DNA of 64,000 nucleotides from a virus, in IMG/VR virus record IMGVR_UViG_3300000976_000009, positions 173,151 through 237,150 of that record; one strand, given 5' to 3'. Positions 1 through 64,000 of this stretch are shown piece after piece (position 1 is the first letter of the stretch; each line of letters begins with the position of its first letter). Below the pieces are notes generated by a model that was not told where the DNA came from, searched no databases, and saw only the letters and a program-made list of their open reading frames with translations. The position numbers and the translations under genes are program-made.

Positions 1-149
1 AGTCAAAGAGATAACTAAAACGGTCTCCAATAAAGCTAGAAAATGGTTTTTTAATAAATTAGATGAAGGGGTTGGTTTATAAAACCAACCTTTTTTAGTA
101 ATAAACCTTTATTTTTCACTATTTATATAGTATAGTAAAATAAAAAGTT

Positions 150-347
150 ATGATTACAGATAAGATTTTAGTTTTAAAAAAAGATGCTAAACTACCAAAT
201 GGTTTAGAGTTTAAAACTGCTACTGAATTCCATATTGTTATGGATGTAGTATATATGAAAGGGTTTCCATTACCACAAACCTTACAGGCAACAATTATTA
301 ATTGGCTTGAAAATAATAAAAATTTAGTGAAGGAGATACATAGATAA
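150..347 (+). CDS. hypothetical protein
   Basis: ORF preceded by a TATTTATA motif at ~120. Confidence 0.6.
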   Translation: MITDKILVLKKDAKLPNGLEFKTATEFHIVMDVVYMKGFPLPQTLQATIINWLENNKNLVKEIHR

Positions 348-757
348 TGTTTTCGGTTTTCGTTTTTGGTATATTACTTGGGGCAATCGTATTCATACTG
401 ATTAGTATGAATAATGAGTTGGTTATTACAATCAATTCTAAATATGGTATTTCTCTAGGAAGTAACTCTGACATAACCAAAGCTTATGTTGCTAAAAGGA
501 AAAAAGATAAAAGTGGTTACAAAATTAATCATTGGAATTATTATAATGATTCTGGTGATAAAATTACAGATAAAGCTTTAATTAGAATAATATACAATTC
601 ATTTAGTCATGAAGATTGGTATGGTGAATATGTATTTTATGTTAATGACAAAGATTTTTATCAAGATACTACTTCAATAGAAGATGTCACTAAAGAAGAT
701 GAGATTATTAATTCAATCGATAAAATGGAAGATGTGGTACATCGCACACCAGTATAA
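347..757 (+). CDS. hypothetical protein with N-terminal transmembrane helix
   Basis: Hydrophobic N-terminus; start overlaps the previous stop codon. Confidence 0.6.
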   Translation: MFSVFVFGILLGAIVFILISMNNELVITINSKYGISLGSNSDITKAYVAKRKKDKSGYKINHWNYYNDSGDKITDKALIRIIYNSFSHEDWYGEYVFYVNDKDFYQDTTSIEDVTKEDEIINSIDKMEDVVHRTPV

Positions 758-773
758 TTAAAAAATATAAATA

Positions 774-821
774 AAAAAAGGGAAATTATTTTGGTAGTTT
801 CCCTTTTTTTATTTATATTTG
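774..821 (+). terminator. intrinsic terminator overlapping a Bacteroidota sigma70 promoter
   Basis: AAAAAAGGGAAA..TTTCCCTTTTTTT hairpin with TTTGG in the loop, followed by TATATTTG. Confidence 0.7.
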
Positions 822-827
822 TATCTG

Positions 828-1088
828 ATGAGTAAATTTACATTCAGAAGTGGAAAGCATAAAGATAAAACAATTGATTGGGTTGAAGAGAATGACCCTA
901 GTTATTTGGTTTGGGTTGAAGAATTTAGACCAGAAATGCTTAAAGAATCAAAGAAGAAGGAAGAGGCTATACCAGAATATAGACCAAAACCACTCACCCC
1001 AAACTACGATTTTGATAATGAGGTAGGAACTTATCTACCAGAAACTAAAAAAGATAATGATGAAGCAGAACCCGAATGGAACTTCTAA
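828..1088 (+). CDS. small protein, DUF3820/ExoX C-terminal-like
   Basis: FxxGKHKDKTI...DPSYLxW motif; ATG at 828 after the promoter. Confidence 0.5.
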   Translation: MSKFTFRSGKHKDKTIDWVEENDPSYLVWVEEFRPEMLKESKKKEEAIPEYRPKPLTPNYDFDNEVGTYLPETKKDNDEAEPEWNF

Positions 1089-1824
1089 AACCCCATATGA
1101 ATGGGCAATTGAAAAAGAGATTAGAGTAACTGGTCTAGAGAACCACCCAGAAGATGAGTACTTATTTTATACAAAGGTTTGTTCTGAGGAAACTGCTAAT
1201 AAAATATTTTACGAAACACCAATGGATGGGGTTACCGTAAAAGAGGGTAAATTACACCTTAAGTCTGAGAAATACTTAGAGTTAAGAATGTACACACTTG
1301 TACCTTACAACTTACTTGGAATTCAAATGGGTATTCAACACGAACACTCTGTTGTGCAGAATGTAGTGAATAATATTATTGAGAAAGTACTTGATGGTAA
1401 GCAAATGGATGAGAAGTTCAAGCTTTGGGCGACTGAATGGAAAACTTCCATTCTGGTTAATGGTGGAACCTCAAATGAGGGACATATGGTTAGACATGGT
1501 TTTAGAGATGTGTGGTACGTTGGTTCAATGCAACAATACCGTGAAGCTTTAAAAGAAGCTGAAATAAATATTTCTGAATTTTATGAACCAGACCTTAATT
1601 CAATGCTAACAGGTATTTCATTTATTGTTGATGAAAGAGTCTTTAAAAGAAAATTATATAAAGATTATGAAGTTAGCGGCATGGACCCAACAAGACAATT
1701 AACTGATGATGAGTATGATTCAGTTAACTATAAAAAATGGGTTGAAAAAATTGGTGGTGAAAAAAATAAATTTTTAAGAAAATTTTTAGACCCAAAAGGT
1801 CCATTAAAATTAGCTAGGGGTTAA
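1057..1824 (+). CDS. phage PTH2-fold (peptidyl-tRNA hydrolase II-like) protein
   Basis: RMYTLV..IQMGIQHEH..KTSILVNGG..FYEPDLNSMLTGISF resembles phage Pth2-like proteins. Confidence 0.55.
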   Translation: MMKQNPNGTSKTPYEWAIEKEIRVTGLENHPEDEYLFYTKVCSEETANKIFYETPMDGVTVKEGKLHLKSEKYLELRMYTLVPYNLLGIQMGIQHEHSVVQNVVNNIIEKVLDGKQMDEKFKLWATEWKTSILVNGGTSNEGHMVRHGFRDVWYVGSMQQYREALKEAEINISEFYEPDLNSMLTGISFIVDERVFKRKLYKDYEVSGMDPTRQLTDDEYDSVNYKKWVEKIGGEKNKFLRKFLDPKGPLKLARG

Positions 1825-1860
1825 CTTGTAATTAACATATATTTTCCATATCTTTGTAAT

Positions 1861-2724
1861 ATGGAGAATATGTTAGATGGTTTAATAAATAAACAACAAC
1901 TAATCGGGGATTATTTGTTGGGTAATTATAAATTCTCTAGATGTAGTGATACTGGTCATTTAGGTATTTTTGACAAACAAACAGAAGAACATATATACGG
2001 TGAAGAAATTGAAAAGGATATATTAGTTTTTTATCCATTCGGTAAAAAAATAGTGACAACAGTTATTAATGTTTGGATTAATGCTAATGGTATTGAACGT
2101 AATAGTAGGGATTGGAGACGTATTTGGGTTAAACCAAAAGTATATATGAGAGATGATTATGGTCATCAAGGTTATATCGAACAATATGTAAACCAAGATA
2201 TTGAAAATGGACCAATACGTTTACAAACTGAATATAATACCAGATATTATGATGACTATCGTTATGGGTATCATAGGGCTACTGAGGCAGAGACTGAATT
2301 AGTTAGAGGATTAGCACAAAGTATAATTATTGAATTAGCTGATGACAGGGGCGTATCTAGATTATTAAATAATTGTAGGACGTTAATGGATTTAAATGAG
2401 GTTATGCGTAGAATTGGATTCGAAAGAGTCGAACAAATGACAGCTAATGGTAGAATAATTAGATGGTTTGAAGGCGATGAATCATTTGAAAGGAGAAGAG
2501 CAGAGTATTACCATAGATTAAGAACAGAGGAAAGGTTAACAATAGTAAGAGAAAGAGTCAACACCCAACATGATTTAATAGAGCGTACCCATTTAGAAAG
2601 AGAAGCTAGATTAAGACATGAGGAAGAAAGGGCTAGATTAAGACATGAATGGCGTATTGAACAAGAAAGACAAGAAAATGATTATGTTAGAAACAATAAC
2701 ATTAGAAGGTACGATTTATTTTGA
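1861..2724 (+). CDS. hypothetical protein, charged C-terminus
   Basis: 287 aa ORF after a TATCTTTG promoter. Confidence 0.65.
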   Translation: MENMLDGLINKQQLIGDYLLGNYKFSRCSDTGHLGIFDKQTEEHIYGEEIEKDILVFYPFGKKIVTTVINVWINANGIERNSRDWRRIWVKPKVYMRDDYGHQGYIEQYVNQDIENGPIRLQTEYNTRYYDDYRYGYHRATEAETELVRGLAQSIIIELADDRGVSRLLNNCRTLMDLNEVMRRIGFERVEQMTANGRIIRWFEGDESFERRRAEYYHRLRTEERLTIVRERVNTQHDLIERTHLEREARLRHEEERARLRHEWRIEQERQENDYVRNNNIRRYDLF

Positions 2725-3274
2725 CCCAGAGGATAAGACTAATAAACACAAGTCTCAAGCATCTTGGAAGAAAATGGCTATGGTTATTTTCAAAGGTGAT
2801 GTTACACAATATTATGCTTGGTTCATAAAGAAGAGATTCGGTGTAGAGCTTTCTAAACCACTCAGAGGTGCCCATATCTCGTTTATAAATGATTCTATAA
2901 ACGAGATGACCACCCATTGTAATACAAAGGCTGAGAGACAAGTTTTATGGAATAAAGTAAAAAAGAAATACCATAGAAAAAAAATAACAGTAACGTTAAG
3001 TTTAAAACCTTATATTGAAACACCACATTGGTGGTTTATTGTACCACATTCTGAAAGGGGTGAATTACAAGCAATAAGAGAAGAATTAGGTTTTATTAAT
3101 AAAAAAACTGGATTAAGTAAACCATATTTTGGTATGCATATGACAATTGGTTCTGCCGTAAATAAAAAATCTGAATTGAAAGCTGATACAAATGTTAAGA
3201 CAGCAAAAAAAATGAATTTGGCACAAACCGATTATATTAAGAAGTTAATAGACAATGGATTTATTAAACTTTAA
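2678..3274 (+). CDS. 2H phosphoesterase family protein
   Basis: Two Hx(S/T) motifs: AHISF and MHMTI. Confidence 0.55.
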   Translation: MIMLETITLEGTIYFDPEDKTNKHKSQASWKKMAMVIFKGDVTQYYAWFIKKRFGVELSKPLRGAHISFINDSINEMTTHCNTKAERQVLWNKVKKKYHRKKITVTLSLKPYIETPHWWFIVPHSERGELQAIREELGFINKKTGLSKPYFGMHMTIGSAVNKKSELKADTNVKTAKKMNLAQTDYIKKLIDNGFIKL

Positions 3275-3316
3275 AAAAAACTTGTGATTTATAATATTAA
3301 TTAATATATTTGCACT

Positions 3317-3592
3317 ATGAATAATCAATTAACTTTCGGAGACTATCCAGTGTATATGGAAGTTATTGGTGAAGAAGTGTTTATCACTTGTAAAGGAATT
3401 ACTGGTACACTAACACAAGGACATAAGTTCCTTAATAAAGAAAAAAAAACTAGATATTATTTTGGGGTATGTAGAATAAGGAGCTATCCAAATAAAATTG
3501 TTAAAATTGATTGTCTAGAAGATACATTAACACAATTTTTATTAATTTACAAAGAAGCCTTAAAATTAAAAAATGGAAATATTCACAAATAA
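3317..3592 (+). CDS. hypothetical protein
   Basis: ORF after a TATATTTG promoter. Confidence 0.55.
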   Translation: MNNQLTFGDYPVYMEVIGEEVFITCKGITGTLTQGHKFLNKEKKTRYYFGVCRIRSYPNKIVKIDCLEDTLTQFLLIYKEALKLKNGNIHK

Positions 3593-5069
3593 CAAGAAAA
3601 TGAAAACTGAAACATCAACGGAAGAAAATCAAACAACAAAAACTGCGGTAATAAATGATACTGATAAAATTGAAGAGCAAAGGCTTAAAGATTTAATTTC
3701 AATTGCAAAAGAGGATGGTCTAGAAAAAGCAATGAAAGTCATGAATACTAGAATTGGTGCTGAGGAACAAATAATTGAAATAGATTATGAGATTAAAGCT
3801 TTCCAACATGAGGGTGCTTATGCTATTGCTCAAGCAGTAGAGCGTGTTTTAGGTAGATTTGATATGTCACCGTCTGGTGCATCTGGTAAACCACCACAAT
3901 TAATTAATATCACATTACCAAATGGTACTGATGTTAAGGCACCTTGGGGGACTATACAATTACCAGGGTTTGATGACGATTGTTATATTGAACTTGACTA
4001 TGATTGGGATAGAAGTGAAATTACTATTGAGGCTCGTATAAGAAAAAGATATGAAGCTGATATGAAGAAAATCATTGATGTTACAAAAGATATTTTAGGT
4101 AAAGAATCGATTTATTTGGGTGAAGCTATTGAATTGGATTTTGATGATAACGGATATGCTGAGGAACCATCTTTTATGGATTTATCAACAATTAATGAGG
4201 ACAAAATCCTATTCTCTAAAAATATAAACGATGGATTAGTCCCAATCCTAGCTAGGATTAAAGAAACTGATAAGTGTCTTGCAGAAGGATTGGATATTAA
4301 ATTAGGTGTACTTATGGAAGGTATTTATGGTACTGGTAAAACATTAGTAGCATTCTGGTTAGGTAAAATTGCTAGAAAATATGGTTGGACATTTATATAC
4401 CTTAAACATTGTAAAGATGCGGCAAAGGCACTTAAAATTGCTGAAAACTATGCTAGAAAAGGAAATGGTGTTATCTTATTTACTGAGGATATTGACCAAG
4501 TAATTAGGGGTGAGAGAGGTTCAAAAATTCAAGATATTGTGAATACACTTGATGGTGGTGACACAAAGAATCTGCCAATAATTTCAATTTTTACAACTAA
4601 CCATATTGAGGTTATCGAACCAACATTCCTTAGAGGAAAAAGAATTGGTTCATTAATTAATTTTGGTGTTTTGGACATGGATACTGCTCAACAATTTATC
4701 GATAAATTAGTGGTTGATAAAAATGGTAACTCTTTAATGGCTAAGGGTAACACAAGTAAAGCAGCGGAAGCACTATGTGGTATTGTACCAGCATTTGCAT
4801 CTGAGGTAATTGATAAAGCTAAGGCTTATATGATTAACCGTGGAACTAGAACAATTACAAATGAAGATATTATAATTGCGGCTAATTCATACAAAAAACA
4901 AATTGAGTTTGCAGAATGTAAGGCAATCGATACCACGAATGAATTACCAAATGCTTTGAAAGTTATTGCTAAAGCATTGGATATTAGTGGAGATGGTAAA
5001 ACATTGCGAGTTCGTGAAGTAATTAAAAAACTTCAAGATGTTGCTGACCATGTTGGTGATAGAGGATAA
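3573..5069 (+). CDS. AAA+ ATPase
   Basis: Walker A GIYGTGKT, Walker B ILFTEDID, sensor TTN, SRH-like FLRGKRI. Confidence 0.85.
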   Translation: MEIFTNNKKMKTETSTEENQTTKTAVINDTDKIEEQRLKDLISIAKEDGLEKAMKVMNTRIGAEEQIIEIDYEIKAFQHEGAYAIAQAVERVLGRFDMSPSGASGKPPQLINITLPNGTDVKAPWGTIQLPGFDDDCYIELDYDWDRSEITIEARIRKRYEADMKKIIDVTKDILGKESIYLGEAIELDFDDNGYAEEPSFMDLSTINEDKILFSKNINDGLVPILARIKETDKCLAEGLDIKLGVLMEGIYGTGKTLVAFWLGKIARKYGWTFIYLKHCKDAAKALKIAENYARKGNGVILFTEDIDQVIRGERGSKIQDIVNTLDGGDTKNLPIISIFTTNHIEVIEPTFLRGKRIGSLINFGVLDMDTAQQFIDKLVVDKNGNSLMAKGNTSKAAEALCGIVPAFASEVIDKAKAYMINRGTRTITNEDIIIAANSYKKQIEFAECKAIDTTNELPNALKVIAKALDISGDGKTLRVREVIKKLQDVADHVGDRG

Positions 5070-5136
5070 AGATTATAAATTATAAAAAAAAGGGGAATCA
5101 TTTGGTGGTTCCCTTTTTTTTATTTATATTTGTAAT

Positions 5137-5400
5137 ATGAAACATAAAATATTAATATTAATATTATTAGCATTTTCTTCATGTGAAGAAAATCTTAAAC
5201 CAATAGGTAATACTGAAATAAAAATAGTTGTAACTAAACTTGAATTATCTGATGGTAAGTATGATAATTCAATATATGATAATGGTAAATTTCAGAGATT
5301 TTTAGTTCATTATAAAGAGGTAAGCACTGATAGTGTTGGTTATTATTTAACTAAAGAGATAGAATTTAATATTGGTGATACAATAACAATTACAAAATAA
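5137..5400 (+). CDS. putative lipoprotein
   Basis: Signal peptide ending LAFSSC. Confidence 0.55.
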   Translation: MKHKILILILLAFSSCEENLKPIGNTEIKIVVTKLELSDGKYDNSIYDNGKFQRFLVHYKEVSTDSVGYYLTKEIEFNIGDTITITK

Positions 5401-5413
5401 TCCTTATTATATT

Positions 5414-5818
5414 ATGGAAGAAGATTTAGAGATTAAAGTTAACCGAGAATTGGTATTTAAAGAAAGTACTGAGCAATTATCTGATATTATATCTAGAGAG
5501 TTTGCAACTGATGAAGAGTTACAAAATTCTGAATACCAATTTACAACTAATATTGATAAGGGTAATATTTATTTGGATGCCACAGAAGTACCAATTTCGG
5601 TAATTAGAAAAATGTTAAATAAAGCAGAAAAAGCTGGTGCTAATTATGTGTCTATTGATTTCCATTGTGACCACGGTGAATATGATATTTATGGTTTAAA
5701 AATATCTAGAGCTACTGCAAAGGTTATTAATGAGGAAAGGGAGAAGGAGTTAATATTGATGGAAGCTAAGAAGAATGCTAGAATTTTAGCATTAGAAAAA
5801 GAATTAAAACATAAATAA
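5414..5818 (+). CDS. hypothetical protein
   Basis: 134 aa ORF in operon. Confidence 0.6.
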   Translation: MEEDLEIKVNRELVFKESTEQLSDIISREFATDEELQNSEYQFTTNIDKGNIYLDATEVPISVIRKMLNKAEKAGANYVSIDFHCDHGEYDIYGLKISRATAKVINEEREKELILMEAKKNARILALEKELKHK

Positions 5819-5820
5819 TT

Positions 5821-6819
5821 ATGGGTGGGCATGCACTAAAAAATACGTTTACAAGACGATATTCAAAACAAGAATTTGAAACAGTTTCACAAGAACTAGT
5901 TGACACACTATTGAAGACATTCAAAAAGGCTGAAATTCCTATGTATTTTTCAACTAAAGAATCTTTTGGTGATATTGATATTATTGTGTCAATGGAAGGA
6001 ACACCAGTTTCAAATTTGAAAGACTATATTACAGATACATTTAAACCTAATGAAATTTTTCATAATGGAAATGCTTGGTCATTTGATTATAAGGAAGTAC
6101 AAGTAGATTTCATAACTTGTTCAGCAGATGACTTCAACTCCAACAGACATTATCTAGCTTATAATGACCTTGGTAATTTTATTGGTAGGATTACACAAAA
6201 GTTAGGATTAAAATATGGTCAAGAAGGTTTGTGGTATAACCATTATTTTAAAGACCAAAAAATTGGTAAGGTAATGATTTCTAAAGATTACCCTAAAATT
6301 TTCGAATTTCTTGGTTTTAGTTATGATAGATGGTTAGAGGGATTTGACACTCTTGAAGATGTTTTCGAATATGTGATTGCAAATGAGCATTTTGATTCAG
6401 AAATGTTTGAATTACAACATTTGAATAAAATTAACCGTGAACGTAATGCAAAACGTAAATCTTATATGTCATTTTTAGAATATATTTCTGAAAACCATTC
6501 TGACCGAACTTATGAGTTCCCAGAAAAGAAAGTATCTGTTGATAAGGCTAATAGGTTTTTTCCAGATGCTAGAATGACTGAAAAAATTAGAGAACTTGAA
6601 TATTTACATTGTAAAAAACTTTATATTAAGTCTAAATTCAGTGGTGGTGTAATTATGTCACGATATGGTCTTCAAGGTAAAGAATTAGGTAAAGCACTTA
6701 ATGGTTTCAAAGAATATGTTATAAAACATATGGATAATTATAATGAGTTTATTATAAACACAAGCACTGATAATATTTATGCATATTTTGAACTATACTA
6801 TAGGGAAGAATTATTATAA
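5821..6819 (+). CDS. Pol beta-superfamily nucleotidyltransferase (phage type)
   Basis: KESFGDIDII motif and QVDFI third carboxylate. Confidence 0.65.
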   Translation: MGGHALKNTFTRRYSKQEFETVSQELVDTLLKTFKKAEIPMYFSTKESFGDIDIIVSMEGTPVSNLKDYITDTFKPNEIFHNGNAWSFDYKEVQVDFITCSADDFNSNRHYLAYNDLGNFIGRITQKLGLKYGQEGLWYNHYFKDQKIGKVMISKDYPKIFEFLGFSYDRWLEGFDTLEDVFEYVIANEHFDSEMFELQHLNKINRERNAKRKSYMSFLEYISENHSDRTYEFPEKKVSVDKANRFFPDARMTEKIRELEYLHCKKLYIKSKFSGGVIMSRYGLQGKELGKALNGFKEYVIKHMDNYNEFIINTSTDNIYAYFELYYREELL

Positions 6820-7157
6820 AATGGATTTTCTTCCATTAATAATTGTATAGTGTCACTAATTCTTTTACAATCTGATTCGAACTCATGAATATCAGTTTCT
6901 TCTAATACAAACCATTCACCCTCAACACGTTTTGAACCATGTTGCCTATGTAACCACCCTTCTACTTTTCTGTAGTGTTCACAATCAAACTTTTTAACTA
7001 AAATGATTTCATCTGGACAACCAGTTTGTAGTTGTTTTATCCTTTTATTAACATCTCTTTTAGTTACACCGATTTTATAATTTTCGGTTCCATACGCATT
7101 AAGTAAGTATACTGTTCCCATAATTACAATTATAATAATTTTAATTGGATTAGTCAA
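6798..7157 (-). CDS. GIY-YIG nuclease, T5orf172/MUG113-like
   Basis: VYLL..YKIGVT..KRIKQLQTG..E..LH..GEWF; true start is probably the internal MGTVY. Confidence 0.8.
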   Translation of the reverse strand: MTNPIKIIIIVIMGTVYLLNAYGTENYKIGVTKRDVNKRIKQLQTGCPDEIILVKKFDCEHYRKVEGWLHRQHGSKRVEGEWFVLEETDIHEFESDCKRISDTIQLLMEENPFYNNSSL

Positions 7158-7180
7158 TATTTATATGTAACTTTATTGAT

Positions 7181-7426
7181 ATGGTAGAACTAAAAGAATT
7201 ACACGAAGAGATTGCATCATTATTAAAAAAAGATTTTGGATTGGAAGAACTCCATTTTGAAATGGAAGATGAGGTGGTGGATAAGGAGTTAAGCTTCAAG
7301 TTAAACCCAAATTGTAATGGTAAAATTATTAAAGAAAGACTTAATAGACACTTTGGTCCTAATTTAACTTTCCATGCATGTGAGATAAGTGGGATTTTAG
7401 GTATATTAATAGAAAACCCTAATTAA
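7181..7426 (+). CDS. hypothetical protein
   Basis: 81 aa ORF. Confidence 0.5.
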   Translation: MVELKELHEEIASLLKKDFGLEELHFEMEDEVVDKELSFKLNPNCNGKIIKERLNRHFGPNLTFHACEISGILGILIENPN

Positions 7427-8166
7427 TTGTCTCCCCAAGTGACAATAGTTTCCAATAAGTCAAATAATTCAGTTGAGAATTGAACTGGGTAAATTTTTGC
7501 CATTACTTCAATAGGTCTATTATCAATTCTTAATATTTCATCTTCATCTTTAGAAGATAGATGATTAAAATGTTTTCCTTTAAATATAAAATCTTCTTGT
7601 CTTGTTCTATATTTTAAAATAATAGGAATTTTAGTATCTAACCTATGTGCGATTAGATGTTGTAAAAATTCATCTAAATGACCTTCTTGTTTTGCTTTAT
7701 TAAACTTTTTCAATAATAGAAGTAATAATGTTCCACTCTGACCAAATTCATCATTAGCAATATCTTCATCATTAGTCCAACTTTGAATAGGTGTTTTTGC
7801 ATTATAAATCATTGGGAAAGGTTTACCCAATCTAATATCTTCTTTGATTTTATTATAAGATTTTAATAAATCCTCAATAGTTACTTTAGTTCCACGATAT
7901 GCCATACCTTCTGGTTGAAGAATTTCTGGATAAGCAGATACACATTTTTTTAAATTACTTGCCATTTGAAACATATTAGTATCAATTCTACTACTATGTA
8001 CATTTCCAGAAAATTTATGTATTAACTCTACATAATCATCTTCTAATTTAGTATTAGTCTCATCACCCCCAAATTCTGGTGAGAATAATTCTTGACCAAA
8101 TTTACTAACACAAGCCTCAATTTGTCCTTCTTTAATTATTGTTTTATATAGTGTTACTAATTTCAT
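7423..8166 (-). CDS. putative R-S-E clade ADP-ribosyltransferase-like protein
   Basis: AYRG, QSWT and EDEIL motifs; N-terminal MKLVTLYKTIIKEG; ATATTTATA upstream on the - strand. Confidence 0.5.
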   Translation of the reverse strand: MKLVTLYKTIIKEGQIEACVSKFGQELFSPEFGGDETNTKLEDDYVELIHKFSGNVHSSRIDTNMFQMASNLKKCVSAYPEILQPEGMAYRGTKVTIEDLLKSYNKIKEDIRLGKPFPMIYNAKTPIQSWTNDEDIANDEFGQSGTLLLLLLKKFNKAKQEGHLDEFLQHLIAHRLDTKIPIILKYRTRQEDFIFKGKHFNHLSSKDEDEILRIDNRPIEVMAKIYPVQFSTELFDLLETIVTWGDN

Positions 8167-8392
8167 ATTATATAAATATCTAAGTTTTTACTTAACATTT
8201 TAACAGTAAAAAACCTTATATAATATGATATATAATTTTTTTCTTTAATATATAGATAAACACTTGGTAATCAATTAATTATGTATCAATAAAAAAATGA
8301 AAAAAAGTGTAAAAAACCTTGCCTTTTACCAGGTTTATGTGTATCTTTGTAGTAGAAATAAAAATCATAACAAAGCCTTAAAAATATATAAA

Positions 8393-9016
8393 ATGGCAAG
8401 AAAAGGTAACGCAACAAGTAAAGTAACAACAGTAGCTCAAGCGAGTACAGTTAAAATTAACAAAGCAACAGACGGATTAGCAAAAATCGTTGCTGAATTA
8501 CAATCAACGAATGATTCTTATGAAGAAATCGTAACTAATATTGAGCTTAAGGAAGCTGAACTTGAAAGATTGGGTCAAGAATATTCTGAGAAAGAAAGAG
8601 AAATGCAAGCTGACCTTAAACTAAAAGCAAAGGAATCAGCATCAGATTTGGTAAACAGTATTTTGAAATCAGAAAATAAAGTTTCAATTGATTCTGAGGA
8701 ATTATCTTCATTAAGAAATGAGTTGGAGACTATGAAATCTAATTTTGATAAAAGTGTTAAATCTGAATCTGAAAAAGCAATTGCTATTATTACAGCTAGA
8801 CATAGTGGGGAATTGAGAGCAAAAGATTTAGAGTTTGCTGCTTCATCAGCAACAATGAAAGCTGAATTATCAACGGCTAATGATAAGATTGCATCTTACA
8901 CTACACAAATTAATGATTATAAAGCACAAATCACTGCTGATAGAGAGGCTAGAGTTCAAGAGGCTCAAGCAAGAGGTGGTCAAAGTATCACAGTACAGTC
9001 TGATGGTAAAAGATAA
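8393..9016 (+). CDS. coiled-coil protein
   Basis: Helical heptad composition; promoter at ~8318-8349; terminator at 9038-9064. Confidence 0.7.
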   Translation: MARKGNATSKVTTVAQASTVKINKATDGLAKIVAELQSTNDSYEEIVTNIELKEAELERLGQEYSEKEREMQADLKLKAKESASDLVNSILKSENKVSIDSEELSSLRNELETMKSNFDKSVKSESEKAIAIITARHSGELRAKDLEFAASSATMKAELSTANDKIASYTTQINDYKAQITADREARVQEAQARGGQSITVQSDGKR

Positions 9017-9102
9017 TTTAACCAATAAACTAAATGAAAAAGCCCCATATTCTGGGGCTTTTTTGTTGTCAAATAATTTAATTTTGTGTAATTTTGTGAA
9101 TA

Positions 9103-9588
9103 ATGGATTTTAATACATATACCAGTAAGGGTTTAACCCACCTACTTCATGAGGAATTAAATAATACTAATATTAATAGTGATTTGGTAAAAAGAATTAA
9201 TATTGAATTAAAGAGACGAATAGAATCCAACCAATTTCAAATGTCAGTAGAAGAACAAATCCATTGGATTATAATGGACACTAACTTTGAGCAAATACAT
9301 GATATTGAAGAGTTTCTTATGTTAAATAATGGAAAACCATTTAAACCAACAACCATTAATGGTTTAATGTTAGTAGTTAAGGAAATGTTAATAAGGATTG
9401 CTAATACGGTGGAAAATGATGATGGATATTCATCATATAAAATTGGTAATTTTTTAGTAGAAAAGACTATATACGATGGTGTTATGTGTTTATCATTTAA
9501 ACATGTAGTAGGTGGTTGGGATATGGATTATGATGCAGTTACTTCACAAAATTATTGCGAACCAGAAGACGAATATACAGGAGGATGA
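9103..9588 (+). CDS. hypothetical protein
   Basis: ORF after TAATTTTG. Confidence 0.55.
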   Translation: MDFNTYTSKGLTHLLHEELNNTNINSDLVKRINIELKRRIESNQFQMSVEEQIHWIIMDTNFEQIHDIEEFLMLNNGKPFKPTTINGLMLVVKEMLIRIANTVENDDGYSSYKIGNFLVEKTIYDGVMCLSFKHVVGGWDMDYDAVTSQNYCEPEDEYTGG

Positions 9589-10058
9589 GATTATATGCAA
9601 CATTTGAAGGGATTAAAGACATCGACCCAAATAAATACGATGCATTTACAGGAAACTTACAATTAATGTGGTCTAATGTAAAAGATGATACTGGGACTCC
9701 ACTTAAAGGTAGCTTCCATTGTAATAGGGCAAAATTATTTGAAACACTAACACTTAGAAAGGGTAATAGATATGTGTTAGGTTGTAAGGAATTACGAGGA
9801 CAAAAGATATACTTCCCAACATCAGTAATGAACACAAGGAAGAACCCAACATGTAATATTATGAGAAAAGCCTTTAGTGATTACACATTTATTAATGGTA
9901 AATTCAAAGGTAAATGGTTAAGTAAGATGACTTATATGGAGAAAGATGAACTTAAGAGATACTTATTATACCTAGGTAGAAATACCAATAATGAAGCTAC
10001 AGTAATAAATGTACTTAGCATATTAAAAATATTAGATGATGAGCAAAAGCAGATTTAA
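9585..10058 (+). CDS. hypothetical protein
   Basis: ATGA overlap with the upstream stop. Confidence 0.55.
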   Translation: MRLYATFEGIKDIDPNKYDAFTGNLQLMWSNVKDDTGTPLKGSFHCNRAKLFETLTLRKGNRYVLGCKELRGQKIYFPTSVMNTRKNPTCNIMRKAFSDYTFINGKFKGKWLSKMTYMEKDELKRYLLYLGRNTNNEATVINVLSILKILDDEQKQI

Positions 10059-10272
10059 TTTAGATTTACATGATGTAAGACATGCAGAAGTTCCAAGAAA
10101 AGTTGATAAATTCATTGGAGCACATTTAATGGGTGGTAGTAAATCGGTAATAATTATTACTGGTAATAGTGATGAAATGAAAAAAATAGTCGCTAGAACA
10201 TTAGCGGATTATGGGTTAGATTATAAAGATACTTGGGGTAACACTGGTGAAGTGGCAGTAAGTTTAGTTTGA
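10036..10272 (+). CDS. standalone Smr domain protein
   Basis: LDLH..IIITGNS..NTG pattern. Confidence 0.7.
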   Translation: MMSKSRFNLDLHDVRHAEVPRKVDKFIGAHLMGGSKSVIIITGNSDEMKKIVARTLADYGLDYKDTWGNTGEVAVSLV

Positions 10273-10287
10273 TAATATTTATTTAAT

Positions 10288-10603
10288 ATGAAAGCATTAA
10301 TTAAAAAATTATTAAAAGAAGGTTTAAGTAGAAAACATTATATTGGTCAGTGTGATATATTGAGACATAAATCAGATACTAATGAATTATATTGGTATGA
10401 TATGATGAAGAATAAGCGTGAAATAACATTCGAAAGATTTTTAAATTCAGTAGATTTCACACCAGTTCTTGATGAAGATGAAACAGCAGAAGGATACATT
10501 AGGGACCAATTAAGGCAAGACCCAAGCATATGTTTCAAATTGGGGAGATAAAGAATCTATGTTCTTACAGACTGCTGGATTTGAATTTATTTTCACTGAT
10601 TAA
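10288..10603 (+). pseudogene. frameshifted hypothetical protein with MKALIKKLLKEGL N-terminus
   Basis: ORF 10288-10551 appears to continue in another frame (AYVSNWGDKESMFLQTAGFEFIFTD*) from ~10525. Confidence 0.45.
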
Positions 10604-10657
10604 GTAATTGATAATCAAATAGTTATAAAAAAATATTAAAATTAATTAACAAAAAGC

Positions 10658-10687
10658 TTGCTAATTAAAATAACTTTAGTATCTTTG
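10658..10687 (+). promoter_or_regulatory. Bacteroidota sigma70 promoter of tRNA array 1
   Basis: TTG-N19-TATCTTTG. Confidence 0.8.
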
Positions 10688-10746
10688 TAGTATATTTAAA
10701 AACAAGGGGTAACCCTTAATAGAAATAAAAAACAAAAACATTTTCA

Positions 10747-10830
10747 ATGCAAACAATTGTAAACATATTAACACTTAACTTAGTCTTATGCCTAGTGGTA
10801 TTAGACGGGTCGAGCTATGTGTTTATGTAA
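10747..10830 (+). CDS. leader peptide 1, MQTIVNILTLNLVLCLVVLDGSSYVFM (Leu/Val/Cys-rich)
   Basis: A-rich translation start, 27 codons, 3' end overlaps the antiterminator strand. Confidence 0.8.
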   Translation: MQTIVNILTLNLVLCLVVLDGSSYVFM

Positions 10831-10886
10831 GTATAGAAAACTTAAACATATTTAAGCTCGATTCGTAACTGAATCGAGCTTTTTTT
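10811..10886 (+). terminator. attenuator 1: antiterminator and intrinsic terminator
   Basis: Terminator AAGCTCGATTC-GTAACT-GAATCGAGCTT+T run; competing pairings CGAGCT:AGCTCG and ATGTGTTTA:TAAACATAT. Confidence 0.85.
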
Positions 10887-10899
10887 ATGTATAATAAAT

Positions 10900-10983
10900 G
10901 CCTATGTGCTTGAGTGGTCGAAAAGTGCGGTCTGCAAAACCGTAAGGGAAACCTCATCGTTGGTTCGAATCCAACCATAGGCT
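10900..10983 (+). tRNA. tRNA-Cys(GCA), long variable arm
   Basis: GCGGT-CTGCAAA-ACCGT; T-loop TTCGAAT; U73. Confidence 0.8.
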
Positions 10984-11000
10984 CAAAAATAAAACAATAG

Positions 11001-11071
11001 GTCGGGGTGACCGAATGTTTAGGTAGTTAGCTGCAACCCTCCTTATGCTGGTTAGATTCCATTCCCCGACT
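11001..11071 (+). tRNA. degenerate tRNA-Cys(GCA)
   Basis: GTCGGGG/CCCCGAC acceptor, CTGCAAC loop, mismatched anticodon stem. Confidence 0.5.
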
Positions 11072-11103
11072 CTACAATAATGTAATAACTAAAAATGAGG
11101 GTT

Positions 11104-11447
11104 ATGAAACAGGGGTAACAAATAAGACTAGAGAATTTAGAAAACAATTCTTAGTCGAACGAGAACACACAGGAAGAGAAATAGTCACTTTCTGGGAAAC
11201 GGGTAAATCATATTTTATTGAATATATTGAACCGAGAAGCATGAATAAGAGTGGTTGGGGTGATATTGACCCAGCGACTAAAAAGGTAACTGGTTCTTAT
11301 GGTAATAAGTACAAAGGTGCAATTAAAGCAGATGAATCTATGATTACTAAAGAGAATGGCTTCGAAAATATTATTGAAGGAATGGGTTCTCCATATGCAC
11401 AAATTGAATGGATGCATAATAAATGGAAAACTGAAAATGGATACTAA
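11104..11447 (+). CDS. hypothetical protein, probably frameshifted near its start
   Basis: Frame of ORF 11241-11447 is open far upstream; ATG at 11104 joins it if the GGGG run had one more G. Confidence 0.45.
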
Positions 11448-11619
11448 AAATGGATACATTAAGAAGTATAAAATTGACTAGAGAACAAAAAAAAGAAATA
11501 AGGAAAATAGTCAATAGATACATGAGGAAGCAAAGAAATCGAAAGATTAGACAACTAAAAGAATGGTTGGTGCTTCATAAGAATTAAATAAAGTGGAAGG
11601 TTGTAATTCCTTCCAATAT

Positions 11620-11691
11620 TGGAGTATAGCTCAGCTGGAGAGCGGGTGTGTTACATGCACTAGGTCGGGGGTTCGAATCCCCCTACTCCAA
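11620..11691 (+). tRNA. tRNA-Val(TAC)
   Basis: GGTGT-GTTACAT-GCACT cloverleaf. Confidence 0.8.
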
Positions 11692-11698
11692 CTAAAAT

Positions 11699-11770
11699 GC
11701 TCTGTGGGTGTGATGGTTAGCATACTTGTTTTACATGCAAGTTGAGTAGGTTCGATTCCTACACAGAGTA
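11699..11770 (+). tRNA. tRNA-Val(TAC)
   Basis: CTTGT-TTTACAT-GCAAG. Confidence 0.8.
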
Positions 11771-11777
11771 CAAATAT

Positions 11778-11858
11778 GGGGATGTGGCGAAATGGTTCAC
11801 GCAGCGGTTTTAGAAACCGTATCTTAATTGACTGTGGGTTCGAATCCCACCATCCCTA
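11778..11858 (+). tRNA. tRNA-Leu(TAG)
   Basis: GCGGT-TTTAGAA-ACCGT, variable arm. Confidence 0.85.
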
Positions 11859-11872
11859 CTAAAAATTTATAT

Positions 11873-11952
11873 TGCGGGTGAGTGAAACGGATATATAAAT
11901 CATTCTGGGCTCATAACCCACGAGATACTAGGTTCGACTCCTAGACCCGCTA
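11873..11952 (+). tRNA. initiator-type tRNA-Met(CAT)
   Basis: GGG-CTCATAA-CCC, 1:72 mismatch. Confidence 0.75.
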
Positions 11953-11958
11953 CAAGAT

Positions 11959-12029
11959 GGTTCCATAGTTTAATGGGAGAACGTCACCTTGACATGGTGA
12001 TAGCGAAGGTTCGATTCCTTCTGGAATCA
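11959..12029 (+). tRNA. tRNA-Val(GAC)
   Basis: TCACC-TTGACAT-GGTGA. Confidence 0.85.
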
Positions 12030-12044
12030 CAAATAGTACTACAC

Positions 12045-12133
12045 GGGGGTGTGGGCAAATTGGAAAAGTCAGTGGGTTTAAGCCCCACGGTAAACGTAAG
12101 ATACATCTGCGGGTTCGAGTCCCGCCACCCCTA
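12045..12133 (+). tRNA. tRNA-Leu(TAA)
   Basis: GTGGG-TTTAAGC-CCCAC, variable arm. Confidence 0.8.
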
Positions 12134-12145
12134 CTAACTATTCAT

Positions 12146-12233
12146 TGCGGGGTAGTGTAATTGGTAACATGCTGGGCTCATAACCCAGAGAAGCGGTAAC
12201 ACCGTGTTCTAGGTTCAACTCCTAGCCCCGCTA
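12146..12233 (+). tRNA. initiator-type tRNA-Met(CAT) with long variable arm
   Basis: CTGGG-CTCATAA-CCCAG, 1:72 mismatch. Confidence 0.75.
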
Positions 12234-12239
12234 CAAGAT

Positions 12240-12324
12240 GGTCGCATGGTGGAATTGGTAGACACGCCAGACTTAAAATCTGGTGCCCATTACGGGCGTG
12301 TGGGTTCGACTCCCACTGCGACTA
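12240..12324 (+). tRNA. tRNA-Leu(TAA)
   Basis: CCAGA-CTTAAAA-TCTGG. Confidence 0.9.
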
Positions 12325-12350
12325 CAAGGGGTTCGAAGTACAAGAACCTT

Positions 12351-12434
12351 GGCGATATGGTGAAACTGGTAAACACAGCCTCGGATGGGGCGGGGTTTGA
12401 CTCCCCACTGTTGGTTCGACTCCAACTATCGCCA
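12351..12434 (+). tRNA. Leu-type tRNA body with a 4-nt anticodon loop
   Basis: Intact acceptor, D, variable and T arms; GCCTC-GGAT-GGGGC. Confidence 0.6.
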
Positions 12435-12437
12435 CAA

Positions 12438-12524
12438 AGGATGATTACAGCAAATGTAACTAGGTTAAAAAACATGATTCAAACTCAAGTTCAGATGGTT
12501 CAAATCCATTAAATTCATCATCCT
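12438..12524 (+). ncRNA. stem+TACAGCAA RNA with anticodon(CAA)- and T-arm mimics
   Basis: AGGATGAT/ATCATCCT closing stem; TGA-TTCAAAC-TCA; ATGG-TTCAAAT-CCAT. Confidence 0.65.
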
Positions 12525-12530
12525 GTCCAT

Positions 12531-12614
12531 CCCCAAGTGGTGGAATTGGTAGACACGCTGTCCTAAGAAGGCAGTGCTAGTAATAGCGTGTGGGTTCGAC
12601 TCCCACCTTGGGGA
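12531..12614 (+). tRNA. tRNA-Leu(AAG)
   Basis: CTGTC-CTAAGAA-GGCAG. Confidence 0.85.
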
Positions 12615-12619
12615 CAAAT

Positions 12620-12701
12620 GGGGGTATGGCGGAACGGTATACGCAGCAGTTTCAAAAACTGTGGTCCTAGAGACATGTGGGTTCGACTCCCATTACCCTT
12701 A
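12620..12701 (+). tRNA. tRNA-Leu(CAA)
   Basis: GCAGT-TTCAAAA-ACTGT. Confidence 0.85.
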
Positions 12702-12743
12702 CTAAAATTAGGGGTTCTAATTTATTTAACTTATATTTGTATT

Positions 12744-12905
12744 ATGAATGATGAATTTTATAGTTTGGTTATGTTTCCTTATCCATCTGGTGATGGATTA
12801 CATGTTGGTCATTATTATAATTATGCGATTATGGATTCATTTAATCGTTGGAAGAGTATAAAGGAATTAAGGTGTTTCAACCATTTTAAAATGGTTTATC
12901 CCTAA
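12744..12905 (+). pseudogene. leuS: leucyl-tRNA synthetase N-terminal fragment
   Basis: MFPYPSGDGLHVGH is the LeuRS HIGH signature; only 53 aa. Confidence 0.8.
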
Positions 12906-12948
12906 TTTTTAATATTTATTAGTATAATATATTTCTAAAATAATTAAG

Positions 12949-13197
12949 ATGGGAAAATTTGAAAAAAAGGGTTATAATATATTTGCTAGGATAAGTTCAT
13001 TGTTTACATTTGTGTTTGGATTAATTGCTACTATAGCATTTTGGGTATTCATAGCACAAGGTGATGTATTTGATAGTTTGTATCCAGCAATTGGTATGTT
13101 TATAGCATCACATGGGGCATTGATTGGTATAATATTTTATGAAATCATGCATTATACTGGTAAATCATTCACAGAATTATTTAAAAAAAACCACTAA
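12949..13197 (+). CDS. small membrane protein (2 TM)
   Basis: Two hydrophobic segments. Confidence 0.6.
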   Translation: MGKFEKKGYNIFARISSLFTFVFGLIATIAFWVFIAQGDVFDSLYPAIGMFIASHGALIGIIFYEIMHYTGKSFTELFKKNH

Positions 13198-13299
13198 ACA
13201 TTTGGTTTAGCGGAATATTATTACTATATTTGAATAAGAAAGCTGATTCAATTGATATTTATAATTGAGTTTGTTTAGGTTAAACTAAAACATAAAAGT

Positions 13300-13614
13300 A
13301 TGGAAATGATAACATCAATTTTATTAGTAATGTTAGTCGCAATTAGAATTATTGAATGTTATTTATTTGTTAGAAAAGTGAGTAAAACATGTCGTGCATA
13401 TGATATGAAACACATTGAAACTAATGAGCTACTACTTTTGGAGATGTTAGAAAGTAAAGATTATTACACAACTAGTAATTGGTCAGCATATAACTTCTTA
13501 TACTTAAAGGGTCCAAACCCTTTAAGCTTGTTTTTTTCTTTAAAACCTATTACCATTGAAGCTCAATATAATAAAGAGGTTGTAGAGAAATTGAACAAAT
13601 ATGAAATTAACTGA
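13300..13614 (+). CDS. hypothetical protein, N-terminal TM
   Basis: ORF after ATATTTATA. Confidence 0.6.
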   Translation: MEMITSILLVMLVAIRIIECYLFVRKVSKTCRAYDMKHIETNELLLLEMLESKDYYTTSNWSAYNFLYLKGPNPLSLFFSLKPITIEAQYNKEVVEKLNKYEIN

Positions 13615-14248
13615 GGCATATAATAAAGTCATTCTAGATGAGTTCTGGAATGGATTAGAAGAAGAACTCCAATTAGATGAATCCGATAGTGGATTAAAAA
13701 ACTTAATTGGTCAAGCAAATGAAATTATATTCGAAAAATTTCAAATTAATCCAGTTGATAGAGAATACTGTATAGTTGGTTCAGCAAGATTATACTTATA
13801 CCCACAACTTAGAGATGCCTTTGGTTTAGAAGGAACAATTGGTGACCTAGATATGGTTATACCAGATAAAAAACATTGGATTCAAGCTGGATTAGAAGAA
13901 AATTGGAATAAAGGTGGTATATATAGACCAACTGATGATGGTTCTATTGAAGCATTTAATGTGTGGGACCCAGCAAGAGCTGGTGGAGAATATGCAGATG
14001 TCCAAGTTAGGTCAACCCAAGAGGTAGTTAAAGATGGTACATTAATTAATGGATATTATTTTATGTCATTACAGGACATTATCGATTATAAAATGTCTAT
14101 GAATAGAGAGAAGGAACAAGATGTAGTTAGTCTTATTTCAGCATACCAAAAGAGTGGTTCTTCAAACAGAATGGATTTACTTAGGAGAATGGCTAAAGTC
14201 ATTGGGTTTGATAAAACTAAAGAATTTTTAGGTAGGGTAGGTAAATAA
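13601..14248 (+). CDS. nucleotidyltransferase-fold protein
   Basis: IVGSARL..GDLDMVI..K..MNREKEQD. Confidence 0.55.
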   Translation: MKLTEAYNKVILDEFWNGLEEELQLDESDSGLKNLIGQANEIIFEKFQINPVDREYCIVGSARLYLYPQLRDAFGLEGTIGDLDMVIPDKKHWIQAGLEENWNKGGIYRPTDDGSIEAFNVWDPARAGGEYADVQVRSTQEVVKDGTLINGYYFMSLQDIIDYKMSMNREKEQDVVSLISAYQKSGSSNRMDLLRRMAKVIGFDKTKEFLGRVGK

Positions 14249-14322
14249 TTAAAAAAAATACTCTTAAAATACAATAAAAATAAGGGTTTTGAAAAAAAAA
14301 TAAAAAAAAATAGTGAAAAAAC

Positions 14323-14352
14323 TTGCCATTTAATAAAAGTTTTGTATCTTTG
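14323..14352 (+). promoter_or_regulatory. Bacteroidota sigma70 promoter of tRNA array 2
   Basis: TTG-N19-TATCTTTG. Confidence 0.8.
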
Positions 14353-14405
14353 TACCATACTTATAAACAACGAGACTAAATTTAGTCTTACAAAAATAAA
14401 AAAAA

Positions 14406-14495
14406 ATGAACACATTAATTAACATATTTGAATTTAGCTTTGAAGCTGCCGAGGATGATTGCATCTTGGGAAGGTCAAGTTATGTCAAAAGTTAA
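14406..14495 (+). CDS. leader peptide 2, MNTLINIFEFSFEAAEDDCILGRSSYVKS (Phe/Glu/Ala/Asp-rich)
   Basis: A-rich translation start, 29 codons, ends similar to leader 1. Confidence 0.8.
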   Translation: MNTLINIFEFSFEAAEDDCILGRSSYVKS

Positions 14496-14552
14496 GTGTT
14501 AAAAAACATAAACTAAACATTACAAGCCTTCCAGAAACGGAAGGCTTTTTTT
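14469..14552 (+). terminator. attenuator 2: antiterminator and intrinsic terminator
   Basis: AAGCCTTCC-AGAAAC-GGAAGGCTT+T run; competing pairings GGAAGG:CCTTCC and AGTTATGT:ACATAAACT. Confidence 0.85.
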
Positions 14553-14562
14553 ATGCACATAT

Positions 14563-14634
14563 GTGACCTTGGAAGCAGCGGTACTTCGCTTGGTTGAAGC
14601 CCAAGAAAGCTCGGTTCGAATCCGAGAGGTCACA
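14563..14634 (+). tRNA. tRNA-Phe(GAA)
   Basis: CTTGG-TTGAAGC-CCAAG. Confidence 0.8.
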
Positions 14635-14639
14635 CACAT

Positions 14640-14712
14640 AGCCCCATCGACTAGCGGTCAAGGTCGCCACCCTCTCAAGGTGGAAACATCGGTTCGAATC
14701 CGATTGGGGTCA
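14640..14712 (+). tRNA. tRNA-Glu(CTC)
   Basis: CCACC-CTCTCAA-GGTGG. Confidence 0.85.
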
Positions 14713-14722
14713 CTAAGATTTA

Positions 14723-14734
14723 GTTCTTTGACAT
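14723..14734 (+). promoter_or_regulatory. boxA-like antitermination site
   Basis: GTTCTTTGACAT, also present at 32769. Confidence 0.6.
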
Positions 14735-14747
14735 ATTGAAATGATTT

Positions 14748-14819
14748 GGTGCGGTAGCTCAGAGGTAGAGCAGTAGGTTGAAAACTTACGTGTCGGGGGT
14801 TCGAATCCCTCTCGTACCA
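14748..14819 (+). tRNA. tRNA-Phe(GAA)
   Basis: GTAGG-TTGAAAA-CTTAC. Confidence 0.9.
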
Positions 14820-14825
14820 CAAAAT

Positions 14826-14900
14826 GCTCGGTTCGTCTAACGGCTAGGACGGGTGGTTTTCAGCCATCAAATAGGGGTTCGATTCCCCTACCGAGTACCA
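14826..14900 (+). tRNA. tRNA-Glu(TTC), encoded CCA
   Basis: GGTGG-TTTTCAG-CCATC. Confidence 0.85.
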
Positions 14901-14948
14901 AGTGTCAGTTTCTAGTGGTTCTGAACGAAATAAAATTTCACTAATTTT

Positions 14949-15020
14949 CGCCCGTTCGTCTAACGGTTAGGACGTTAGGTTTTCAACCTAAAAATAGGAG
15001 TTCGATTCTCCTACGGGTGA
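14949..15020 (+). tRNA. tRNA-Glu(TTC)
   Basis: TTAGG-TTTTCAA-CCTAA. Confidence 0.85.
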
Positions 15021-15090
15021 CTATGTTAATAAACACTGCAATGTTTATTACAGAAACCAATGAACTATTTGCAGATAGGTAAGTTGGTTT

Positions 15091-15162
15091 TGAATGTTCG
15101 TCTAGCGGTTAGGATACTGCCCATTACGGGTGGAGACACGGGTTCGAATCCCGTACATTTAA
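15091..15162 (+). tRNA. Glu-type tRNA body with aberrant anticodon loop (CATTACG)
   Basis: Glu-like D arm TTCGTCTAGCGGTTAGGA; loop lacks U33. Confidence 0.55.
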
Positions 15163-15232
15163 CAAACGCCCGTTGAGATATTACGAATCGATAGGGAGAA
15201 TGAGTATGACTGTTAGGAAAGACTAACAATAT

Positions 15233-15307
15233 GGTCCAGTGGACGAAATTGGTTTAGTCGTCACCCTTTCAAGGTGAAGGTTGCGGGTTCGATTCCCGTC
15301 TGGACTA
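15233..15307 (+). tRNA. tRNA-Glu(TTC)
   Basis: TCACC-CTTTCAA-GGTGA. Confidence 0.85.
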
Positions 15308-15318
15308 CTAAAAACTAC

Positions 15319-15391
15319 GGTCTGTAGGTCAAATGGTTAAGATGCCTCCCTGTCACGGAGAGCGGAGCGGGTTCGACTCCCGTATGGACCG
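15319..15391 (+). tRNA. tRNA-Asp(GTC)
   Basis: CTCC-CTGTCAC-GGAG, G73. Confidence 0.8.
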
Positions 15392-15399
15392 CAAAGTAA

Positions 15400-15470
15400 C
15401 GTCCATTGGTGTAATGGTAACATGACTGGTTGTCTCCCAGTTGCTAAGGGTTCGATTCCCTTATGGACGG
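15400..15470 (+). tRNA. tRNA-Asp(GTC)
   Basis: ACTGG-TTGTCTC-CCAGT, G73. Confidence 0.8.
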
Positions 15471-15481
15471 CATAATCACAC

Positions 15482-15554
15482 GGCTGGTGTGGTGTAACGG
15501 TAGCATACTTCCCTGTCACGGAAGAGGTTCGGGGTTCGAATCCCCCATCAGCCG
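15482..15554 (+). tRNA. tRNA-Asp(GTC)
   Basis: CTTCC-CTGTCAC-GGAAG, G73. Confidence 0.85.
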
Positions 15555-15561
15555 CAATAAT

Positions 15562-15637
15562 GGTCTAGTGAGCCCCATTGGTAGGGGATTTGCACTGTCT
15601 CTGCTCAAAAACGAGGGTTCGACCCCCTCCTAGACCC
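15562..15637 (+). tRNA. divergent tRNA-Asp(GTC)
   Basis: GCA-CTGTCTC-TGC with bulged stem. Confidence 0.55.
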
Positions 15638-15640
15638 CAT

Positions 15641-15710
15641 GAAGTCATAGTTTAGTGCAAGAACGCCACTTAGACGGGTGGAAATACGAGTTGGATTCTC
15701 GTTGACTTTA
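15641..15710 (+). tRNA. degenerate tRNA, 6-nt anticodon loop
   Basis: GAAGTCA/TGACTTT acceptor; CCACT-TAGACG-GGTGG. Confidence 0.45.
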
Positions 15711-15720
15711 CAAATATTTT

Positions 15721-15797
15721 GGGGGCACATGTCCCAAGGCTGGCGAGGTAGGTTTGCACCTTCCCTGTGGTGGGTTCGATTCCCACTGTCTCCACCA
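15721..15797 (+). tRNA. tRNA-Ala(TGC), encoded CCA
   Basis: G3:U70 pair, TTTGCAC loop. Confidence 0.7.
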
Positions 15798-15809
15798 AAA
15801 TAACATAAT

Positions 15810-15882
15810 GGGGCTATGGTGAAACTGGCTATCATCGTTGACTTGCACTCAGCAGTTCCGAGTTCGAACCTCGGTAGCTCCA
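15810..15882 (+). tRNA. tRNA-Ala(TGC)
   Basis: GGGGCTA/TAGCTCC acceptor, GTTGA-CTTGCAC-TCAGC. Confidence 0.85.
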
Positions 15883-15883
15883 C

Positions 15884-16048
15884 ATGAATGATAAATTTAT
15901 TAAAGATGTTGATTATTATATTAAAGATGGTAATCTAATAATGACAAAATCTTACCACATTAAACGAGGACAATGCTGTGGTAATAATTGTAAACATTGT
16001 CCATTTAACCCAAGATATACAAAAGGGGTGAGAGAAATTAAAAACTAA
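15884..16048 (+). CDS. small Cys-rich protein (DUF5522-like)
   Basis: MNDKFIKDVDYY...KRGQCCGNNCKHCPF; 54 aa, below the ORF track cutoff. Confidence 0.7.
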   Translation: MNDKFIKDVDYYIKDGNLIMTKSYHIKRGQCCGNNCKHCPFNPRYTKGVREIKN

Positions 16049-16130
16049 TAAAAATGAAAGAATTGGAGGCGATAAGCTAAAGAGAATCGAAGAGAGTAAA
16101 AATAATGTCGGTTCTCGCAACGATAGAAAG

Positions 16131-16550
16131 TTGAAGAAATACTCTCAGAAGTTTAACAAGATGTTTGATTTCTATTTAAAAGTATACAGAAGCGGACTAA
16201 TCATATTTTGTGGTGTTGGTGTAGAAGTAGATTCTGATATTAATGGTTCAGATGGTAAGTTTGGATTCAGAGAATATGATAATGGTAGATTTAAGTTTAA
16301 GACACCAATCACCAGACACCCTAATATATTAAGAGGGGTGATTACTGGAAAGAAAGGTTGGGGACTTTGGGTTGAACAATGGTCACAAGGGATTGTTGAT
16401 TGGTCATTCACAAAAGAAGAAATACTTAAAGAATTTACTGATAGAGATATAGAAATACCAGAACCTTTAATGAAGGAATGGGATAAATTAATTGAGAGAA
16501 AGAAAAAGAAGCGTAACTCAGATTATTTTGATGAGTTACAAAATAAGTAA
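16131..16550 (+). CDS. hypothetical protein
   Basis: 139 aa ORF. Confidence 0.55.
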   Translation: MKKYSQKFNKMFDFYLKVYRSGLIIFCGVGVEVDSDINGSDGKFGFREYDNGRFKFKTPITRHPNILRGVITGKKGWGLWVEQWSQGIVDWSFTKEEILKEFTDRDIEIPEPLMKEWDKLIERKKKKRNSDYFDELQNK

Positions 16551-16554
16551 TAAT

Positions 16555-16678
16555 GGACGTATGGTGTAATGGTAGCACGGTTTAAAAAAGGTAATCTGAT
16601 TACTAAAGATTATTTTCAGCAACATATACAAATTTGCCTGTCACGCAAGAGGTGGGGGTTCGATTCCCTCTACGTCCG
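16555..16678 (+). tRNA. tRNA-Asp(GTC) with ~53-nt insertion between D arm and anticodon arm
   Basis: GGACGTA/TACGTCC-G; TTGC-CTGTCAC-GCAA; insert is A6 + hairpin + TTCAGCAA. Confidence 0.75.
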
Positions 16679-16710
16679 CAACATTTCAATATTAGGGGAT
16701 ATTTATTAGT

Positions 16711-17295
16711 ATGAAAACGTTAATTAAAAAACTCCTTAGAGAAGGTCTTATAAATGAAGGTAATAACCTAATTGCTTATCATGGTTCACAACATAAGATA
16801 AAGAAATTTACAGATGATTTTGTTGGTGGTGCTGAGGCTAGAGACCAAGAGGGACCAGGTATTTACTTCACAACCGAAGAAAAGGAAGCACTTGAATATG
16901 CAAAAGGTGGTGGTTACATATATAAGGTAAATCTATCATTAGGTAAACTAGTATCTAATGAACCTAATATGGATTTAGATTACTTAAGTAAACCAATTTC
17001 AAAATTAATTAACGCAGCACCCAATTGGGAAAGAGTAGCTAGAGGTTACGATGATGACATCGAAGAAGGTAAATATGAAATGATTCATAAATACGTTGGT
17101 ATGGCTATGAGTGAGAAGGAGGCATTTGTTGGTATGTATGGTGATGTATATAAAAATGCACCAACAGCATATGTTAGAAACATGACTAAATTAGGTTATG
17201 ATGGTGTTAATCTACCAACGGCTGGTGGTGGGGCACATATTGCAGTCTACAATACATCAGCTATTCAAATTATTGATGCTAAGCAAATCAAGTAA
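16711..17295 (+). CDS. ADP-ribosyltransferase-fold protein (H-Y-Y type, PolyVal-ART-like)
   Basis: AYHGS..GPGIYFT..ALEYA..LGYDGV; N-terminal MKTLIKKLLREGL. Confidence 0.6.
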   Translation: MKTLIKKLLREGLINEGNNLIAYHGSQHKIKKFTDDFVGGAEARDQEGPGIYFTTEEKEALEYAKGGGYIYKVNLSLGKLVSNEPNMDLDYLSKPISKLINAAPNWERVARGYDDDIEEGKYEMIHKYVGMAMSEKEAFVGMYGDVYKNAPTAYVRNMTKLGYDGVNLPTAGGGAHIAVYNTSAIQIIDAKQIK

Positions 17296-17346
17296 ATCGT
17301 TTACATTTTCCATGATTTATATTATACTTAAACAAAAGTAATAATC

Positions 17347-18423
17347 ATGGAAAATATCGTTTATCACCCTAATCGGGTGTCGAAAGAAGAAAAAAACTTA
17401 AAACAAAATCACAAATCACCAGTAATCTGGTTAACAGGGTTGTCCGCTTCTGGTAAATCAACAATTGCAAATAAATTAGAACAAATATTATTTGAAATGG
17501 GGGTTAAAACCCAAGTACTTGATGGAGATAATATTAGACTTGGATTAAATAAAGATTTAGGTTTTACAGACAAAGACCGTAAAGAAAATATGCGTAGAAT
17601 CGCAGAAGTAGCTAAATTATTTTCAGACTCTGGAACATTAACTATCGCTGCATTCATATCCCCTTTTGAGGTAGAAAGACAATTATGTAAAGAAATTATT
17701 GGTGAAGATAATTTTATTGAGATATTTGTTAATGCTGATTTAGCTACTTGTGAGGAAAGGGACCCAAAAGGGTTATACAAAAAAGCTAGAGCTGGAGAAA
17801 TACCAATGTTCACTGGTATTGATTCCCCATATGAGAATCCAACCAACCCAGATATTAGTATTAATACATCAGTTTTTTCGGTTGACTTTTCAGTTGATTT
17901 TATTATCCACCATTTAGTAGATAATTGTTTTATTTCAAAATTAGATAATACTGTTTGGAATAAAACAAATCATGGAGGTGAGCCAACTAAAAATTTAGAT
18001 AAAAAAAGGGCAGTATTTATCGGTAGATTTCAACCATATCATCAAGGTCATATATCTTTAATTCAACAAAAAATTGATGAAGAGATACCAGTATTAATTA
18101 TGGTAAGGGATATATACCCAGATGAAAAAAACCCATTCACAACAAAGCAAACTGTTGACATGATAGAAAAATACCATTATAATAGACATAATGAAGATGT
18201 TGAAATTATGATAATTCCAGATATTGAATCAGTTAATTATGGTAGGGGTGTTGGATATGAAATTAATGAATATATACCACCAGAACATTTAGGATGGATA
18301 TCAGCAACTGAAATAAGAGAATCAATTAAAAATGGGAATAATGACTGGAGAGAACTAGTCGATAAATCAATCCAAGAGGATGTAGTAAAATATTTAACAA
18401 ATGAAGACAAAGAGAACACATAA
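17347..18423 (+). CDS. cysC: adenylyl-sulfate kinase fused to a cytidylyltransferase-like (HxGH) domain
   Basis: WLTGLSASGKST, LDGDNIR, RDPKGLYKKA, FTGIDSPYE; C-terminal FIGRFQPYHQGH. Confidence 0.9.
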   Translation: MENIVYHPNRVSKEEKNLKQNHKSPVIWLTGLSASGKSTIANKLEQILFEMGVKTQVLDGDNIRLGLNKDLGFTDKDRKENMRRIAEVAKLFSDSGTLTIAAFISPFEVERQLCKEIIGEDNFIEIFVNADLATCEERDPKGLYKKARAGEIPMFTGIDSPYENPTNPDISINTSVFSVDFSVDFIIHHLVDNCFISKLDNTVWNKTNHGGEPTKNLDKKRAVFIGRFQPYHQGHISLIQQKIDEEIPVLIMVRDIYPDEKNPFTTKQTVDMIEKYHYNRHNEDVEIMIIPDIESVNYGRGVGYEINEYIPPEHLGWISATEIRESIKNGNNDWRELVDKSIQEDVVKYLTNEDKENT

Positions 18424-18563
18424 TTTTATTAATAGCTGGAGACCATCCAGTAAACAAAAAGATAAAGTACAAATTGAATTAAGGGTTGGAAGATTAACAA
18501 TTTTTGGGTTAGCGTTTGATATTTCTAAAGGTAGTTTTAGAATTATGATATTAAATATTGGAT

Positions 18564-18788
18564 ATGAAACCAAAAATTGATAGGAAGAGACACCTATTAA
18601 AAGCCATCACTTGGAGAATTATTGCATCACTAACTAGTTTTTTTCTTGCTTGGGGTGTAACTGGTAATATTAAAGCTGGCTTATCTATTGGTGCTGCTGA
18701 TGTAGTAATTAAATTTGTGTTATATTATTTTCATGAAAGAGTATGGTATAGTTACGATTTTGGTGTTAAACATAAAGATAAAAACTAA
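18564..18788 (+). CDS. DUF2061 family membrane protein
   Basis: RHLLKAITWR...LYYFHERVW. Confidence 0.8.
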   Translation: MKPKIDRKRHLLKAITWRIIASLTSFFLAWGVTGNIKAGLSIGAADVVIKFVLYYFHERVWYSYDFGVKHKDKN

Positions 18789-18893
18789 TTAATTTTAGAT
18801 TAATTATAATTTTATTTTGGTAGATACAAATTATTTTTATATATTTGTACTCAACAAAGACTAATATTGGTCGAAACAATAAATATTATAATT

Positions 18894-19220
18894 ATGAGTA
18901 AATTTGCAACAAAATTATCTGCTTCAAACAAAGATATTAAAGCAGATAGAGCAGAAATGTTATCAGAAGAGGTAGCATTAGAGGTTAATGAATTTGTTAG
19001 TGGGTTAAAGAAAGAGAAAATTAAACTTAGAAATAAGGTTGCTCGTCTTACTGATTTGGCTCCAGATTCTAAGGATTCTTTAAGACCAACTTCTAAAGAT
19101 TTTTGTGCCTCTACTTGGGTAGCTGAATTGCACCAAGCAAAAATGGATTTAAAGCTCAAAGAGATTGAATTAGAAATTGCTAATGGTATCGAAAAAGAGT
19201 GGTTCTCTGATGAGGATTAA
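18894..19220 (+). CDS. hypothetical coiled-coil protein
   Basis: ORF after a TTTGG..TATATTTG promoter. Confidence 0.6.
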   Translation: MSKFATKLSASNKDIKADRAEMLSEEVALEVNEFVSGLKKEKIKLRNKVARLTDLAPDSKDSLRPTSKDFCASTWVAELHQAKMDLKLKEIELEIANGIEKEWFSDED

Positions 19221-19653
19221 AGTTTACTTCTCAAAAACTAACAGAACTAACCCAGATGATGAATCTATGGTTAGGTCTGTTTTATCAGATTTCAATGATA
19301 TAGAGATAGTTGAATATAAAAGTGGGTCAAGAAACTTAGCTAATATTAAAGGATGTGACTATTTAATTATATTTCCAAATTATATAGATAAACATATCGA
19401 TTCAGATTGGGTTGGATTAAGTTTAAGTCAATATGATGAGTATTGTGCATTTAAAGATGTAAATTATTCAATGGATAATTCCAACATAATGTTTGTTACT
19501 GATACAAATCAACATTATAGATATATAAGGTTTCAAAATGATTTTGATTGTGATGAATCAGATGACCCAAATAATTATTTATATATAGAGAATACAATTA
19601 GAGGCATATTTGAAGATAGATTTGGTTTATCAGTTAGTAAATCACATTTATAA
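19210..19653 (+). CDS. TIR/NDT-like fold protein (paralog A)
   Basis: KVYFSKTN..NPDD..CDYLIIFP. Confidence 0.45.
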   Translation: MRIKVYFSKTNRTNPDDESMVRSVLSDFNDIEIVEYKSGSRNLANIKGCDYLIIFPNYIDKHIDSDWVGLSLSQYDEYCAFKDVNYSMDNSNIMFVTDTNQHYRYIRFQNDFDCDESDDPNNYLYIENTIRGIFEDRFGLSVSKSHL

Positions 19654-19691
19654 TCAATGAAATCAAATTATTATCATTTAATAGGTTAATT

Positions 19692-20144
19692 ATGAAGAAG
19701 GTATATTTAGCAAAATCAAATAAATGCAATCCAGATAATGTTCAAATAATTAGAAAACTTTTGAAAAATTATGATTGTGAAATTATTGAACATAAGGGTG
19801 GTTCCTTTTCACATAAACCAATGATGAAATCAGATATATTAATTGTTTTACCATATTTAGAGGAATATGTAGAAAATAATATTGTTGGTAGGGGTTTATA
19901 TTCTCAAATAGAAGAATTTGAAAGAACAGGTAAACCTTGTTTAGTTGTTTATAATATTGATAAACAAATTTCGGTTGGTAATATTATTGATAAAGAGGTT
20001 TTAGATTATAATGACTTTTTCGAATATGGTGAAGTATGTGTTGACCCAGTTGGACCACTAAAAAATTCATTAAATGAATTCTTTGGACTATCTACTGATG
20101 TATTAATGAGTAAAAAAAATAATTATTTACTTATTTGTAAATAA
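19692..20144 (+). CDS. TIR/NDT-like fold protein (paralog B)
   Basis: KVYLAKSN..NPDN..SDILIVLP..GRGLYSQIEE..GKP. Confidence 0.45.
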   Translation: MKKVYLAKSNKCNPDNVQIIRKLLKNYDCEIIEHKGGSFSHKPMMKSDILIVLPYLEEYVENNIVGRGLYSQIEEFERTGKPCLVVYNIDKQISVGNIIDKEVLDYNDFFEYGEVCVDPVGPLKNSLNEFFGLSTDVLMSKKNNYLLICK

Positions 20145-20652
20145 TTTTTAAAATAAACTTGCAAGTTTGAAATATTAATTATAAATTTGCACAGTTAGAA
20201 ATAACAAAACGTTTTTTGAAATCTTGGAGTAATTAAAAATAATGTTTGGTAGTACAAAGATAGAGCGGTGCTCGGTAGGTACATTAACGAGGTAGGGACC
20301 AAATACATATACAGAATGCAGTTCTATTTGTCTTGCAAGACTAGAACAGGTAAACATTATCCCCTTAATTGGATTAGTGTAGGTTAAAATGGTGGTTCAA
20401 ATCCCTCATTCTGTGCAAAATTGGGGTGTTGGTCGCACAGGTCCTTGACGGACTGTTATTCTAGATGTGCATTGTGGTTCGATTCCACGTACCCCAGCAA
20501 GTCTCAGTTAGAAATGACAATAATTAAATTAATAAGGTTGAACCCCTTAACCACTTAGACAGACAGAGACAGGTTCTGTAAGTAAATTATGAGGAATAGT
20601 AGGTATAGTTTATTCTAGGCTCTGCGGGAAGTGCACTTCTACTAGAATGCTT

Positions 20653-20725
20653 GGTGACGTAGCTCAGTTGGTAGAGCAATGGATTGAAGCTCCATGTGTC
20701 GCTGGTTCGAATCCAGCCGTCACCA
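20653..20725 (+). tRNA. tRNA-Phe(GAA)
   Basis: Canonical cloverleaf, ATGGA-TTGAAGC-TCCAT. Confidence 0.9.
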
Positions 20726-20869
20726 CGAAATCTTGCCTATATCAGCACCGCTAGTTTTATAGGATAGTTAAATACCTACCCCGTGCAGAAACGATTGCAG
20801 TCGTCTGTGGTAGAGGTGTTTATAAAATACGATATAGGACTGAGACGAGCGGGAAAACCTATATCACAT

Positions 20870-20982
20870 GGAAAGGTAGCTCAGATAGGTATATAGTAGA
20901 TAACATGTTATTAGATGATATACTTCGGTAGAGCAATGGGTTGAACACTCATGTGTCGTTAGTTCGAATCTAACCCTTTCCA
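20870..20982 (+). tRNA. tRNA-Phe(GAA) with ~40-nt D-loop insertion
   Basis: AGCTCAG-[insert]-GGTAGAGC; ATGGG-TTGAACA-CTCAT. Confidence 0.7.
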
Positions 20983-22389
20983 CAGGTCTGGATGAATGTT
21001 ACAAGAGACGGAGCTTTTTAAATGTCTAAACAGTAACCACGTTTGATTTTCGTGATGAACTAATCTGCTGGGTAGTGCCCAAAAGAAAAACCACTACATG
21101 GGGAAAATCCAGAAGTAACTGGTAAATCGGCTGGCGTTAATCGCACGGAATCAAGTCGTAATTAGGGTGAACAAAAATCCGTTATACCTTAAGATTGTAA
21201 GTTAAAATCTTACTTTCTCCACAAGTTCGCTCCACGCTGGGGAGATTTGTTTCTTATCTCCTATGATGAGGCAGAACACCAAAATATCAGCTGAGAAGTG
21301 TGATTGAGGTTATTACTGTAGAAAAACAGGTGCAAGCAACTTTACTAAAACATCTCTTATGGAGGTTTGGTTCATACGAATAGATATTGTTCTATTGAAG
21401 GTACAGTTTGGGCTAAAAACATCATATAAGAGTTCTCGGAAGTTTGAGAAGACGTAATTTTAAAAGAGATGACATCGGGAAAGACTGAAATTTGGGTTGG
21501 GAGTTACGATTGGTTGAATGGTTCCTATTAGTACGGAACACCAAGGCAGAACATTAGTTTATTTGAGTGGCTTAAGACACGAAATGATTTAGGTGGGTCT
21601 GTATTAGGTTCGGGCGAATCCCGAAGGTTGCTGGTTCGAATCCAGTTCAATCCACGAATCTCAATACACATAGTCAGTGTATTAAATGTTGCATAACAGA
21701 CTCAGTTAAAAAAATGAGAGAGCAACGGAAGGAAAGTTTTCGCAAACCTACTTAGCTTTTGTAAGGTAAAAGCAACTTGGGGGTGTAACCAATTGTGGGT
21801 TATTGATGGGGCAATACCATCCACCTCCACAACTAACCACCAATGCCTCTGCTAGCATGCACAATTTTGGTATCGAAGGAAAACTAGTTAGTACTGAGAC
21901 AGAGTTAAGCGATTCTCTAGGGTAGTTAAAATCGCAAATGGGGTTATCACGCCTTTTGGATTACGTTGGAAAGTTACAACCAACGCCTTTGGGTAATATT
22001 GGTAAGTCGGTAACATATTATAAGGTGTACATAAATGTACTAGTTACACACTACTTGTAATGTAAGAATGATAATGTTGGTTCGAGTCCAACTAATCCCA
22101 CTAGTGGTAGTTTGATTGAATGCTTGGGTCGCTCTTAAGTTGAAGGTTAAATATTACTTGCTCGAAGGGTCGCTCCCAAAGAGTCCCTTAGAAGTTCAAT
22201 TGGCTGAACGCCCTCTCGATGGGGGAGGCTGAGGGTTCGAACCCCGTCTAAGGTACAAAGAAGCTAAACGTATAATAGCTTTGGTGATATAGAGCAGTTG
22301 GTAGCTCAGTTGGCGAGGGAGTAATTCCGAACCGAAAGGTCATAGGTTCGACTCCTATTATCACTACAAGCGTGTCCCAACACGTTAAT

Positions 22390-22520
22390 AAGGTTAAAAA
22401 ATTGTTACAGCAAATGTAAAAACTTGTATGTGAAACAACAGGACTAGGTTCGAATCCTAGCATAGAGATGGGAACTATGTGGTGTAATGGTAGCATTGAT
22501 AAAAAAGCAATTTTGCCCTT
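22390..22520 (+). ncRNA. circularly permuted tRNA-His(GTG)-like RNA on a stem+TACAGCAA module
   Basis: Order is anticodon arm, T arm, loop-closed acceptor (CATAG/CTATG), D arm; ends pair AAAATTGT/GCAATTTT. Confidence 0.75.
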
Positions 22521-22994
22521 TATGGAGTAAGTGTATGTCTGTCATAATTCGTATGAGTTATGATTTTGGGTTCGATTCCCATTTACCCCACAATATTAGT
22601 GGTGAGTCCTACTTAGCCTATTTTCATAGGGGTACAGGTACTTAATGAATGTATAACAGCTACTAATTTTTGAGATGGCTAGGAATGCGTGGAGTCATGA
22701 CCACAATGGGAGTTCAATTCGACCACATCTCACTAAAGAATGAGAGCCCAATTGGGTAACTCGCAGTGCGTTTAACAGACCAACTGACACACGTTTGAGT
22801 GGTAGTAATTACCCACGATAATTTTATACCTCTATCATCTGGTAACACTAGTGTTACCTTGTGAAACGTATAGTTGTGAAGGGACTGTGTGCCGAATCTT
22901 GAATTCCGTGACTTGGGATAGGGGTGTCAACACATGGGTTAAGGTAAGCCAGTCGGTTTAGTCACCGAGAAATTGTTATCTCATTCTTTTTAAT

Positions 22995-23135
22995 AGGGAA
23001 GTAGCTCAGTTGTTTAGAGCGTGTGGAAAGCAACCTTAGCTTAGATTATATCTAAGTATCCGAAAGGGTATTCCGTTAGGAAATAAGGTTTGGTTGTGAG
23101 TACCAAGGTCGTTGGTTAGAGTCCAACCTTCTCTA
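22995..23135 (+). tRNA. tRNA-like RNA with large multi-hairpin insertion in the anticodon arm
   Basis: AGGGAAG/CTTCTCT acceptor, GCTCAGTTGTTTAGAGC D arm, T arm. Confidence 0.6.
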
Positions 23136-23160
23136 CTAATAATAAATAAATTAGTTAACT

Positions 23161-23370
23161 ATGAGTAAAGTAACAGTAATTTTAAATCGTGTAAATTCAG
23201 AAGCACAAGGTGGTTTTGATAAAGAGGTAATTACATTAGCTATAGACCCAAACTGGTCAATTCCAGCAGTACATAGGGTAAATGGTCATAATTATGAGGC
23301 TAGACAAAAAGGTCAAGAAGGTGGTGTTGTAACATATTCTTTGTGTGATTCTGCTATTCCACAAGATTAA
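23161..23370 (+). CDS. small hypothetical protein inside the ncRNA island
   Basis: 69 aa, A-rich translation start. Confidence 0.55.
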   Translation: MSKVTVILNRVNSEAQGGFDKEVITLAIDPNWSIPAVHRVNGHNYEARQKGQEGGVVTYSLCDSAIPQD

Positions 23371-24246
23371 AATGGGTCTCAGAGTGCCAGCTCCTATAGA
23401 ACCTCCCCAGAGGCGGAAGCAAGCAAGGATATATGGTTGTAGCGGTAGTTCTGAGTAACCTATTTAAGATAATGTCGTTCCCTTAGCGGGGTTCATGTGC
23501 TTATGACGAATACCCAGTGTGGTCGCTTAATTGAAGTTCGTTAGACTATTTTTTAGATGTTGTTCTTTCGTGGTCTTAAAATATGAAGGGAAAAACATTT
23601 TAATTGGAGATTTGAACATATAGAGTTCAAGGGTCTTACCTTCCGTGATGGTGACTAATTCGGAGAGCGAAAACGAGAGTAGCTAGACCCTACAAACAGA
23701 AGAATGTTAAATCTATTAGTAAGTCATAGTCTTTGCTGACAATGGGTGCTAATATGTCTGGGCTACGTAGCAGACGTTTAGGTATGAGGGGCAGAACCTC
23801 ACTCCAGTTCAATTGGTGAGAGATACCAATAAAGTTTACAAGGTACTTCAAAAACTTGAGGCTGATATACCCACGGTCATACAGAGGGGTCTGATTGGAA
23901 TATGGGTATTACTAAACCCACCACAGCGATAGTTGACTTTTTATTGGTAGTAAGACACCATTTGTTTTTGAAAAGGAAAAACATTGAACATCTAGCATAC
24001 GGAATCTCAATATGTGACATTGGTTAAAGGAGATTGATTTCGACTTTAACCACATAAATGTGAAAAGAGTGCGCTCGATGATATTAATATCATAATTAAC
24101 ATAGACGGGTTCGACCAGAGGCTGGCATGAGATGTAGGTTTAAGAAAGGTGATAAACACGGATTAGTTCCGACCTATTATTAATTAACGTTAGGACTACC
24201 AATATTTCACATAAAAAATAATTATAACCATTAAATAAATAAAACA

Positions 24247-24561
24247 ATGGAATTAACAGAAATTGGGGTTAAAAAAGAACTCTACAAGTCAAAAGTAATG
24301 GCTAATTTTAGTCGAGTAGAAAATGGTGTTTTATATTATACAGTCCAACTGGAATCTGGTCTTTATGAAATTCCATTAAGATTAGAAGAAGAGAAAATTA
24401 TTACCATTAATGATGGTGAAGATGTTTTAGCTTCATTTACAATTACTAGACCGACACCAGATATGAAGGGTGCTTCATTTGGACCAGAGGTTAAAGGGTC
24501 AGACCTTAACAGATGGATTGCAAAAGCAATGAAGACTGATGACTTTAAAAGAGTTGGATAA
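24247..24561 (+). CDS. hypothetical protein
   Basis: 104 aa ORF. Confidence 0.65.
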   Translation: MELTEIGVKKELYKSKVMANFSRVENGVLYYTVQLESGLYEIPLRLEEEKIITINDGEDVLASFTITRPTPDMKGASFGPEVKGSDLNRWIAKAMKTDDFKRVG

Positions 24562-24585
24562 TAACGTAGTTCTAAATAATAAAAA

Positions 24586-24945
24586 ATGAGAAGAACAGGT
24601 AATAGAACGATTACTGTCAATAAGCAAAAACTTATGGACAAAATCAAAGAAAATAAAGAAAACCACATTGTTGAATATGAAAAGGCAGTTGCTGCTTATA
24701 AGAAAGAGGCATTAAAGCAATTGGAGAAACAAATTAACGCAGTTAATAATGGTTCACTTGAAGCTAGATTAAATCTAATCACTCCAATAGATAACCGAAC
24801 AAATTATGACAAGATTCTTGACATGTTTGAGTGGGAAGAGGAAGAATTAGTTACACTTGAACAAAGTGAATTCAATGAATATGTTCAAGATGAAACTGAA
24901 TTTGCTAGGCAAGCTAAGTTTTCAAACATGAGCTATTTAGGTTAA
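24586..24945 (+). CDS. hypothetical phage protein
   Basis: 119 aa ORF followed by a terminator. Confidence 0.65.
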   Translation: MRRTGNRTITVNKQKLMDKIKENKENHIVEYEKAVAAYKKEALKQLEKQINAVNNGSLEARLNLITPIDNRTNYDKILDMFEWEEEELVTLEQSEFNEYVQDETEFARQAKFSNMSYLG

Positions 24946-25070
24946 AACTAAGGAAATGGGGTTTATTTAGGTAAATCCCATTATTTTTTTTGTAAAAAGT
25001 TTGGTAGATACAAAAAGATTGTTTATATTTGTAGACAATTAGAAACGAATATTAATTTAAATACTAAAAA

Positions 25071-25772
25071 ATGAGTTGGAAAAGTTTAATTTTTGCTGGT
25101 CATAATAAAGATGATGACAAAAAGAAGAAAGAACCTACTGATAATGCTCAGACTTCTTTTAAAAGTAAATTCCCGTCAAACGGTCCAATAACTGAGACTA
25201 AAACGGAAACCCCAGCGGTTGTAACTAAAACAGCACCCGCAATTACCCCAAGTAACCCAGCATGTGCACCCCATCTGGATAAAATTATGTCCATGTATGA
25301 AAAAGGCTTTGAAGGTCTTAATATGGAAGGTTTTGATTTCTATGAATTTTTTAAGATGGTTGTAGAAGGTGGTGTTGATAACCCACAAATGTATGGCATG
25401 GCATTTACTGCCGCTAAGAGTATGGGTTCAACTAAGCAGAGTTTATTAGACCAGTCTAACTATTACATAACTGAAATTCGGAAAGTTCATAACAATTATG
25501 TTATGGCTGGTGATAAAAAACGTCAAGAAGCGATTACTTCTAAAACTACGGAGGAAACGTCACTTAAAACTGAATTAATTGGTATTGATTCTGAACTAGA
25601 AAGACTAAATGATTTAAAGAAGCAAAAAGAAGCGGCTTTAAAAGATATTGATAATAAGTACGAGCCAACAATTACAGAAGTTGAATGTAAATTAATGGCA
25701 AATGACATGGCTATGGAAGGTATTGTTGGTTCCATACAAAAAGTCGTAAATGGAATAACCAACAATATATAA
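25071..25772 (+). CDS. coiled-coil protein of the ABC/OmpA cassette
   Basis: 233 aa; promoter upstream. Confidence 0.7.
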   Translation: MSWKSLIFAGHNKDDDKKKKEPTDNAQTSFKSKFPSNGPITETKTETPAVVTKTAPAITPSNPACAPHLDKIMSMYEKGFEGLNMEGFDFYEFFKMVVEGGVDNPQMYGMAFTAAKSMGSTKQSLLDQSNYYITEIRKVHNNYVMAGDKKRQEAITSKTTEETSLKTELIGIDSELERLNDLKKQKEAALKDIDNKYEPTITEVECKLMANDMAMEGIVGSIQKVVNGITNNI

Positions 25773-25794
25773 CATAACTAAATTAAAAAAAAAG

Positions 25795-26892
25795 ATGAGT
25801 AATTCAAACACAAATTCGTTACCAATTATGAAGCACTTCCAAGGAGATAGTGCAATTGGTCAAACTGTTGACTCTTTCAGAAAGGGAGAGTGGTCAATTT
25901 ATACCATTTTAAAGTTAGGACTATTAGGTGCGGCTTTATATTTCTCTTGGGTATATGTATTACCACCAGTATTTATTGCAATTGGTCAAACATTAGCAAT
26001 TGTTAGTACAGGTATTATTATTGTTGCGGTTATAATTATGATGCCTTTAATTCTTAAGGGTATTCGTAGATTCACAAGATTCTTACATAAACTTATGATT
26101 AAACATGACCCATTTGCGGAATTAGAAGACCAAGAGAAGATTATGGAAGGTAATAAGAAAAAATTTGCTGTTGCTAAAGGTAAGATTCAAGACCTTAAAA
26201 ATAAAGCGCATGGTTCTTCTGTTGATGCTGAAAAAAATGCTAAACAACATGAAGATAATATTACTAGACTTCATGATAGGGCAGCTAAACTTAAGGTAGA
26301 AATTGATACTAAAGAGGCTAAAGATGATAAATTCAGAGAAACGGATGATTATATTAATTTAAGAACTGAATTACAAAAAGTTGTTTCTAAAGCTGATAGA
26401 TTAGGACACATGTTAGCCCAAGAGAAAGCATTTGTAACTAAATATGGTGCTAGATTCTTAGTTATGAAGAAAATGGGACAAAAATTAACTTGGGTTGAAG
26501 GTCAAATGGAAATTAAAATTTTAGACTTTAAAGCTACAATTGATATTCTTAAAAGAGAATATGAATTTGCTAAAGAAGCTAAAATTGCTTCAACAACAGC
26601 TAAAGATGCTATGTTTTTTACAGATGGTTGGGAAGTGGAATATGCACTAGATATTGTTACAAGTACTATTGCTGCTGACCTTTCAATTATGAATGCTAAT
26701 TTCAATGATATTGATAGCATTACTTCACTACCATTGGATTCTGATGAAATGTATGATAAATTAGAAACATTAGCAGATAGTATTCATTCGGGTGCTGACC
26801 CAGTACCTTCTGCAAAGAAGTATACTCGTCCAGATTACAAACCAACTTATGAAGATAAAACTGCTTCTGGTTTTGATGAGTCAATGTTTTAA
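25795..26892 (+). CDS. membrane-anchored long coiled-coil (PspA-like) protein
   Basis: Two TM helices followed by ~250 aa of helical sequence. Confidence 0.65.
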   Translation: MSNSNTNSLPIMKHFQGDSAIGQTVDSFRKGEWSIYTILKLGLLGAALYFSWVYVLPPVFIAIGQTLAIVSTGIIIVAVIIMMPLILKGIRRFTRFLHKLMIKHDPFAELEDQEKIMEGNKKKFAVAKGKIQDLKNKAHGSSVDAEKNAKQHEDNITRLHDRAAKLKVEIDTKEAKDDKFRETDDYINLRTELQKVVSKADRLGHMLAQEKAFVTKYGARFLVMKKMGQKLTWVEGQMEIKILDFKATIDILKREYEFAKEAKIASTTAKDAMFFTDGWEVEYALDIVTSTIAADLSIMNANFNDIDSITSLPLDSDEMYDKLETLADSIHSGADPVPSAKKYTRPDYKPTYEDKTASGFDESMF

Positions 26893-27066
26893 TAGATACT
26901 AACAATGTGGGGTGCTAGCACCCCACATTTTTTTAAAAAGTAAAAAAAAAATAAAAATAATTACAAATATATTTGGTAGATACAAATAAACTTATTATAT
27001 TTGTAATGTCTTAACGAAGAGACAAAAAAACAAAAACAATTAAATTTAACATTAAAGAAAAGAAAA

Positions 27067-28896
27067 ATGGGAAAATTATTTAACAGAAAGAACCCAAATA
27101 GAGGGTTAACAACAGGACTAGAGATTATTATAGTAGTAGTCGGACTAGCCGTAGTAAGTTTTGGACTTTATAAATTCGCACCAGGTCTAATAGTTGGTGA
27201 GTCAGTAGAAATGGAAGCTATGGACCAGAATGGTGACCATATTGATAATGTAACAAATTCTACATTGTTACCAGTACCGACTAAACAAATTTCAACAGAT
27301 GTTTCTAGTAAACCTAAAGTAAGAATTGCTGGGTATGCTTGGAATGGTCAAACACCAATGATTGTTGCAAATGGTGGTCCAAAGACAACAAAGGGTTCTT
27401 TAATGGAACAAGCGGGTGTAAATTTGGAGATTATACGTCAAGATTGGTTGTCAGAGTTAAAGACAATGCAATTAAAATTCGTAGAGCAATATAACTCTGG
27501 GCAAGAATTTCCTACCTCAGACAAGTCAGCCTTTGCAATTATGATTATGGGTGATGGTGCACCATTCTATATTTCAACAATGAATAAGACGTTGGATGAA
27601 AAGTTTGGTAAAGATAAATACCATGTACAGGTAATTGGTGCTATTGGAATGTCGAATGGTGAAGATAAATTGATTGGTCCAGCAAAATGGAAAAGCAACC
27701 CTAAGACAATGGAAGGTGCATTAATTTCAACAGTGCTTGGAGATGGTGACTGGGTAACAACACTTAATTATTGTTTCGCAAATGGTCTTAAAGTAAACCC
27801 AGATATTACGACTTATGACCCAAATGCAGTGAATTTTTACCCGTCAGCTGATGATGACTATATTAATTCTGCTAAAGAATTGATTGCTTCTCAGAAAGAA
27901 GGTTTCTCAGTAGAATTGAAAGAAGTTATTGACGGCAAATTAACTGGAAATACTATTAAGAAGAAAGTTGATGGTTGTGCTACTTGGACACCAGGAGATA
28001 AGATGGTATTTGATGCTCTAACAGGATTTACAGATATTGCTTCTACAGCAGATTTCCCTAACCAAATGGCAACAACAATAATTGCGGTAAAAGAGTGGTC
28101 AATGGCTCACCCAGAAATGGTCACTAATATTTTGTCGTCAGCATTTACTGCCTCAAACCAGATGAAGCAATATAATGAATGGAGAATGGCTGGTGCTGAG
28201 GCAGTAACTACAACATTCCAAATGGAAACACCAAAATATTGGTATAATATGTACCAAGGGCAAAGTGGTTCTGATGCAAATGGTTTGTCTTACAACATGG
28301 GTGGAACTAGATGTTTAACTTATGCTGATGCTAGACAGTATTACGGATTGACAGATGGTGTAAACAGATATAAGTCTGTATACAACCAAGTTTCTAACTA
28401 CCTAACAACACTTAACCCATTTGGTTTCAACGAGTCAGTTAAGGGTGTTACACCATACTCTGAGGCTGTCAACATGTTCTTCATTAATAGTATTAGTGAT
28501 GTTGATGCGGGGGTTGTTGAAGCAGTTGATTATTCTGATGAGAAAACAGAAGTAATGGCAAGTGGTAACTGGAGTATTCAGTTTGCAACAGGAAGTAATG
28601 AAATTCAAAGTTCTTCAAATAGTGACTTAGAAAGTATTTACAACTTACTTGTACAGGCTGAACAAACTAAAGTAACGATTGTTGGTCACACAGATAACAC
28701 TGGTTCAAGTGCGGTAAATACACCATTGTCTCATGATAGAGCACAAGCAGTAGTTAATTACTTAATTGACCGTGGAATTCCTTACAACAGAATTCAAAGT
28801 GTAGATGGTAAAGGTTCTGATAACCCAATTGACACCAACGGAACAAGTAAAGGGCGTGCGAATAACCGTAGAGTTGAGATTACTTTACTACAGTAA
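27067..28896 (+). CDS. substrate-binding protein (NMT1/SsuA-like) fused to an OmpA-like peptidoglycan-binding domain
   Basis: N-terminal TM; C-terminal IQFATGS..VGHTDNTG..LSHDRAQAV..NRRVEI. Confidence 0.85.
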   Translation: MGKLFNRKNPNRGLTTGLEIIIVVVGLAVVSFGLYKFAPGLIVGESVEMEAMDQNGDHIDNVTNSTLLPVPTKQISTDVSSKPKVRIAGYAWNGQTPMIVANGGPKTTKGSLMEQAGVNLEIIRQDWLSELKTMQLKFVEQYNSGQEFPTSDKSAFAIMIMGDGAPFYISTMNKTLDEKFGKDKYHVQVIGAIGMSNGEDKLIGPAKWKSNPKTMEGALISTVLGDGDWVTTLNYCFANGLKVNPDITTYDPNAVNFYPSADDDYINSAKELIASQKEGFSVELKEVIDGKLTGNTIKKKVDGCATWTPGDKMVFDALTGFTDIASTADFPNQMATTIIAVKEWSMAHPEMVTNILSSAFTASNQMKQYNEWRMAGAEAVTTTFQMETPKYWYNMYQGQSGSDANGLSYNMGGTRCLTYADARQYYGLTDGVNRYKSVYNQVSNYLTTLNPFGFNESVKGVTPYSEAVNMFFINSISDVDAGVVEAVDYSDEKTEVMASGNWSIQFATGSNEIQSSSNSDLESIYNLLVQAEQTKVTIVGHTDNTGSSAVNTPLSHDRAQAVVNYLIDRGIPYNRIQSVDGKGSDNPIDTNGTSKGRANNRRVEITLLQ

Positions 28897-29040
28897 GCAT
28901 ACATAAAGATAGATATAGAAAAAGGTCTTGCAATTGCAAGACCTTTTTTTTTTTGTTTAAAATAAGTCTAAATAAATTTGGTATAATGGATTATTATTAT
29001 TATATTTGTAATCTAAATAATTAATTAAAATAAAGTAAAA

Positions 29041-29532
29041 ATGAAAAAACTATTAACATTAGCATTTGCTGTATTATTAACAGCAGTAACATTTGGACAG
29101 GACAAACAAAGTGTAATGTTCTCAACAGAAAAAGAAAAGTGTGAGGTGACACCTTATGTGGCGGCTGGTTTGTCAATGACAAATACAACTGATTTTAAAG
29201 CTAGCTCATACCCCTCTATGGAAGTAGGTGTAATGTTTGATAATATTACCATAGCTGGTGTGTTTGGTCGGAATAACTTAGCAAACTCCCAAACTAGCGG
29301 TATTGATAATTATTGGACTGAGGCAAAATTAGCTTACTCCTTCCCGTTAGGTTTTGTTGACGGTTATGGTGTTTTCGGTGTGGGGACATATTTTGGAACT
29401 AGTGGGTCATTATTTATTGAATATGGTGGTGGTGTCATGAAAAGTTTTAGTGATAATTTCGGAGGATTCATTCAAGTAAGTAATTGGGATGGGATAACAT
29501 ACCTTACACCAGGTCTTTCTTATTCATTCTAA
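29041..29532 (+). CDS. small outer-membrane beta-barrel protein
   Basis: Signal peptide, amphipathic strands, terminal YSF. Confidence 0.65.
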   Translation: MKKLLTLAFAVLLTAVTFGQDKQSVMFSTEKEKCEVTPYVAAGLSMTNTTDFKASSYPSMEVGVMFDNITIAGVFGRNNLANSQTSGIDNYWTEAKLAYSFPLGFVDGYGVFGVGTYFGTSGSLFIEYGGGVMKSFSDNFGGFIQVSNWDGITYLTPGLSYSF

Positions 29533-29542
29533 ATTAAAAAAA

Positions 29543-30310
29543 ATGAAATTATTAAAACCATTTGAGAAGTTAACTAAGAGAAAACGTCTCTTAATTGGTT
29601 TAGGTTGGTTGGCTTTAATTTTAATAATGTGGGGATTCTATTCAACTGGAGAAACCACATTGTTCCCAACACCTAAACAAGTTTGGTCTGGTATAACTGA
29701 ATTATACGCAGAAGGATTAGTTGTACATATTGCTAGTTCATTATGGCTTTGTGCAAAAGCAGTATTAATTTCAGTGATTGTTTCATTAGTATTAGTTTAT
29801 GCCTCACCAATTCCATTACTAAAACCATTAGGTACTGCAATTTCAAAATTTAGGTACTTACCGCTTACAGGTATCGCATTCTATATAACAATGTTAATTG
29901 ATGATGGTAGAGAAATACAAGTTTGGATTTTGGTGGTATTCATGAGCACATATTTAATTACCTCATTACTTTCAATGTTAAAAGATATTAAAGAAGAAGA
30001 ATTTGACCACGCAAGAGCTCTTGGTTGCTCTAGGTTTGAAATGCTTTGGGAGGTAGTTATTAAGGGTCGATTTGATTACGTAATTGAAATTATTAGACAA
30101 AACCTTGCTATTGGTTGGATGATGCTTGTAACAGTTGAGTCTATTATGGCTGCGGCTGGTGGGTTAGGATTTCTTATTAAGAATTCCGATAAATTTGGTA
30201 ACCACGGTAGAATTATTGCATTACAATTGGTTATATTATTTATTGGATTGTTCATGGATTGGGGATTAACTAAGATTAGAAAATTATTATTCAGATACTC
30301 TAAATTTTAA
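29543..30310 (+). CDS. ABC transporter permease, NitT/TauT family
   Basis: LFPTP, EAA-like DHARALG, E...GGLGFLI. Confidence 0.85.
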   Translation: MKLLKPFEKLTKRKRLLIGLGWLALILIMWGFYSTGETTLFPTPKQVWSGITELYAEGLVVHIASSLWLCAKAVLISVIVSLVLVYASPIPLLKPLGTAISKFRYLPLTGIAFYITMLIDDGREIQVWILVVFMSTYLITSLLSMLKDIKEEEFDHARALGCSRFEMLWEVVIKGRFDYVIEIIRQNLAIGWMMLVTVESIMAAAGGLGFLIKNSDKFGNHGRIIALQLVILFIGLFMDWGLTKIRKLLFRYSKF

Positions 30311-30313
30311 AAT

Positions 30314-31131
30314 ATGTCATACGAATTAAAAGATACAATTTTATACCTTGACAATGTAGAGTTAGGGTATGGTGAAGGGCATGACTATAAATGTGTTCTT
30401 AAAAATATTAACCTTGAAGAAAAAGATGTTGTTAGAGAAGGGTATACAACAGGACAAGTAATTGCAGTTGTAGGTCGCTCTGGAAGAGGTAAGTCAACAT
30501 TATTTAAAGCTCTAACTGGGTTAGTCAAACCAAAAAGTGGTCAAGTCCTTATTACTGAATTAGATACTGAGGATGTAACAGATGCTAAAGATGTTTCTGA
30601 GGGTGATGTTGGGTTCGTTGACCAAAAATACACACTTTTTAGACATAAGACTGTTGAACAAATATTCAAATATGCATTAAGAAAGTCTAAGTTAACAAAA
30701 GACCAAAAGAAATTAACAATTGCTAAATATCTTGGTGAATGGGGTCTAGAAAAACATAAGGACCAATACCCAAACGAATTATCTGGTGGTCAGAGACAGA
30801 GAACTGCAATTATTGAACAGATATTATCTTCTGGACATTTTCTGGTTTGGATGTTGGTAATATTAGAGATGTTAAGCGGTCATTTGAATTAATTAAAAAT
30901 GACCATGAGTTAAATACTATAATTTACTCAACACATGAATTAAGACTTGCAGCTGAATTAGCCGATAGCATTTACGTTGTAGGTCACCCAACTATAGATG
31001 GTGTACAACAAGAATATGCTACAATAGTTAAACATTTTGATTTAAAAGCAATGGGTTTAGCTTGGCAAGAATTTGGACCAAGACATATTGAGTTAGTTAA
31101 AGAGATTGATGCAGCAATGATGGCTTCATAG
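30314..31131 (+). pseudogene. ABC transporter ATPase (TauB/SsuB-like), frameshifted by loss of Walker B
   Basis: GRSGRGKST and LSGGQRQR in ORF 30314-30892; FSGLD..STHE in the frame of 30847-31131; LDEP missing. Confidence 0.8.
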
Positions 31132-31236
31132 TATTTAACTATAACACTTAAGCAAAAAGTCTCCAAAATGCGGAGACTTTTTTGTTATTGTAGATATTTA
31201 TAGATATGAAAACAAGTAATTTAATAACAGAAACTG

Positions 31237-31491
31237 ATGAAGAAGGAAGTAAACAGAAAAAAGATAGCAACCTTGGTTCTAATGACAGCGATGTTTCTGA
31301 ACCCGCTCGGTTACGATGCACTATTTTATATGGTATTGAAGGCGACAGGGAATTCTTATGTAATTACTACAAGTATTTTCTACCTACTATCTCTATCATT
31401 ATTTGGTCTATATTGTTACTTAATTAAAAGTAATCCATTCACTTGGATTAAAAAACAATTTAAAAACCTTATTGAAAGATTTAAGAAGTGA
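31237..31491 (+). CDS. small membrane protein
   Basis: Two hydrophobic segments, FLNPLGYDALF. Confidence 0.6.
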   Translation: MKKEVNRKKIATLVLMTAMFLNPLGYDALFYMVLKATGNSYVITTSIFYLLSLSLFGLYCYLIKSNPFTWIKKQFKNLIERFKK

Positions 31492-31523
31492 AACTTCAAA
31501 CCCTTGATTTATAGGAATAAAAA

Positions 31524-31889
31524 TTGTATATTATAAATAAGATTATGAAATTTGACTTTGATAGATATAAAAATCGTAGGTTCCACAAGAATGATGACAT
31601 TGATAAAAAGGTCAAAGCATCATTCTTGTATTATGATTATCAAGTAATTGAAAAGAAATTAAAATTACCAGAACAATTAACTTTGTTAGATGATTGGATA
31701 ATAAAATTTAAAGAGCATGAATTATACGAGGTAATCCCAATGTTTAAATTAAGACGTGCAGTAGTGGTAAAGCAAATTATTAATCATAACCATGAAAAGA
31801 TGTCAATGGTTGAAGACATAGTACCAAGTTTTCCAGAAAAATGGGTAAAAGTGAAAAAGTTTTTCAAAAATCCATTTAATAGAAAATAA
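31524..31889 (+). CDS. hypothetical protein
   Basis: 121 aa ORF. Confidence 0.5.
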   Translation: MYIINKIMKFDFDRYKNRRFHKNDDIDKKVKASFLYYDYQVIEKKLKLPEQLTLLDDWIIKFKEHELYEVIPMFKLRRAVVVKQIINHNHEKMSMVEDIVPSFPEKWVKVKKFFKNPFNRK

Positions 31890-31922
31890 AATCGTATATT
31901 TGCAATAAGAAAAAAAATTAAC

Positions 31923-32531
31923 ATGAGTAATAATTTTGACGACCTATCTGATGACTTCTTAGGTGAAGGAAAGGATAAAAAAAAATCAGACGAGACTAAT
32001 AGACCTAAAGGTCCAACAATCCGTAAAGGTAAGAGGATTAGGTTAGAAAGTGAGGATGGTATGCCAATTGATTTGGGTAACCTACCTAAAGATTTACCAC
32101 CAGAAATAATTGATTTGATTAAATCAATATCAGAAATTAAAGAAAGGGGTGCTAGTGTTGAGGATGAATTTAATTTAGGTGAACCAGATGAACATGAATC
32201 TCATGATGAGGATGGTAATACTATTGATAAGAGTACTTGGAATACAGACTTTGGCTCAATCACTAGAATATCAATAGGGGGCGAATTCCCAATGGATATG
32301 GACCCTTCCGATATTATAAATTCATTAAGGAATAAGTTTGGTTCTGGGTTACCTAATACATTTACTTCTTCCCCAGAAGAAGAATTACAAATAGCTTTAG
32401 AAAATGAAGATTATTTGGAAGCTGCAAGATTAAGGGATATTATTTCAGATAAAAATAAAAAATCTGAAAAGCAAGAAAACATAGATAAAAAGGGCAACAC
32501 AGAGGGGTCTATTTGGGATTTATTAGATTAA
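31923..32531 (+). CDS. acidic protein with C-terminal UVR (UvrB/C) motif
   Basis: LQIALENEDYLEAARLRD. Confidence 0.7.
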   Translation: MSNNFDDLSDDFLGEGKDKKKSDETNRPKGPTIRKGKRIRLESEDGMPIDLGNLPKDLPPEIIDLIKSISEIKERGASVEDEFNLGEPDEHESHDEDGNTIDKSTWNTDFGSITRISIGGEFPMDMDPSDIINSLRNKFGSGLPNTFTSSPEEELQIALENEDYLEAARLRDIISDKNKKSEKQENIDKKGNTEGSIWDLLD

Positions 32532-32555
32532 TTTAAAAAAAAATTCAAAAAAAGC

Positions 32556-32585
32556 TTGCTAATTAAAAAACTTTTAGTATCTTTG
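32556..32585 (+). promoter_or_regulatory. Bacteroidota sigma70 promoter of tRNA array 3
   Basis: TTG-N19-TATCTTTG, nearly identical to the array 1 promoter. Confidence 0.8.
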
Positions 32586-32598
32586 TAATAGTTATTAA

Positions 32599-32725
32599 CA
32601 GTATACGCAAGGCGTGAAGCCTAGCGGAACGGGTATGTTATATCTAAAAGGTTCAGAAGAGATAATCTAATTATTTGAACATAGAAATTTAACAAACCCG
32701 ATTCGTAACTGAGTCGGGTTTTTTT
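32599..32725 (+). terminator. attenuator 3: truncated leader frame QYTQGVKPSGTG.., antiterminator and terminator
   Basis: AAACCCGATTC-GTAACT-GAGTCGGGTTT+T run; CGGGTATGTTA:TAACAAACCCG. Confidence 0.75.
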
Positions 32726-32790
32726 GTGTCCATAATTTACTAAGCGGGACCTTAATAAAAGTTTAGTTGTTCTTTGACATCGTGTAATAT

Positions 32791-32863
32791 CTAGGTATGG
32801 GAAAGTTGGTAATCCGCTTGCTTTGGGAGCAAGAGACCGCTGGTTCGAGTCCAGCTACTTAGA
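32791..32863 (+). tRNA. tRNA-Pro(TGG)
   Basis: CTTGC-TTTGGGA-GCAAG. Confidence 0.85.
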
Positions 32864-32903
32864 CGAATTGGGTTAACACTAAACCAGTGAGGGAAGTGTA
32901 ATA

Positions 32904-32977
32904 CGGGGAGTGACCAAGGCTTTAGGCACGGGCTGTTTGGTGCAGTCAGTTGGTCGGTTCGATTCCGACCTCCCCGA
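32904..32977 (+). tRNA. tRNA-Pro(TGG)
   Basis: GGCTG-TTTGGTG-CAGTC. Confidence 0.7.
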
Positions 32978-33063
32978 CAAAGCTGGTTAATTAACATCGA
33001 GACTAGAATTTGAATTGGTTCTCGCCAAGACTTATAATAGGTTAATTGCCAGCACTAATACTA

Positions 33064-33137
33064 CGAGTGGTGACTAAGGTTTTAAGCACGGGGGCATTGG
33101 AAGCCTCAGTTAGTGGGTTCGATTCCCACCCATTCGA
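33064..33137 (+). tRNA. tRNA-Pro(TGG)
   Basis: GGGGC-ATTGGAA-GCCTC. Confidence 0.7.
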
Positions 33138-33140
33138 CAA

Positions 33141-33212
33141 CGAGAGGTCGTCTACCAGATAAGGCACCAGTCATTGGGACTGGAAAAGAAGGTTAAAGCC
33201 CTTCCCTCTCGA
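33141..33212 (+). tRNA. degenerate Pro-type tRNA
   Basis: CGAGAGG/CCTCTCG-A; aberrant loop CATTGGG. Confidence 0.45.
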
Positions 33213-33217
33213 CAACT

Positions 33218-33302
33218 GCGGAGATAGTATAATGGGTAACATACTAGTTATAGTACGCCAGCAATCCAGCTGGAAATGTGAGTTCGAATCTCGCTCTCCG
33301 CT
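33218..33302 (+). tRNA. degenerate Gly-type tRNA (expanded D loop, 6-nt anticodon loop)
   Basis: GCGGAGA/TCTCCGC-T; CCAGC-AATCCA-GCTGG. Confidence 0.45.
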
Positions 33303-33316
33303 CTAATAATTAACAC

Positions 33317-33387
33317 TGACCTATGGTGTAATGGTAGCATAAGAGTTTTTGGCACTCTTGGTCTAGGTTCGAACCCTAGTAGGTCAA
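33317..33387 (+). tRNA. tRNA-Gln(TTG)
   Basis: AGAGT-TTTTGGC-ACTCT. Confidence 0.85.
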
Positions 33388-33394
33388 CAAATAT

Positions 33395-33479
33395 TGTGGT
33401 GTATGCAAATTGGCAAGCAGCCAGACTTTGAATCTGGTGTGGTATATCCCGACTGTAGGTTCGAACCCTACCACCATAA
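33395..33479 (+). tRNA. tRNA-Gln(TTG), long variable region
   Basis: CCAGA-CTTTGAA-TCTGG. Confidence 0.75.
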
Positions 33480-33545
33480 CAATTATTTAATATGATTATA
33501 TTATACTTTTAAAAAAAAGAATGTACCTTTGCAAAAATTTTAGTT

Positions 33546-33836
33546 ATGATTAAGAAAGAAATTAAAGTATTAGATACGGTAACAACACCATCAGAGATAG
33601 CCCAACACGCATTGGTTAATTTCTTATATGGTCTATTAAATGGTTTAGTTATCATTACCATGATTCTTGGTAACCCTTGGTTGATATTATGTGCCTATTA
33701 CATATTGAAACAAGTAGAGAGTAAAATTTTAAATAGGAACAAATATACCAGTAAGTTTGGAAAGAGGTATTTATTTCCAATTCCTAGTACATTAGGATTT
33801 TTATTAGGTTGGTATATTGGAACTTTCTTTAAATAG
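33546..33836 (+). CDS. small membrane protein
   Basis: Hydrophobic segments; TACCTTTG promoter. Confidence 0.6.
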   Translation: MIKKEIKVLDTVTTPSEIAQHALVNFLYGLLNGLVIITMILGNPWLILCAYYILKQVESKILNRNKYTSKFGKRYLFPIPSTLGFLLGWYIGTFFK

Positions 33837-33911
33837 AAAGACAACGAGTAAATGATTGTGTGACCCTAATGCATTAGGAGCTATAAGGTTTGATTCCTTT
33901 CTACTCGACAA

Positions 33912-33976
33912 AGAATGATTACAGCAAATGTAACAACGACCAAACTTTTAATTTGATAAACGTAAAAAATCATTCT
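33912..33976 (+). ncRNA. stem+TACAGCAA RNA with a Lys(TTT) anticodon-arm mimic
   Basis: AGAATGAT/ATCATTCT closing stem; CAAA-CTTTTAA-TTTG. Confidence 0.7.
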
Positions 33977-33982
33977 GTATTT

Positions 33983-34064
33983 GGGTGTCTATGCAAATGG
34001 CGAAGCAAGCGAGTTGTAACCTCGTGACATAGAAACATTGGGGGTTCGAATCCCTCGGCACCCA
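33983..34064 (+). tRNA. tRNA-Tyr(GTA)
   Basis: GCGAG-TTGTAAC-CTCGT. Confidence 0.8.
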
Positions 34065-34109
34065 CACAATTTGGTTAGCACTAGACAAAATGAACTAGGA
34101 AGTGCAATT

Positions 34110-34191
34110 GGGGGTATTGAGCAATTGGCTGCTCAGCAGACTGTAAATCTGTCGCTTCACGGCATTGGGGGTTCGAATCCCTCTACCCCCA
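34110..34191 (+). tRNA. tRNA-Tyr(GTA)
   Basis: GCAGA-CTGTAAA-TCTGT. Confidence 0.9.
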
Positions 34192-34308
34192 CAATAAGTG
34201 GGATATACATGCAGCAATGTTTGGATTACGCCTAGTACAGATTAATTATCTGTTGATGAAAGGATATAAACGAGAGGTTCCTTTTAAGTCCCACTGACGT
34301 TATTATAT

Positions 34309-34393
34309 GCCTATGTCCCATAGTGGTCGATTGGAACGGTTTTGTAAGCCGTAGGTGAAATTCCCACCGTTGGTTCGAATCCAACCATAGGCT
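34309..34393 (+). tRNA. tRNA-Thr(TGT), long variable arm
   Basis: ACGGT-TTTGTAA-GCCGT; same acceptor and T arm as tRNA-Cys at 10900. Confidence 0.7.
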
Positions 34394-34399
34394 CAAAAT

Positions 34400-34471
34400 G
34401 CTCTTTTAGTATAATGGCTATTATACGTCCTTGGTAGGGATGGGATTCCAGTTCGATTCTGGGAAAGAGCT
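34400..34471 (+). tRNA. tRNA-Thr(GGT)
   Basis: CGTCC-TTGGTAG-GGATG. Confidence 0.8.
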
Positions 34472-34479
34472 CAAAATTT

Positions 34480-34551
34480 GCCACCTAAGCATTTAGGGAT
34501 GATGTATGCTCTTGTAAAGCATGGAACGCAGTTCGATTCTGCGATGTGGCT
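34480..34551 (+). tRNA. tRNA-Thr(TGT)
   Basis: ATGCT-CTTGTAA-AGCAT. Confidence 0.7.
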
Positions 34552-34561
34552 CAAATAAAAT

Positions 34562-34634
34562 GCGAGATGTAGCTTAATGGCTGAAAGCGTCTGCCTTCCA
34601 AGCAGAAGACGGGGTTCGATTCCCACATTTCGCT
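34562..34634 (+). tRNA. tRNA-Gly(TCC)
   Basis: TCTGC-CTTCCAA-GCAGA. Confidence 0.8.
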
Positions 34635-34642
34635 CAATACAT

Positions 34643-34714
34643 GCAGTATTGGTGTTAACGGTAGCACATGGGCCTTCCAAGTCCGAGGTGTGGGTTCGAA
34701 TCCCATGTACTGCA
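34643..34714 (+). tRNA. tRNA-Gly(TCC)
   Basis: TGGGC-CTTCCAA-GTCCG. Confidence 0.8.
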
Positions 34715-34808
34715 CATACTGGTTTTCGTCACCGATTTACCGTTAGGACCCATCGTGGGTTAACAGAATACAAATGAGGTGTGACAGGTGTGGAGAGACA
34801 CACAAAAT

Positions 34809-34880
34809 GCAGTAGTCGTATAGTGGCTATTACACCGCATTACCAATGCGGAGACGACAGTTCGATTCTGTTCTACTGCT
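34809..34880 (+). tRNA. tRNA-Gly(ACC)
   Basis: CCGCA-TTACCAA-TGCGG, U73. Confidence 0.8.
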
Positions 34881-34945
34881 CAAACTATTTTAGACTATAA
34901 CACACCCTTTACCTTGGTCTATGATATTTATTAATAAATGAAAAT

Positions 34946-35326
34946 ATGGGATTAACAAATATAAAGGGTGATATCGCTGAACTAGCGGTGGCAAAACGAT
35001 TTTTAGAATTAGGATATTGGGTTTCATTACCTTTTGGTGATGATGCACCTTATGATTTAATTATTGATAAAAATGGTGTATTTAAACGAGTACAAGTTAA
35101 ATATATTAAACCATATAATGATACTATTAAATTTAGAATGCTATCAAATAGTGGTAGGGATTATAGAAAAACAGTTGATATTATGGTTGGATATAATAGT
35201 GATAATGGTGATTGTTATCTAATAGATATGTCGGATGATATATCGGAGACATTATCATTAAAACTAAATAAACCAAAAAATAATCAGACTAAAGGAATTA
35301 ATTTAGCTGAAAATTATAAATTATAA
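34946..35326 (+). mobile_element. free-standing PD-(D/E)XK homing endonuclease (I-Ssp6803I-like)
   Basis: KGDIAE..PFGDDAPYDLI..RVQVK; inserted in the tRNA array. Confidence 0.75.
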
Positions 35327-35328
35327 AT

Positions 35329-35498
35329 GAGTATGCTTGCCCTTGTAGTGAAAGGGTAGCCCCACGTAAGGGGTGTGCTAATAAAGCTGAGGACTGAAAA
35401 GCAAAAATCTACTAAGTACGTATTAGGTAGGTTGGATTAAATTAGGTGACAGATGCCGATTTCCATCGGGTCTTGAGGTGCAAATCCCCACATGCTCA
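35329..35498 (+). ncRNA. large tRNA-like RNA (acceptor and T arm retained)
   Basis: GAGTATG/CATGCTC-A, GGTGCAAATCC T loop. Confidence 0.5.
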
Positions 35499-35502
35499 CT
35501 AT

Positions 35503-35612
35503 GGCTAAAACAAGTCGGTTGTATTTTATATTATGGTATATAATATAAAGTGATAGAATGATATGGGTGTTACAGTATCAACTATTATGGGGTTCGACTC
35601 CCCGCTTAGCCA
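35503..35612 (+). ncRNA. tRNA-like RNA (acceptor and T arm retained)
   Basis: GGCTAA/TTAGCC-A, GGGGTTCGACTCCCC. Confidence 0.5.
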
Positions 35613-35648
35613 CTAAAATAAAATTATAAACAATTAAAAATAAAAACG

Positions 35649-35690
35649 ATGAAAACTTTATTGAAACTTAAACACAAGTGTAAACAGTAA
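35649..35690 (+). CDS. Lys-rich leader peptide MKTLLKLKHKCKQ
   Basis: A-rich start; 5 Lys codons; lies immediately before a hairpin and three tRNA-Lys. Confidence 0.55.
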   Translation: MKTLLKLKHKCKQ

Positions 35691-35733
35691 AGCATTCGGC
35701 TCATAGAGTTACGGATGCTAATAAGAAAATTAT

Positions 35734-35809
35734 GCCTCCGTAGCTCAACTGGTTTTAGAGCACTCGACTTTTAATCGAGGGGTTCTGGGTTCGAGTCCCA
35801 GCGGGGGTA
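35734..35809 (+). tRNA. tRNA-Lys(TTT)
   Basis: CTCGA-CTTTTAA-TCGAG. Confidence 0.9.
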
Positions 35810-35815
35810 CTAATT

Positions 35816-35889
35816 GCACCTCTAGCAATCGTGGGATAGCAACTGGCTTTTAACCAGTACGGAGAAGGGTTCGACTCCCTTGGGGTGCA
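35816..35889 (+). tRNA. tRNA-Lys(TTT)
   Basis: ACTGG-CTTTTAA-CCAGT. Confidence 0.8.
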
Positions 35890-35895
35890 CAATAT

Positions 35896-35969
35896 GCCTT
35901 CGTAGCAATTGTGGAAAAGCGACTGACTCTTAATCAGTATGGAAATGGGTTCGACTCCCATCGGGGGTA
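35896..35969 (+). tRNA. tRNA-Lys(CTT)
   Basis: ACTGA-CTCTTAA-TCAGT. Confidence 0.8.
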
Positions 35970-36333
35970 CTAATTAAAACCTAGTACTATGAATATAAGA
36001 AATATAGAAAGAAGATTATTAGAAGCGTATTCTGATGATTATAGAAGAATCTGGGTACAATACACCCAACTCAGCAAAAGAAGGTCTGAGTACAGAGTTT
36101 GCCTAACTCTATTCCCAATTACGGGACAATACACGATGTTATTTAGCGGAACTATTAATACAATAGATTACGATACTGTTTCAAAAGTAATTGAAAACAG
36201 TAGGGGCTCTTAATTTAAATTATTTTTTAGATAGTGGTTAAAAATTAAATGAATTATTATAAATAAAAAAATATTCATACTAATTATATGAATTATTAAT
36301 TTAATTTACTATCTTTGTAAAAAAAAGATAAAT

Positions 36334-36882
36334 ATGAGTACTAAAGACAAACTTAGAAAAGGATTAATTTCAGAAGAAGTTGAAACAACCAATATTGCGA
36401 AAATCGGTGATTACATTGTTAAAAATCCGACTGGTGAAGAATATGTTTTAACTAAGGATAAATTCATTAAAAATTATATTAATGAACCATTTAATTCAGA
36501 AGATGATAATGGTTATTGTGAATATAAAAATAAGGCAGAAACTAGAAATATTGTTATAATTGATGAAAAAATTTCATCTGAATTATTAGTGAAATTTGGT
36601 GATAAAACTCCATCTCAGTCAACTTTCTTTGACTTTATGTCAAAGTATGATACAATTAAGGCAGAAAAAGATGTGATAGTAAAGGCAAGGGTTGCTAAAG
36701 TTGAGGAAACTGTAATTACAAAAACTAGAAAAGAAAATGATTCTGGTATAATTATTAAATTTGGTGCACCTTGGGGTGGTGATATGATTTTGAAAAAAAA
36801 TGATATCATTGTTATAATGAGTGATGAGGTTTACAGAATTGGTAAGTATGAATTTGATAACACATACGTAATAAAAAAATAA
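36334..36882 (+). CDS. PGDYG-like domain protein
   Basis: AKIGDYIVKNPTGEEY..F..Y and APWGG..NDIIV..EVYRI..F..TY. Confidence 0.5.
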   Translation: MSTKDKLRKGLISEEVETTNIAKIGDYIVKNPTGEEYVLTKDKFIKNYINEPFNSEDDNGYCEYKNKAETRNIVIIDEKISSELLVKFGDKTPSQSTFFDFMSKYDTIKAEKDVIVKARVAKVEETVITKTRKENDSGIIIKFGAPWGGDMILKKNDIIVIMSDEVYRIGKYEFDNTYVIKK

Positions 36883-36954
36883 TATTTTACGTTTATATAA
36901 ACCAGCATTGGGTTTAATTTTTAAGACACATTATAATTATGAAAGATTTTATAG

Positions 36955-37368
36955 ATGGATAAATTTGAAGGTGAATCATATTGGCTTGATAAGTTAAGTG
37001 ATATTGAAAGAGAAGAATTAATTTCAATATGTGGATTAGATTCACGTAATGTACACCATGATTCATTCGCTTCTTATATTGTGTTTAAATTTAAGCATCT
37101 AAATAATATCCCACAAGGTGCTTTGATGAAGTGGACCAATATTATTGAACGAATATCAGCTAACTTAAATAAAGATTATAATACTGAAATTGAATATAAA
37201 ATTAAATCAGCATCATTTGATAATTCGGTAGATTATAAACCAATGGTTGATACATTAGAACCTAATAAATATTTTGAGATAGGATATTATAGGGGTCAAA
37301 AAGATTTAATTAAAATACTTTTAGATAGTGGTTTAATTAGTGGTGAAAAATTAAATGAATTATTGTGA
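36955..37368 (+). CDS. hypothetical protein
   Basis: 137 aa ORF. Confidence 0.5.
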   Translation: MDKFEGESYWLDKLSDIEREELISICGLDSRNVHHDSFASYIVFKFKHLNNIPQGALMKWTNIIERISANLNKDYNTEIEYKIKSASFDNSVDYKPMVDTLEPNKYFEIGYYRGQKDLIKILLDSGLISGEKLNELL

Positions 37369-37829
37369 AAAAGAAATTAGTTGAAATATTTATTGCAATT
37401 GATGGTACAAAGTTTTTTAATTCTGATTCATGTATCTTATATGAAAACAAATTAAAAACAGAATTAGAAAATAAATTAGCTGATACTATAATAATTGAGC
37501 AAGTAAATCTTCTTAGTTCTAAGATAAGTTTGATTAAAGATATTGAATACTTTAAAGATATTGATGAGATTAATGGTTTTATTATTAACTTAAATAAAGT
37601 TTCAGCGTTAATACATAAAAAAGGTGGATTAAATGGTGGTGCAAATATTATTATATATCCAGAAAATAAAAATCATTTAATATTAGGTTTACCTAATACT
37701 AGATATAAATGCATATCTTTTAATAAAACATTGGATGATAAATACATTTATATCCTTAATAGTAATTTACTGAATATTGAAACACCAAAAAAGAAAGACT
37801 TAAACATGATTGGTTTAATCAAATTATAG
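37365..37829 (+). CDS. hypothetical protein
   Basis: 154 aa ORF. Confidence 0.5.
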   Translation: MKKKLVEIFIAIDGTKFFNSDSCILYENKLKTELENKLADTIIIEQVNLLSSKISLIKDIEYFKDIDEINGFIINLNKVSALIHKKGGLNGGANIIIYPENKNHLILGLPNTRYKCISFNKTLDDKYIYILNSNLLNIETPKKKDLNMIGLIKL

Positions 37830-37831
37830 TT

Positions 37832-39424
37832 ATGGAGGATTTTATTGATGAAATGGTAAACGATGGTGATAAAGTTATTACCCGTTTCCCACCAGAACCA
37901 AACGGTTACCTCCATTTAGGACATGTTAAGTCCATAGTGAAGAATTTTGGTATGGCAGAAAAATACGGTGGTACATGTAATCTTAGATTTGATGATACAA
38001 ATCCAACAGCTGAAAAGACGGAATATGTAGAAGCTATTAAGAATGATTTGGCTTGGCTTGGGTATACACCATCCGAAACTAATTATACTTCAAACTATTT
38101 CAATTTTTTATATAAAATAGCATTAACATTGATAGATGAAGGGTTAGCTTACGTTTGTGAATTAACTCCAGAAGAAATTGCTATTAATATTGGTACAACC
38201 ACTAAAGTTGGGGTAAATAGCCCATATAGAAATAGAAGTGTGGAAGAAAACCATGAGTTATTTCACAATATGTTTAAAGGTTATGTAAATGAAGGTGAAA
38301 TGACACTAAGGGCTAAAATAGATATGTCACATCCAAACATGCATATGCGTGACCCAATAATATATAGAATATGTTGGGATAAACACCATAATACGGGTTA
38401 CGATTGGGGGATATATCCAATGTATGATTTTGCACATGTGTTTTCTGATTATATTGAAGGTATTACACACTCATTATGTACACTTGAATTTGAAGTGCAT
38501 AGACCATTATACAATTGGTTCTTAGAACACATTGATTTAGAAGGTATGAATGTACCAAGACAAATTGAGTTCGCAAGACTTAACTTATCTCACACAATTA
38601 TGAGTAAGCGTAAGTTAAAGACTCTTGTTGACGAAGGTATTGTAGATGGTTGGGATGACCCAAGATTACCAACAATAGCTGGTATGAGAAATAGAGGGAT
38701 TCCAGCAGAAGCATTAAGAGATTTTTGTGAGATGATTGGGGTGTCAAAACGTGAAAGTCTTATTGAGATTTCAATGCTTGATAAATGTACTAGAGATGTT
38801 CTTAATAGAACTTCAAACAGACGTATGGTTGTGTTCGACCCAATTAAGGTAACAATTACCAATTGGGAAGGTAATGAAGAGTGGCTAACAGCTGACGTTA
38901 ACCCAGAGAATAAAGATGCTGGTGTTAGGATGGTTAATTTTGGTAAGAATCTTTTAATTGAAAGAGAAGATTTTATGGAAGATGCCCCAAAGAAGTTCTT
39001 TAGGCTATCTTTAGGTAAAGAAGTTAGATTCAAATATGGATATTATGTTACTTGTCATGAGGTGATTAAGGATGCTGATGGAAATGTAATTGAATTACTT
39101 TGTACTTACGACCCAGAAACTAGGGGTGGGTGGATTGAAGGTAGAAAGGTAAAAGGTACAATTCATTGGGTCAATGCTGATAATAACCACCCAGTTAAAA
39201 CATATCTTTACGATAGGTTATTTACTACAGAAGTACCAACAGATGATTTCTTAAATGAAATTAATCCTAATTCAATTAGTGAATCTTTTGGTTATATGGA
39301 AGCTGCTGGACCACATGCTTTAGATAAGTCCTTACAATTCGAAAGAAATGGATATTACCATATGGATAGTAATGGTGACTGGAACCGAACTCTTCCAATG
39401 AGAGATGGTTATAAAAAGAAATAA
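37832..39424 (+). CDS. glnS: glutaminyl-tRNA synthetase
   Basis: TRFPPEPNGYLHLGH, RFDDTNP, HSLCTLEF, MSKRKL, KGTIHWV, QFERNGY. Confidence 0.95.
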   Translation: MEDFIDEMVNDGDKVITRFPPEPNGYLHLGHVKSIVKNFGMAEKYGGTCNLRFDDTNPTAEKTEYVEAIKNDLAWLGYTPSETNYTSNYFNFLYKIALTLIDEGLAYVCELTPEEIAINIGTTTKVGVNSPYRNRSVEENHELFHNMFKGYVNEGEMTLRAKIDMSHPNMHMRDPIIYRICWDKHHNTGYDWGIYPMYDFAHVFSDYIEGITHSLCTLEFEVHRPLYNWFLEHIDLEGMNVPRQIEFARLNLSHTIMSKRKLKTLVDEGIVDGWDDPRLPTIAGMRNRGIPAEALRDFCEMIGVSKRESLIEISMLDKCTRDVLNRTSNRRMVVFDPIKVTITNWEGNEEWLTADVNPENKDAGVRMVNFGKNLLIEREDFMEDAPKKFFRLSLGKEVRFKYGYYVTCHEVIKDADGNVIELLCTYDPETRGGWIEGRKVKGTIHWVNADNNHPVKTYLYDRLFTTEVPTDDFLNEINPNSISESFGYMEAAGPHALDKSLQFERNGYYHMDSNGDWNRTLPMRDGYKKK

Positions 39425-39907
39425 TTATGGGGTTTAAATTGAGTAAAAATATTAGGAAATCTATTGATAATAATGGTAAAGAAAGTAATCGTTGGATTGG
39501 TGAACTATTATTGAATAATAAAATAATTAGTACAACCAGTGATTATGATTCACCAAGTGGTGCTGAGTGGATTATAGATAATCAATTAATTAAAGATTTG
39601 CAAAAAAGTATTAGTATTTTTTATTTTAAAAATGAATTAAATAATTAATATGTTATCATTAAATGGTGGATATAGTAAGTCATTACATAATGAAGTTATG
39701 ATTTATTGTAATAATAATAATTTAAGTGTTGATTATTTATCATATTTAGGTGATTCATATCATTTCAATATTAGTGGAGAATTTGATAATATTGGGGCAT
39801 TAGCAAATTACATCCATAAGTTAGAGTGGAAACGAATAGACTATAGAAAGTCCAAAAGTTTTTGGTGGAGAATTTGGAATTAATGAATTATTTAAGTATA
39901 TTTGTAC

Positions 39908-40224
39908 TTGACGAACCAGAGAACGTATCGCTGCGTTGGTACTTGATATCAAGGTAGAGGAACTTCGAGGCAACTTTGCTTAAGGTAGGAGATAACAGCA
40001 ACCCCGCAAATAACGGGGGAACGAAAGTGTAACGTGCAATCGCTTTGACTACTGAGGTTGCAACACATACAGACTTGAGCGGGTGAGCAACGCAATGATA
40101 GTCGGGTAGTGGCACCCACTGAAATGTGGGATGTAGTAATTAACTACATAGATAAATGATACGATGGTATATTGACTGGTTACCTATATACTTAACAGAA
40201 CTTCGGGCAAGCTCAGTTCGTCAA
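39908..40224 (+). ncRNA. rnpB: RNase P RNA (divergent)
   Basis: P1 TTGACGAAC/GTTCGTCAA; GAGGAAC.., GAAAGTG, GAGCAA, AGATAAATGAT and ACAGAAC conserved blocks in the correct order. Confidence 0.85.
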
Positions 40225-40293
40225 CCATTTAGATGATTAAATAAAACTTTAAATTAAAGTTTTATTTTTTCATTTATCTCTATATTTATTAAT

Positions 40294-40875
40294 ATGGAGA
40301 ATAAATTTTATGTATACCAATTAAGGACATCTGATGATGAAATAATTTATATTGGTAAAGGTAGTGGCGATAGAATGAATAAGCATGTTAAAATTGCTAA
40401 TCATAATTCTAAGAATAGGAATAAAAACCCTAAACTTTATAATAAAATATCATCAATTATAAAAAATGGTGGCTATGTGATACCAGAGATATTATTTGAA
40501 AGCGAATCTGAGGAATTGTGTTTAACTAAAGAAGTTGAGTTAATTAAAGAGATTGGGTTAGAAAATCTTTGTAATTTAACTGAGGGTGGTGAAGGAACTA
40601 GTGGTTACAAGTTATCAGAAGAGACAAAAAAGAAAATGTCCGAGGCTAAAAAAGGTAAAAAACGAATTTTTAGTGAGGAACATAAAAAAAATATTTCTAA
40701 AGGTAAGATAGGTCATAAGGGATATTGGGAAGGTAAAGAATTATCTGAGGAAACTAGGGCTAAAATGTCTGCGGCAAAGAAAGGTAAAAAGAAAGGTCCT
40801 ATTTCTGAAAAAAGAAGACAAGCAATTATTAATGGTATTAAAAATAAAAAAAGAAAAAATGAAAACAGGTATTGA
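40294..40875 (+). mobile_element. GIY-YIG homing endonuclease with NUMOD3 repeats
   Basis: [19 protein letters not shown]; repeated SEETKKKMS. Confidence 0.85.
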
Positions 40876-41158
40876 ATTAATTTCAGAAGAAAGAGAAAGA
40901 CAAATTAATGTTAAGGGTTGGACTAAAGAAAATGATGCATTATATATGGATGAATCAATGGCATTAGCTGCTGCAACATATGCAATTCCAGAATCAGAAA
41001 GGAGTGGTACACTAATTAATGATAAATTATATCCAGATTTATGGCCAGAGAATTGGTCAGATGAATGGTGGAAACCATCACCAGAAAATAGAATTAAAGA
41101 ATTGCAAAAAGCTGGTGCACTAATTGCTGCTGAAATTGATAGGTTACAAAATAAATAA
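40859..41158 (+). CDS. conserved phage helical protein
   Basis: [28 protein letters not shown]. Confidence 0.65.
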
Positions 41159-41194
41159 TAAAATGACGTTCGGGCAAGCTCAGTTCGTCAACAT

Positions 41195-41385
41195 GGAGAG
41201 GTAGCTTAACGGGAAGAACGATTCCAAACTCAACTACATTTAAAGGGTTGCAAACCTTTAAACAAGTGTGATAGGGTAATATGAAATATACTGAGGCTAG
41301 GTATGTGGATTTGATTCTGGAGTGTAGATAGTGAGAGCAACATTGTAATAGATGGAAGGTCGGGGTTCGAGACCCCGCCTCTACA
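41195..41385 (+). ncRNA. large tRNA-like RNA (~190 nt)
   Basis: GGAGAGG/CCTCTAC-A, TAGCTTAA D-arm start, CGGGGTTCGAGACCCCG T arm. Confidence 0.55.
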
Positions 41386-41386
41386 C

Positions 41387-41896
41387 ATGATAAATATAAT
41401 TGAAAAAACTCTTAGTGATTGTATTTCTATAACAGATATTGGCATTAAGTATGTTAAAGTAATTAACGATAAAATATTTGAAGAAATTGATGAAATATTT
41501 GATATAAATAGCGATTCATTAAAATTATTATCAGATAAATACGGTCCAATGTTTTTATTAGAAGATAAATATGGTCGTCATTTTTATAATGATGGTACTT
41601 GGTATTTTAATTTCGGACCTAAAATAGAAATGTTAAATATTAATTCATCTAATTTATATAATAGGAATGGCTTAAAAGAACTCAATAAAAACAGTATCTT
41701 AAAAAATGGTTCTATTTTAAAATTAACACCCTTTGATTTTAAAAATAAATCATTTGTTTTTAGAAAAATTAGAGGTAATAAATTTCATGTAGTTTTAGTA
41801 CCAAACAATTTAAAGGACAAATTTGATAGTGATACTAATAAAATTAGGAGCAATATTCTCATTACCAATCCAAAAGTAATAATTACATATTATTAA
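41387..41896 (+). CDS. hypothetical protein
   Basis: 169 aa ORF. Confidence 0.5.
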   Translation: MINIIEKTLSDCISITDIGIKYVKVINDKIFEEIDEIFDINSDSLKLLSDKYGPMFLLEDKYGRHFYNDGTWYFNFGPKIEMLNINSSNLYNRNGLKELNKNSILKNGSILKLTPFDFKNKSFVFRKIRGNKFHVVLVPNNLKDKFDSDTNKIRSNILITNPKVIITYY

Positions 41897-42333
41897 TGAT
41901 TTCTTTACGACCACAAATAAAAAGTGATGCCGAAGATATGTTTAATATTTTAGGTAATAATAAATTTGAGTACCTTGGGGTTGATTGTACTAGTGTCAGT
42001 AAGACTAGACGTTGGATATCCAACAATATCCAACTAAAGAAACGAAATATCAAATTCACATATAGTATAATATTAAACAACGCTATTGTTGGTTTCATTG
42101 ATATATCATACAATGGTGAAATTGGTTATTGTGTTGGTGAAAAGTATTGGGGTCAAGGGATTGCAACTGAATCAGTTAAATTAATTGAAAAAATGATAGA
42201 TATACCGATTACTTCATTTTATATCATAACAGATGTTAATAACATTGGTAGTTGTAAAGTGGCTGAAAAATCTGGTTATACTAAATTAGGTATGGAATCT
42301 AAAAACATCATATACACAAAAGATAATATATGA
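41896..42333 (+). CDS. GNAT acetyltransferase, RimJ/RimL-like
   Basis: EIGY..YWGQGIATE..NIGSCKVAEKSGY. Confidence 0.85.
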   Translation: MISLRPQIKSDAEDMFNILGNNKFEYLGVDCTSVSKTRRWISNNIQLKKRNIKFTYSIILNNAIVGFIDISYNGEIGYCVGEKYWGQGIATESVKLIEKMIDIPITSFYIITDVNNIGSCKVAEKSGYTKLGMESKNIIYTKDNI

Positions 42334-43016
42334 AAGTACTAATATTAGGTGATGGTCTATTGGGGTCTGAACTTAAGAAACAAAACCCAAAATGGGGTGT
42401 CCTTAGTAGGAAACAAGGTGAATTAGATATTACAACATTTCACTGGGTGGATATAATCAAAGATTATGATGTAGTTATCAATTGTATTGCATATACAAAT
42501 ACTTACGATAACAATAGAATTAAACATTGGGATACTAATTACGTTTGGGTGGATAAATTAATTGGTGGATGTAATTCGCATGGTGTTAAACTAGTTCATA
42601 TATCTAGTGATTACTTATATGCTAATTCTGTTTCAAATGCATCCGAAGAATGTGTTCCAGTTCATCATAATTCATGGTACGGATATACTAAACTATTAAG
42701 TGATGGCTTAGTACAACTTAATTCACATAATTATCTTTTAATTAGATGTGGTTTTAAACCTATACCATTTCCTTATGATAAAGCTCCAACAACAATTATT
42801 GGTAATTTTACATATTTAGATAAAATTGCTTTTGAAATATCTAAGATGATTGGTGATAATCGTGAAGGGTTATTTAATGTTGGTGATGAAACCAAAACAA
42901 TGTATGAGTTAGCATTGGAAACAAATAAAAATATCCAACCAATATCAAATATTCCAATTGATGGTATGCCAACTAATGTTACTATGGATTTAAGTAAATC
43001 AAAAAAATATCATTAA
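42330..43016 (+). CDS. RmlD-like NAD(P)-dependent sugar-nucleotide reductase
   Basis: GDGLLG, VINCIAYT, HISSDY, YGYTK. Confidence 0.8.
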   Translation: MKVLILGDGLLGSELKKQNPKWGVLSRKQGELDITTFHWVDIIKDYDVVINCIAYTNTYDNNRIKHWDTNYVWVDKLIGGCNSHGVKLVHISSDYLYANSVSNASEECVPVHHNSWYGYTKLLSDGLVQLNSHNYLLIRCGFKPIPFPYDKAPTTIIGNFTYLDKIAFEISKMIGDNREGLFNVGDETKTMYELALETNKNIQPISNIPIDGMPTNVTMDLSKSKKYH

Positions 43017-43055
43017 TTTTTAGTTTTATTCGATTATTATCCTTATATTTGGTGT

Positions 43056-43559
43056 ATGATTGGGGACTCTATTGAATATAATATGATTAAGACTGAATAT
43101 GGTGATAAAATTACCAAAAGGTCTGATGTTAAATTAATAAATCATATTGATGAGGGATTAATCATACTAGATAAAATTAATGCTAAAGAATTAGCGAAAA
43201 AAGCATATTGTATACACCCAATATTTCAAGGGGATAGAGAACTTAGTATAGTATATGATATTGGTGAGGTAGCTATCTCACCAATAGTTTGTATATTAGT
43301 TATGGAATATCGTTCTATCGCTAATGCATATCTTTCTAAAAGAAAAATTAATAGCATTAATGAAATTAAATTATCACCTATTAAGGATGTTAATGATATG
43401 TTAATCGCTGACAAAATTCAAAACTATAAAGACTTTATGTTGTATCATTTCGATACACACCCAAGGTCAAAAGAGCTATATGAATATTTTCATAATTGGT
43501 TTATTAGGTTAGGTTTAAATTTGATACAAGTTGATGAATTAGTGAAATTAATTTCATAA
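43056..43559 (+). CDS. hypothetical phage protein (HD-like)
   Basis: LINHIDEG..CIHP..LIADKIQN. Confidence 0.55.
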   Translation: MIGDSIEYNMIKTEYGDKITKRSDVKLINHIDEGLIILDKINAKELAKKAYCIHPIFQGDRELSIVYDIGEVAISPIVCILVMEYRSIANAYLSKRKINSINEIKLSPIKDVNDMLIADKIQNYKDFMLYHFDTHPRSKELYEYFHNWFIRLGLNLIQVDELVKLIS

Positions 43560-43571
43560 AAAATAAATTAG

Positions 43572-44156
43572 ATGAATAAAGAAAAAAATATATGGTTTAC
43601 ATCAGACACACATTTTGGTCATAAGAACATAATTAAATTCTCCAACCGACCTTTTGATGATGAAAATCACATGAACGAAGAAATGATTAGTTCGTGGAAT
43701 AGTGTTGTTGGAGAGAATGATATAGTATACCATATGGGTGATTTTTCACTTACCAGCCCTAATAAGACTAAAGACATACTAGACAGACTAAATGGTGATA
43801 TAGTTTTAATTATAGGTAACCATGAAAAGTCAGTTATGAGAAAAGAAAGTGTTAGAGCTAGATTTTTAGCTATTGAAGATAAACATGAGGTAACACTAAA
43901 TGACCAATTTATAGTAATGTGTCATTATGGGATGAGAGTTTGGAATAAGTCACACCACGGTAGTTGGATGTTGTACGGTCATTCACATGATTCAATGGAA
44001 CATGAAGTTTGGGGTAGAAGTATGGATGTTGGTGTTGATTCAGCATACCGAATTCTAGGTGAATATAGACCATTTTCATTTGATGAGATTAAAACAATTA
44101 TGGATAATCGTGAGGACAACCCAGTTGACCACCATGTGGCAAAACGAAAAAATTAA
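43572..44156 (+). CDS. calcineurin-like metallophosphoesterase
   Basis: DTHFGH, GD, GNHE, GHSH, DVGVD. Confidence 0.9.
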   Translation: MNKEKNIWFTSDTHFGHKNIIKFSNRPFDDENHMNEEMISSWNSVVGENDIVYHMGDFSLTSPNKTKDILDRLNGDIVLIIGNHEKSVMRKESVRARFLAIEDKHEVTLNDQFIVMCHYGMRVWNKSHHGSWMLYGHSHDSMEHEVWGRSMDVGVDSAYRILGEYRPFSFDEIKTIMDNREDNPVDHHVAKRKN

Positions 44157-45022
44157 ATTATGAATAAAGAAAATAATCAAATGGAATATAAATTGGTGTG
44201 GTTGAAAAGCATCAATTTAGATGGATATCTAAAAGAATTACATTCTGGTAGATTCACAATTACATGGAAATATATTGATTCACAATATAGATTTTTTCTT
44301 CAATATAATGGAGAAGAGATATATCACATAGATACAAATGAAACGTCACAAAGAAAGGCTTGGATTATTGGTGGTGAAGCATGTAAATTGAAAGCTTTCA
44401 GCTTATGTGAGAAATACGATATTATGAAAATAGAAATAGATGATAACAACTAAGTTAATAATCATTAGGATAATTGTTGACTACCACGTAGTAAAGTAAA
44501 ATAAAAAAACTAAATTATATGGAATTTAAAGTACTTAATACCGAAGAAAAATATGGTGAAGATTGGGGTGATGGACCTTCAATGTCAGCTGATATAGTTG
44601 AAGTAACATATGGTGATAAAAAATCTAAATATACTGTTAAAGAAGATGAACCAGAAGATATGATTTTTGGTAGAAGTTTAGAAGATTGTGGTTCAATAAT
44701 TGAGATGATTAAAATGGCACATGAAGCTGGAAAAAATGGTCATGAATTAATTATTGATTATGTCGAAGAAAAATAAACACCCAAAGAATGTTGGTGAGTA
44801 CACTGACATGGAACAATTAGCAAATGATATCGGTAATCTACATTATGAGACAATGTATGAATTACTAGGCAAACTATCTAAAAAATTAGGTCACGATTGC
44901 TTAAATGACCAAAATGCTGGTAGACAAAAATTAGCTAATGAATTGGCTGATGCATCGAATGCAATTAGTGATGCATCATGTTATATTGGGACAGCTTGGG
45001 AGATATCAAAACCATATATGTA

Positions 45023-45496
45023 ATGAAAATTTTTGATAATGGAATTCTTTGTTTAACAGAAGTTCATGAATTAATGAATAACCCTAGAGACTTAAGTAAG
45101 GAACAGTTTAATTTATTATGTTGGTTTACTAATACTGGTCCAAAGGATTTGTTATTTTGTAGTAAGACATTTACTGCGGCAATACATTGTGGTATTGCCG
45201 CATCAAATAGTGATGTTAGGCGAATGATTAAAGGGAATGCACTTGGGGTGGGTAAACGTAAAGTCACAAATTTTAATGATGAATTATCTATTGATGAGTT
45301 TTTTGAAACTGGATATGATGAGGTCAAATGGACAACAATTAAAAATGGTAAGAAGAATAACAAGATAATTCTAATACGAAAATGTGATGGTACGGTATAT
45401 CCAGATGACCCTTGGTTTGGAATGGAATATGAACAATGGAAAGATGATGCTTACGTGAAGCATATGATTCAACAAAATTCAAATGATGGAAAATGA
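45023..45496 (+). CDS. S4-like RNA-binding domain protein (TyrRS C-terminus-like)
   Basis: GIAASNSDVRRMIKGNAL..KNGKKN. Confidence 0.55.
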   Translation: MKIFDNGILCLTEVHELMNNPRDLSKEQFNLLCWFTNTGPKDLLFCSKTFTAAIHCGIAASNSDVRRMIKGNALGVGKRKVTNFNDELSIDEFFETGYDEVKWTTIKNGKKNNKIILIRKCDGTVYPDDPWFGMEYEQWKDDAYVKHMIQQNSNDGK

Positions 45497-45948
45497 AGTT
45501 AAACGCTCACATTGTGAGAAAATTATTGTAGTTGATGGTATAAAAACTATTAAGAAAAAAGTCCCGTATGATACACTAGAAGAGGCTATTGCCCAATGTA
45601 AATTTGTAAACATACAACCTAAAGTGACTGAAAAAAATGTACCATATAAGTGTACAGTATGTCACAAGTACCATGTTGGTAGAAATGGGAAACCTATCAC
45701 TGAAAAATATAGAAACAAATTAAAAGATGAAGCTAAAGATAAATCTTGGCAAAAAAAAAGGGATAGACTTAAAAATGCTACCTTTAAAATAGTTGGTAAA
45801 ATTGATTTAAGTAAAATACCTAAGAAATAACTTGCTATTTAATAAAAGTTTAGTATCTTTGTAAAAATTAGAAACAATGCAAATTAAAAAAGGAACCGTA
45901 TTCATACGATTGTCTATGCTTTAAGTATAGACATAAATTTGAATACAT

Positions 45949-46293
45949 ATGAAAAAGAAAGACGTAATTTTTGATAGGAAAGAATTCCTTAATCTTGCTG
46001 GACACAACGGCATGGCAAACATCGTAGCCCAAATAATTGGTAGCGATTATACTAAAGATGACGAAACATACAGACACACATACTGTAAATTAGATTTTGC
46101 TGATTGTAGTAGGGTGATAAGTATGGATATTGACTTAGATGATGATTATTCTAGAGAGAATGCATTGTTTAAGATAGATACTATGCTTGATGTTTTAACA
46201 GAGTATCGTGATGCTATTGAAAGAGAGGCTAAATACCAAAAAAGACTTGAGAAAAAAAGAGCTAGAATTGAGGCTGAAAAAAAGTCTCAATAG
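45949..46293 (+). CDS. hypothetical protein
   Basis: 114 aa ORF. Confidence 0.55.
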   Translation: MKKKDVIFDRKEFLNLAGHNGMANIVAQIIGSDYTKDDETYRHTYCKLDFADCSRVISMDIDLDDDYSRENALFKIDTMLDVLTEYRDAIEREAKYQKRLEKKRARIEAEKKSQ

Positions 46294-46337
46294 CTCTTTT
46301 TTTGACTTTAATAGATATTTATTACTAAAACAATAGT

Positions 46338-47492
46338 ATGTCTATAAAGAGTTTATTAAATGAATCATTAATTAGTGTTTACAATGTTAGTCTAATTAAT
46401 GAAGTTGATTGGGATGATAAGTTTTCGGATACCAAGGCTTCTTGTGTAACACCAGAATCACTTGCAAAAGAAATGAATGCTGAATTAGCTAGAATTAATA
46501 CACCAGCTAAAGATAGAGAAAAACGTGGGGTTGGTAAAGTTATCCACACAAGAGGTAATATAGAAAAATCAATGACTGGGGGTAAATTAGATGTCAATAA
46601 ATTTAAGAAAATGATTACATCTAAGCCTAAGACAATCTTTGACCAAAATCCAAAGATGGAAAAGACTGATGGTGGTGGTGCACAAATCACAGTGAATACT
46701 GGTCTTCCAGCAATTTTAGGTATTATATATGATGAAGAAAAAGGTGAGTTTTTCAAAATAAATACCTGTCCAGGTGCTGGTTCTTGTAAATTGGTTTGTT
46801 ACGCTAGAAAAGGATTCTACGGAATGAATGATGGTAAATCCATGAAGCTAATCCAAAGACTCAATCTATTAATGAATAATCCAGATGAGTATTACCATAT
46901 GATTATGGATGAATTAGAACCAGCAGCAGTATTAGCTAAAAGAAAAGGCAGAAGAGAAGGTCACCCAATACAATTAGTTATTAGATGGAACGATGCTGGA
47001 GATTTCTTCTCAGATACATACTATAAGATAGCACAGAAAGTCACAGCTGATTTATTAGCTGATGGATATAATGTTAAATCATATGCTTATACTAAACAAG
47101 GTAAATATATGGATTTAACAAATAGTGATTTCATTATGAATTTTTCCAGAGGTGCAAACAAAAGAGAAATGGATAAAGTTGATATCGAAAAAGTCAAACA
47201 ATCCGTAATCGTACCAAGAGAAGCATTTGGTGATATATTCATTAAGAAAGGTCCACACTATGAAAAAGATGAAAATGGGTTACCTAAATTTGTCCAAGGT
47301 GGTGCTGATGAACTTAAAAAGAGATTATCCAAAGAATATAAAGTGCCATTTGAAACAATGAAGTACCTAAATGAATTACCACCGCAACAAATGGAGCCAT
47401 TAAGTATAAACGCCATAGTTCTACCAAGTGGTGATGGTGACATTGCGGCTCAAAGAGAAGACGTGAAAATCACATTTTTATTAATACATTAA
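46338..47492 (+). CDS. gp88-like protein (CxxxxxCxxxC, radical-SAM-related)
   Basis: TCPGAGSCKLVCYARKG, IRWNDAGDF, YAYTK. Confidence 0.7.
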   Translation: MSIKSLLNESLISVYNVSLINEVDWDDKFSDTKASCVTPESLAKEMNAELARINTPAKDREKRGVGKVIHTRGNIEKSMTGGKLDVNKFKKMITSKPKTIFDQNPKMEKTDGGGAQITVNTGLPAILGIIYDEEKGEFFKINTCPGAGSCKLVCYARKGFYGMNDGKSMKLIQRLNLLMNNPDEYYHMIMDELEPAAVLAKRKGRREGHPIQLVIRWNDAGDFFSDTYYKIAQKVTADLLADGYNVKSYAYTKQGKYMDLTNSDFIMNFSRGANKREMDKVDIEKVKQSVIVPREAFGDIFIKKGPHYEKDENGLPKFVQGGADELKKRLSKEYKVPFETMKYLNELPPQQMEPLSINAIVLPSGDGDIAAQREDVKITFLLIH

Positions 47493-47881
47493 ACAAGGGA
47501 GAGCAGATTGCTCTCTTTTTTTATTGTGGGTTACAACAAAATATCCTAATTTTGTGATATGAAGAATATTATAATCGTAGATGTGGATACTGATAGAACA
47601 CCAGCAATCCAAATAGGTAAGATGGAAGGGTCTGACTTACCAAAGAATCAAGAAGAAGCAAAAGATGTCATTATTAAGGATATGGCATGTCTAACTGAGG
47701 CATTATGTACATTAATTAATGCTGCTGACCAAAGTAACATTAAAACAATCAAAGAATCAATGCAAGATGTTATGACACATCTTGAACGTGGGACTAGTGA
47801 TGAAGAATATGGTGCTGAAATCAAGGTTACCGAAAAGTCTGAATCTATTGACAACGAAGAAGAATAAACTATATTTGTAAA

Positions 47882-48181
47882 ATGGAAGAAGATAATAACA
47901 TATGTTGTGAAATGTGTAAGCGGGATTTACCGACTACATCTCATCACTTAATCCCCCAACAAGTTCACACTAAAAACTGGTGTAAGAAAATGTTCACTAA
48001 GGAAGAGAGAAAGAATCGTAGGGCAGACTTATGTAGAGATTGTCACCCTTATTTGCATAAAAAATTCACACATGCTGAGTTAGCTAGAGAATATAATACA
48101 GTTGAATTGATATTAGCTAATGAAGAAGTTGCTAAACATATGGTATGGCTTAAGAAACAAAGAAAAAAAGCAAAAAGATGA
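47882..48181 (+). CDS. HNH endonuclease-like protein
   Basis: CEMC..HHLIP..LCRDCHPYLH. Confidence 0.75.
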   Translation: MEEDNNICCEMCKRDLPTTSHHLIPQQVHTKNWCKKMFTKEERKNRRADLCRDCHPYLHKKFTHAELAREYNTVELILANEEVAKHMVWLKKQRKKAKR

Positions 48182-48304
48182 TTGAAACTATAAAATTAGA
48201 TAAAAATAATCGAATGCTTAGAATTGGCTTTGGTAAGAATAAAGGTAATTGGTTTTTCCGAATTGATTTGTGGTGGAGAGGTTATCGTTTTAAAAAAATA
48301 ATAA

Positions 48305-48757
48305 ATGAAAACATATAAAGGGTTTATTGGTTCATTGGAAGAACACCAAGTATTTGTTTTTGGTTCGAATCCAGAAGGTAGGCATGGTGCTGGAACCGCA
48401 AAGATAGCAATGGACCACCTAGGGGCTAAATGGGGTGTTGGTAGAGGACTTATGGGTCAAACATATGGTCTTATCACAAAAAACCTTAGACCGTTCTTCT
48501 ATGAGAAGGAAACTGGGTTGGAGTACGTGAAGGCTGGAAATCGAAGTGTATCTCCAGAAAGAATTAAAGAGAATATAATTGAATTATATCAATTTGCTAT
48601 TGATAATCCAGAGATGGAATTTTTTGTGGCATATACACCATATGGTAAATTACTAAATGGTTATACAATAAATGAGATGGCTGAAATGTTTTGTGTTAAA
48701 GCCATACCAAATAATATAATATTTAATGAAGATTTTGTAAAATTATTAGAGATATGA
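48305..48757 (+). CDS. macrodomain-related phage protein
   Basis: VFVFGSNPEGRHGAGTAK..G.GQTY. Confidence 0.6.
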   Translation: MKTYKGFIGSLEEHQVFVFGSNPEGRHGAGTAKIAMDHLGAKWGVGRGLMGQTYGLITKNLRPFFYEKETGLEYVKAGNRSVSPERIKENIIELYQFAIDNPEMEFFVAYTPYGKLLNGYTINEMAEMFCVKAIPNNIIFNEDFVKLLEI

Positions 48758-49314
48758 AAATAGGAGATAAATTTAAAGAAGTACTCAATGAAGCGGCTGG
48801 ACATAAGTATGGTTGTGTAATGTTGTTTTTAGAAGCCCCAAAAGGATGGTGGAATGATAGATTAGACGTAATCGATGAAGAAGATGTATATACTCCAGAA
48901 GGTGAAAGGGATTATGGTAAACAAGCTGCATCTGAATCACATGTAACTATTTTATATGGGCTACATTCAGATATTCCAGATGAAGAGATTGAGGCTTTAA
49001 TTGATAATATGACAGCACCAGAGGTTACGTTGAAAAATATCACAATGTTTGACAATGCTGATAAAGGGTTTGATGTTGTTAAGTTTGATGTTGAAGGTAA
49101 AGAGTTATTTGACATGAATAAAGCATTTGCTGAGAAGCCACATACAACTGATTATCCAGATTATCACCCACATTGTACTATTGCGTATGTTAATGCTGGT
49201 ACTGGGAAAAAGTATACTGAAATATTATCTAAGGATGATGAAATAACTCTTAAGCCTACTAAAGTTGTTTATTCAAAAGCAAACGGAGAAAAGAAAGAAT
49301 ATAAATTTAAGTAA
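48754..49314 (+). CDS. 2H phosphodiesterase, Acb1/T4 gp57B-like
   Basis: SHVTILYG and DYHPHCTIAY. Confidence 0.75.
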   Translation: MKIGDKFKEVLNEAAGHKYGCVMLFLEAPKGWWNDRLDVIDEEDVYTPEGERDYGKQAASESHVTILYGLHSDIPDEEIEALIDNMTAPEVTLKNITMFDNADKGFDVVKFDVEGKELFDMNKAFAEKPHTTDYPDYHPHCTIAYVNAGTGKKYTEILSKDDEITLKPTKVVYSKANGEKKEYKFK

Positions 49315-49497
49315 TATGGTTTTTGAAACAGACGAAAAAGGAAATGTTATATTAAAAGAAGTATATAATGATGTCACATTAAAAAGTAATGCTGGTGAGA
49401 AATTAAGTATATGTATGAGGGATTCTGGATTTGAATTCACATATGAAGGTCAAAAATATGAGGCAAAAAATGGTCAATTAAAATTGGTCGTAACAAA

Positions 49498-49707
49498 ATG
49501 ACATATTATTGTGATAATATGAGGCATTTAGTATGTGTACCTTATAGTATTGACAATCTACATAAAATGGCTAAAGACTTGAATATCAAAAGGTGTTGGT
49601 TCCATAAAGACCATTACGATATACCAAAAAGAAGGATAAAAGAAATTCAAGATAAGTGTGTTGTAGTTAGTCCTAAAGATATCGTTAATATAATTAAAGA
49701 AGACTGA
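49498..49707 (+). CDS. DUF4031-like protein
   Basis: LHKMAKDLNIKRCWFH..HYDI. Confidence 0.65.
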   Translation: MTYYCDNMRHLVCVPYSIDNLHKMAKDLNIKRCWFHKDHYDIPKRRIKEIQDKCVVVSPKDIVNIIKED

Positions 49708-49757
49708 ATATCCCACACCATTAACAAGTTGACTAAAAATGGTGATACTTATATAGT

Positions 49758-50534
49758 ATGGGATTAAACATTATTATATTATCGTTGTTACCAGCAATTA
49801 TCTACATTTTGATAATTTATGTAACTGTACCTTACAAGAAAATTAACCTTAGCACTGGGTTCATGTACCTATTTATTGGATTCATGTCAGTTGGTGTATT
49901 AAAGTGGATATGGTTAGCATTTCCTAGCACAACCACTTTAGCCGATAATTTTGTTAATTATTATGATGACCCATTTAAGTACTTTCATTACTTTTACTTT
50001 GGACAAGTTGCATTTTTAGAAGAATTATCTAAGTTGATTATATTTTTAATAGTTGGATTATATCGCAGAAAAACAAGTAATATGAAAGACCACCCAATGG
50101 CAACAATGTTCTATATGGGGATGGTATCATTAGGTTTTGCTGTAATCGAAAATATACAATATGGACAAAATTATGGTGATTCGGTATTATATTGGAGAGC
50201 AATAACCGCAGTAATTGGACATATGGTGTTTGGATTATTCATGGGTTACTGGATAGCAATGGGTAAAATGGGTACTAGATTATATGATAGGTCTTTATTT
50301 GATTTAACAATAAATAAGAATAAGAAAGTTAGAAATGTGTTATTCACATTTATTGGTTTAAGTGCAGCAACAATTATACATGGTATATATGATTTACATT
50401 TGGAGTTTAATGGTCAAACTGGTATAACTGGTATTTACATGTTATTAATTTTTTCAGTAATAGGTGCTTATTGGTGTTTTCAGAATCTTATGAAGCTTTA
50501 TAAGAAAAAACAAGAACATTTAAAAAATAAATAA
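49758..50534 (+). CDS. PrsW family intramembrane protease
   Basis: EELSK, GFAVIEN, GHMVF, HGIYD. Confidence 0.85.
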   Translation: MGLNIIILSLLPAIIYILIIYVTVPYKKINLSTGFMYLFIGFMSVGVLKWIWLAFPSTTTLADNFVNYYDDPFKYFHYFYFGQVAFLEELSKLIIFLIVGLYRRKTSNMKDHPMATMFYMGMVSLGFAVIENIQYGQNYGDSVLYWRAITAVIGHMVFGLFMGYWIAMGKMGTRLYDRSLFDLTINKNKKVRNVLFTFIGLSAATIIHGIYDLHLEFNGQTGITGIYMLLIFSVIGAYWCFQNLMKLYKKKQEHLKNK

Positions 50535-50546
50535 AATTCAAAAAAA

Positions 50547-50981
50547 GTGATAACAAATAAATTAGAGGCAGTACACTCATTTACTGTGATGATTAAAGAT
50601 TGTAATTTTAATCGTGATGAAAATAATGAGATAGGTATATTATTTGGTGGTAAGCTAATGTATGAAATTGATTATGCTGGTGCTAAAATAGCTAGGAGAG
50701 CAACATATGGGGTGAATTGTGATATGGTAGTGACTGCATCAATGGATAAAATTGATTTTAATGCACCAGCAATTGTTGGTGATATTATTACTATGACTGC
50801 TAAAATTAAATCATTAGGTAGAAGTTCAATACAGATACGTGTGACAATAACTCGTGAAAGTTTAAAGGGTGATGTTGAACATATTAGTTCAGCAAATATG
50901 ACATTTGTTACAGTAAAAGGTGGTAAAGCATTTCCACATAATTTAACTTTTGAGAAATTAGAAAAAGATAGTGAAATATGA
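50547..50981 (+). CDS. hotdog-fold acyl-CoA thioesterase
   Basis: LFGGKLM..D..VVTAS..GRSSI..TFVTV. Confidence 0.85.
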   Translation: MITNKLEAVHSFTVMIKDCNFNRDENNEIGILFGGKLMYEIDYAGAKIARRATYGVNCDMVVTASMDKIDFNAPAIVGDIITMTAKIKSLGRSSIQIRVTITRESLKGDVEHISSANMTFVTVKGGKAFPHNLTFEKLEKDSEI

Positions 50982-51517
50982 GTGTAAAATTAAGTGATAT
51001 TATTATTATTGTAGCCGCTTCAACCAATAATGTAATTGGAAAAGATGGCGACCTACCTTGGAATTTACCAAGTGACCTTAAAATGTTTAAGGAAGTTACT
51101 ACAGACCATGTGGTTGTAATGGGTAGAAAGTGTTGGGAATCAATTCCAGAAAAATATAGACCATTACCTAATAGAACTAATATAGTTTTAAGTAGAAATC
51201 CAGATTATAAGGCTGATGGGGCTGAGGTTAGGTCTGATTTACAAAATTCTTTAGAAGAATTTATGTATGATGGTAAAGATATTTTTGTTATTGGTGGTGC
51301 TGAAATATATAAAGAAGCCTTTCAATACGCAAATAAACTCTATATGACTAGAGTTGTTGCAGAAATAGAGGGTGACACATATCTAGAGGGATTAGTTGGT
51401 TCTGATTGGCATTTAGTCGAATTTGAAGGACCATTTAATGAGGATGAATTAGATTTTAGATTTGAGAAATACAGAAGAAATGAAGGAAATAGTAAAACAA
51501 ATAATAGCGAAGGATAA
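50978..51517 (+). CDS. folA: dihydrofolate reductase
   Basis: IGKDGDLPW.LPSDL, MGRK.WES, RPLPNR, IGGAEIY, GDT. Confidence 0.95.
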   Translation: MSVKLSDIIIIVAASTNNVIGKDGDLPWNLPSDLKMFKEVTTDHVVVMGRKCWESIPEKYRPLPNRTNIVLSRNPDYKADGAEVRSDLQNSLEEFMYDGKDIFVIGGAEIYKEAFQYANKLYMTRVVAEIEGDTYLEGLVGSDWHLVEFEGPFNEDELDFRFEKYRRNEGNSKTNNSEG

Positions 51518-51670
51518 AGCAAGTGCCGTTATTCATTCATGTGAAAATTGTTTTCATTATGAAGTGGCTGAAAATTATATTAATAGATATAGAATTGTTT
51601 TCAATGATTTACTTGGTTGGACTGAATTGAAGGGAGAACTTAAGAAGGTTAGATTAAAAAATTTAGGTGT

Positions 51671-52243
51671 ATGAAAATTGGTGTAATTGGTAGTAGAAGT
51701 TATGATGACTATGAAGAACTAAAAAAAGTTCTTGATTCATTTGATAACATCACATTAATTATATCTGGTGGTGCTAATGGTGCTGATAAATTAGGTGAAA
51801 AATATGCTGATGATAATAATATTGAAAAACTAATTCACTATCCAGATTGGGATGAACATGGTAAAATGGCTGGTTTTGTTAGAAATACAGATATTGTTAA
51901 TGATTCAGATATGGTTGTAGCATTTTGGGATGGTAAATCAAGAGGTACTAAAGATTCAATAACAAAAGCATTTAAGGGTCATACCCCAATATTAACGATA
52001 CATTTTAAACCAATTGATTATGGTGAATGGTGGAATTCATTCAAAGACCATAATGAAAGGGTTGATTTTATAGAAAGTAAGTGGAAAGAATATAGGGATA
52101 TGGGTTATGAAGTTAGTCATTTTAGAAGTGCTTCTTCTATAGGTTGGGCTAGTGGTCATCATATCACAAATAAAGGTTTATATCATGAATTAATGACTAT
52201 ACATACAATGGATAAATGGATTAAAAATCAAAAAAATGAGTAG
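51671..52243 (+). CDS. SLOG/YspA (DUF2493) family protein
   Basis: GSR..ISGGANGAD..AGFVRN..AFWDGKSRGT. Confidence 0.8.
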   Translation: MKIGVIGSRSYDDYEELKKVLDSFDNITLIISGGANGADKLGEKYADDNNIEKLIHYPDWDEHGKMAGFVRNTDIVNDSDMVVAFWDGKSRGTKDSITKAFKGHTPILTIHFKPIDYGEWWNSFKDHNERVDFIESKWKEYRDMGYEVSHFRSASSIGWASGHHITNKGLYHELMTIHTMDKWIKNQKNE

Positions 52244-52724
52244 ATATTACGTTGAGATTAGTCGAGAAAGTAAAGATGGGTATTATGAATTTTCACATTC
52301 ATTACCAATATCGGAAGAAGAAATGCCATATAGTTTAAAAAGAGGGGTAAACTCAAATGGTTGGTGGGTATTAGGTTATAATGATTATATTGGAACATTA
52401 TTATTTGGCTCAGATACTACTTTAAGTGAAGAACAAATGGTGGGAAGAAAAAATATTATGAAAGAACCTAGGTTTGGTGTTAAATATGATATTATGAAAT
52501 TTATCGATACGGAACAATATAAAAGTGATATTAAAATGAGAGAAGATATTAAATACAAGAAAGGTGTTACTTACGAAGGTCTTGGTAAGTATATTGGTGT
52601 GGTAACAGTTTATCCTTGGGGTGTTAATTACAAATATACTGAACATCAGTTTACTGAGGGTATTATTGATAATATTAAGGTTGCAAAAATTAATAAAATA
52701 TTCATTGAAAAATTACCAAAATGA
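52236..52724 (+). CDS. hypothetical protein
   Basis: 162 aa ORF. Confidence 0.5.
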   Translation: MSRYYVEISRESKDGYYEFSHSLPISEEEMPYSLKRGVNSNGWWVLGYNDYIGTLLFGSDTTLSEEQMVGRKNIMKEPRFGVKYDIMKFIDTEQYKSDIKMREDIKYKKGVTYEGLGKYIGVVTVYPWGVNYKYTEHQFTEGIIDNIKVAKINKIFIEKLPK

Positions 52725-53026
52725 ATAGAATAATTGAACGAGAAAAATATTGGTTAATTGAAGTACATCAAAATGGTGTGAAGAAAGCTAAGGCTTACGT
52801 TTGGAAAAATAAGGGTTTGATATCAAACCTATATGTTCGTAAAGAATATAGGGGAGACCCAATGGTTTTAAATGATTTATGGTTAGGTATTTCAAGTTTC
52901 CAAGATTTAGGTTTATATGGGTATGCATCACCCAAAGGTAGATTAGAAAAACGTGAAGCCTTGAAACGATTATATCGAAGATATGGTTTTAAAAATATAA
53001 AGGGAAATAAATTAGTAAAAATATGA
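52721..53026 (+). CDS. small GNAT-like protein
   Basis: ISNLYVRKEYRG..LKRLYRRYGF. Confidence 0.55.
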   Translation: MNRIIEREKYWLIEVHQNGVKKAKAYVWKNKGLISNLYVRKEYRGDPMVLNDLWLGISSFQDLGLYGYASPKGRLEKREALKRLYRRYGFKNIKGNKLVKI

Positions 53027-53589
53027 GTGAAAGAAAAACAATTGTTGTGAATCTGTTCGGAGGACCAGGTTCTGGAAAATCAACACAAGCATTAGGTGTT
53101 ACATACAAATTAAAATTAAATGGTGTTAATTGTGAATATGCTAATGAAATTGCTAAAGATTTAATGTGGCGTGAAGATTATGGGTCACTTAAAGACCAAA
53201 TTAAAATTTTTGGAAAACAAAATGGTAAAATATTTGACCTTAAAAATAAGGTTGATGTTATTATTACAGATAGTCCAGCAGTTATGGGGTTATTATATTG
53301 TGATAATAATGAAGTATCTGTTAAAGAATTGAAATCTTTGGCTATTGCTGAATTTAATAGAGATGATATTATTAATGTTAACATAATGTTGACCAGAGAT
53401 GAAAGTAGAGAGTATGACCCAAATGGGCGTTCACAAACAGAAGATGAAGCGAAACAAAAAGATAGAGATGTTCGTTCATTACTTTCTGACCTTGGGATTA
53501 GGGTTAGACATTTTGTTGGTCAAGAGGCAACAGTCGATTTTATTTATACCGATATAATGAAAAAGTTAGATAAAATTTTGGCAGATTAA
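53023..53589 (+). CDS. P-loop kinase (AAA_28/NadR-like)
   Basis: NLFGGPGSGKST, ITDSP, YDPNGRSQ. Confidence 0.8.
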   Translation: MSERKTIVVNLFGGPGSGKSTQALGVTYKLKLNGVNCEYANEIAKDLMWREDYGSLKDQIKIFGKQNGKIFDLKNKVDVIITDSPAVMGLLYCDNNEVSVKELKSLAIAEFNRDDIINVNIMLTRDESREYDPNGRSQTEDEAKQKDRDVRSLLSDLGIRVRHFVGQEATVDFIYTDIMKKLDKILAD

Positions 53590-53649
53590 TTTATTATTCT
53601 TATATTTGTACAGCCTTGACATTTACGTAGTTTTTACTACATTAATGCT

Positions 53650-54078
53650 ATGGCAAAGAGAGTAAGGAAAAAAACAAATAAAGAGGATGCACCAACTAAG
53701 AAGACGACAACCACGAGGAAGAAATCCCCACCAAAAGCTAAGGTAACTACGACTAAAAAGAAAACAATTGTTAAAAAGTCAATAACTAAAAAGGCTCCAG
53801 TTAGGAAAACTAAAGCAGAACCTAAAAAGCCAACTCCAACGAAAAAGGCACCAAGTAAAAAAGGTCCAGTTTCAAAGGACATACCAAAGCCAACAACAAC
53901 TAGACGTAAACCACTTAGAAATAAAAAATCTGAAAAAAAGTTCATTAGATTGAGGTCTGATGCTGGGTCAGATAAATTTAATGAAATGGGTCAACGTCTT
54001 CAAAGAGGTGAAGTCACTTGGGCTTACTATGCTGTCGATGGTAATTTCCATTACCATTATTATTTGATAAAGAATTAA
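53650..54078 (+). CDS. Lys/Thr/Pro-rich basic (histone H1-like) protein
   Basis: Low-complexity basic N-terminal ~95 aa. Confidence 0.6.
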   Translation: MAKRVRKKTNKEDAPTKKTTTTRKKSPPKAKVTTTKKKTIVKKSITKKAPVRKTKAEPKKPTPTKKAPSKKGPVSKDIPKPTTTRRKPLRNKKSEKKFIRLRSDAGSDKFNEMGQRLQRGEVTWAYYAVDGNFHYHYYLIKN

Positions 54079-54079
54079 A

Positions 54080-54583
54080 ATGATTAGAGAATTAAAAGCA
54101 TTAATAAAATCAGACGAATTTAAGACTTGGTTATCTAATCCCCAGTTGTGGGAGACATTAGATATTGATTATCACCCACCAAGGGTAGAAAGAGTCTGGA
54201 TGCCTTTTGATGATAAAAGAGTATCACTACATGTGATTCACCCATGTCATAAAGATGATGCATTGTTACATCTACACCCTTGGGAATCAGCAGTATATAT
54301 TTTACCAATTGGTGGAAGATATGAACATGGTGTGGGATATATTATGGGTAATAAAGTAAATATTGTTTGTACACAAGAATTTAGAGGTGATGTTTACTAT
54401 GAGATGCTTAACGAGAATGGAGCTCATTACGTTAGACCTTATGGTTTGCCAGTCTTCACGGTAATGATATCGGGTCCCAAAATTTGGGAGAACAATGGAA
54501 CTAAAGTTGATAAGAAGTTAGAACCATTAAGTGAAGAAAGAAAGATAGAAATTTTAGAAACATTTAAACACTATTTCGAATGA
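54080..54583 (+). CDS. cupin-like protein
   Basis: LHVIH..HLHPW..G.Y..H.V. Confidence 0.5.
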   Translation: MIRELKALIKSDEFKTWLSNPQLWETLDIDYHPPRVERVWMPFDDKRVSLHVIHPCHKDDALLHLHPWESAVYILPIGGRYEHGVGYIMGNKVNIVCTQEFRGDVYYEMLNENGAHYVRPYGLPVFTVMISGPKIWENNGTKVDKKLEPLSEERKIEILETFKHYFE

Positions 54584-54990
54584 AATTAATTGAAAAAATT
54601 AATGCAGATTTTATTACTGCATTTAAAGCTAGTAAAGGAAACGAAGCTAAAAAATTAGAGAAAGATTTTTTAGGTCTTTTAAAGAGTGAATTCACAAAGG
54701 AGTCTAAAGACCCAGAAGATGTATTTATTGTAAGTAAGATTAAAGCTATGATTAAGAATGCGGCTGCAACTAATAGTCTGACTGATGCAGAATTAAATAT
54801 ACTTAATGGTTACTTACCAACACAGTTGACTGAGGAACAATTAATTAATATTTTGACTAATGAAGCCAAAGATAAGGGTTATAAGATGATGGGTGACATG
54901 GGTAAAATGATGTCATTTCTTAAAAACAATTATGGTGGTCAATATGATGGAAAAATGGCTTCAACACTTGTTAGAACATTACTTAAATAA
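54580..54990 (+). CDS. GatB/YqeY domain protein
   Basis: E..IL..YLP.QL..DMGKMM..YDGK. Confidence 0.85.
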   Translation: MKLIEKINADFITAFKASKGNEAKKLEKDFLGLLKSEFTKESKDPEDVFIVSKIKAMIKNAAATNSLTDAELNILNGYLPTQLTEEQLINILTNEAKDKGYKMMGDMGKMMSFLKNNYGGQYDGKMASTLVRTLLK

Positions 54991-55422
54991 TGCTGTACCA
55001 TTTAGTTGCAATATTGGTGATACATTATCTTGGTGATACATTATCTAGGTGACTTCATTTTCCAAACTAGGACTATGGGTCTTAGAAAAGGTAAGAGTAT
55101 AATGTGGTTAAGTATGCATGTTGGTGTATACTTAATTGCATTACTTATTTTCGGTATTACATTTGGTAGTTATGTCGTTGATGATGGTAATTTAATGCCA
55201 GTAGTTGAATGGTGTTTATTAAATGCTGTTATTCATTGGATAACTGATTTTTTAACTAGTAGAGCTAGTGGGTTCTGTTATTTAAAGATGACAAAAGCGG
55301 AAGCTGATGGTAATGAAAAGAAGAAGCACTTATGGCAATACCATTTTTGGTCAGTGATAGGTTTTGACCAACTTTTACATGCTTCAACATTGTTAATAAC
55401 TTATTATTATTTCTTTGTATGA
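54990..55422 (+). CDS. DUF3307 family membrane protein (start disrupted by a 16-nt duplication)
   Basis: HYLGDFIFQ..H..HWITD..IGFDQLLH. Confidence 0.75.
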
Positions 55423-55622
55423 TATACGTAATTTTATTTTTTGCACACATATACATGACTTTCAAATTATTAGATGCTTGTGAACAAAAAGGTGAGAAAG
55501 AATTCATAAAAAAATACAAAATAGTATTGTGGATTCCAATTATAAATTATATATTTGCATTAACATTAGAGACAAGGGCTTGGCTTAAGTCTTATATTAA
55601 AAATTTCAAAACACTTTAATAA

Positions 55623-56225
55623 ATGGAGAAAAATAGAATCCAGAAAAAGCTAGATGAGCTTTTTGAGAACCCAAAATCAAAAAATTTCTTAAATCACTTA
55701 ATCAGAGCTTATTTACCAATTGGTAAAGCCGTTAAAGTTTGGGATAAGCCAGAGAAGAAATTCAGATGTGTGTTAACTAATGCACCATTAATTAGTATTG
55801 GCGAAGCCCTTGATGGTATGCAAACCGAAGAATTCAAAGCTGATTTCCATACACACCTTAAAGCTTGGGTAAATGGTAATCAAGAGGTTCAATCTCCAAT
55901 GGTTAAAATGTTAAATGGTAAAGTTTTAGGTTTTACTGGTGATGATACTACGACATATATGTCTCAAGAAGCATATCAAGAATTTTATAATTGGGTGGTA
56001 TCTAAAATGTTATCTGGTGATAAACATATCAATTGGTTAATTAATTCAATGCAAAAAGACCAATTTGTTAAAAGAGCTGAATCAGTAGCTAGTGATGATG
56101 TACAAAAGAAGGCATTAAAGGCAATCAAAAAAAGTATTAAAAATCATAAGAGAGCAACAACTACATTGGGTGACTTAGGTGTCCTTCAAGAATTGAAAGC
56201 GAAGCTTGAATCAAACGGAGAATAA
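55623..56225 (+). CDS. hypothetical protein
   Basis: 200 aa, C-terminal TTLGDLGVLQELKAKL. Confidence 0.6.
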   Translation: MEKNRIQKKLDELFENPKSKNFLNHLIRAYLPIGKAVKVWDKPEKKFRCVLTNAPLISIGEALDGMQTEEFKADFHTHLKAWVNGNQEVQSPMVKMLNGKVLGFTGDDTTTYMSQEAYQEFYNWVVSKMLSGDKHINWLINSMQKDQFVKRAESVASDDVQKKALKAIKKSIKNHKRATTTLGDLGVLQELKAKLESNGE

Positions 56226-56605
56226 TGGGTTACTCAATTGGGAATATTGTGTATGGTATATCACCAAATATAGAAATGCGTGAACTTATTGATAAACATG
56301 AGTTAGTTGATTTTGATGGGTTTACCACATATTATTCTGGTCATAACCCAACACCCATTATGATTGGTTCATTTATTAAAAGCATTAATGAATGTAATGA
56401 TGTGGATTTAACCATATTATTGGTTTAATTAAATGATAATAAATTAGAACATATTAATGAATTCAAAACCCAAAGAAAGTTAGCCATAGAATCATTAATC
56501 GATGCATCTGATGCATATGGTATTGATGAATCAATTATAAGTGAAATAACTGATTGGATTAATAACACACAACCAAGCTTTAAAATTGTTTGGTCAACAT
56601 CATAA
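56225..56605 (+). pseudogene. hypothetical protein with in-frame TAA
   Basis: Frame stays open 58 codons beyond TAA at 56426-56428, up to the next gene. Confidence 0.5.
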
Positions 56606-56608
56606 ATT

Positions 56609-58558
56609 ATGAGTAAAAAAAACAAATTAGATTTAGTAACAATTGAAAAAAGAGAGGCTAAACTTGAAGAAGCAAGGAAATCACTTAAATCACAATTTAT
56701 TGGTATTGATGAAATTATAGATAAGTTTATTGATAGTGTTAAACTTTGGTATGTTATACCAGAGATTCAATCTAGACCATTAATAATTAATCTTTGGGGT
56801 ATTACAGGTGTTGGTAAAACAGACCTAGTTAGAAAATTTATCAAAGCTATTGAGTTTACTGATAAATTTACTGAGATTCAAATGGATTCTAAAGATGGTT
56901 CTGCGACTATTGAGGATTATTTAGAAAATACTTTTGAATCAGCTGAAACACAAGGGGTTTTATTATTAGATGAAATCCAAAGATTTAGAACAATTAAAGA
57001 TGATGGTTCTGAGAATTCATCATCTAAGTTTCAAGATTTATGGATGTTATTATCAGATGGGACATTCCAATCTAATTCTAAAATTAAACAAGAATTATTA
57101 AGAATGATTCTTGAAGAAGATTATTGGTCTGAAAGAGGTGAGGATGAAGATGATGAAGATGGGATTGAAGTAAGTAATGGAAAAGCTGAAAGTAGTAAGA
57201 AGAATAAACCTAGTAAGTTGAAATATATGACTTCTTATTGGGAAGCTTCAAGAATGAAAAAATTACTCAAGCTTACCGAACCTATGTCAGAAATCATGAA
57301 ATGGGATAAGCTAAAAAAAATGGAGCTTATTAAAAATAGATTAAGTAGTAATGAAACTTATGAAGGTAAGAAGTATACAAAACTACTAATAATTATTTCT
57401 GGTAATTTAGATGAGGCATTCAGAATGGCTGATAATGTAAATGATGCTGATAGAGATGCTGATGTATATCATGAATACTCTAAATCAATTGATATTATAA
57501 AAATTAAAGGTGCTTTAAGGTATAGGTTTAAACCAGAACAAATTGCTAGGTTAGGTAACATGCATATGATTTACCCAATACCAAGTAAAGCAGCTTACTA
57601 TGGTATTATTGAGCAAAAAGTTAATAATATTATTGCGACAGTTAAAAATAATAATGGAATCAACATTACTGTAGACCAATCAGTATTAGATGTAATTTAT
57701 AATAATGGTGTATTCCCAACACAAGGGGTTAGACCAGTTTTAAGTACTGTTTCATCAATAATTGAGAACTCATTACCTAAATTTTTATTCGAAATGCTTA
57801 AAGCTGAGGTGAACCAAACAATTGCATTATCATATAAAGATGGTAATATTACCTCTAAAATAGGTGAAAAAATTGTGAAGTATCCAATTCCTACAGTATT
57901 AGATGATATTAAGGATAAACAAAGTGATGATAATAAAGCATTAGTGGCAGTACATGAAGCTGGACACGCAATTTTATATGCATTATTATTTGAAACAGTA
58001 CCTACTCAAATAGTTGCAACAACATCTGATGAAGATACTGGTGGATTTGTTGGGACACACCCAACAATTGGTGCTAAAAATCAAATACTTAATGATGCAG
58101 TAGTATCATTGGGTGGTAGAGTTGCTGAGGAAGAAATTTTCGGTAAAGAATATATATCAAATGGTGCATCAAGTGATTTATCACATGTTACTGGTCGTAT
58201 ATCACATTATGTTAGGAGTTGGGCTTTAGATATGCATGATGGTTCAAAAATTGGTGTTGCCGTACCACCAGCCATTAATAAGGGTAGTTTTTTATTTAGA
58301 ATTGAAGAAACTGATGACAGAATAGAAGAAATTTTAAGAAAACAGTATAATAAGGCTCTTGAATTAATTAAAGAAAATATGGATTTCTTATTAGAGGTAG
58401 CCAATGAATTAATGCTTAAGTCAGCATTAACACAAGAAGAATTCCAAGTCATAGCTAAAAAACATATGGGTAAAACAATATCTATTGTCAATGCTGGTGA
58501 TACGGTTGATGTTGATTATAAAAATCGACTAGACAATAAATTAAAAAATAATAAATAA
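56609..58558 (+). CDS. soluble AAA+ ATPase-peptidase M41 (FtsH-like protease domain) fusion
   Basis: GITGVGKT, LLLDEIQ, AVHEAGHA, LGGRVAEE, GASSDL; no TM. Confidence 0.85.
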   Translation: MSKKNKLDLVTIEKREAKLEEARKSLKSQFIGIDEIIDKFIDSVKLWYVIPEIQSRPLIINLWGITGVGKTDLVRKFIKAIEFTDKFTEIQMDSKDGSATIEDYLENTFESAETQGVLLLDEIQRFRTIKDDGSENSSSKFQDLWMLLSDGTFQSNSKIKQELLRMILEEDYWSERGEDEDDEDGIEVSNGKAESSKKNKPSKLKYMTSYWEASRMKKLLKLTEPMSEIMKWDKLKKMELIKNRLSSNETYEGKKYTKLLIIISGNLDEAFRMADNVNDADRDADVYHEYSKSIDIIKIKGALRYRFKPEQIARLGNMHMIYPIPSKAAYYGIIEQKVNNIIATVKNNNGINITVDQSVLDVIYNNGVFPTQGVRPVLSTVSSIIENSLPKFLFEMLKAEVNQTIALSYKDGNITSKIGEKIVKYPIPTVLDDIKDKQSDDNKALVAVHEAGHAILYALLFETVPTQIVATTSDEDTGGFVGTHPTIGAKNQILNDAVVSLGGRVAEEEIFGKEYISNGASSDLSHVTGRISHYVRSWALDMHDGSKIGVAVPPAINKGSFLFRIEETDDRIEEILRKQYNKALELIKENMDFLLEVANELMLKSALTQEEFQVIAKKHMGKTISIVNAGDTVDVDYKNRLDNKLKNNK

Positions 58559-58640
58559 ATTAAAAGGGAAAGTAAAATTTCCCTTTTTTATTTGGAATTG
58601 GTAAAAAGTTTTGTATCTTTGTAACAACAAATAGATTAAT

Positions 58641-59630
58641 ATGATAGAATCAACAATTGAATTAAAGATACCTAAAGTAGTCCAACCAGAAGATTATGAG
58701 ATAGGTGTTATTGTGGCTAGATTTCAAGTTCCAGAACTTCATTCAGCACATATAAAATTATTGGATACTGTTACTGGATACCATAAAAAAGTAATTGTCT
58801 TTTTAGGTATTCCACCAATAGATAGTTTAAACAAAAAGAACCCTCTTGATTTCGCTTCAAGAAAAGCAATGATTCAAGCAGATTACCCAACTGTTACTAT
58901 TCTCCCATTGAGAGACCAAAGAACAAATGGGTTATGGTCAGCAATTCTAGACCAAAAAATTAAAGAACCTTTTAGGAGCACTAGCGCACTACTTTATGGT
59001 GGTCGTGAGTCATTTATTCCTTATTATGAGGGTAAATACACCACAGTTGAATTAGTTAGTAATAGCTATGATATGAGTGGAACACAAATTAGAGATGCGG
59101 TTGCTAAAGAAGTACCAAATTCTATTGATTTTAGAAAAGGTGTAGTTCATGCTAGTTATGTTGGTTACCCAGCAATTTACCCATGTGTTGATATTATTTC
59201 TCATAATGAAAATGACAATACAATTTTATTGGGTAGGAAAGAAAATGAAGATAAATTTAGATTTGTAGGTGGTCATGTTGACCTAAGTGATGATACATTA
59301 GAGTCAGCAGCAATGAGAGAATTTCGTGAAGAAACTAGAGGTGCTGAGATTTCTGAATTAAAATATGTTGGTTCAGCTAAGATAAATGATTGGAGACACG
59401 ATAATGTGAACTCTGGGATTATTAGTACTCTATTTATAGGTAAACACCTTTGGGGTAAGGCTGAGGCTTCTGATGATATTATTGCTTGTGAGTGGTTCAA
59501 TATGGAAAAACTTATTGAGGGTGATAACTACAAGTCTGAGATTGTTTCTGAACACATTGAGTTGTTCGAGAAATTTATTGAATATTATAATACTAATATT
59601 AAAAAATTACAGAATGAACCAGAACACTAG
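58641..59630 (+). CDS. bifunctional NMN adenylyltransferase / Nudix hydrolase (NadM-Nudix)
   Basis: ARFQ..HSAH, KNPL, SGTQIR; Nudix GG..E.AAMREFREET. Confidence 0.9.
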   Translation: MIESTIELKIPKVVQPEDYEIGVIVARFQVPELHSAHIKLLDTVTGYHKKVIVFLGIPPIDSLNKKNPLDFASRKAMIQADYPTVTILPLRDQRTNGLWSAILDQKIKEPFRSTSALLYGGRESFIPYYEGKYTTVELVSNSYDMSGTQIRDAVAKEVPNSIDFRKGVVHASYVGYPAIYPCVDIISHNENDNTILLGRKENEDKFRFVGGHVDLSDDTLESAAMREFREETRGAEISELKYVGSAKINDWRHDNVNSGIISTLFIGKHLWGKAEASDDIIACEWFNMEKLIEGDNYKSEIVSEHIELFEKFIEYYNTNIKKLQNEPEH

Positions 59631-60003
59631 AATTGGATTAGATGACACATTGATGAGTTCAATGGTGAAATTGTCAGAAGGAAACCCAGGTGCTTTAAAT
59701 GTATTATTACAATTAAGTTCACAGAATGCTGAGATTGACCCACATGATTTTGCGGGTGCATTAGGGAGTATTTTGTCACTTGATTCACATGCAATTTATG
59801 GTCCACGTATTTGGATGCTTTTTAAAGATGTTTGTGGTGAGAATATAACAAAAGTGGTTGTATGTTTAAGAGCAGTACAACTAGGTTTTATTTCTGAGGA
59901 AAAATTAGCCCATGCTATTGATAATAGAGGTGCTGGAATTGATGTGAATGAATTGCACAATAAAGTTTGTGCACAATTAGATAATTTTAAAAAACCAAAT
60001 TAA
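59614..60003 (+). CDS. hypothetical protein
   Basis: LSEGNPGA..IYG..IW.L.KD.C; lies between the two NAD genes. Confidence 0.6.
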   Translation: MNQNTRIGLDDTLMSSMVKLSEGNPGALNVLLQLSSQNAEIDPHDFAGALGSILSLDSHAIYGPRIWMLFKDVCGENITKVVVCLRAVQLGFISEEKLAHAIDNRGAGIDVNELHNKVCAQLDNFKKPN

Positions 60004-60006
60004 TAT

Positions 60007-61656
60007 ATGGAAACGAAAACAGAAAAACAAAAAGTAGTTTTACCAGCACGTAAAATTCACAAAACACCTAGATTACTTTTAGGTGATGCTTATACAATTG
60101 GGTCTGACAAATTTGAAAGTCCAGAAGCTAAAGAAAAGTCGGTTTATTACGTCACTTTTAGAAGAGAACTAAACAAGATTAACCCAATTATTTTCAATGA
60201 GGGAGATAATAGAATTGTATTTGTAGGTTTACAAAGAATTCTAGAAGAGTTATTCTATGAGCCAATTACTCATTCTGAGATTGATGAAACTAAACGTTTC
60301 TTAGCTAAAGCTAAAGTAACTACTCAAGGATTTCAAGAGTATGAATTCCCAGAAGAAAAATGGAGAAGAGTTGTTGATGAATTTAACGGAAGACCACCAA
60401 TTCAGATTAGAGCAGTTAAAGAAGGTTCGGTTGTTTACCCAAATGAACCAGCAATTGAAATTACCTCAGCAGTAGATGGTTTAGGTGTACTAGGTGCTTG
60501 GTTTGAGTCTAAAATATTACAAGTTTGGTCTAAGACTGAAAGGGTTACTCAAGATGAACATTTTTTGAATAGAATTAAGGAGAGAATTTTAAGAGTAGAC
60601 CCAGAAATGGATGAAACTAACCTTAATTTTTACGCCTCTATTATGATTACTGATTTTGGTGATAGAGCTGGAATGACTTCTCATGAGTCAGAAGAATTAG
60701 GTATGGTTCATTTGTATACATTTGGTGGAACAGACACTTTCTCTGGGGCATACCAAGCTTGGAAAAACGCTGGTGAAGTTGAGGGGGTTTTCTCTTCTGT
60801 AAATGCATTGGCGCACCGAAATGTTCAGTCTTTTGAAAAAGAATATGACTGTTACCAAGCTATTTATGATAGTTGTGGTGATAATGAAATAATTTCAATG
60901 GTTGATGATTGTTATGATGCAAAAAATGCAGTTAGAAACATGTTATTACCATTAGCTGTTAAAAGTAAGATTGAAGGGACAAATAAAGTTGTTGTGGCTA
61001 GACCAGATTCTTCTAAAGAAGGGTATACAACTAAAGACCAGATTCTAGAAATTTGTGATATTGCAGTTGAAGCTGGTTTGTATACTGAAATGACAACAAG
61101 TACTGGTACTTGGAAGTGTGGTACATTATTACATTTCCTAGATGGGGATGGTAAAAATTTTGAAGACATTTTAGATGAGATGGATTTTCTTATTGATAAT
61201 GGATATGCATTCTGGACTTGGGGATTGTTTGGTCAAGGTGGTGGATTACGTAATGATTTAAAACGTGATAACCTTTCAGCTAAGTACGCACTATCTGCGG
61301 TCGGTGCTGAGGACAAACCAGTTGTTAAGTTTAGTGAAAATTTAGGTAAAGGAACATTACCAGGACCCTTTAAATTATTAAGAGACCCACAAGCATTAGC
61401 AAATAAAACAACAATTGTCTTTAACCATGAATTAGGTGAGGATGTATTAGTTGAGTATTTTAATGGTGAAAACATTTACAAACCATTTGGTGAGGGTCAA
61501 GATGATAATTTTCTTGAGATTAGGACTAGGATTAAAGAACAAATGGCTACAATGCCATTAACTCTTAAAACTGTTGATAACCACAACTACCCAGCTAGTG
61601 GTGAAGTTCAAGAGACAAAGTTAGGGTTGTTACACAAATATGCTCCAAATAAATAA
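60007..61656 (+). CDS. nadV: nicotinamide phosphoribosyltransferase (NAMPT/NadV)
   Basis: DAY, DFGDRA, F.GTDT, RPDS, GDG, FG.GGGL..RD. Confidence 0.85.
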   Translation: METKTEKQKVVLPARKIHKTPRLLLGDAYTIGSDKFESPEAKEKSVYYVTFRRELNKINPIIFNEGDNRIVFVGLQRILEELFYEPITHSEIDETKRFLAKAKVTTQGFQEYEFPEEKWRRVVDEFNGRPPIQIRAVKEGSVVYPNEPAIEITSAVDGLGVLGAWFESKILQVWSKTERVTQDEHFLNRIKERILRVDPEMDETNLNFYASIMITDFGDRAGMTSHESEELGMVHLYTFGGTDTFSGAYQAWKNAGEVEGVFSSVNALAHRNVQSFEKEYDCYQAIYDSCGDNEIISMVDDCYDAKNAVRNMLLPLAVKSKIEGTNKVVVARPDSSKEGYTTKDQILEICDIAVEAGLYTEMTTSTGTWKCGTLLHFLDGDGKNFEDILDEMDFLIDNGYAFWTWGLFGQGGGLRNDLKRDNLSAKYALSAVGAEDKPVVKFSENLGKGTLPGPFKLLRDPQALANKTTIVFNHELGEDVLVEYFNGENIYKPFGEGQDDNFLEIRTRIKEQMATMPLTLKTVDNHNYPASGEVQETKLGLLHKYAPNK

Positions 61657-61731
61657 AAAAGCGACCTTCGGGTCGCTTTTTTTATCATTATTAGTCTTGC
61701 TTTATCGAATATTTTTCCGTATATTTGCAGT

Positions 61732-62226
61732 ATGAAAACAGTATTTTTAGATATTGATGGGGTAATTGCAGTTGGTAGAATTGTTAGGAAAGAAACTAAG
61801 TGGGGAAAGATTTATCGGTTTGATAGGAAAGCAGTTAATTTATTCAATGAATTTTTAGAAGCAACAGATGCTGAAATAGTATTATCATCAGATTGGGGTA
61901 AACAACATTCACTTCAAGATATGCGAGAAATATTTGAATGGAATGGGATAATCAAAGGACCAATTAGTTTTACTGTTAACTCACCATTATATGAAAATGC
62001 TGAAACAGCTGAATGGCAAGCTGGTGGTCGTGCATGGGAAATTAAAGAATACGTTGATAGGCATAGATTAACCAATTGGATTGCACTAGATGATTTACCA
62101 ATACACCATTCGGGACATGCTGACTTCTTTGAAGGACATTTTGTTTACTGTGGTAAGCAAATGGAAGGTGTTAAACAAACAAGTTTAAAAGAAAAAGCAA
62201 TTAAATTATTAAATGGGGATGTGTAA
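61732..62226 (+). CDS. HAD domain protein (Swiss-Army-knife RNA repair type)
   Basis: FLDIDGV, IVLSSDW, R..EI, IALDD. Confidence 0.8.
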   Translation: MKTVFLDIDGVIAVGRIVRKETKWGKIYRFDRKAVNLFNEFLEATDAEIVLSSDWGKQHSLQDMREIFEWNGIIKGPISFTVNSPLYENAETAEWQAGGRAWEIKEYVDRHRLTNWIALDDLPIHHSGHADFFEGHFVYCGKQMEGVKQTSLKEKAIKLLNGDV

Positions 62227-62674
62227 AAGTAAAAGAAATTGGGATAAGCAATTCATGGATTTAACTGAACATTATGCTAGTTGGTCTAAGGATAGAAGCA
62301 CAGGTGTTGGTGCAGTTATAGTTAATGCAGAAAACACTGATATCATCAAAGGTTATAATGGATTCCCAAGAGGGGCAAACGATGATATCGATGAACGCCA
62401 CGATAGACCAACAAAATATATTTGGACTGAACACGCAGAACGTAATGCCATATATAAAGCAGCTAGAGAAGGGGTTTCCACTAATGGTTGCAAAATGTAT
62501 GTTAACTATTTTCCATGTGTTGAATGTTCGAGAGCAATAATACAAGCGGGAATTAAGGAAGTCATTGCTCCAAAACCAGATTTAGAGCATCATAAATGGG
62601 GTGAATCTTGGAGAATAGCAATTGAAATGCTTGAGGAATGTGGAGTTAATATTAATTTTTACAAAAATGAGTAA
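62213..62674 (+). CDS. dCMP deaminase
   Basis: GYNGFP, HAERNA, PCVEC. Confidence 0.9.
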   Translation: MGMCKSKRNWDKQFMDLTEHYASWSKDRSTGVGAVIVNAENTDIIKGYNGFPRGANDDIDERHDRPTKYIWTEHAERNAIYKAAREGVSTNGCKMYVNYFPCVECSRAIIQAGIKEVIAPKPDLEHHKWGESWRIAIEMLEECGVNINFYKNE

Positions 62675-62848
62675 AGTAGAAAGAGTTAGTGTTGCTTTTG
62701 CTAACCAACAACCTCAAAGATTAGAGGTTAGTGTAATTAGTAAATGGGAACCAAAGAATATCAATAAAACTAGTGGTCATGTTTTTTTTAGTGTTGACGG
62801 ACAATACGTCTCAATGAAACTTACAGACTATAAGAAAATTTTTGAATT

Positions 62849-63310
62849 ATGAAAAGATTAAGAGGCGTAATAAGGTCTATTGAAGTAAACCATTTTCAAG
62901 GAATGGAAAATAAAGGTTGGGATAAAACATATTGGTTTTTTGATTTACACTCAACAGTTATTAAACCTAACTATGAGTATGGTAATATCCCAAAGGAGTT
63001 TTACCCACATGCTAAAGAAGTATTACAAATGCTTAGTGATAGAGATGATGTGTGTATGGCAATATATACTTGCTCACACCCACATGAAGTTGAACAATAT
63101 AAAGCATATTTTGAGGAACAAGGTATTAAGTTTCAATTCGTCAATAAAAACCCAGAGGTTACTAGTGTTGAAGGTGGGTATGGATACTATGAAGATAAAC
63201 CTTACATGAATGTTTTATTTGAAGATAAAGCTGGTTTTGACCCAGAACACGAATGGGAAGAAGTAAGGGAGTATTTAACGGAAAAATATGGCAGCACAGC
63301 GAATGAATAA
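62849..63310 (+). CDS. HAD-like phage protein
   Basis: FDLHSTV..YTCS..KPY..FEDKAGF. Confidence 0.65.
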   Translation: MKRLRGVIRSIEVNHFQGMENKGWDKTYWFFDLHSTVIKPNYEYGNIPKEFYPHAKEVLQMLSDRDDVCMAIYTCSHPHEVEQYKAYFEEQGIKFQFVNKNPEVTSVEGGYGYYEDKPYMNVLFEDKAGFDPEHEWEEVREYLTEKYGSTANE

Positions 63311-63698
63311 AATTCCAAGAAGTTGGATTGAAAATAATGATGCAGTTTATGATGATATAAGTAATGACATTATTAATGGTAATGTTATAAGAGTTAATAA
63401 TGATAAAGGTGAGACACTTCTATTAAAAAAACATGAAATTGCTGATGTATTAGAGAGTATATTAGATAAGGTTATTGAGCAGAAGGACATCGATTTGTAT
63501 CGTAAAATCAATACAGACCTTAGAAAGCATATTAATACTAATATAGAAATCTTAGATACGGAGACTAAAAAGTACTTTCATGATAAGATTGATAAAGTTG
63601 CTGAGAACATTGCTGTAAGCATGATTGATTCTGAAATTGAAAGACAAGTGAGGGAGAGAGTCGAAGCAAAGATAGAGGAAATGAGAAAATTGCTATAA
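63288..63698 (+). CDS. hypothetical protein
   Basis: 136 aa ORF. Confidence 0.55.
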   Translation: MAAQRMNKIPRSWIENNDAVYDDISNDIINGNVIRVNNDKGETLLLKKHEIADVLESILDKVIEQKDIDLYRKINTDLRKHINTNIEILDTETKKYFHDKIDKVAENIAVSMIDSEIERQVRERVEAKIEEMRKLL

Positions 63699-64000
63699 TG
63701 GATATTGAAAGACTTAAAGGTTATAACAAAGACCATTGTTGGCAATATGATATAAGGTTAAATAATTATGAGGAAGATTTAGTTAAGGCTGGATTAACCG
63801 ATGATTATGTTAAGAAATTAAAGGTGTCTGATTTCGAGTTCAAAGTTGTTGAAGATAAAGATGAAAGACTAAAAATGAGGGATTTCATTGAACGTCACGA
63901 ATGGCTTGGAAATTTATCCCAATATACAACACAATGGTTTGCTTGTTATCACAAAGATATACTCGCTGGTGTAATACTATTTAATATGCCTAATGCATTC
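63698..64000 (+). CDS. partial CDS, possible Mom-like/GNAT DNA-modification protein
   Basis: Open to the window end; FIERHEWLG..WFACY..LAGVILF.MP. Confidence 0.45.
   Translation, partial: MDIERLKGYNKDHCWQYDIRLNNYEEDLVKAGLTDDYVKKLKVSDFEFKVVEDKDERLKMRDFIERHEWLGNLSQYTTQWFACYHKDILAGVILFNMPNAF

Follow-up and report, generated by a model that had tools for sequence, protein, structure and literature searches.

Why should a short reading frame and a transcription terminator stand between a promoter and a series of phage tRNA genes? The locus that raises this question lies in a window of 64,000 nucleotides (the whole stretch of DNA analysed here) taken from a virus record of 353,143 bases. The record is that of a jumbo phage (353 kb) encoding a T4-type major capsid protein and a terminase, and its nearest cultured phages by capsid protein, Flavobacterium phage immuto among them, are distant (38-43% identity). 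TTG...TAnnTTTG motifs, which we take to be the Bacteroidota housekeeping promoter, are found upstream of many genes in the phage, and we infer a Bacteroidota host from this consensus. ARAGORN at a relaxed threshold called 84 tRNA and tmRNA genes in the genome, which also encodes a Glu/Gln-tRNA synthetase, two RNA ligases, a PolyA_pol-family nucleotidyltransferase and an SRP RNA, and gives a weak match to RNase P. The phage therefore invests in translation, and probably also in tRNA repair. An alternative genetic code, raised by the call of a tRNA with a UUA anticodon, was dropped in favour of the standard code, since TAA is the stop codon of 211 of 258 long ORFs.

The elements preceding the tRNA genes of the first array (array 1) are the following.

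10658..10687, + strand: Bacteroidota-type promoter motif TTG-N19-TAtcTTTG (motif match), with a putative transcription start near 10693
10704..10717, + strand: small 5' hairpin in the untranslated leader (predicted fold), with similar hairpins in loci L003, L138 and L139
10747..10830, + strand: leader ORF of 27 codons, translation MQTIVNILTLNLVLCLVVLDGSSYVFM
10768..10803, + strand: sensing block, codons 8-19, 10/12 of them Leu, Val or Cys by sequence; predicted switch window, codons 10-16
10759..10823, + strand: predicted protector helix (1:2), -17.8 kcal/mol
10805..10866, + strand: predicted antiterminator helix (2:3), -24.3 kcal/mol, in which the leader 3' end pairs with the terminator 5' side
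10854..10886, + strand: intrinsic terminator (3:4), stem 10854-10881 of 12 pairs, U7 run 10880-10886, -15.7 kcal/mol, z -6.9

The hairpins are numbered after classical attenuators. Promoter, reading frame and terminator lie where the original prediction had placed them, and the leader core reads as it quoted (TTA ACA CTT AAC TTA GTC TTA TGC CTA GTG GTA TTA). Its proposal that pairing of the leader 3' end with the terminator 5' arm excludes the terminator is borne out by the predicted energies of the two folds and by the covariation described below. The U run is separated from tRNA-Cys by 13 bases. From the terminator to the final tRNA, the + strand is free of promoter motifs, and the array is composed as follows.

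10900..10984, + strand: tRNA-Cys(GCA) (ARAGORN, Rfam)
11001..11071, + strand: tRNA-Cys-like gene, 26.7 bits, under the Rfam cut-off of 29
11241..11587, + strand: two short ORFs within the array (68 and 45 aa), no PHROG match
11620..11771, + strand: two tRNA-Val(TAC) (ARAGORN)
11778..11859, + strand: tRNA-Leu(TAG) (ARAGORN)
11874..11951, + strand: tRNA-Met(CAT), initiator-like (ARAGORN at relaxed threshold; features read from the sequence)
11959..12030, + strand: tRNA-Val(GAC) (ARAGORN)
12045..12325, + strand: tRNA-Leu(TAA), tRNA-Met(CAT, initiator-like) and tRNA-Leu(TAA) (ARAGORN)
12351..12435, + strand: degenerate Leu-type tRNA-like gene with a 4-nt loop, called Pro by ARAGORN but with a body resembling Leu tRNA
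12531..12702, + strand: tRNA-Leu(AAG) and tRNA-Leu(CAA) (ARAGORN)

The 13 tRNA or tRNA-like genes counted originally were recovered as 11 ARAGORN default calls, the second Met at the relaxed threshold and the Cys-like gene. The array carries a Leu(CAA) gene; the leader has no TTG codon.

Leu, Val, Cys and Met account for 13 of the 26 leader codons after the start, an excess over amino-acid use in the genome (binomial P about 1e-4). The label Leu/Val/Cys/Met originally attached to array 1 holds for Leu, Val and Cys, which match the leader. In both Met tRNAs, however, the anticodon stem is closed by three G:C pairs and positions 1 and 72 are mismatched, presumably the marks of initiator tRNAs, and Met therefore provides no elongation match. 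The claimed match between leader and array stood at the level of amino-acid composition, which tracks the array, but not as a codon-level test; this was dropped because there is essentially no Leu, Val or Cys codon that the array's anticodons leave unread. In the closest relative, the leader contains GTC, yet a Val(GAC) gene was not called there.

We then asked how the leader RNA of array 1 is predicted to fold. The three helices listed above compete, and at equilibrium the free full-length RNA adopts the protector together with the terminator. Masking a ribosome along the leader, a check suggested with the original prediction, gave a terminator probability below 0.1 when the A site lay on codons 10-16 and of at least 0.8 at other positions, and footprint edges of +9 and +15 moved this window by one codon. 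The switch was retained by 1/300 synonymous recodings and by 0/300 codon-order shuffles. An equilibrium switch was seen in a minority of orthologues; in a scan of 26 units with the full RNA, the terminator won at all ribosome positions in about half, including array 2 of this phage. Because the terminator wins there at every position, these units would need kinetic control. In a co-transcriptional model, where the RNA was cut at the terminator loop to mimic a polymerase nearing the U run, the upstream RNA held the 5' arm until the matched block ended and then released it in 26 of 27 units, all but L148. In this model, a stall anywhere in codons 1-17, unmatched N-terminal codons included, left the antiterminator free. 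The ribosome-free RNA of array 1 is predicted to terminate at full length and to prefer the antiterminator when cut at the terminator loop; as this cut RNA also holds the 5' arm, the outcome of removing the ATG is not cleanly predicted.

The gene lying between arrays 1 and 2 served as the marker for retrieving relatives, which yielded 86 loci, many of them short, and an alignment of 13 distinct Cys-first units, the window's own included. No relatives were found in a search with the gene at 9103-9588. Against an annotated phage collection, matches to the leader region were confined to tRNA bodies, and the marker protein was likewise unmatched. The original prediction expected the leader ORF and its concordance with the array to persist in relatives, and they do. 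All 13 orthologues retain a start codon (GTG in L204), the frame and the stop, with the leader frame open for 24-35 codons compared to 0-13 codons in frame +1 and 3-27 in frame +2. The promoter motif precedes all 11 distinct Cys-first units mapped, and in 26 units the stop codon lies 23-43 bases upstream of the terminator stem.

Pairing between leader and terminator has also been maintained. In 11 units, the own terminator arm gave -14.2 kcal/mol versus -9.5 kcal/mol for the arms of orthologues (P 1e-5), and in a set of 10 units, with three near-copies removed and L204 added, the leader 3' half paired with its own arm at a mean of -14.3 versus -9.6 +/- 0.9 kcal/mol (0/200,000 permutations), P values that overstate independence because the orthologues are related. 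The own arm ranked first in six of these ten units, and 7/10 for the L203 leader. An 8-pair antiterminator helix was 89.6% paired over 96 cells, with seven double changes (in four pairs), a result reached in 2/500 shuffles, and slid control positions gave at most 52%; as the structure was taken from the window's own sequence, the pair count leans towards the window.

Differences among the leaders are non-synonymous in 424 cases versus synonymous in 169, with Leu, Val or Cys at 85 of 101 core positions in nine leaders, and Phe, Glu, Asp or Ala at 118 of 122 in 11 sister leaders. What has been conserved in the leaders is composition rather than peptide sequence. The single signal at codon level is an avoidance of GTT, which makes up 1/26 Val codons in nine related leaders versus 2605/4859 in long ORFs, and RNA structure could equally have caused it.

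Further arrays with leaders in front were present in the same genome.

14323..15883, + strand: Phe/Glu/Asp/Ala sister unit with promoter motif, leader 14406-14495 (Phe/Glu/Ala/Asp core), terminator 14524-14554 and tRNAs
32556..34881, + strand: Pro/Gln/Tyr/Thr/Gly sister unit with promoter motif, 5'-shortened leader 32599-32670 (GTG at 32614), terminator from 32694 and tRNAs
35649..35970, + strand: Lys sister unit with a 13-codon Lys-rich ORF, a hairpin without U run and three tRNA-Lys
Genome position 154315, outside the window: His/Trp/Ser/Asn/Ile/Met/Arg array with a matching reading frame in front

Together, the five leader-fronted arrays cover all 20 amino acids, once each, and a few stray tRNA calls fall outside them. 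Two leaders in the genome lack an ATG. When the five leaders were permuted over the five arrays, the cognate pairing ranked 1/120, with the array sets assigned by hand and the two ATG-less leaders read from stop to stop. Among 196 matches to the promoter motif on both strands, four have a terminator within 330 bases downstream, and all four precede tRNA arrays.

A second form of concordance came from loci in which arrays have fused. In L134, L137, L183 and L203, Asp, Ala and Phe tRNAs lie downstream of the Cys/Val/Leu genes and lack a separate leader, and the leaders of these four loci hold 6-8 Asp, Ala or Phe codons at positions 8-22 versus 0-2 in nine others. They have zero Glu codons; the Glu tRNAs of these lineages are grouped with the Pro/Gln array, whose leader core contains a Glu codon where it is readable (L134, L137 and L217). 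The marker tree requires 2-3 changes of the fused state, and the fused arrays may have one origin. In three of the four loci, the promoter motif of the marker gene precedes some of the Asp/Ala/Phe tRNAs; L183 has none.

More distant phages retrieved by a motif search show, among the units listed, the same leader-terminator-tRNA layout with broader arrays, and distant relatives have leaders that use nearly all amino acids. No leader was seen at the small tRNA clusters of L211 and L212, or within 300 bases upstream of the first called tRNA in L133. The nearest cultured phages by capsid protein yield three and one Rfam tRNA matches, and in MW353175.1 no leader-terminator unit was seen upstream of the Ser/Glu/Gln tRNA genes; before tRNA-Cys, the analysis covered 46 nt. 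A narrow search for the leader pattern returned 15 bacterial matches, 0/15 with an ATG leader and terminator, and six viral matches, four of them real leader-terminator-tRNA units that the other searches had also recovered. Host attenuators may have been the source of the phage leaders.

Features by which a ribosome-mediated attenuator can be recognized are present. An ORF lies between promoter and terminator, its regulatory codons are tied to the downstream tRNAs, and a mutually exclusive antiterminator and terminator are conserved, as seen from predicted folds and covariation. A stall on the regulatory codons is predicted to favour the antiterminator and a ribosome at the stop codon to favour termination, at equilibrium in array 1 and co-transcriptionally in 26/27 units among relatives. 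Taken together with the conserved ORF and spacing and the tracking of composition, these results uphold the original reading, and we consider it probable (roughly 85%) that array 1 is a ribosome-coupled transcription attenuator which gates the phage Leu/Val/Cys tRNA genes on slow decoding of Leu, Val and Cys codons. The leader would be translated, and read-through into the tRNA genes regulated, in the following way. Host RNA polymerase would read from the promoter towards the tRNA genes. Segment 2 (codons 20-27) would be masked by a ribosome that has run to the end of the ORF, and the terminator would be left free to fold, 13 nt before tRNA-Cys. A ribosome pausing on codons 10-16 would instead cover segment 1, allowing segment 2 to pair with the terminator 5' arm, and transcription would go on. 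The pause would end once fresh tRNAs had been made, which would place tRNA supply under negative feedback.

We weighed four other explanations. One is that read-through is timed to a fixed point in infection by a phage or host antitermination factor, and that the leader is a captured attenuator of little present effect. A GTTCTTTGA motif, which may be boxA-like, follows the terminators of arrays 2, 3 and 4, and two of the phage's leaders have lost their start. However, the motif is missing from array 1 and stands beyond the terminators rather than before them, no rRNA follows it in 14 loci, and the covariation and composition tracking point to continued selection on the leaders, which makes this explanation very improbable.

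An attenuator that senses a general slowing of translation, with codon identity as mere tuning, appears just as improbable. The co-transcriptional response to a stall at any of codons 1-17 would fit it, as would the nearly complete set of amino acids in leaders of distant relatives, but the equilibrium window of array 1 is limited to codons 10-16, and the five leaders split the code in step with the five arrays.

It is also very improbable that the ORF instead encodes a small peptide for the membrane, with a short transcript to itself that the terminator ends, and that the tRNAs are expressed by leak-through. The mean hydropathy of 2.16 over residues 1-19 and the strength of the terminator would suit such a peptide, but the peptide has no Pfam match, sister leaders of the same layout are acidic or polar, and the fused-array orthologues place Asp within the hydrophobic run. 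The excess of non-synonymous differences and the leader 3' codons, which track the terminator sequence, also argue against it. Finally, direct binding of tRNA by an untranslated leader, T-box style, is hardly credible: although the leader lists codons and two copies in the genome lack an ATG, the leader region matched neither the T-box nor any other Rfam leader family at gathering score or at E up to 10, no stem I with specifier loop or T-box antiterminator motif was found with Rfam, and start, frame and stop are kept in all 13 orthologues.

What would the attenuator respond to? Amino-acid starvation, host nucleases and over-demand would each trip the switch, because the ribosome cannot distinguish an uncharged tRNA from a missing one. 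We infer that the selected signal is a shortage of usable tRNA, through loss or over-demand in infection, more than starvation, since extra tRNA supplies no amino acids, and since phage tRNAs elsewhere have been shown to rescue infection from tRNA-cutting defences (PMC11555353). The five leader-gated arrays could then together form a partitioned tRNA thermostat, where destruction of one tRNA family by a host defence nuclease stalls a ribosome that switches on the matching replacement genes. We propose this tentatively, at a little under even odds. If true, the phage would possess a counter-defence that needs no protein and is resolved by codon, and its tRNA shortages could be read off from the individual leaders.

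The reasons why phages carry tRNA genes have long been debated, with codon bias, decay of host tRNAs and anticodon nucleases as candidates. A tRNA set that is switched on by slow reading of its own codons makes this question testable, as a reporter behind each leader would reveal the tRNA family in short supply, the time of the shortage and the host defences under which it arises. If the attenuator reading is true, the leaders would also be small, portable sensors of tRNA status for Bacteroidota.

The original prediction knew of no demand-driven phage tRNA arrays, and our literature search, with subscription journals mostly outside its coverage, found no description of leader-peptide attenuation of tRNA genes. 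The leader described here is a well-conserved one with testable features of a ribosome-mediated attenuator, is not homologous to known leader families, and has a class of target that we did not find in print. In target, a parallel is E. coli pheM-pheST, where an attenuator controls a synthetase protein for one amino acid; there too a part of the decoding machinery is under attenuator control, but the phage unit controls tRNA genes and not a synthetase.

The Anabaena trn operon is a long tRNA array that is silent and activated under translational stress, with TrcR as its repressor (PMC8421152, PMC10272220). A DNA-binding repressor governs a single operon of 26 genes there, whereas the phage would use codon-specific leaders; the words 'attenuat' and 'leader' have no occurrence in PMC8421152. 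In the tRNA-rich region of T5 and SP15, phage tRNAs take the place of host tRNAs that defence nucleases have destroyed, and the report ascribes their expression to a strong promoter (PMC11555353). The array described here may likewise serve to replace host tRNAs lost to nucleases; the same two words do not occur in the main text on T5 and SP15.

In mechanism, the nearest systems are the enterobacterial leader-peptide attenuators of ilvGMEDA, ilvBN, thr, trp, his, leu and pheA, as listed in PMC1183508. Like those of ilvGMEDA, ilvBN and thr, the phage unit has a short ORF with regulatory codons, competing hairpins and an intrinsic terminator, and as in ilvGMEDA-type leaders, multiple amino acids, Leu and Val included, are represented in one leader. 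Unlike the amino-acid operon attenuators (ilv, leu, thr, trp, his), it matches no Rfam leader family, and it gates tRNAs rather than biosynthetic enzymes, so that the product itself reads the sensing codons. The known part is therefore textbook attenuation of amino-acid genes; the new part would be tRNA genes as the target, with a product that relieves its own signal. If true, this extends attenuation from enzymes to the decoding molecules themselves and closes a direct feedback loop.

Arrays 3 and 4, two of the tRNA arrays fronted by a short leader ORF, have shortened leaders. Comparison with the related phage loci L126, L222, L223 and L224 showed that the promoter of each runs straight into the middle of the leader, and that the untranslated stretch and the ATG present in these relatives are absent. 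These leaders may be de-repressed variants, may use another start, or may reflect assembly errors. Their positions, with those of two further features, are as follows (genome positions refer to the whole record):

window 32586-32670 and genome 154309-154386, shortened leaders of arrays 3 and 4
window 23363-23469, SRP RNA
window 14723 and 32769, genome 142590 and 154756, GTTCTTTGA motif

An ORF of 13 codons, 5 of them Lys (window 35649-35719), lies ahead of three tRNA-Lys and is conserved in L126. The hairpin of this Lys unit carries no U run and a search for the promoter motif at the unit found none, and therefore it may work differently from the other leader units.

In array 1 (Leu/Val/Cys/Met), the tRNA-Leu at 12531-12615 has the anticodon AAG, and the equivalent position in the relative L003 has GAG; both would read the CTT codon of the array 1 leader. 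The frame of the 68-aa ORF inside this array (11100-11447) is open further upstream yet lacks an in-frame ATG there, which suggests a frameshift close to the start of the ORF. TRNA-sized elements within arrays share ACAGCAAAT (12437-12527, near 22400 and near 33915), and no Rfam family reached the cut-off in a search of these elements. The genome also encodes a DUF2828/DUF7788 protein.

One of the tRNA calls, at 15091-15163 inside a run of Glu tRNAs, has the anticodon UUA; despite this call, TAA is the main stop codon.

Approximately 4 kb (20180-24200) contain almost no long ORF and many tRNA-like remnants. This region, with a promoter motif ahead of it at 20159, holds structured sequence, and the SRP RNA lies within it. 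An RNase P RNA match at 39916-40214 was weak (29.9 bits, far under the cut-off).

The GTTCTTTGA motif, which we take to be boxA-like, is located 3' of attenuators and also ahead of the tmRNA gene, and is frequent close to tRNA arrays in other phages.

Follow-up and report, generated by a model that had tools for sequence, protein, structure and literature searches.

Why a phage should sort its tRNA genes by amino acid, and what a short open reading frame (ORF) and a terminator do ahead of them, are the questions raised by positions 14,323 to 16,678 of the 64,000-nucleotide stretch of viral DNA analysed here (the window). The purpose of phage tRNA genes is a long-standing question, for which codon compensation and the replacement of destroyed host tRNAs are the main rival answers. 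The window belongs to the 353 kb genome of a T4-like jumbo phage, whose host is probably a member of the Bacteroidota. Genes for Rnl1-type and Rnl2-type RNA ligases and for a protein of the poly(A)-polymerase/CCA-adding family lie close to the phage tRNA arrays, as do an RF-1-domain protein, tmRNA, and GlnRS; a search for RtcB in the phage found none. DNA comparison with named phages returned only tRNA-sized matches (136 records) and no close named phage, and a neighbouring protein found no relatives when used as a query. Terminase relatives occur at 34 loci, mostly fragments; among the ten searched, tRNAs are absent in nine and a single tRNA is present in one. A terminator filter applied to partial tRNA regions of Flavobacterium phage immuto and LR756508 gave no site.

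The locus is probably a ribosome-stalling transcription attenuator of tRNA genes, one of four paralogous units and here called unit 2. This reading, first put forward in an earlier note, is supported by codon statistics, modelled switch geometry, cognate pairing, and comparison with relatives, all of them computational.

The leader ORF of unit 2 (leader 2; 14406..14495, plus strand, as are all features given below) has 29 codons and is translated exactly as the earlier note claimed. Codons 8–18 (14427..14459) form the sensor run, in which 10 of 11 codons specify Phe, Glu, Asp, or Ala, also as reported there. The probability check that the note had proposed for this run gives a binomial p of 3.7e-6 for in-set codons (1.6e-3 when all codons 2–18 are counted). 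Only one of 4845 four-amino-acid sets reaches 10/11 in the run, and it is the set of array 2 itself; no such run occurs in any of 2756 real 28-codon ORF blocks, and none of the 11 codons past the switch boundary of leader 2 is in the set. The locus thus has the control codons typical of an attenuator, placed in a short leader ORF and corresponding to the downstream tRNAs. Sampling of synonymous codons, a measure of isoacceptor matching, reaches significance only for leader 3 and not for leader 2 (P 0.72 and 0.42), and the sensor of leader 2 contains a GCC codon while array 2 is without an Ala(GGC) gene. Hairpins and short ORFs abound, and the 11-codon stretch was originally chosen by eye, but the notion that AT-rich DNA between genes happens to contain a short ORF full of these four amino acids deserves practically no credence: the single matching set, a joint leader–array match reached in 0 of 200,000 partitions, retention in four relatives, and cognate pairing refute it at the level of sequence.

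Transcription of unit 2 would start at about 14357, behind a Bacteroidota-type promoter (14323..14352) with a TTG near -33 at 14323 and a TAnnTTTG box at 14345–14352; the available part of PMC6847099 gives the Bacteroidota promoter consensus with a spacing of 4–5 nt. A sigma-70 promoter scan remained at chance level (8 vs. 8.7). An A-run leads from a small 5' hairpin (14372..14389) to the ATG, with no Shine–Dalgarno sequence, and hairpins resembling this one occur at leader 1 and, among the relatives described below, at all three leaders of G002 and at leader 2 of G014. Three mutually exclusive helices, 1:2, 2:3, and 3:4, emerge from the predicted folds and from cognate pairing across relatives. 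In the ribosome-free leader, a protector hairpin 1:2 is predicted at -20.5 kcal/mol, a stability equalled on folding by 4 of 200 shuffles. Segment 2, the antiterminator strand (14468..14486, from GGGAAGG to TTATGTC), sits inside the ORF, 7–8 codons ahead of the stop, and its partner in the predicted 2:3 helix (-17.0 kcal/mol; 2 of 200 shuffles equally stable) is the 5' arm of the terminator. The latter, recognised by its sequence features as an intrinsic terminator with a U-run upstream of array 2 (3:4; 14524..14552), has a 9-bp stem and 7 T, and its hairpin (14524–14547; -14.6 kcal/mol) is matched in stability by 0 of 200 shuffles. GGAAGG at 14469–74 and CCTTCC at 14527–32 in the terminator 5' arm are both present and complementary, as the note had described.

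The main block of tRNA array 2 (14563..15883) holds Phe x2, Glu(CTC), Glu(TTC) x3, Asp x4, and Ala x2, with two degenerate tRNA-like elements. ARAGORN at default settings calls Phe(GAA) x2, Glu(TTC) x3, Glu(CTC), Ala(TGC) x2, and Asp(GTC) x3; a fourth Asp tRNA, at 15562, is added at a relaxed threshold, at which 12 of the 14 calls in the array belong to the F/E/D/A set. A fifth Asp(GTC)-like gene (16555..16678), which carries some 50 nt of inserted sequence, was found by Rfam. All tRNAs named in the earlier note, including five Asp, are therefore present, but its statement that these are the only ones does not hold, given the degenerate elements at 15091 (with TTA where the anticodon would be) and 15641 (a weak one, with TAG); these have no full-length same-anticodon counterpart in blast matches to three relatives. 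The span of the array also contains a 139-aa ORF (16131..16550) with no Pfam or PHROG match and, at 14723..14734, the element GTTCTTTGACAT, which is common to the Bacteroidota 16S–23S spacer and to arrays A0 and A3 and which we take to be boxA-like. This rRNA-spacer-like element probably shields the untranslated array transcript from premature termination.

In the proposed mechanism, a ribosome stalled at the Phe, Glu, Asp, and Ala codons of leader 2 would let RNA polymerase read into array 2. With the A site on codons 2–18, the model predicts that free segment 2 captures the terminator 5' arm before the 3' arm exists; a ribosome beyond codon 18 would cover segment 2, and the terminator would form. 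In a co-transcriptional snapshot that assumes a ribosome footprint from A-15 to A+12, the arm is held with a P of at least 0.85 for stalls at codons 2–18 and of at most 0.06 at codons 19–28; the value without a ribosome is an ambiguous 0.67, and the snapshot for the relative L015 is unstable once refolding is allowed in the RNA behind the ribosome. When the full-length RNA is taken at equilibrium, the terminator of leader 2 has a P of 1.00 at every stall position, so switching would have to be co-transcriptional and kinetics-dependent. Equilibrium values of about 0.99–1.00 are also obtained for L015, G014, and most of G002 leader 1, and clear equilibrium switching at some positions is seen only in G000 leader 1, L011, and G002 leader 2. 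The victory of the terminator at all stall positions and the ambiguous ribosome-free default would suit a hairpin acting post-transcriptionally or as a fixed damper, that is, a constant read-through or processing boundary, with the matched codons being a relic or an aid to loading, processing, or stabilising the tRNA precursor. We consider this quite improbable: compensation between coding strand and terminator arm in every relative would then have no role, nor would the fact that the sensor ends where the switch boundary lies.

An attenuator of this kind would be operated by host RNA polymerase and host ribosomes, and its signal would be any shortage of usable tRNA for the leader codons. The starvation that the earlier note named as inducer is one of two possible triggers, uncharged or cleaved tRNA, and the RNA-repair genes nearby make tRNA damage somewhat likelier than plain starvation. 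Newly made tRNAs would relieve the stall and so provide negative feedback.

Leader 2 is kept in four relatives (G002, G014, L011, and L015), and an F/E/D/A array follows it in all three that have downstream DNA. Across the five phages, the reading frame is kept in all five leader-2 copies, substitutions at in-set positions of leader 2 remain in the set, and the antiterminator and terminator strands change together. With relatedness ignored, the cognate combination of segment 2 and terminator arm gives the best total pairing of 120 permutations among the five orthologues, of 24 among the four paralogues, and of 40,320 among eight leaders. The exact promoter pattern had 0 viral loci and the leader-2 sensor pattern 0 loci in GTDB; the leader-flank pattern hit true loci in 1 of 3 viral and 2 of 14 metagenome matches, the others having no tRNA or leader context, and the leader-3 pattern was found only in G002. 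The sole match to the leader-0 pattern was rejected, as it lies in a long ORF with no tRNA close by.

Unit 2 is one of four leader/terminator/array units in the genome, which together cover all 20 amino acids. Sister unit A1 (10658..10886) comprises a promoter, a 27-codon Leu/Val/Cys leader (10747–10830), and a terminator, followed by a Cys/Val/Leu/Met array (10900–12702); sister unit A3 (32556..32726) comprises a promoter, a matched codon run from 32599 with a stop at 32670, and a terminator, followed by a Pro/Gln/Tyr/Thr/Gly/Lys array (32791–35970). The further leader/array pairs that the earlier note predicted do exist, in this unit and in one for His/Trp/Ser/Asn/Ile/Met/Arg. From 114 promoter motifs, six promoter-plus-terminator matches were obtained, four of which head the four arrays. 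The arrays hold 63 of 82 relaxed tRNA calls, 56 of the 63 fitting their leader's set, and the other 19 of 82 lie beyond them. Taken jointly, the codon match between the four leaders and their arrays is 41/59, against a null mean of 13.8 and a maximum of 36 in the partitions mentioned above. Promoter-like sites also occur within A0 and A3, and these could bypass the attenuators of those units.

Leader 1 is homologous to leader 2 (score 22 vs. a shuffle mean of -17; 0 of 1000 shuffles as high), which makes the two paralogues, not independent inventions. The earlier note's independent replicate is in that sense not independent, but the sensors differ and so provide two separate observations of codon matching. 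The common ends that it saw in the two leaders are present; they serve as the base of an RNA helix (AACATA paired with TATGT) rather than as a conserved peptide, since C-terminal residues vary among leader-2 orthologues. Its swappable sensor module is supported only in part: the leaders are paralogous and their shared ends a helix base. Signs of part exchange among units are present: A0 and A3 have a 49-nt promoter repeat in common, A1 and A3 share the terminator top, and G014 leader 2 combines its own sensor with an A0-like antiterminator.

In this record the matched codon runs of A0 and A3 have no in-frame start, as might be expected if tRNA were sensed directly without a ribosome. In a T-box riboswitch, tRNA status sets the choice between terminator and antiterminator; where the T-box reads a single specifier codon, the phage unit has a sensor spread over 11 codons of an ORF. 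Such direct sensing, or a functional peptide, is highly unlikely here. The Rfam T-box covariance model has no match in the phage unit, the ATG stands in an A-rich context in all eight complete leaders, and a peptide function is opposed by the variable C-terminal residues. Both start losses fall at the 49-nt repeat, where contigs of the matching sequencing run have 92 and 116 extra letters; G002 has an intact ATG leader 3. Loss in assembly is most likely, with about 86 nt, which probably held the start codon, absent from the record at A3, and the idea that A0 and A3 are decayed or independent of a start codon was dropped on the evidence of the repeat and the longer contigs.

The same layout occurs in seven cellular Flavobacteriaceae genomes, with mixed arrays downstream in six. 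Their leaders contain 16–20 different amino acids, a diversity no higher than background in three of the seven; RtcB and an RF-1-domain gene adjoin three of the arrays. DNA homology of these leaders to phage leader 2 is weak (at most 2 of 500 shuffles as high in two of seven), and ACATA lies near the start in six of seven. Mixed leaders before mixed arrays make it plausible that leaders are the reason for the sorting of tRNA genes by amino acid, as the earlier note supposed. The cellular arrays may overlap Bacteroidetes arrays in Dataset S1 of PMC8421152, the available part of which describes L-arrays, groups of additional tRNA genes that lie close to genes for RNA processing and translation (rtcB among them) and stay silent until translation is impaired, and lists Bacteroidetes among their phyla. 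In the phage, too, additional tRNA genes form a long array in the neighbourhood of genes for RNA processing and translation, but L-arrays are mixed whereas the phage arrays are sorted by amino acid and lie in a phage. For the Anabaena trn operon, that text reports control by promoter direct repeats and a proposed repressor, and the words 'attenuat' and 'leader' have 0 occurrences in it. General translational stress switches on the Anabaena L-array (PMC8421152), and the phage units could similarly be real attenuators that report slow ribosomes whatever the cause (host shut-off, ribosome damage, antibiotics), the four arrays opening together and the codon match being secondary. The mixed cellular leaders beside rtcB and RF-1-domain genes fit such a gate, as do modelled stalls at out-of-set codons 2–7, which likewise hold the terminator arm. 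It is nevertheless unlikely, since general stress sensing would need neither the four distinct array-specific sensors that are retained nor leader-2 substitutions that stay in the set across five phages.

Leader-peptide attenuators are familiar from amino-acid operons, including trpL, hisL, and the multivalent thrL and ilvL, and pheM-pheST is an attenuator controlling phenylalanyl-tRNA synthetase. As at pheM-pheST, the supply of charged tRNA would feed back on the translation machinery through a leader peptide, but pheM-pheST is chromosomal and acts on the synthetase of a single amino acid, and the phage unit would control tRNA genes. Escherichia coli pheL-pheA is a further leader-peptide transcription attenuator (PMC3082878). 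With such amino-acid-operon attenuators unit 2 has in common control codons in a leader ORF, the predicted helices 1:2, 2:3, and 3:4, a U-tailed terminator, and, in the co-transcriptional snapshot, the freeing of segment 2 by a stall. It differs from them in its output of tRNA genes instead of enzymes, its location in a phage, a sensor that covers four amino acids and lacks a long run of any single codon, a segment 2 within the ORF, and four paralogues among which the 20 amino acids are divided. None of the Rfam leader families reaches threshold (the best, Phe_leader, scores 26.9 bits vs. 55 and on the terminator only), and with tRNAs as the downstream genes the unit falls outside the curated amino-acid-operon leader families. 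Literature searches found no comparable control of tRNA genes. In the available parts of their sources, tRNA-Tyr of T5 and SP15 acts against retron-Eco7 as a counter-defence to tRNA cleavage (PMC11555353), and an anticodon-loop hypothesis for phage tRNAs is set out (PMC10264068). Replacement of depleted host tRNAs would be common to those tRNAs and the present ones, several isodecoders of which differ in their anticodon-loop flanks; there, in contrast, a strong promoter and no sensing step are described ('attenuat' occurs 0 times in the available text of PMC10264068).

With a sensor ahead of every tRNA block, the question of phage tRNA purpose becomes testable, as whatever triggers the switch is the purpose of the tRNAs. 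One tentative interpretation, possible though short of probable, is a four-channel monitor of host decoding, in which the attenuators divide the 20 amino acids, each sensing when host tRNA-cleaving defences destroy the tRNAs of its own class and inducing only the matching replacement tRNAs, and which arose by duplication and specialisation of an all-amino-acid leader that gates spare arrays in Flavobacteriaceae RNA-repair islands. If the attenuator reading is right, ribosome-stalling attenuation would extend from enzyme operons to tRNA genes, arrays sorted by amino acid would have a reason, and stress induction of spare tRNA arrays on Bacteroidota chromosomes would have a mechanism. The leaders could also be used as reporters of the tRNA class hit by a defence system.

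Leader 2 is a short open reading frame (window 14406-14495) that precedes the phage tRNA array A2, and its sensor run occupies 14427-14459. It is a real, conserved feature that is best read as probable codon-matched attenuation of the phage tRNA arrays, as judged from sequence comparison and predicted folding. The positions of the leader, the sensor run, the GGAAGG/CCTTCC pair and the terminator were as given in the earlier note when the sequence was re-examined. Coincidence, which that note considered unlikely, can be put in numbers: the match between sensor and array lies far beyond chance (binomial p 3.7e-6), none of 2756 blocks of real ORFs contains an equally good codon run, one of 4845 four-residue sets fits the sensor as well, and none of the 11 codons 3' of the sensor run belongs to the Phe/Glu/Asp/Ala set. 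The tRNAs listed for A2 (two Phe, four Glu, five Asp, and two Ala) are present, the fifth Asp gene through Rfam, but the claim that the array holds nothing else recognizable did not survive. Two degenerate tRNA-like elements, possibly decoys or pseudogenes, also lie inside it, with TTA (15091-15163) and TAG (15641-15711) at the anticodon position, and 12 of the 14 relaxed tRNA calls within A2 fall in the set. A single contig of sequencing run X1, a possible source of the record and hence not independent, spans 14000-32577 with zero differences, and a contig of run X4, from another study, spans leader 2 and the first A2 tRNAs at ~90% identity.

Several other elements were observed among the tRNA genes. 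A CTA-anticodon tRNA is called at G000:C1:151233 on the contig of the phage's own genome record, and a ACAGCAAA-like motif recurs in tRNA-sized elements at window 12446, 16615, 22406, and 33920 and at G000:C1:145911, 146340, 146772, and 166922, one copy sitting in the stretch inserted into the Asp-like gene at 16555. Immediately 3' of A2 are an ART-PolyVal ADP-ribosyltransferase-family gene (16711-17295) and an APS-kinase/cytidylyltransferase fusion (17347-18423).

The further leader/array pairs that the earlier note proposed to look for were found in a genome-wide scan for promoters plus terminators. The genome has 114 promoter motifs; a terminator-like hairpin lies no more than 300 bases away from six of them, and four of these six head tRNA arrays: A0, outside the window (His/Trp/Ser/Asn/Ile/Met/Arg), A1 (Cys/Val/Leu/Met), A2 (Phe/Glu/Asp/Ala), and A3 (Pro/Gln/Tyr/Thr/Gly/Lys). 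These arrays jointly span all 20 amino acids with Met as the sole overlap. Relaxed calling gives 82 tRNAs; 63 are located in the arrays, where 56 match the set of their own leader, and the 19 outside include many weak ones. The matched codon runs are 8/8 in A0 and 6/7 in A3. A joint test took codons 2-18 from leaders 1 and 2, leader 3 of the related phage G002 as a stand-in for the truncated copy here, and the eight codons that remain of leader 0, with Met assigned to A0. In it 41 of 59 codons matched their own array, whereas 200,000 random partitions gave 13.8 matches on average and never more than 36. Promoter-like sites are present inside A0 and A3, and none in A2 is convincing. Protein genes also break up the arrays, namely a PD-(D/E)XK endonuclease in A3 (window 34946-35326) and genes that are homing endonuclease-like by eye (G002:C1:24320-24930; G000:C1:155940-156370 and 157070-157500). 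Directly behind the Leu tRNA genes, 3' of A1, lies a short ORF (window 12725-12865) whose start, we presume, resembles a leucyl-tRNA synthetase N-terminus.

Pattern searches yielded four more copies of leader 2 in related phages, in G002 (one of three matches), L011 and L015 (two of 14 matches), and G014, the only other match of that last search being G002 again. Phe/Glu/Asp/Ala tRNAs follow the leader in all three relatives with downstream DNA, L015 stopping at the terminator. Sensor changes among the relatives are synonymous or within the set (Glu/Asp, Asp/Ala), the single out-of-set position alternates between Ser and Asn, and the final ten residues vary freely. No two of the five copies have the same terminator 5' arm, and the antiterminator strand, segment 2 of the coding region, co-varies with the arm. 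The cognate assignment of segment 2 to arm gives the best summed duplex energy among 120 permutations of the five orthologues, 24 of the four paralogues, and 40,320 of the eight distinct leaders, kinship being ignored. The related phage G004 has repeated Bacteroidota promoters at L072:2750-3950, each with a short ORF and then a terminator behind it, and no adjoining tRNA was called.

The free RNA is predicted to fold into a protector hairpin (1:2) across the leader ORF plus the terminator, the same hairpin layout as described for pheL (PMC3082878). In a co-transcriptional snapshot, with the transcript ending at the terminator loop and the ribosome assumed to block A-15 to A+12, segment 2 holds the terminator arm with P >=0.85 at A-site codons 2-18 and <=0.06 at codons 19-28, so that the switch boundary coincides with the sensor end. 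The boundary lies at codon 18 or 19 in other complete phage leaders and is less clean in L011 and L015; the snapshot without a ribosome is ambiguous (0.67). Against such a switch, the entire terminator, once present, wins at every leader 2 stall position (P 1.00), so the switch could only act co-transcriptionally. In this model, a ribosome stalled at codons 2-18 would let segment 2 capture the terminator arm, and one past codon 18 would let the terminator form. We infer leader translation, polymerase pausing, the coupling of the two, and termination.

The matched runs of A0 and A3 have no start codon in the record. A 49-nt promoter repeat common to both is a separate double-depth contig in X1, and the contigs after it carry 92 (A0) and 116 (A3) letters before the point of fit; run X2, from the same sample, agrees on those of A0. 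Allowing for ~30 letters of overlap, ~62 and ~86 bases are absent behind the repeat (A0, G000:C1:154272-154320; A3, window 32556-32598), probably through assembly error, and the start codons presumably lie there. A complete leader 3 with ATG is present in G002.

The earlier note had also proposed a modular attenuator with a swappable sensor. Leaders 1 and 2 are homologous (0/1000 shuffles as good; leader 3 is weaker, 8-13/1000), and their common ends form the predicted base of the 1:2 helix. Three features suggest that units have exchanged parts: the promoter repeat common to A0 and A3, a terminator top that A1 and A3 have in common in this phage and not in G002, and the joining, in G014, of a leader-2 sensor to an A0-like antiterminator.

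The virus record (353,143 bases, 31.7% G+C, direct terminal repeats at its ends) encodes T4-like terminase, portal, major capsid, and sheath proteins, and the best named matches of the capsid protein are distant (Microcystis phage Mel-JY01, 43%; Flavobacterium phage immuto, 38%). The host is probably a member of the Bacteroidota, because the phage has TTG...TAnnTTTG promoters, A-rich starts without Shine-Dalgarno sequences, a Bacteroidales small SRP RNA, and an element common to Bacteroidota rRNA spacers. TTG...TAnnTTTG is the published Bacteroidota promoter consensus (PMC6847099). At window 20150-24200, 3' of a promoter without terminator, ~4 kb nearly free of long ORFs contain a tRNA-Phe, several tRNA-like elements, the SRP RNA (23363-23469), and probably further unrecognized RNAs.

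The spacer element, GTTCTTTGA(C/A)AT, has three genome copies (0.47 expected), in A2 (window 14723), A3 (window 32769), and A0 (G000:C1:154756). It also occurs in G002 and L011, and the X4 relative is without that A2 stretch. Its 18-base version is found at at least 121 GTDB loci, mostly in Bacteroidota, with 23S rRNA just 3' at 16 of 20 tested loci and tRNA-Ala on its 5' side at 72 of 121. By position we take it to be the rRNA-spacer boxA, which acts in antitermination. Its presence in three of four arrays suggests that host antitermination is used for untranslated tRNA transcripts.

Two of the 121 loci have a promoter, leader ORF, terminator, motif, and tRNA cluster instead of the rRNA setting. 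Among 401 genomes of their family, the Flavobacteriaceae, 50 have a T-run plus motif, and tRNAs follow at six of the 50 loci examined, one being G017, already known from GTDB. The seven cellular genomes are G016, G017, G148, G157, G182, G228, and G248 (clusters at L194:8260-9503, L195:10600-12390, L246:10200-12800, L247:6700-8600, L249:7900-9700, L232, and L206). All have a 36-43-codon ORF ending 46-56 bases 5' of the T-run, and their predicted switch geometry is that of the phage. Six carry mixed arrays of 4-21 tRNAs, and G182 one tRNA. Between 16 and 20 amino acids occur in each of the seven leaders; measured against background windows, four leaders rank within the top 7% and three are ordinary, with some close kin among them. 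Leader and array therefore correspond in being either both mixed or both sorted. The DNA similarity of phage leader 2 to the cellular leaders is too weak to show homology. The arrays of G016, G017, and G248 adjoin RtcB and an RF-1-domain gene, and an SPFH gene lies 3' of four arrays, in a scan that covered G016, G017, G248, and selected ORFs of G148 and G157.

The phage unit would work like leader-peptide attenuators and shows their sequence-level hallmarks, yet it appears to lie outside every described attenuator family; the best Rfam match was far below threshold, and no T-box was found. Its closest biological parallels are the L-arrays induced by stress, which in Anabaena are controlled at the promoter (PMC8421152), and phage tRNAs countering tRNA-cleaving defence, for which PMC11555353 and PMC10264068 describe expression from a strong promoter. 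The mechanism would be a known one, but its candidate target, tRNA genes, was not found in print, in an open-literature search of partly accessible sources with most subscription journals outside its scope.

To a stalled ribosome, uncharged and destroyed tRNA would be indistinguishable; starvation and tRNA damage are both candidate triggers. Rnl1-type and Rnl2-type RNA ligases, a poly(A)-polymerase/CCA-adding family protein, an RF-1-domain protein, tmRNA, and GlnRS lie in the tRNA region (G000:C1:142604-172908 and window 37832-39424); RtcB was looked for in the phage and not found. Leader 3 over-uses rare synonymous codons (P <=0.0001) and has 11 distinct codons against 8.2 expected (P 0.011), as if sampling isoacceptors; the same tests were not significant for leader 2 (P 0.42 and 0.72) and borderline for leader 1. 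By reasoning, extra tRNA genes would be of little use in amino-acid starvation and would directly repair a loss of tRNA, which would place tRNA damage somewhat ahead of starvation as the trigger.
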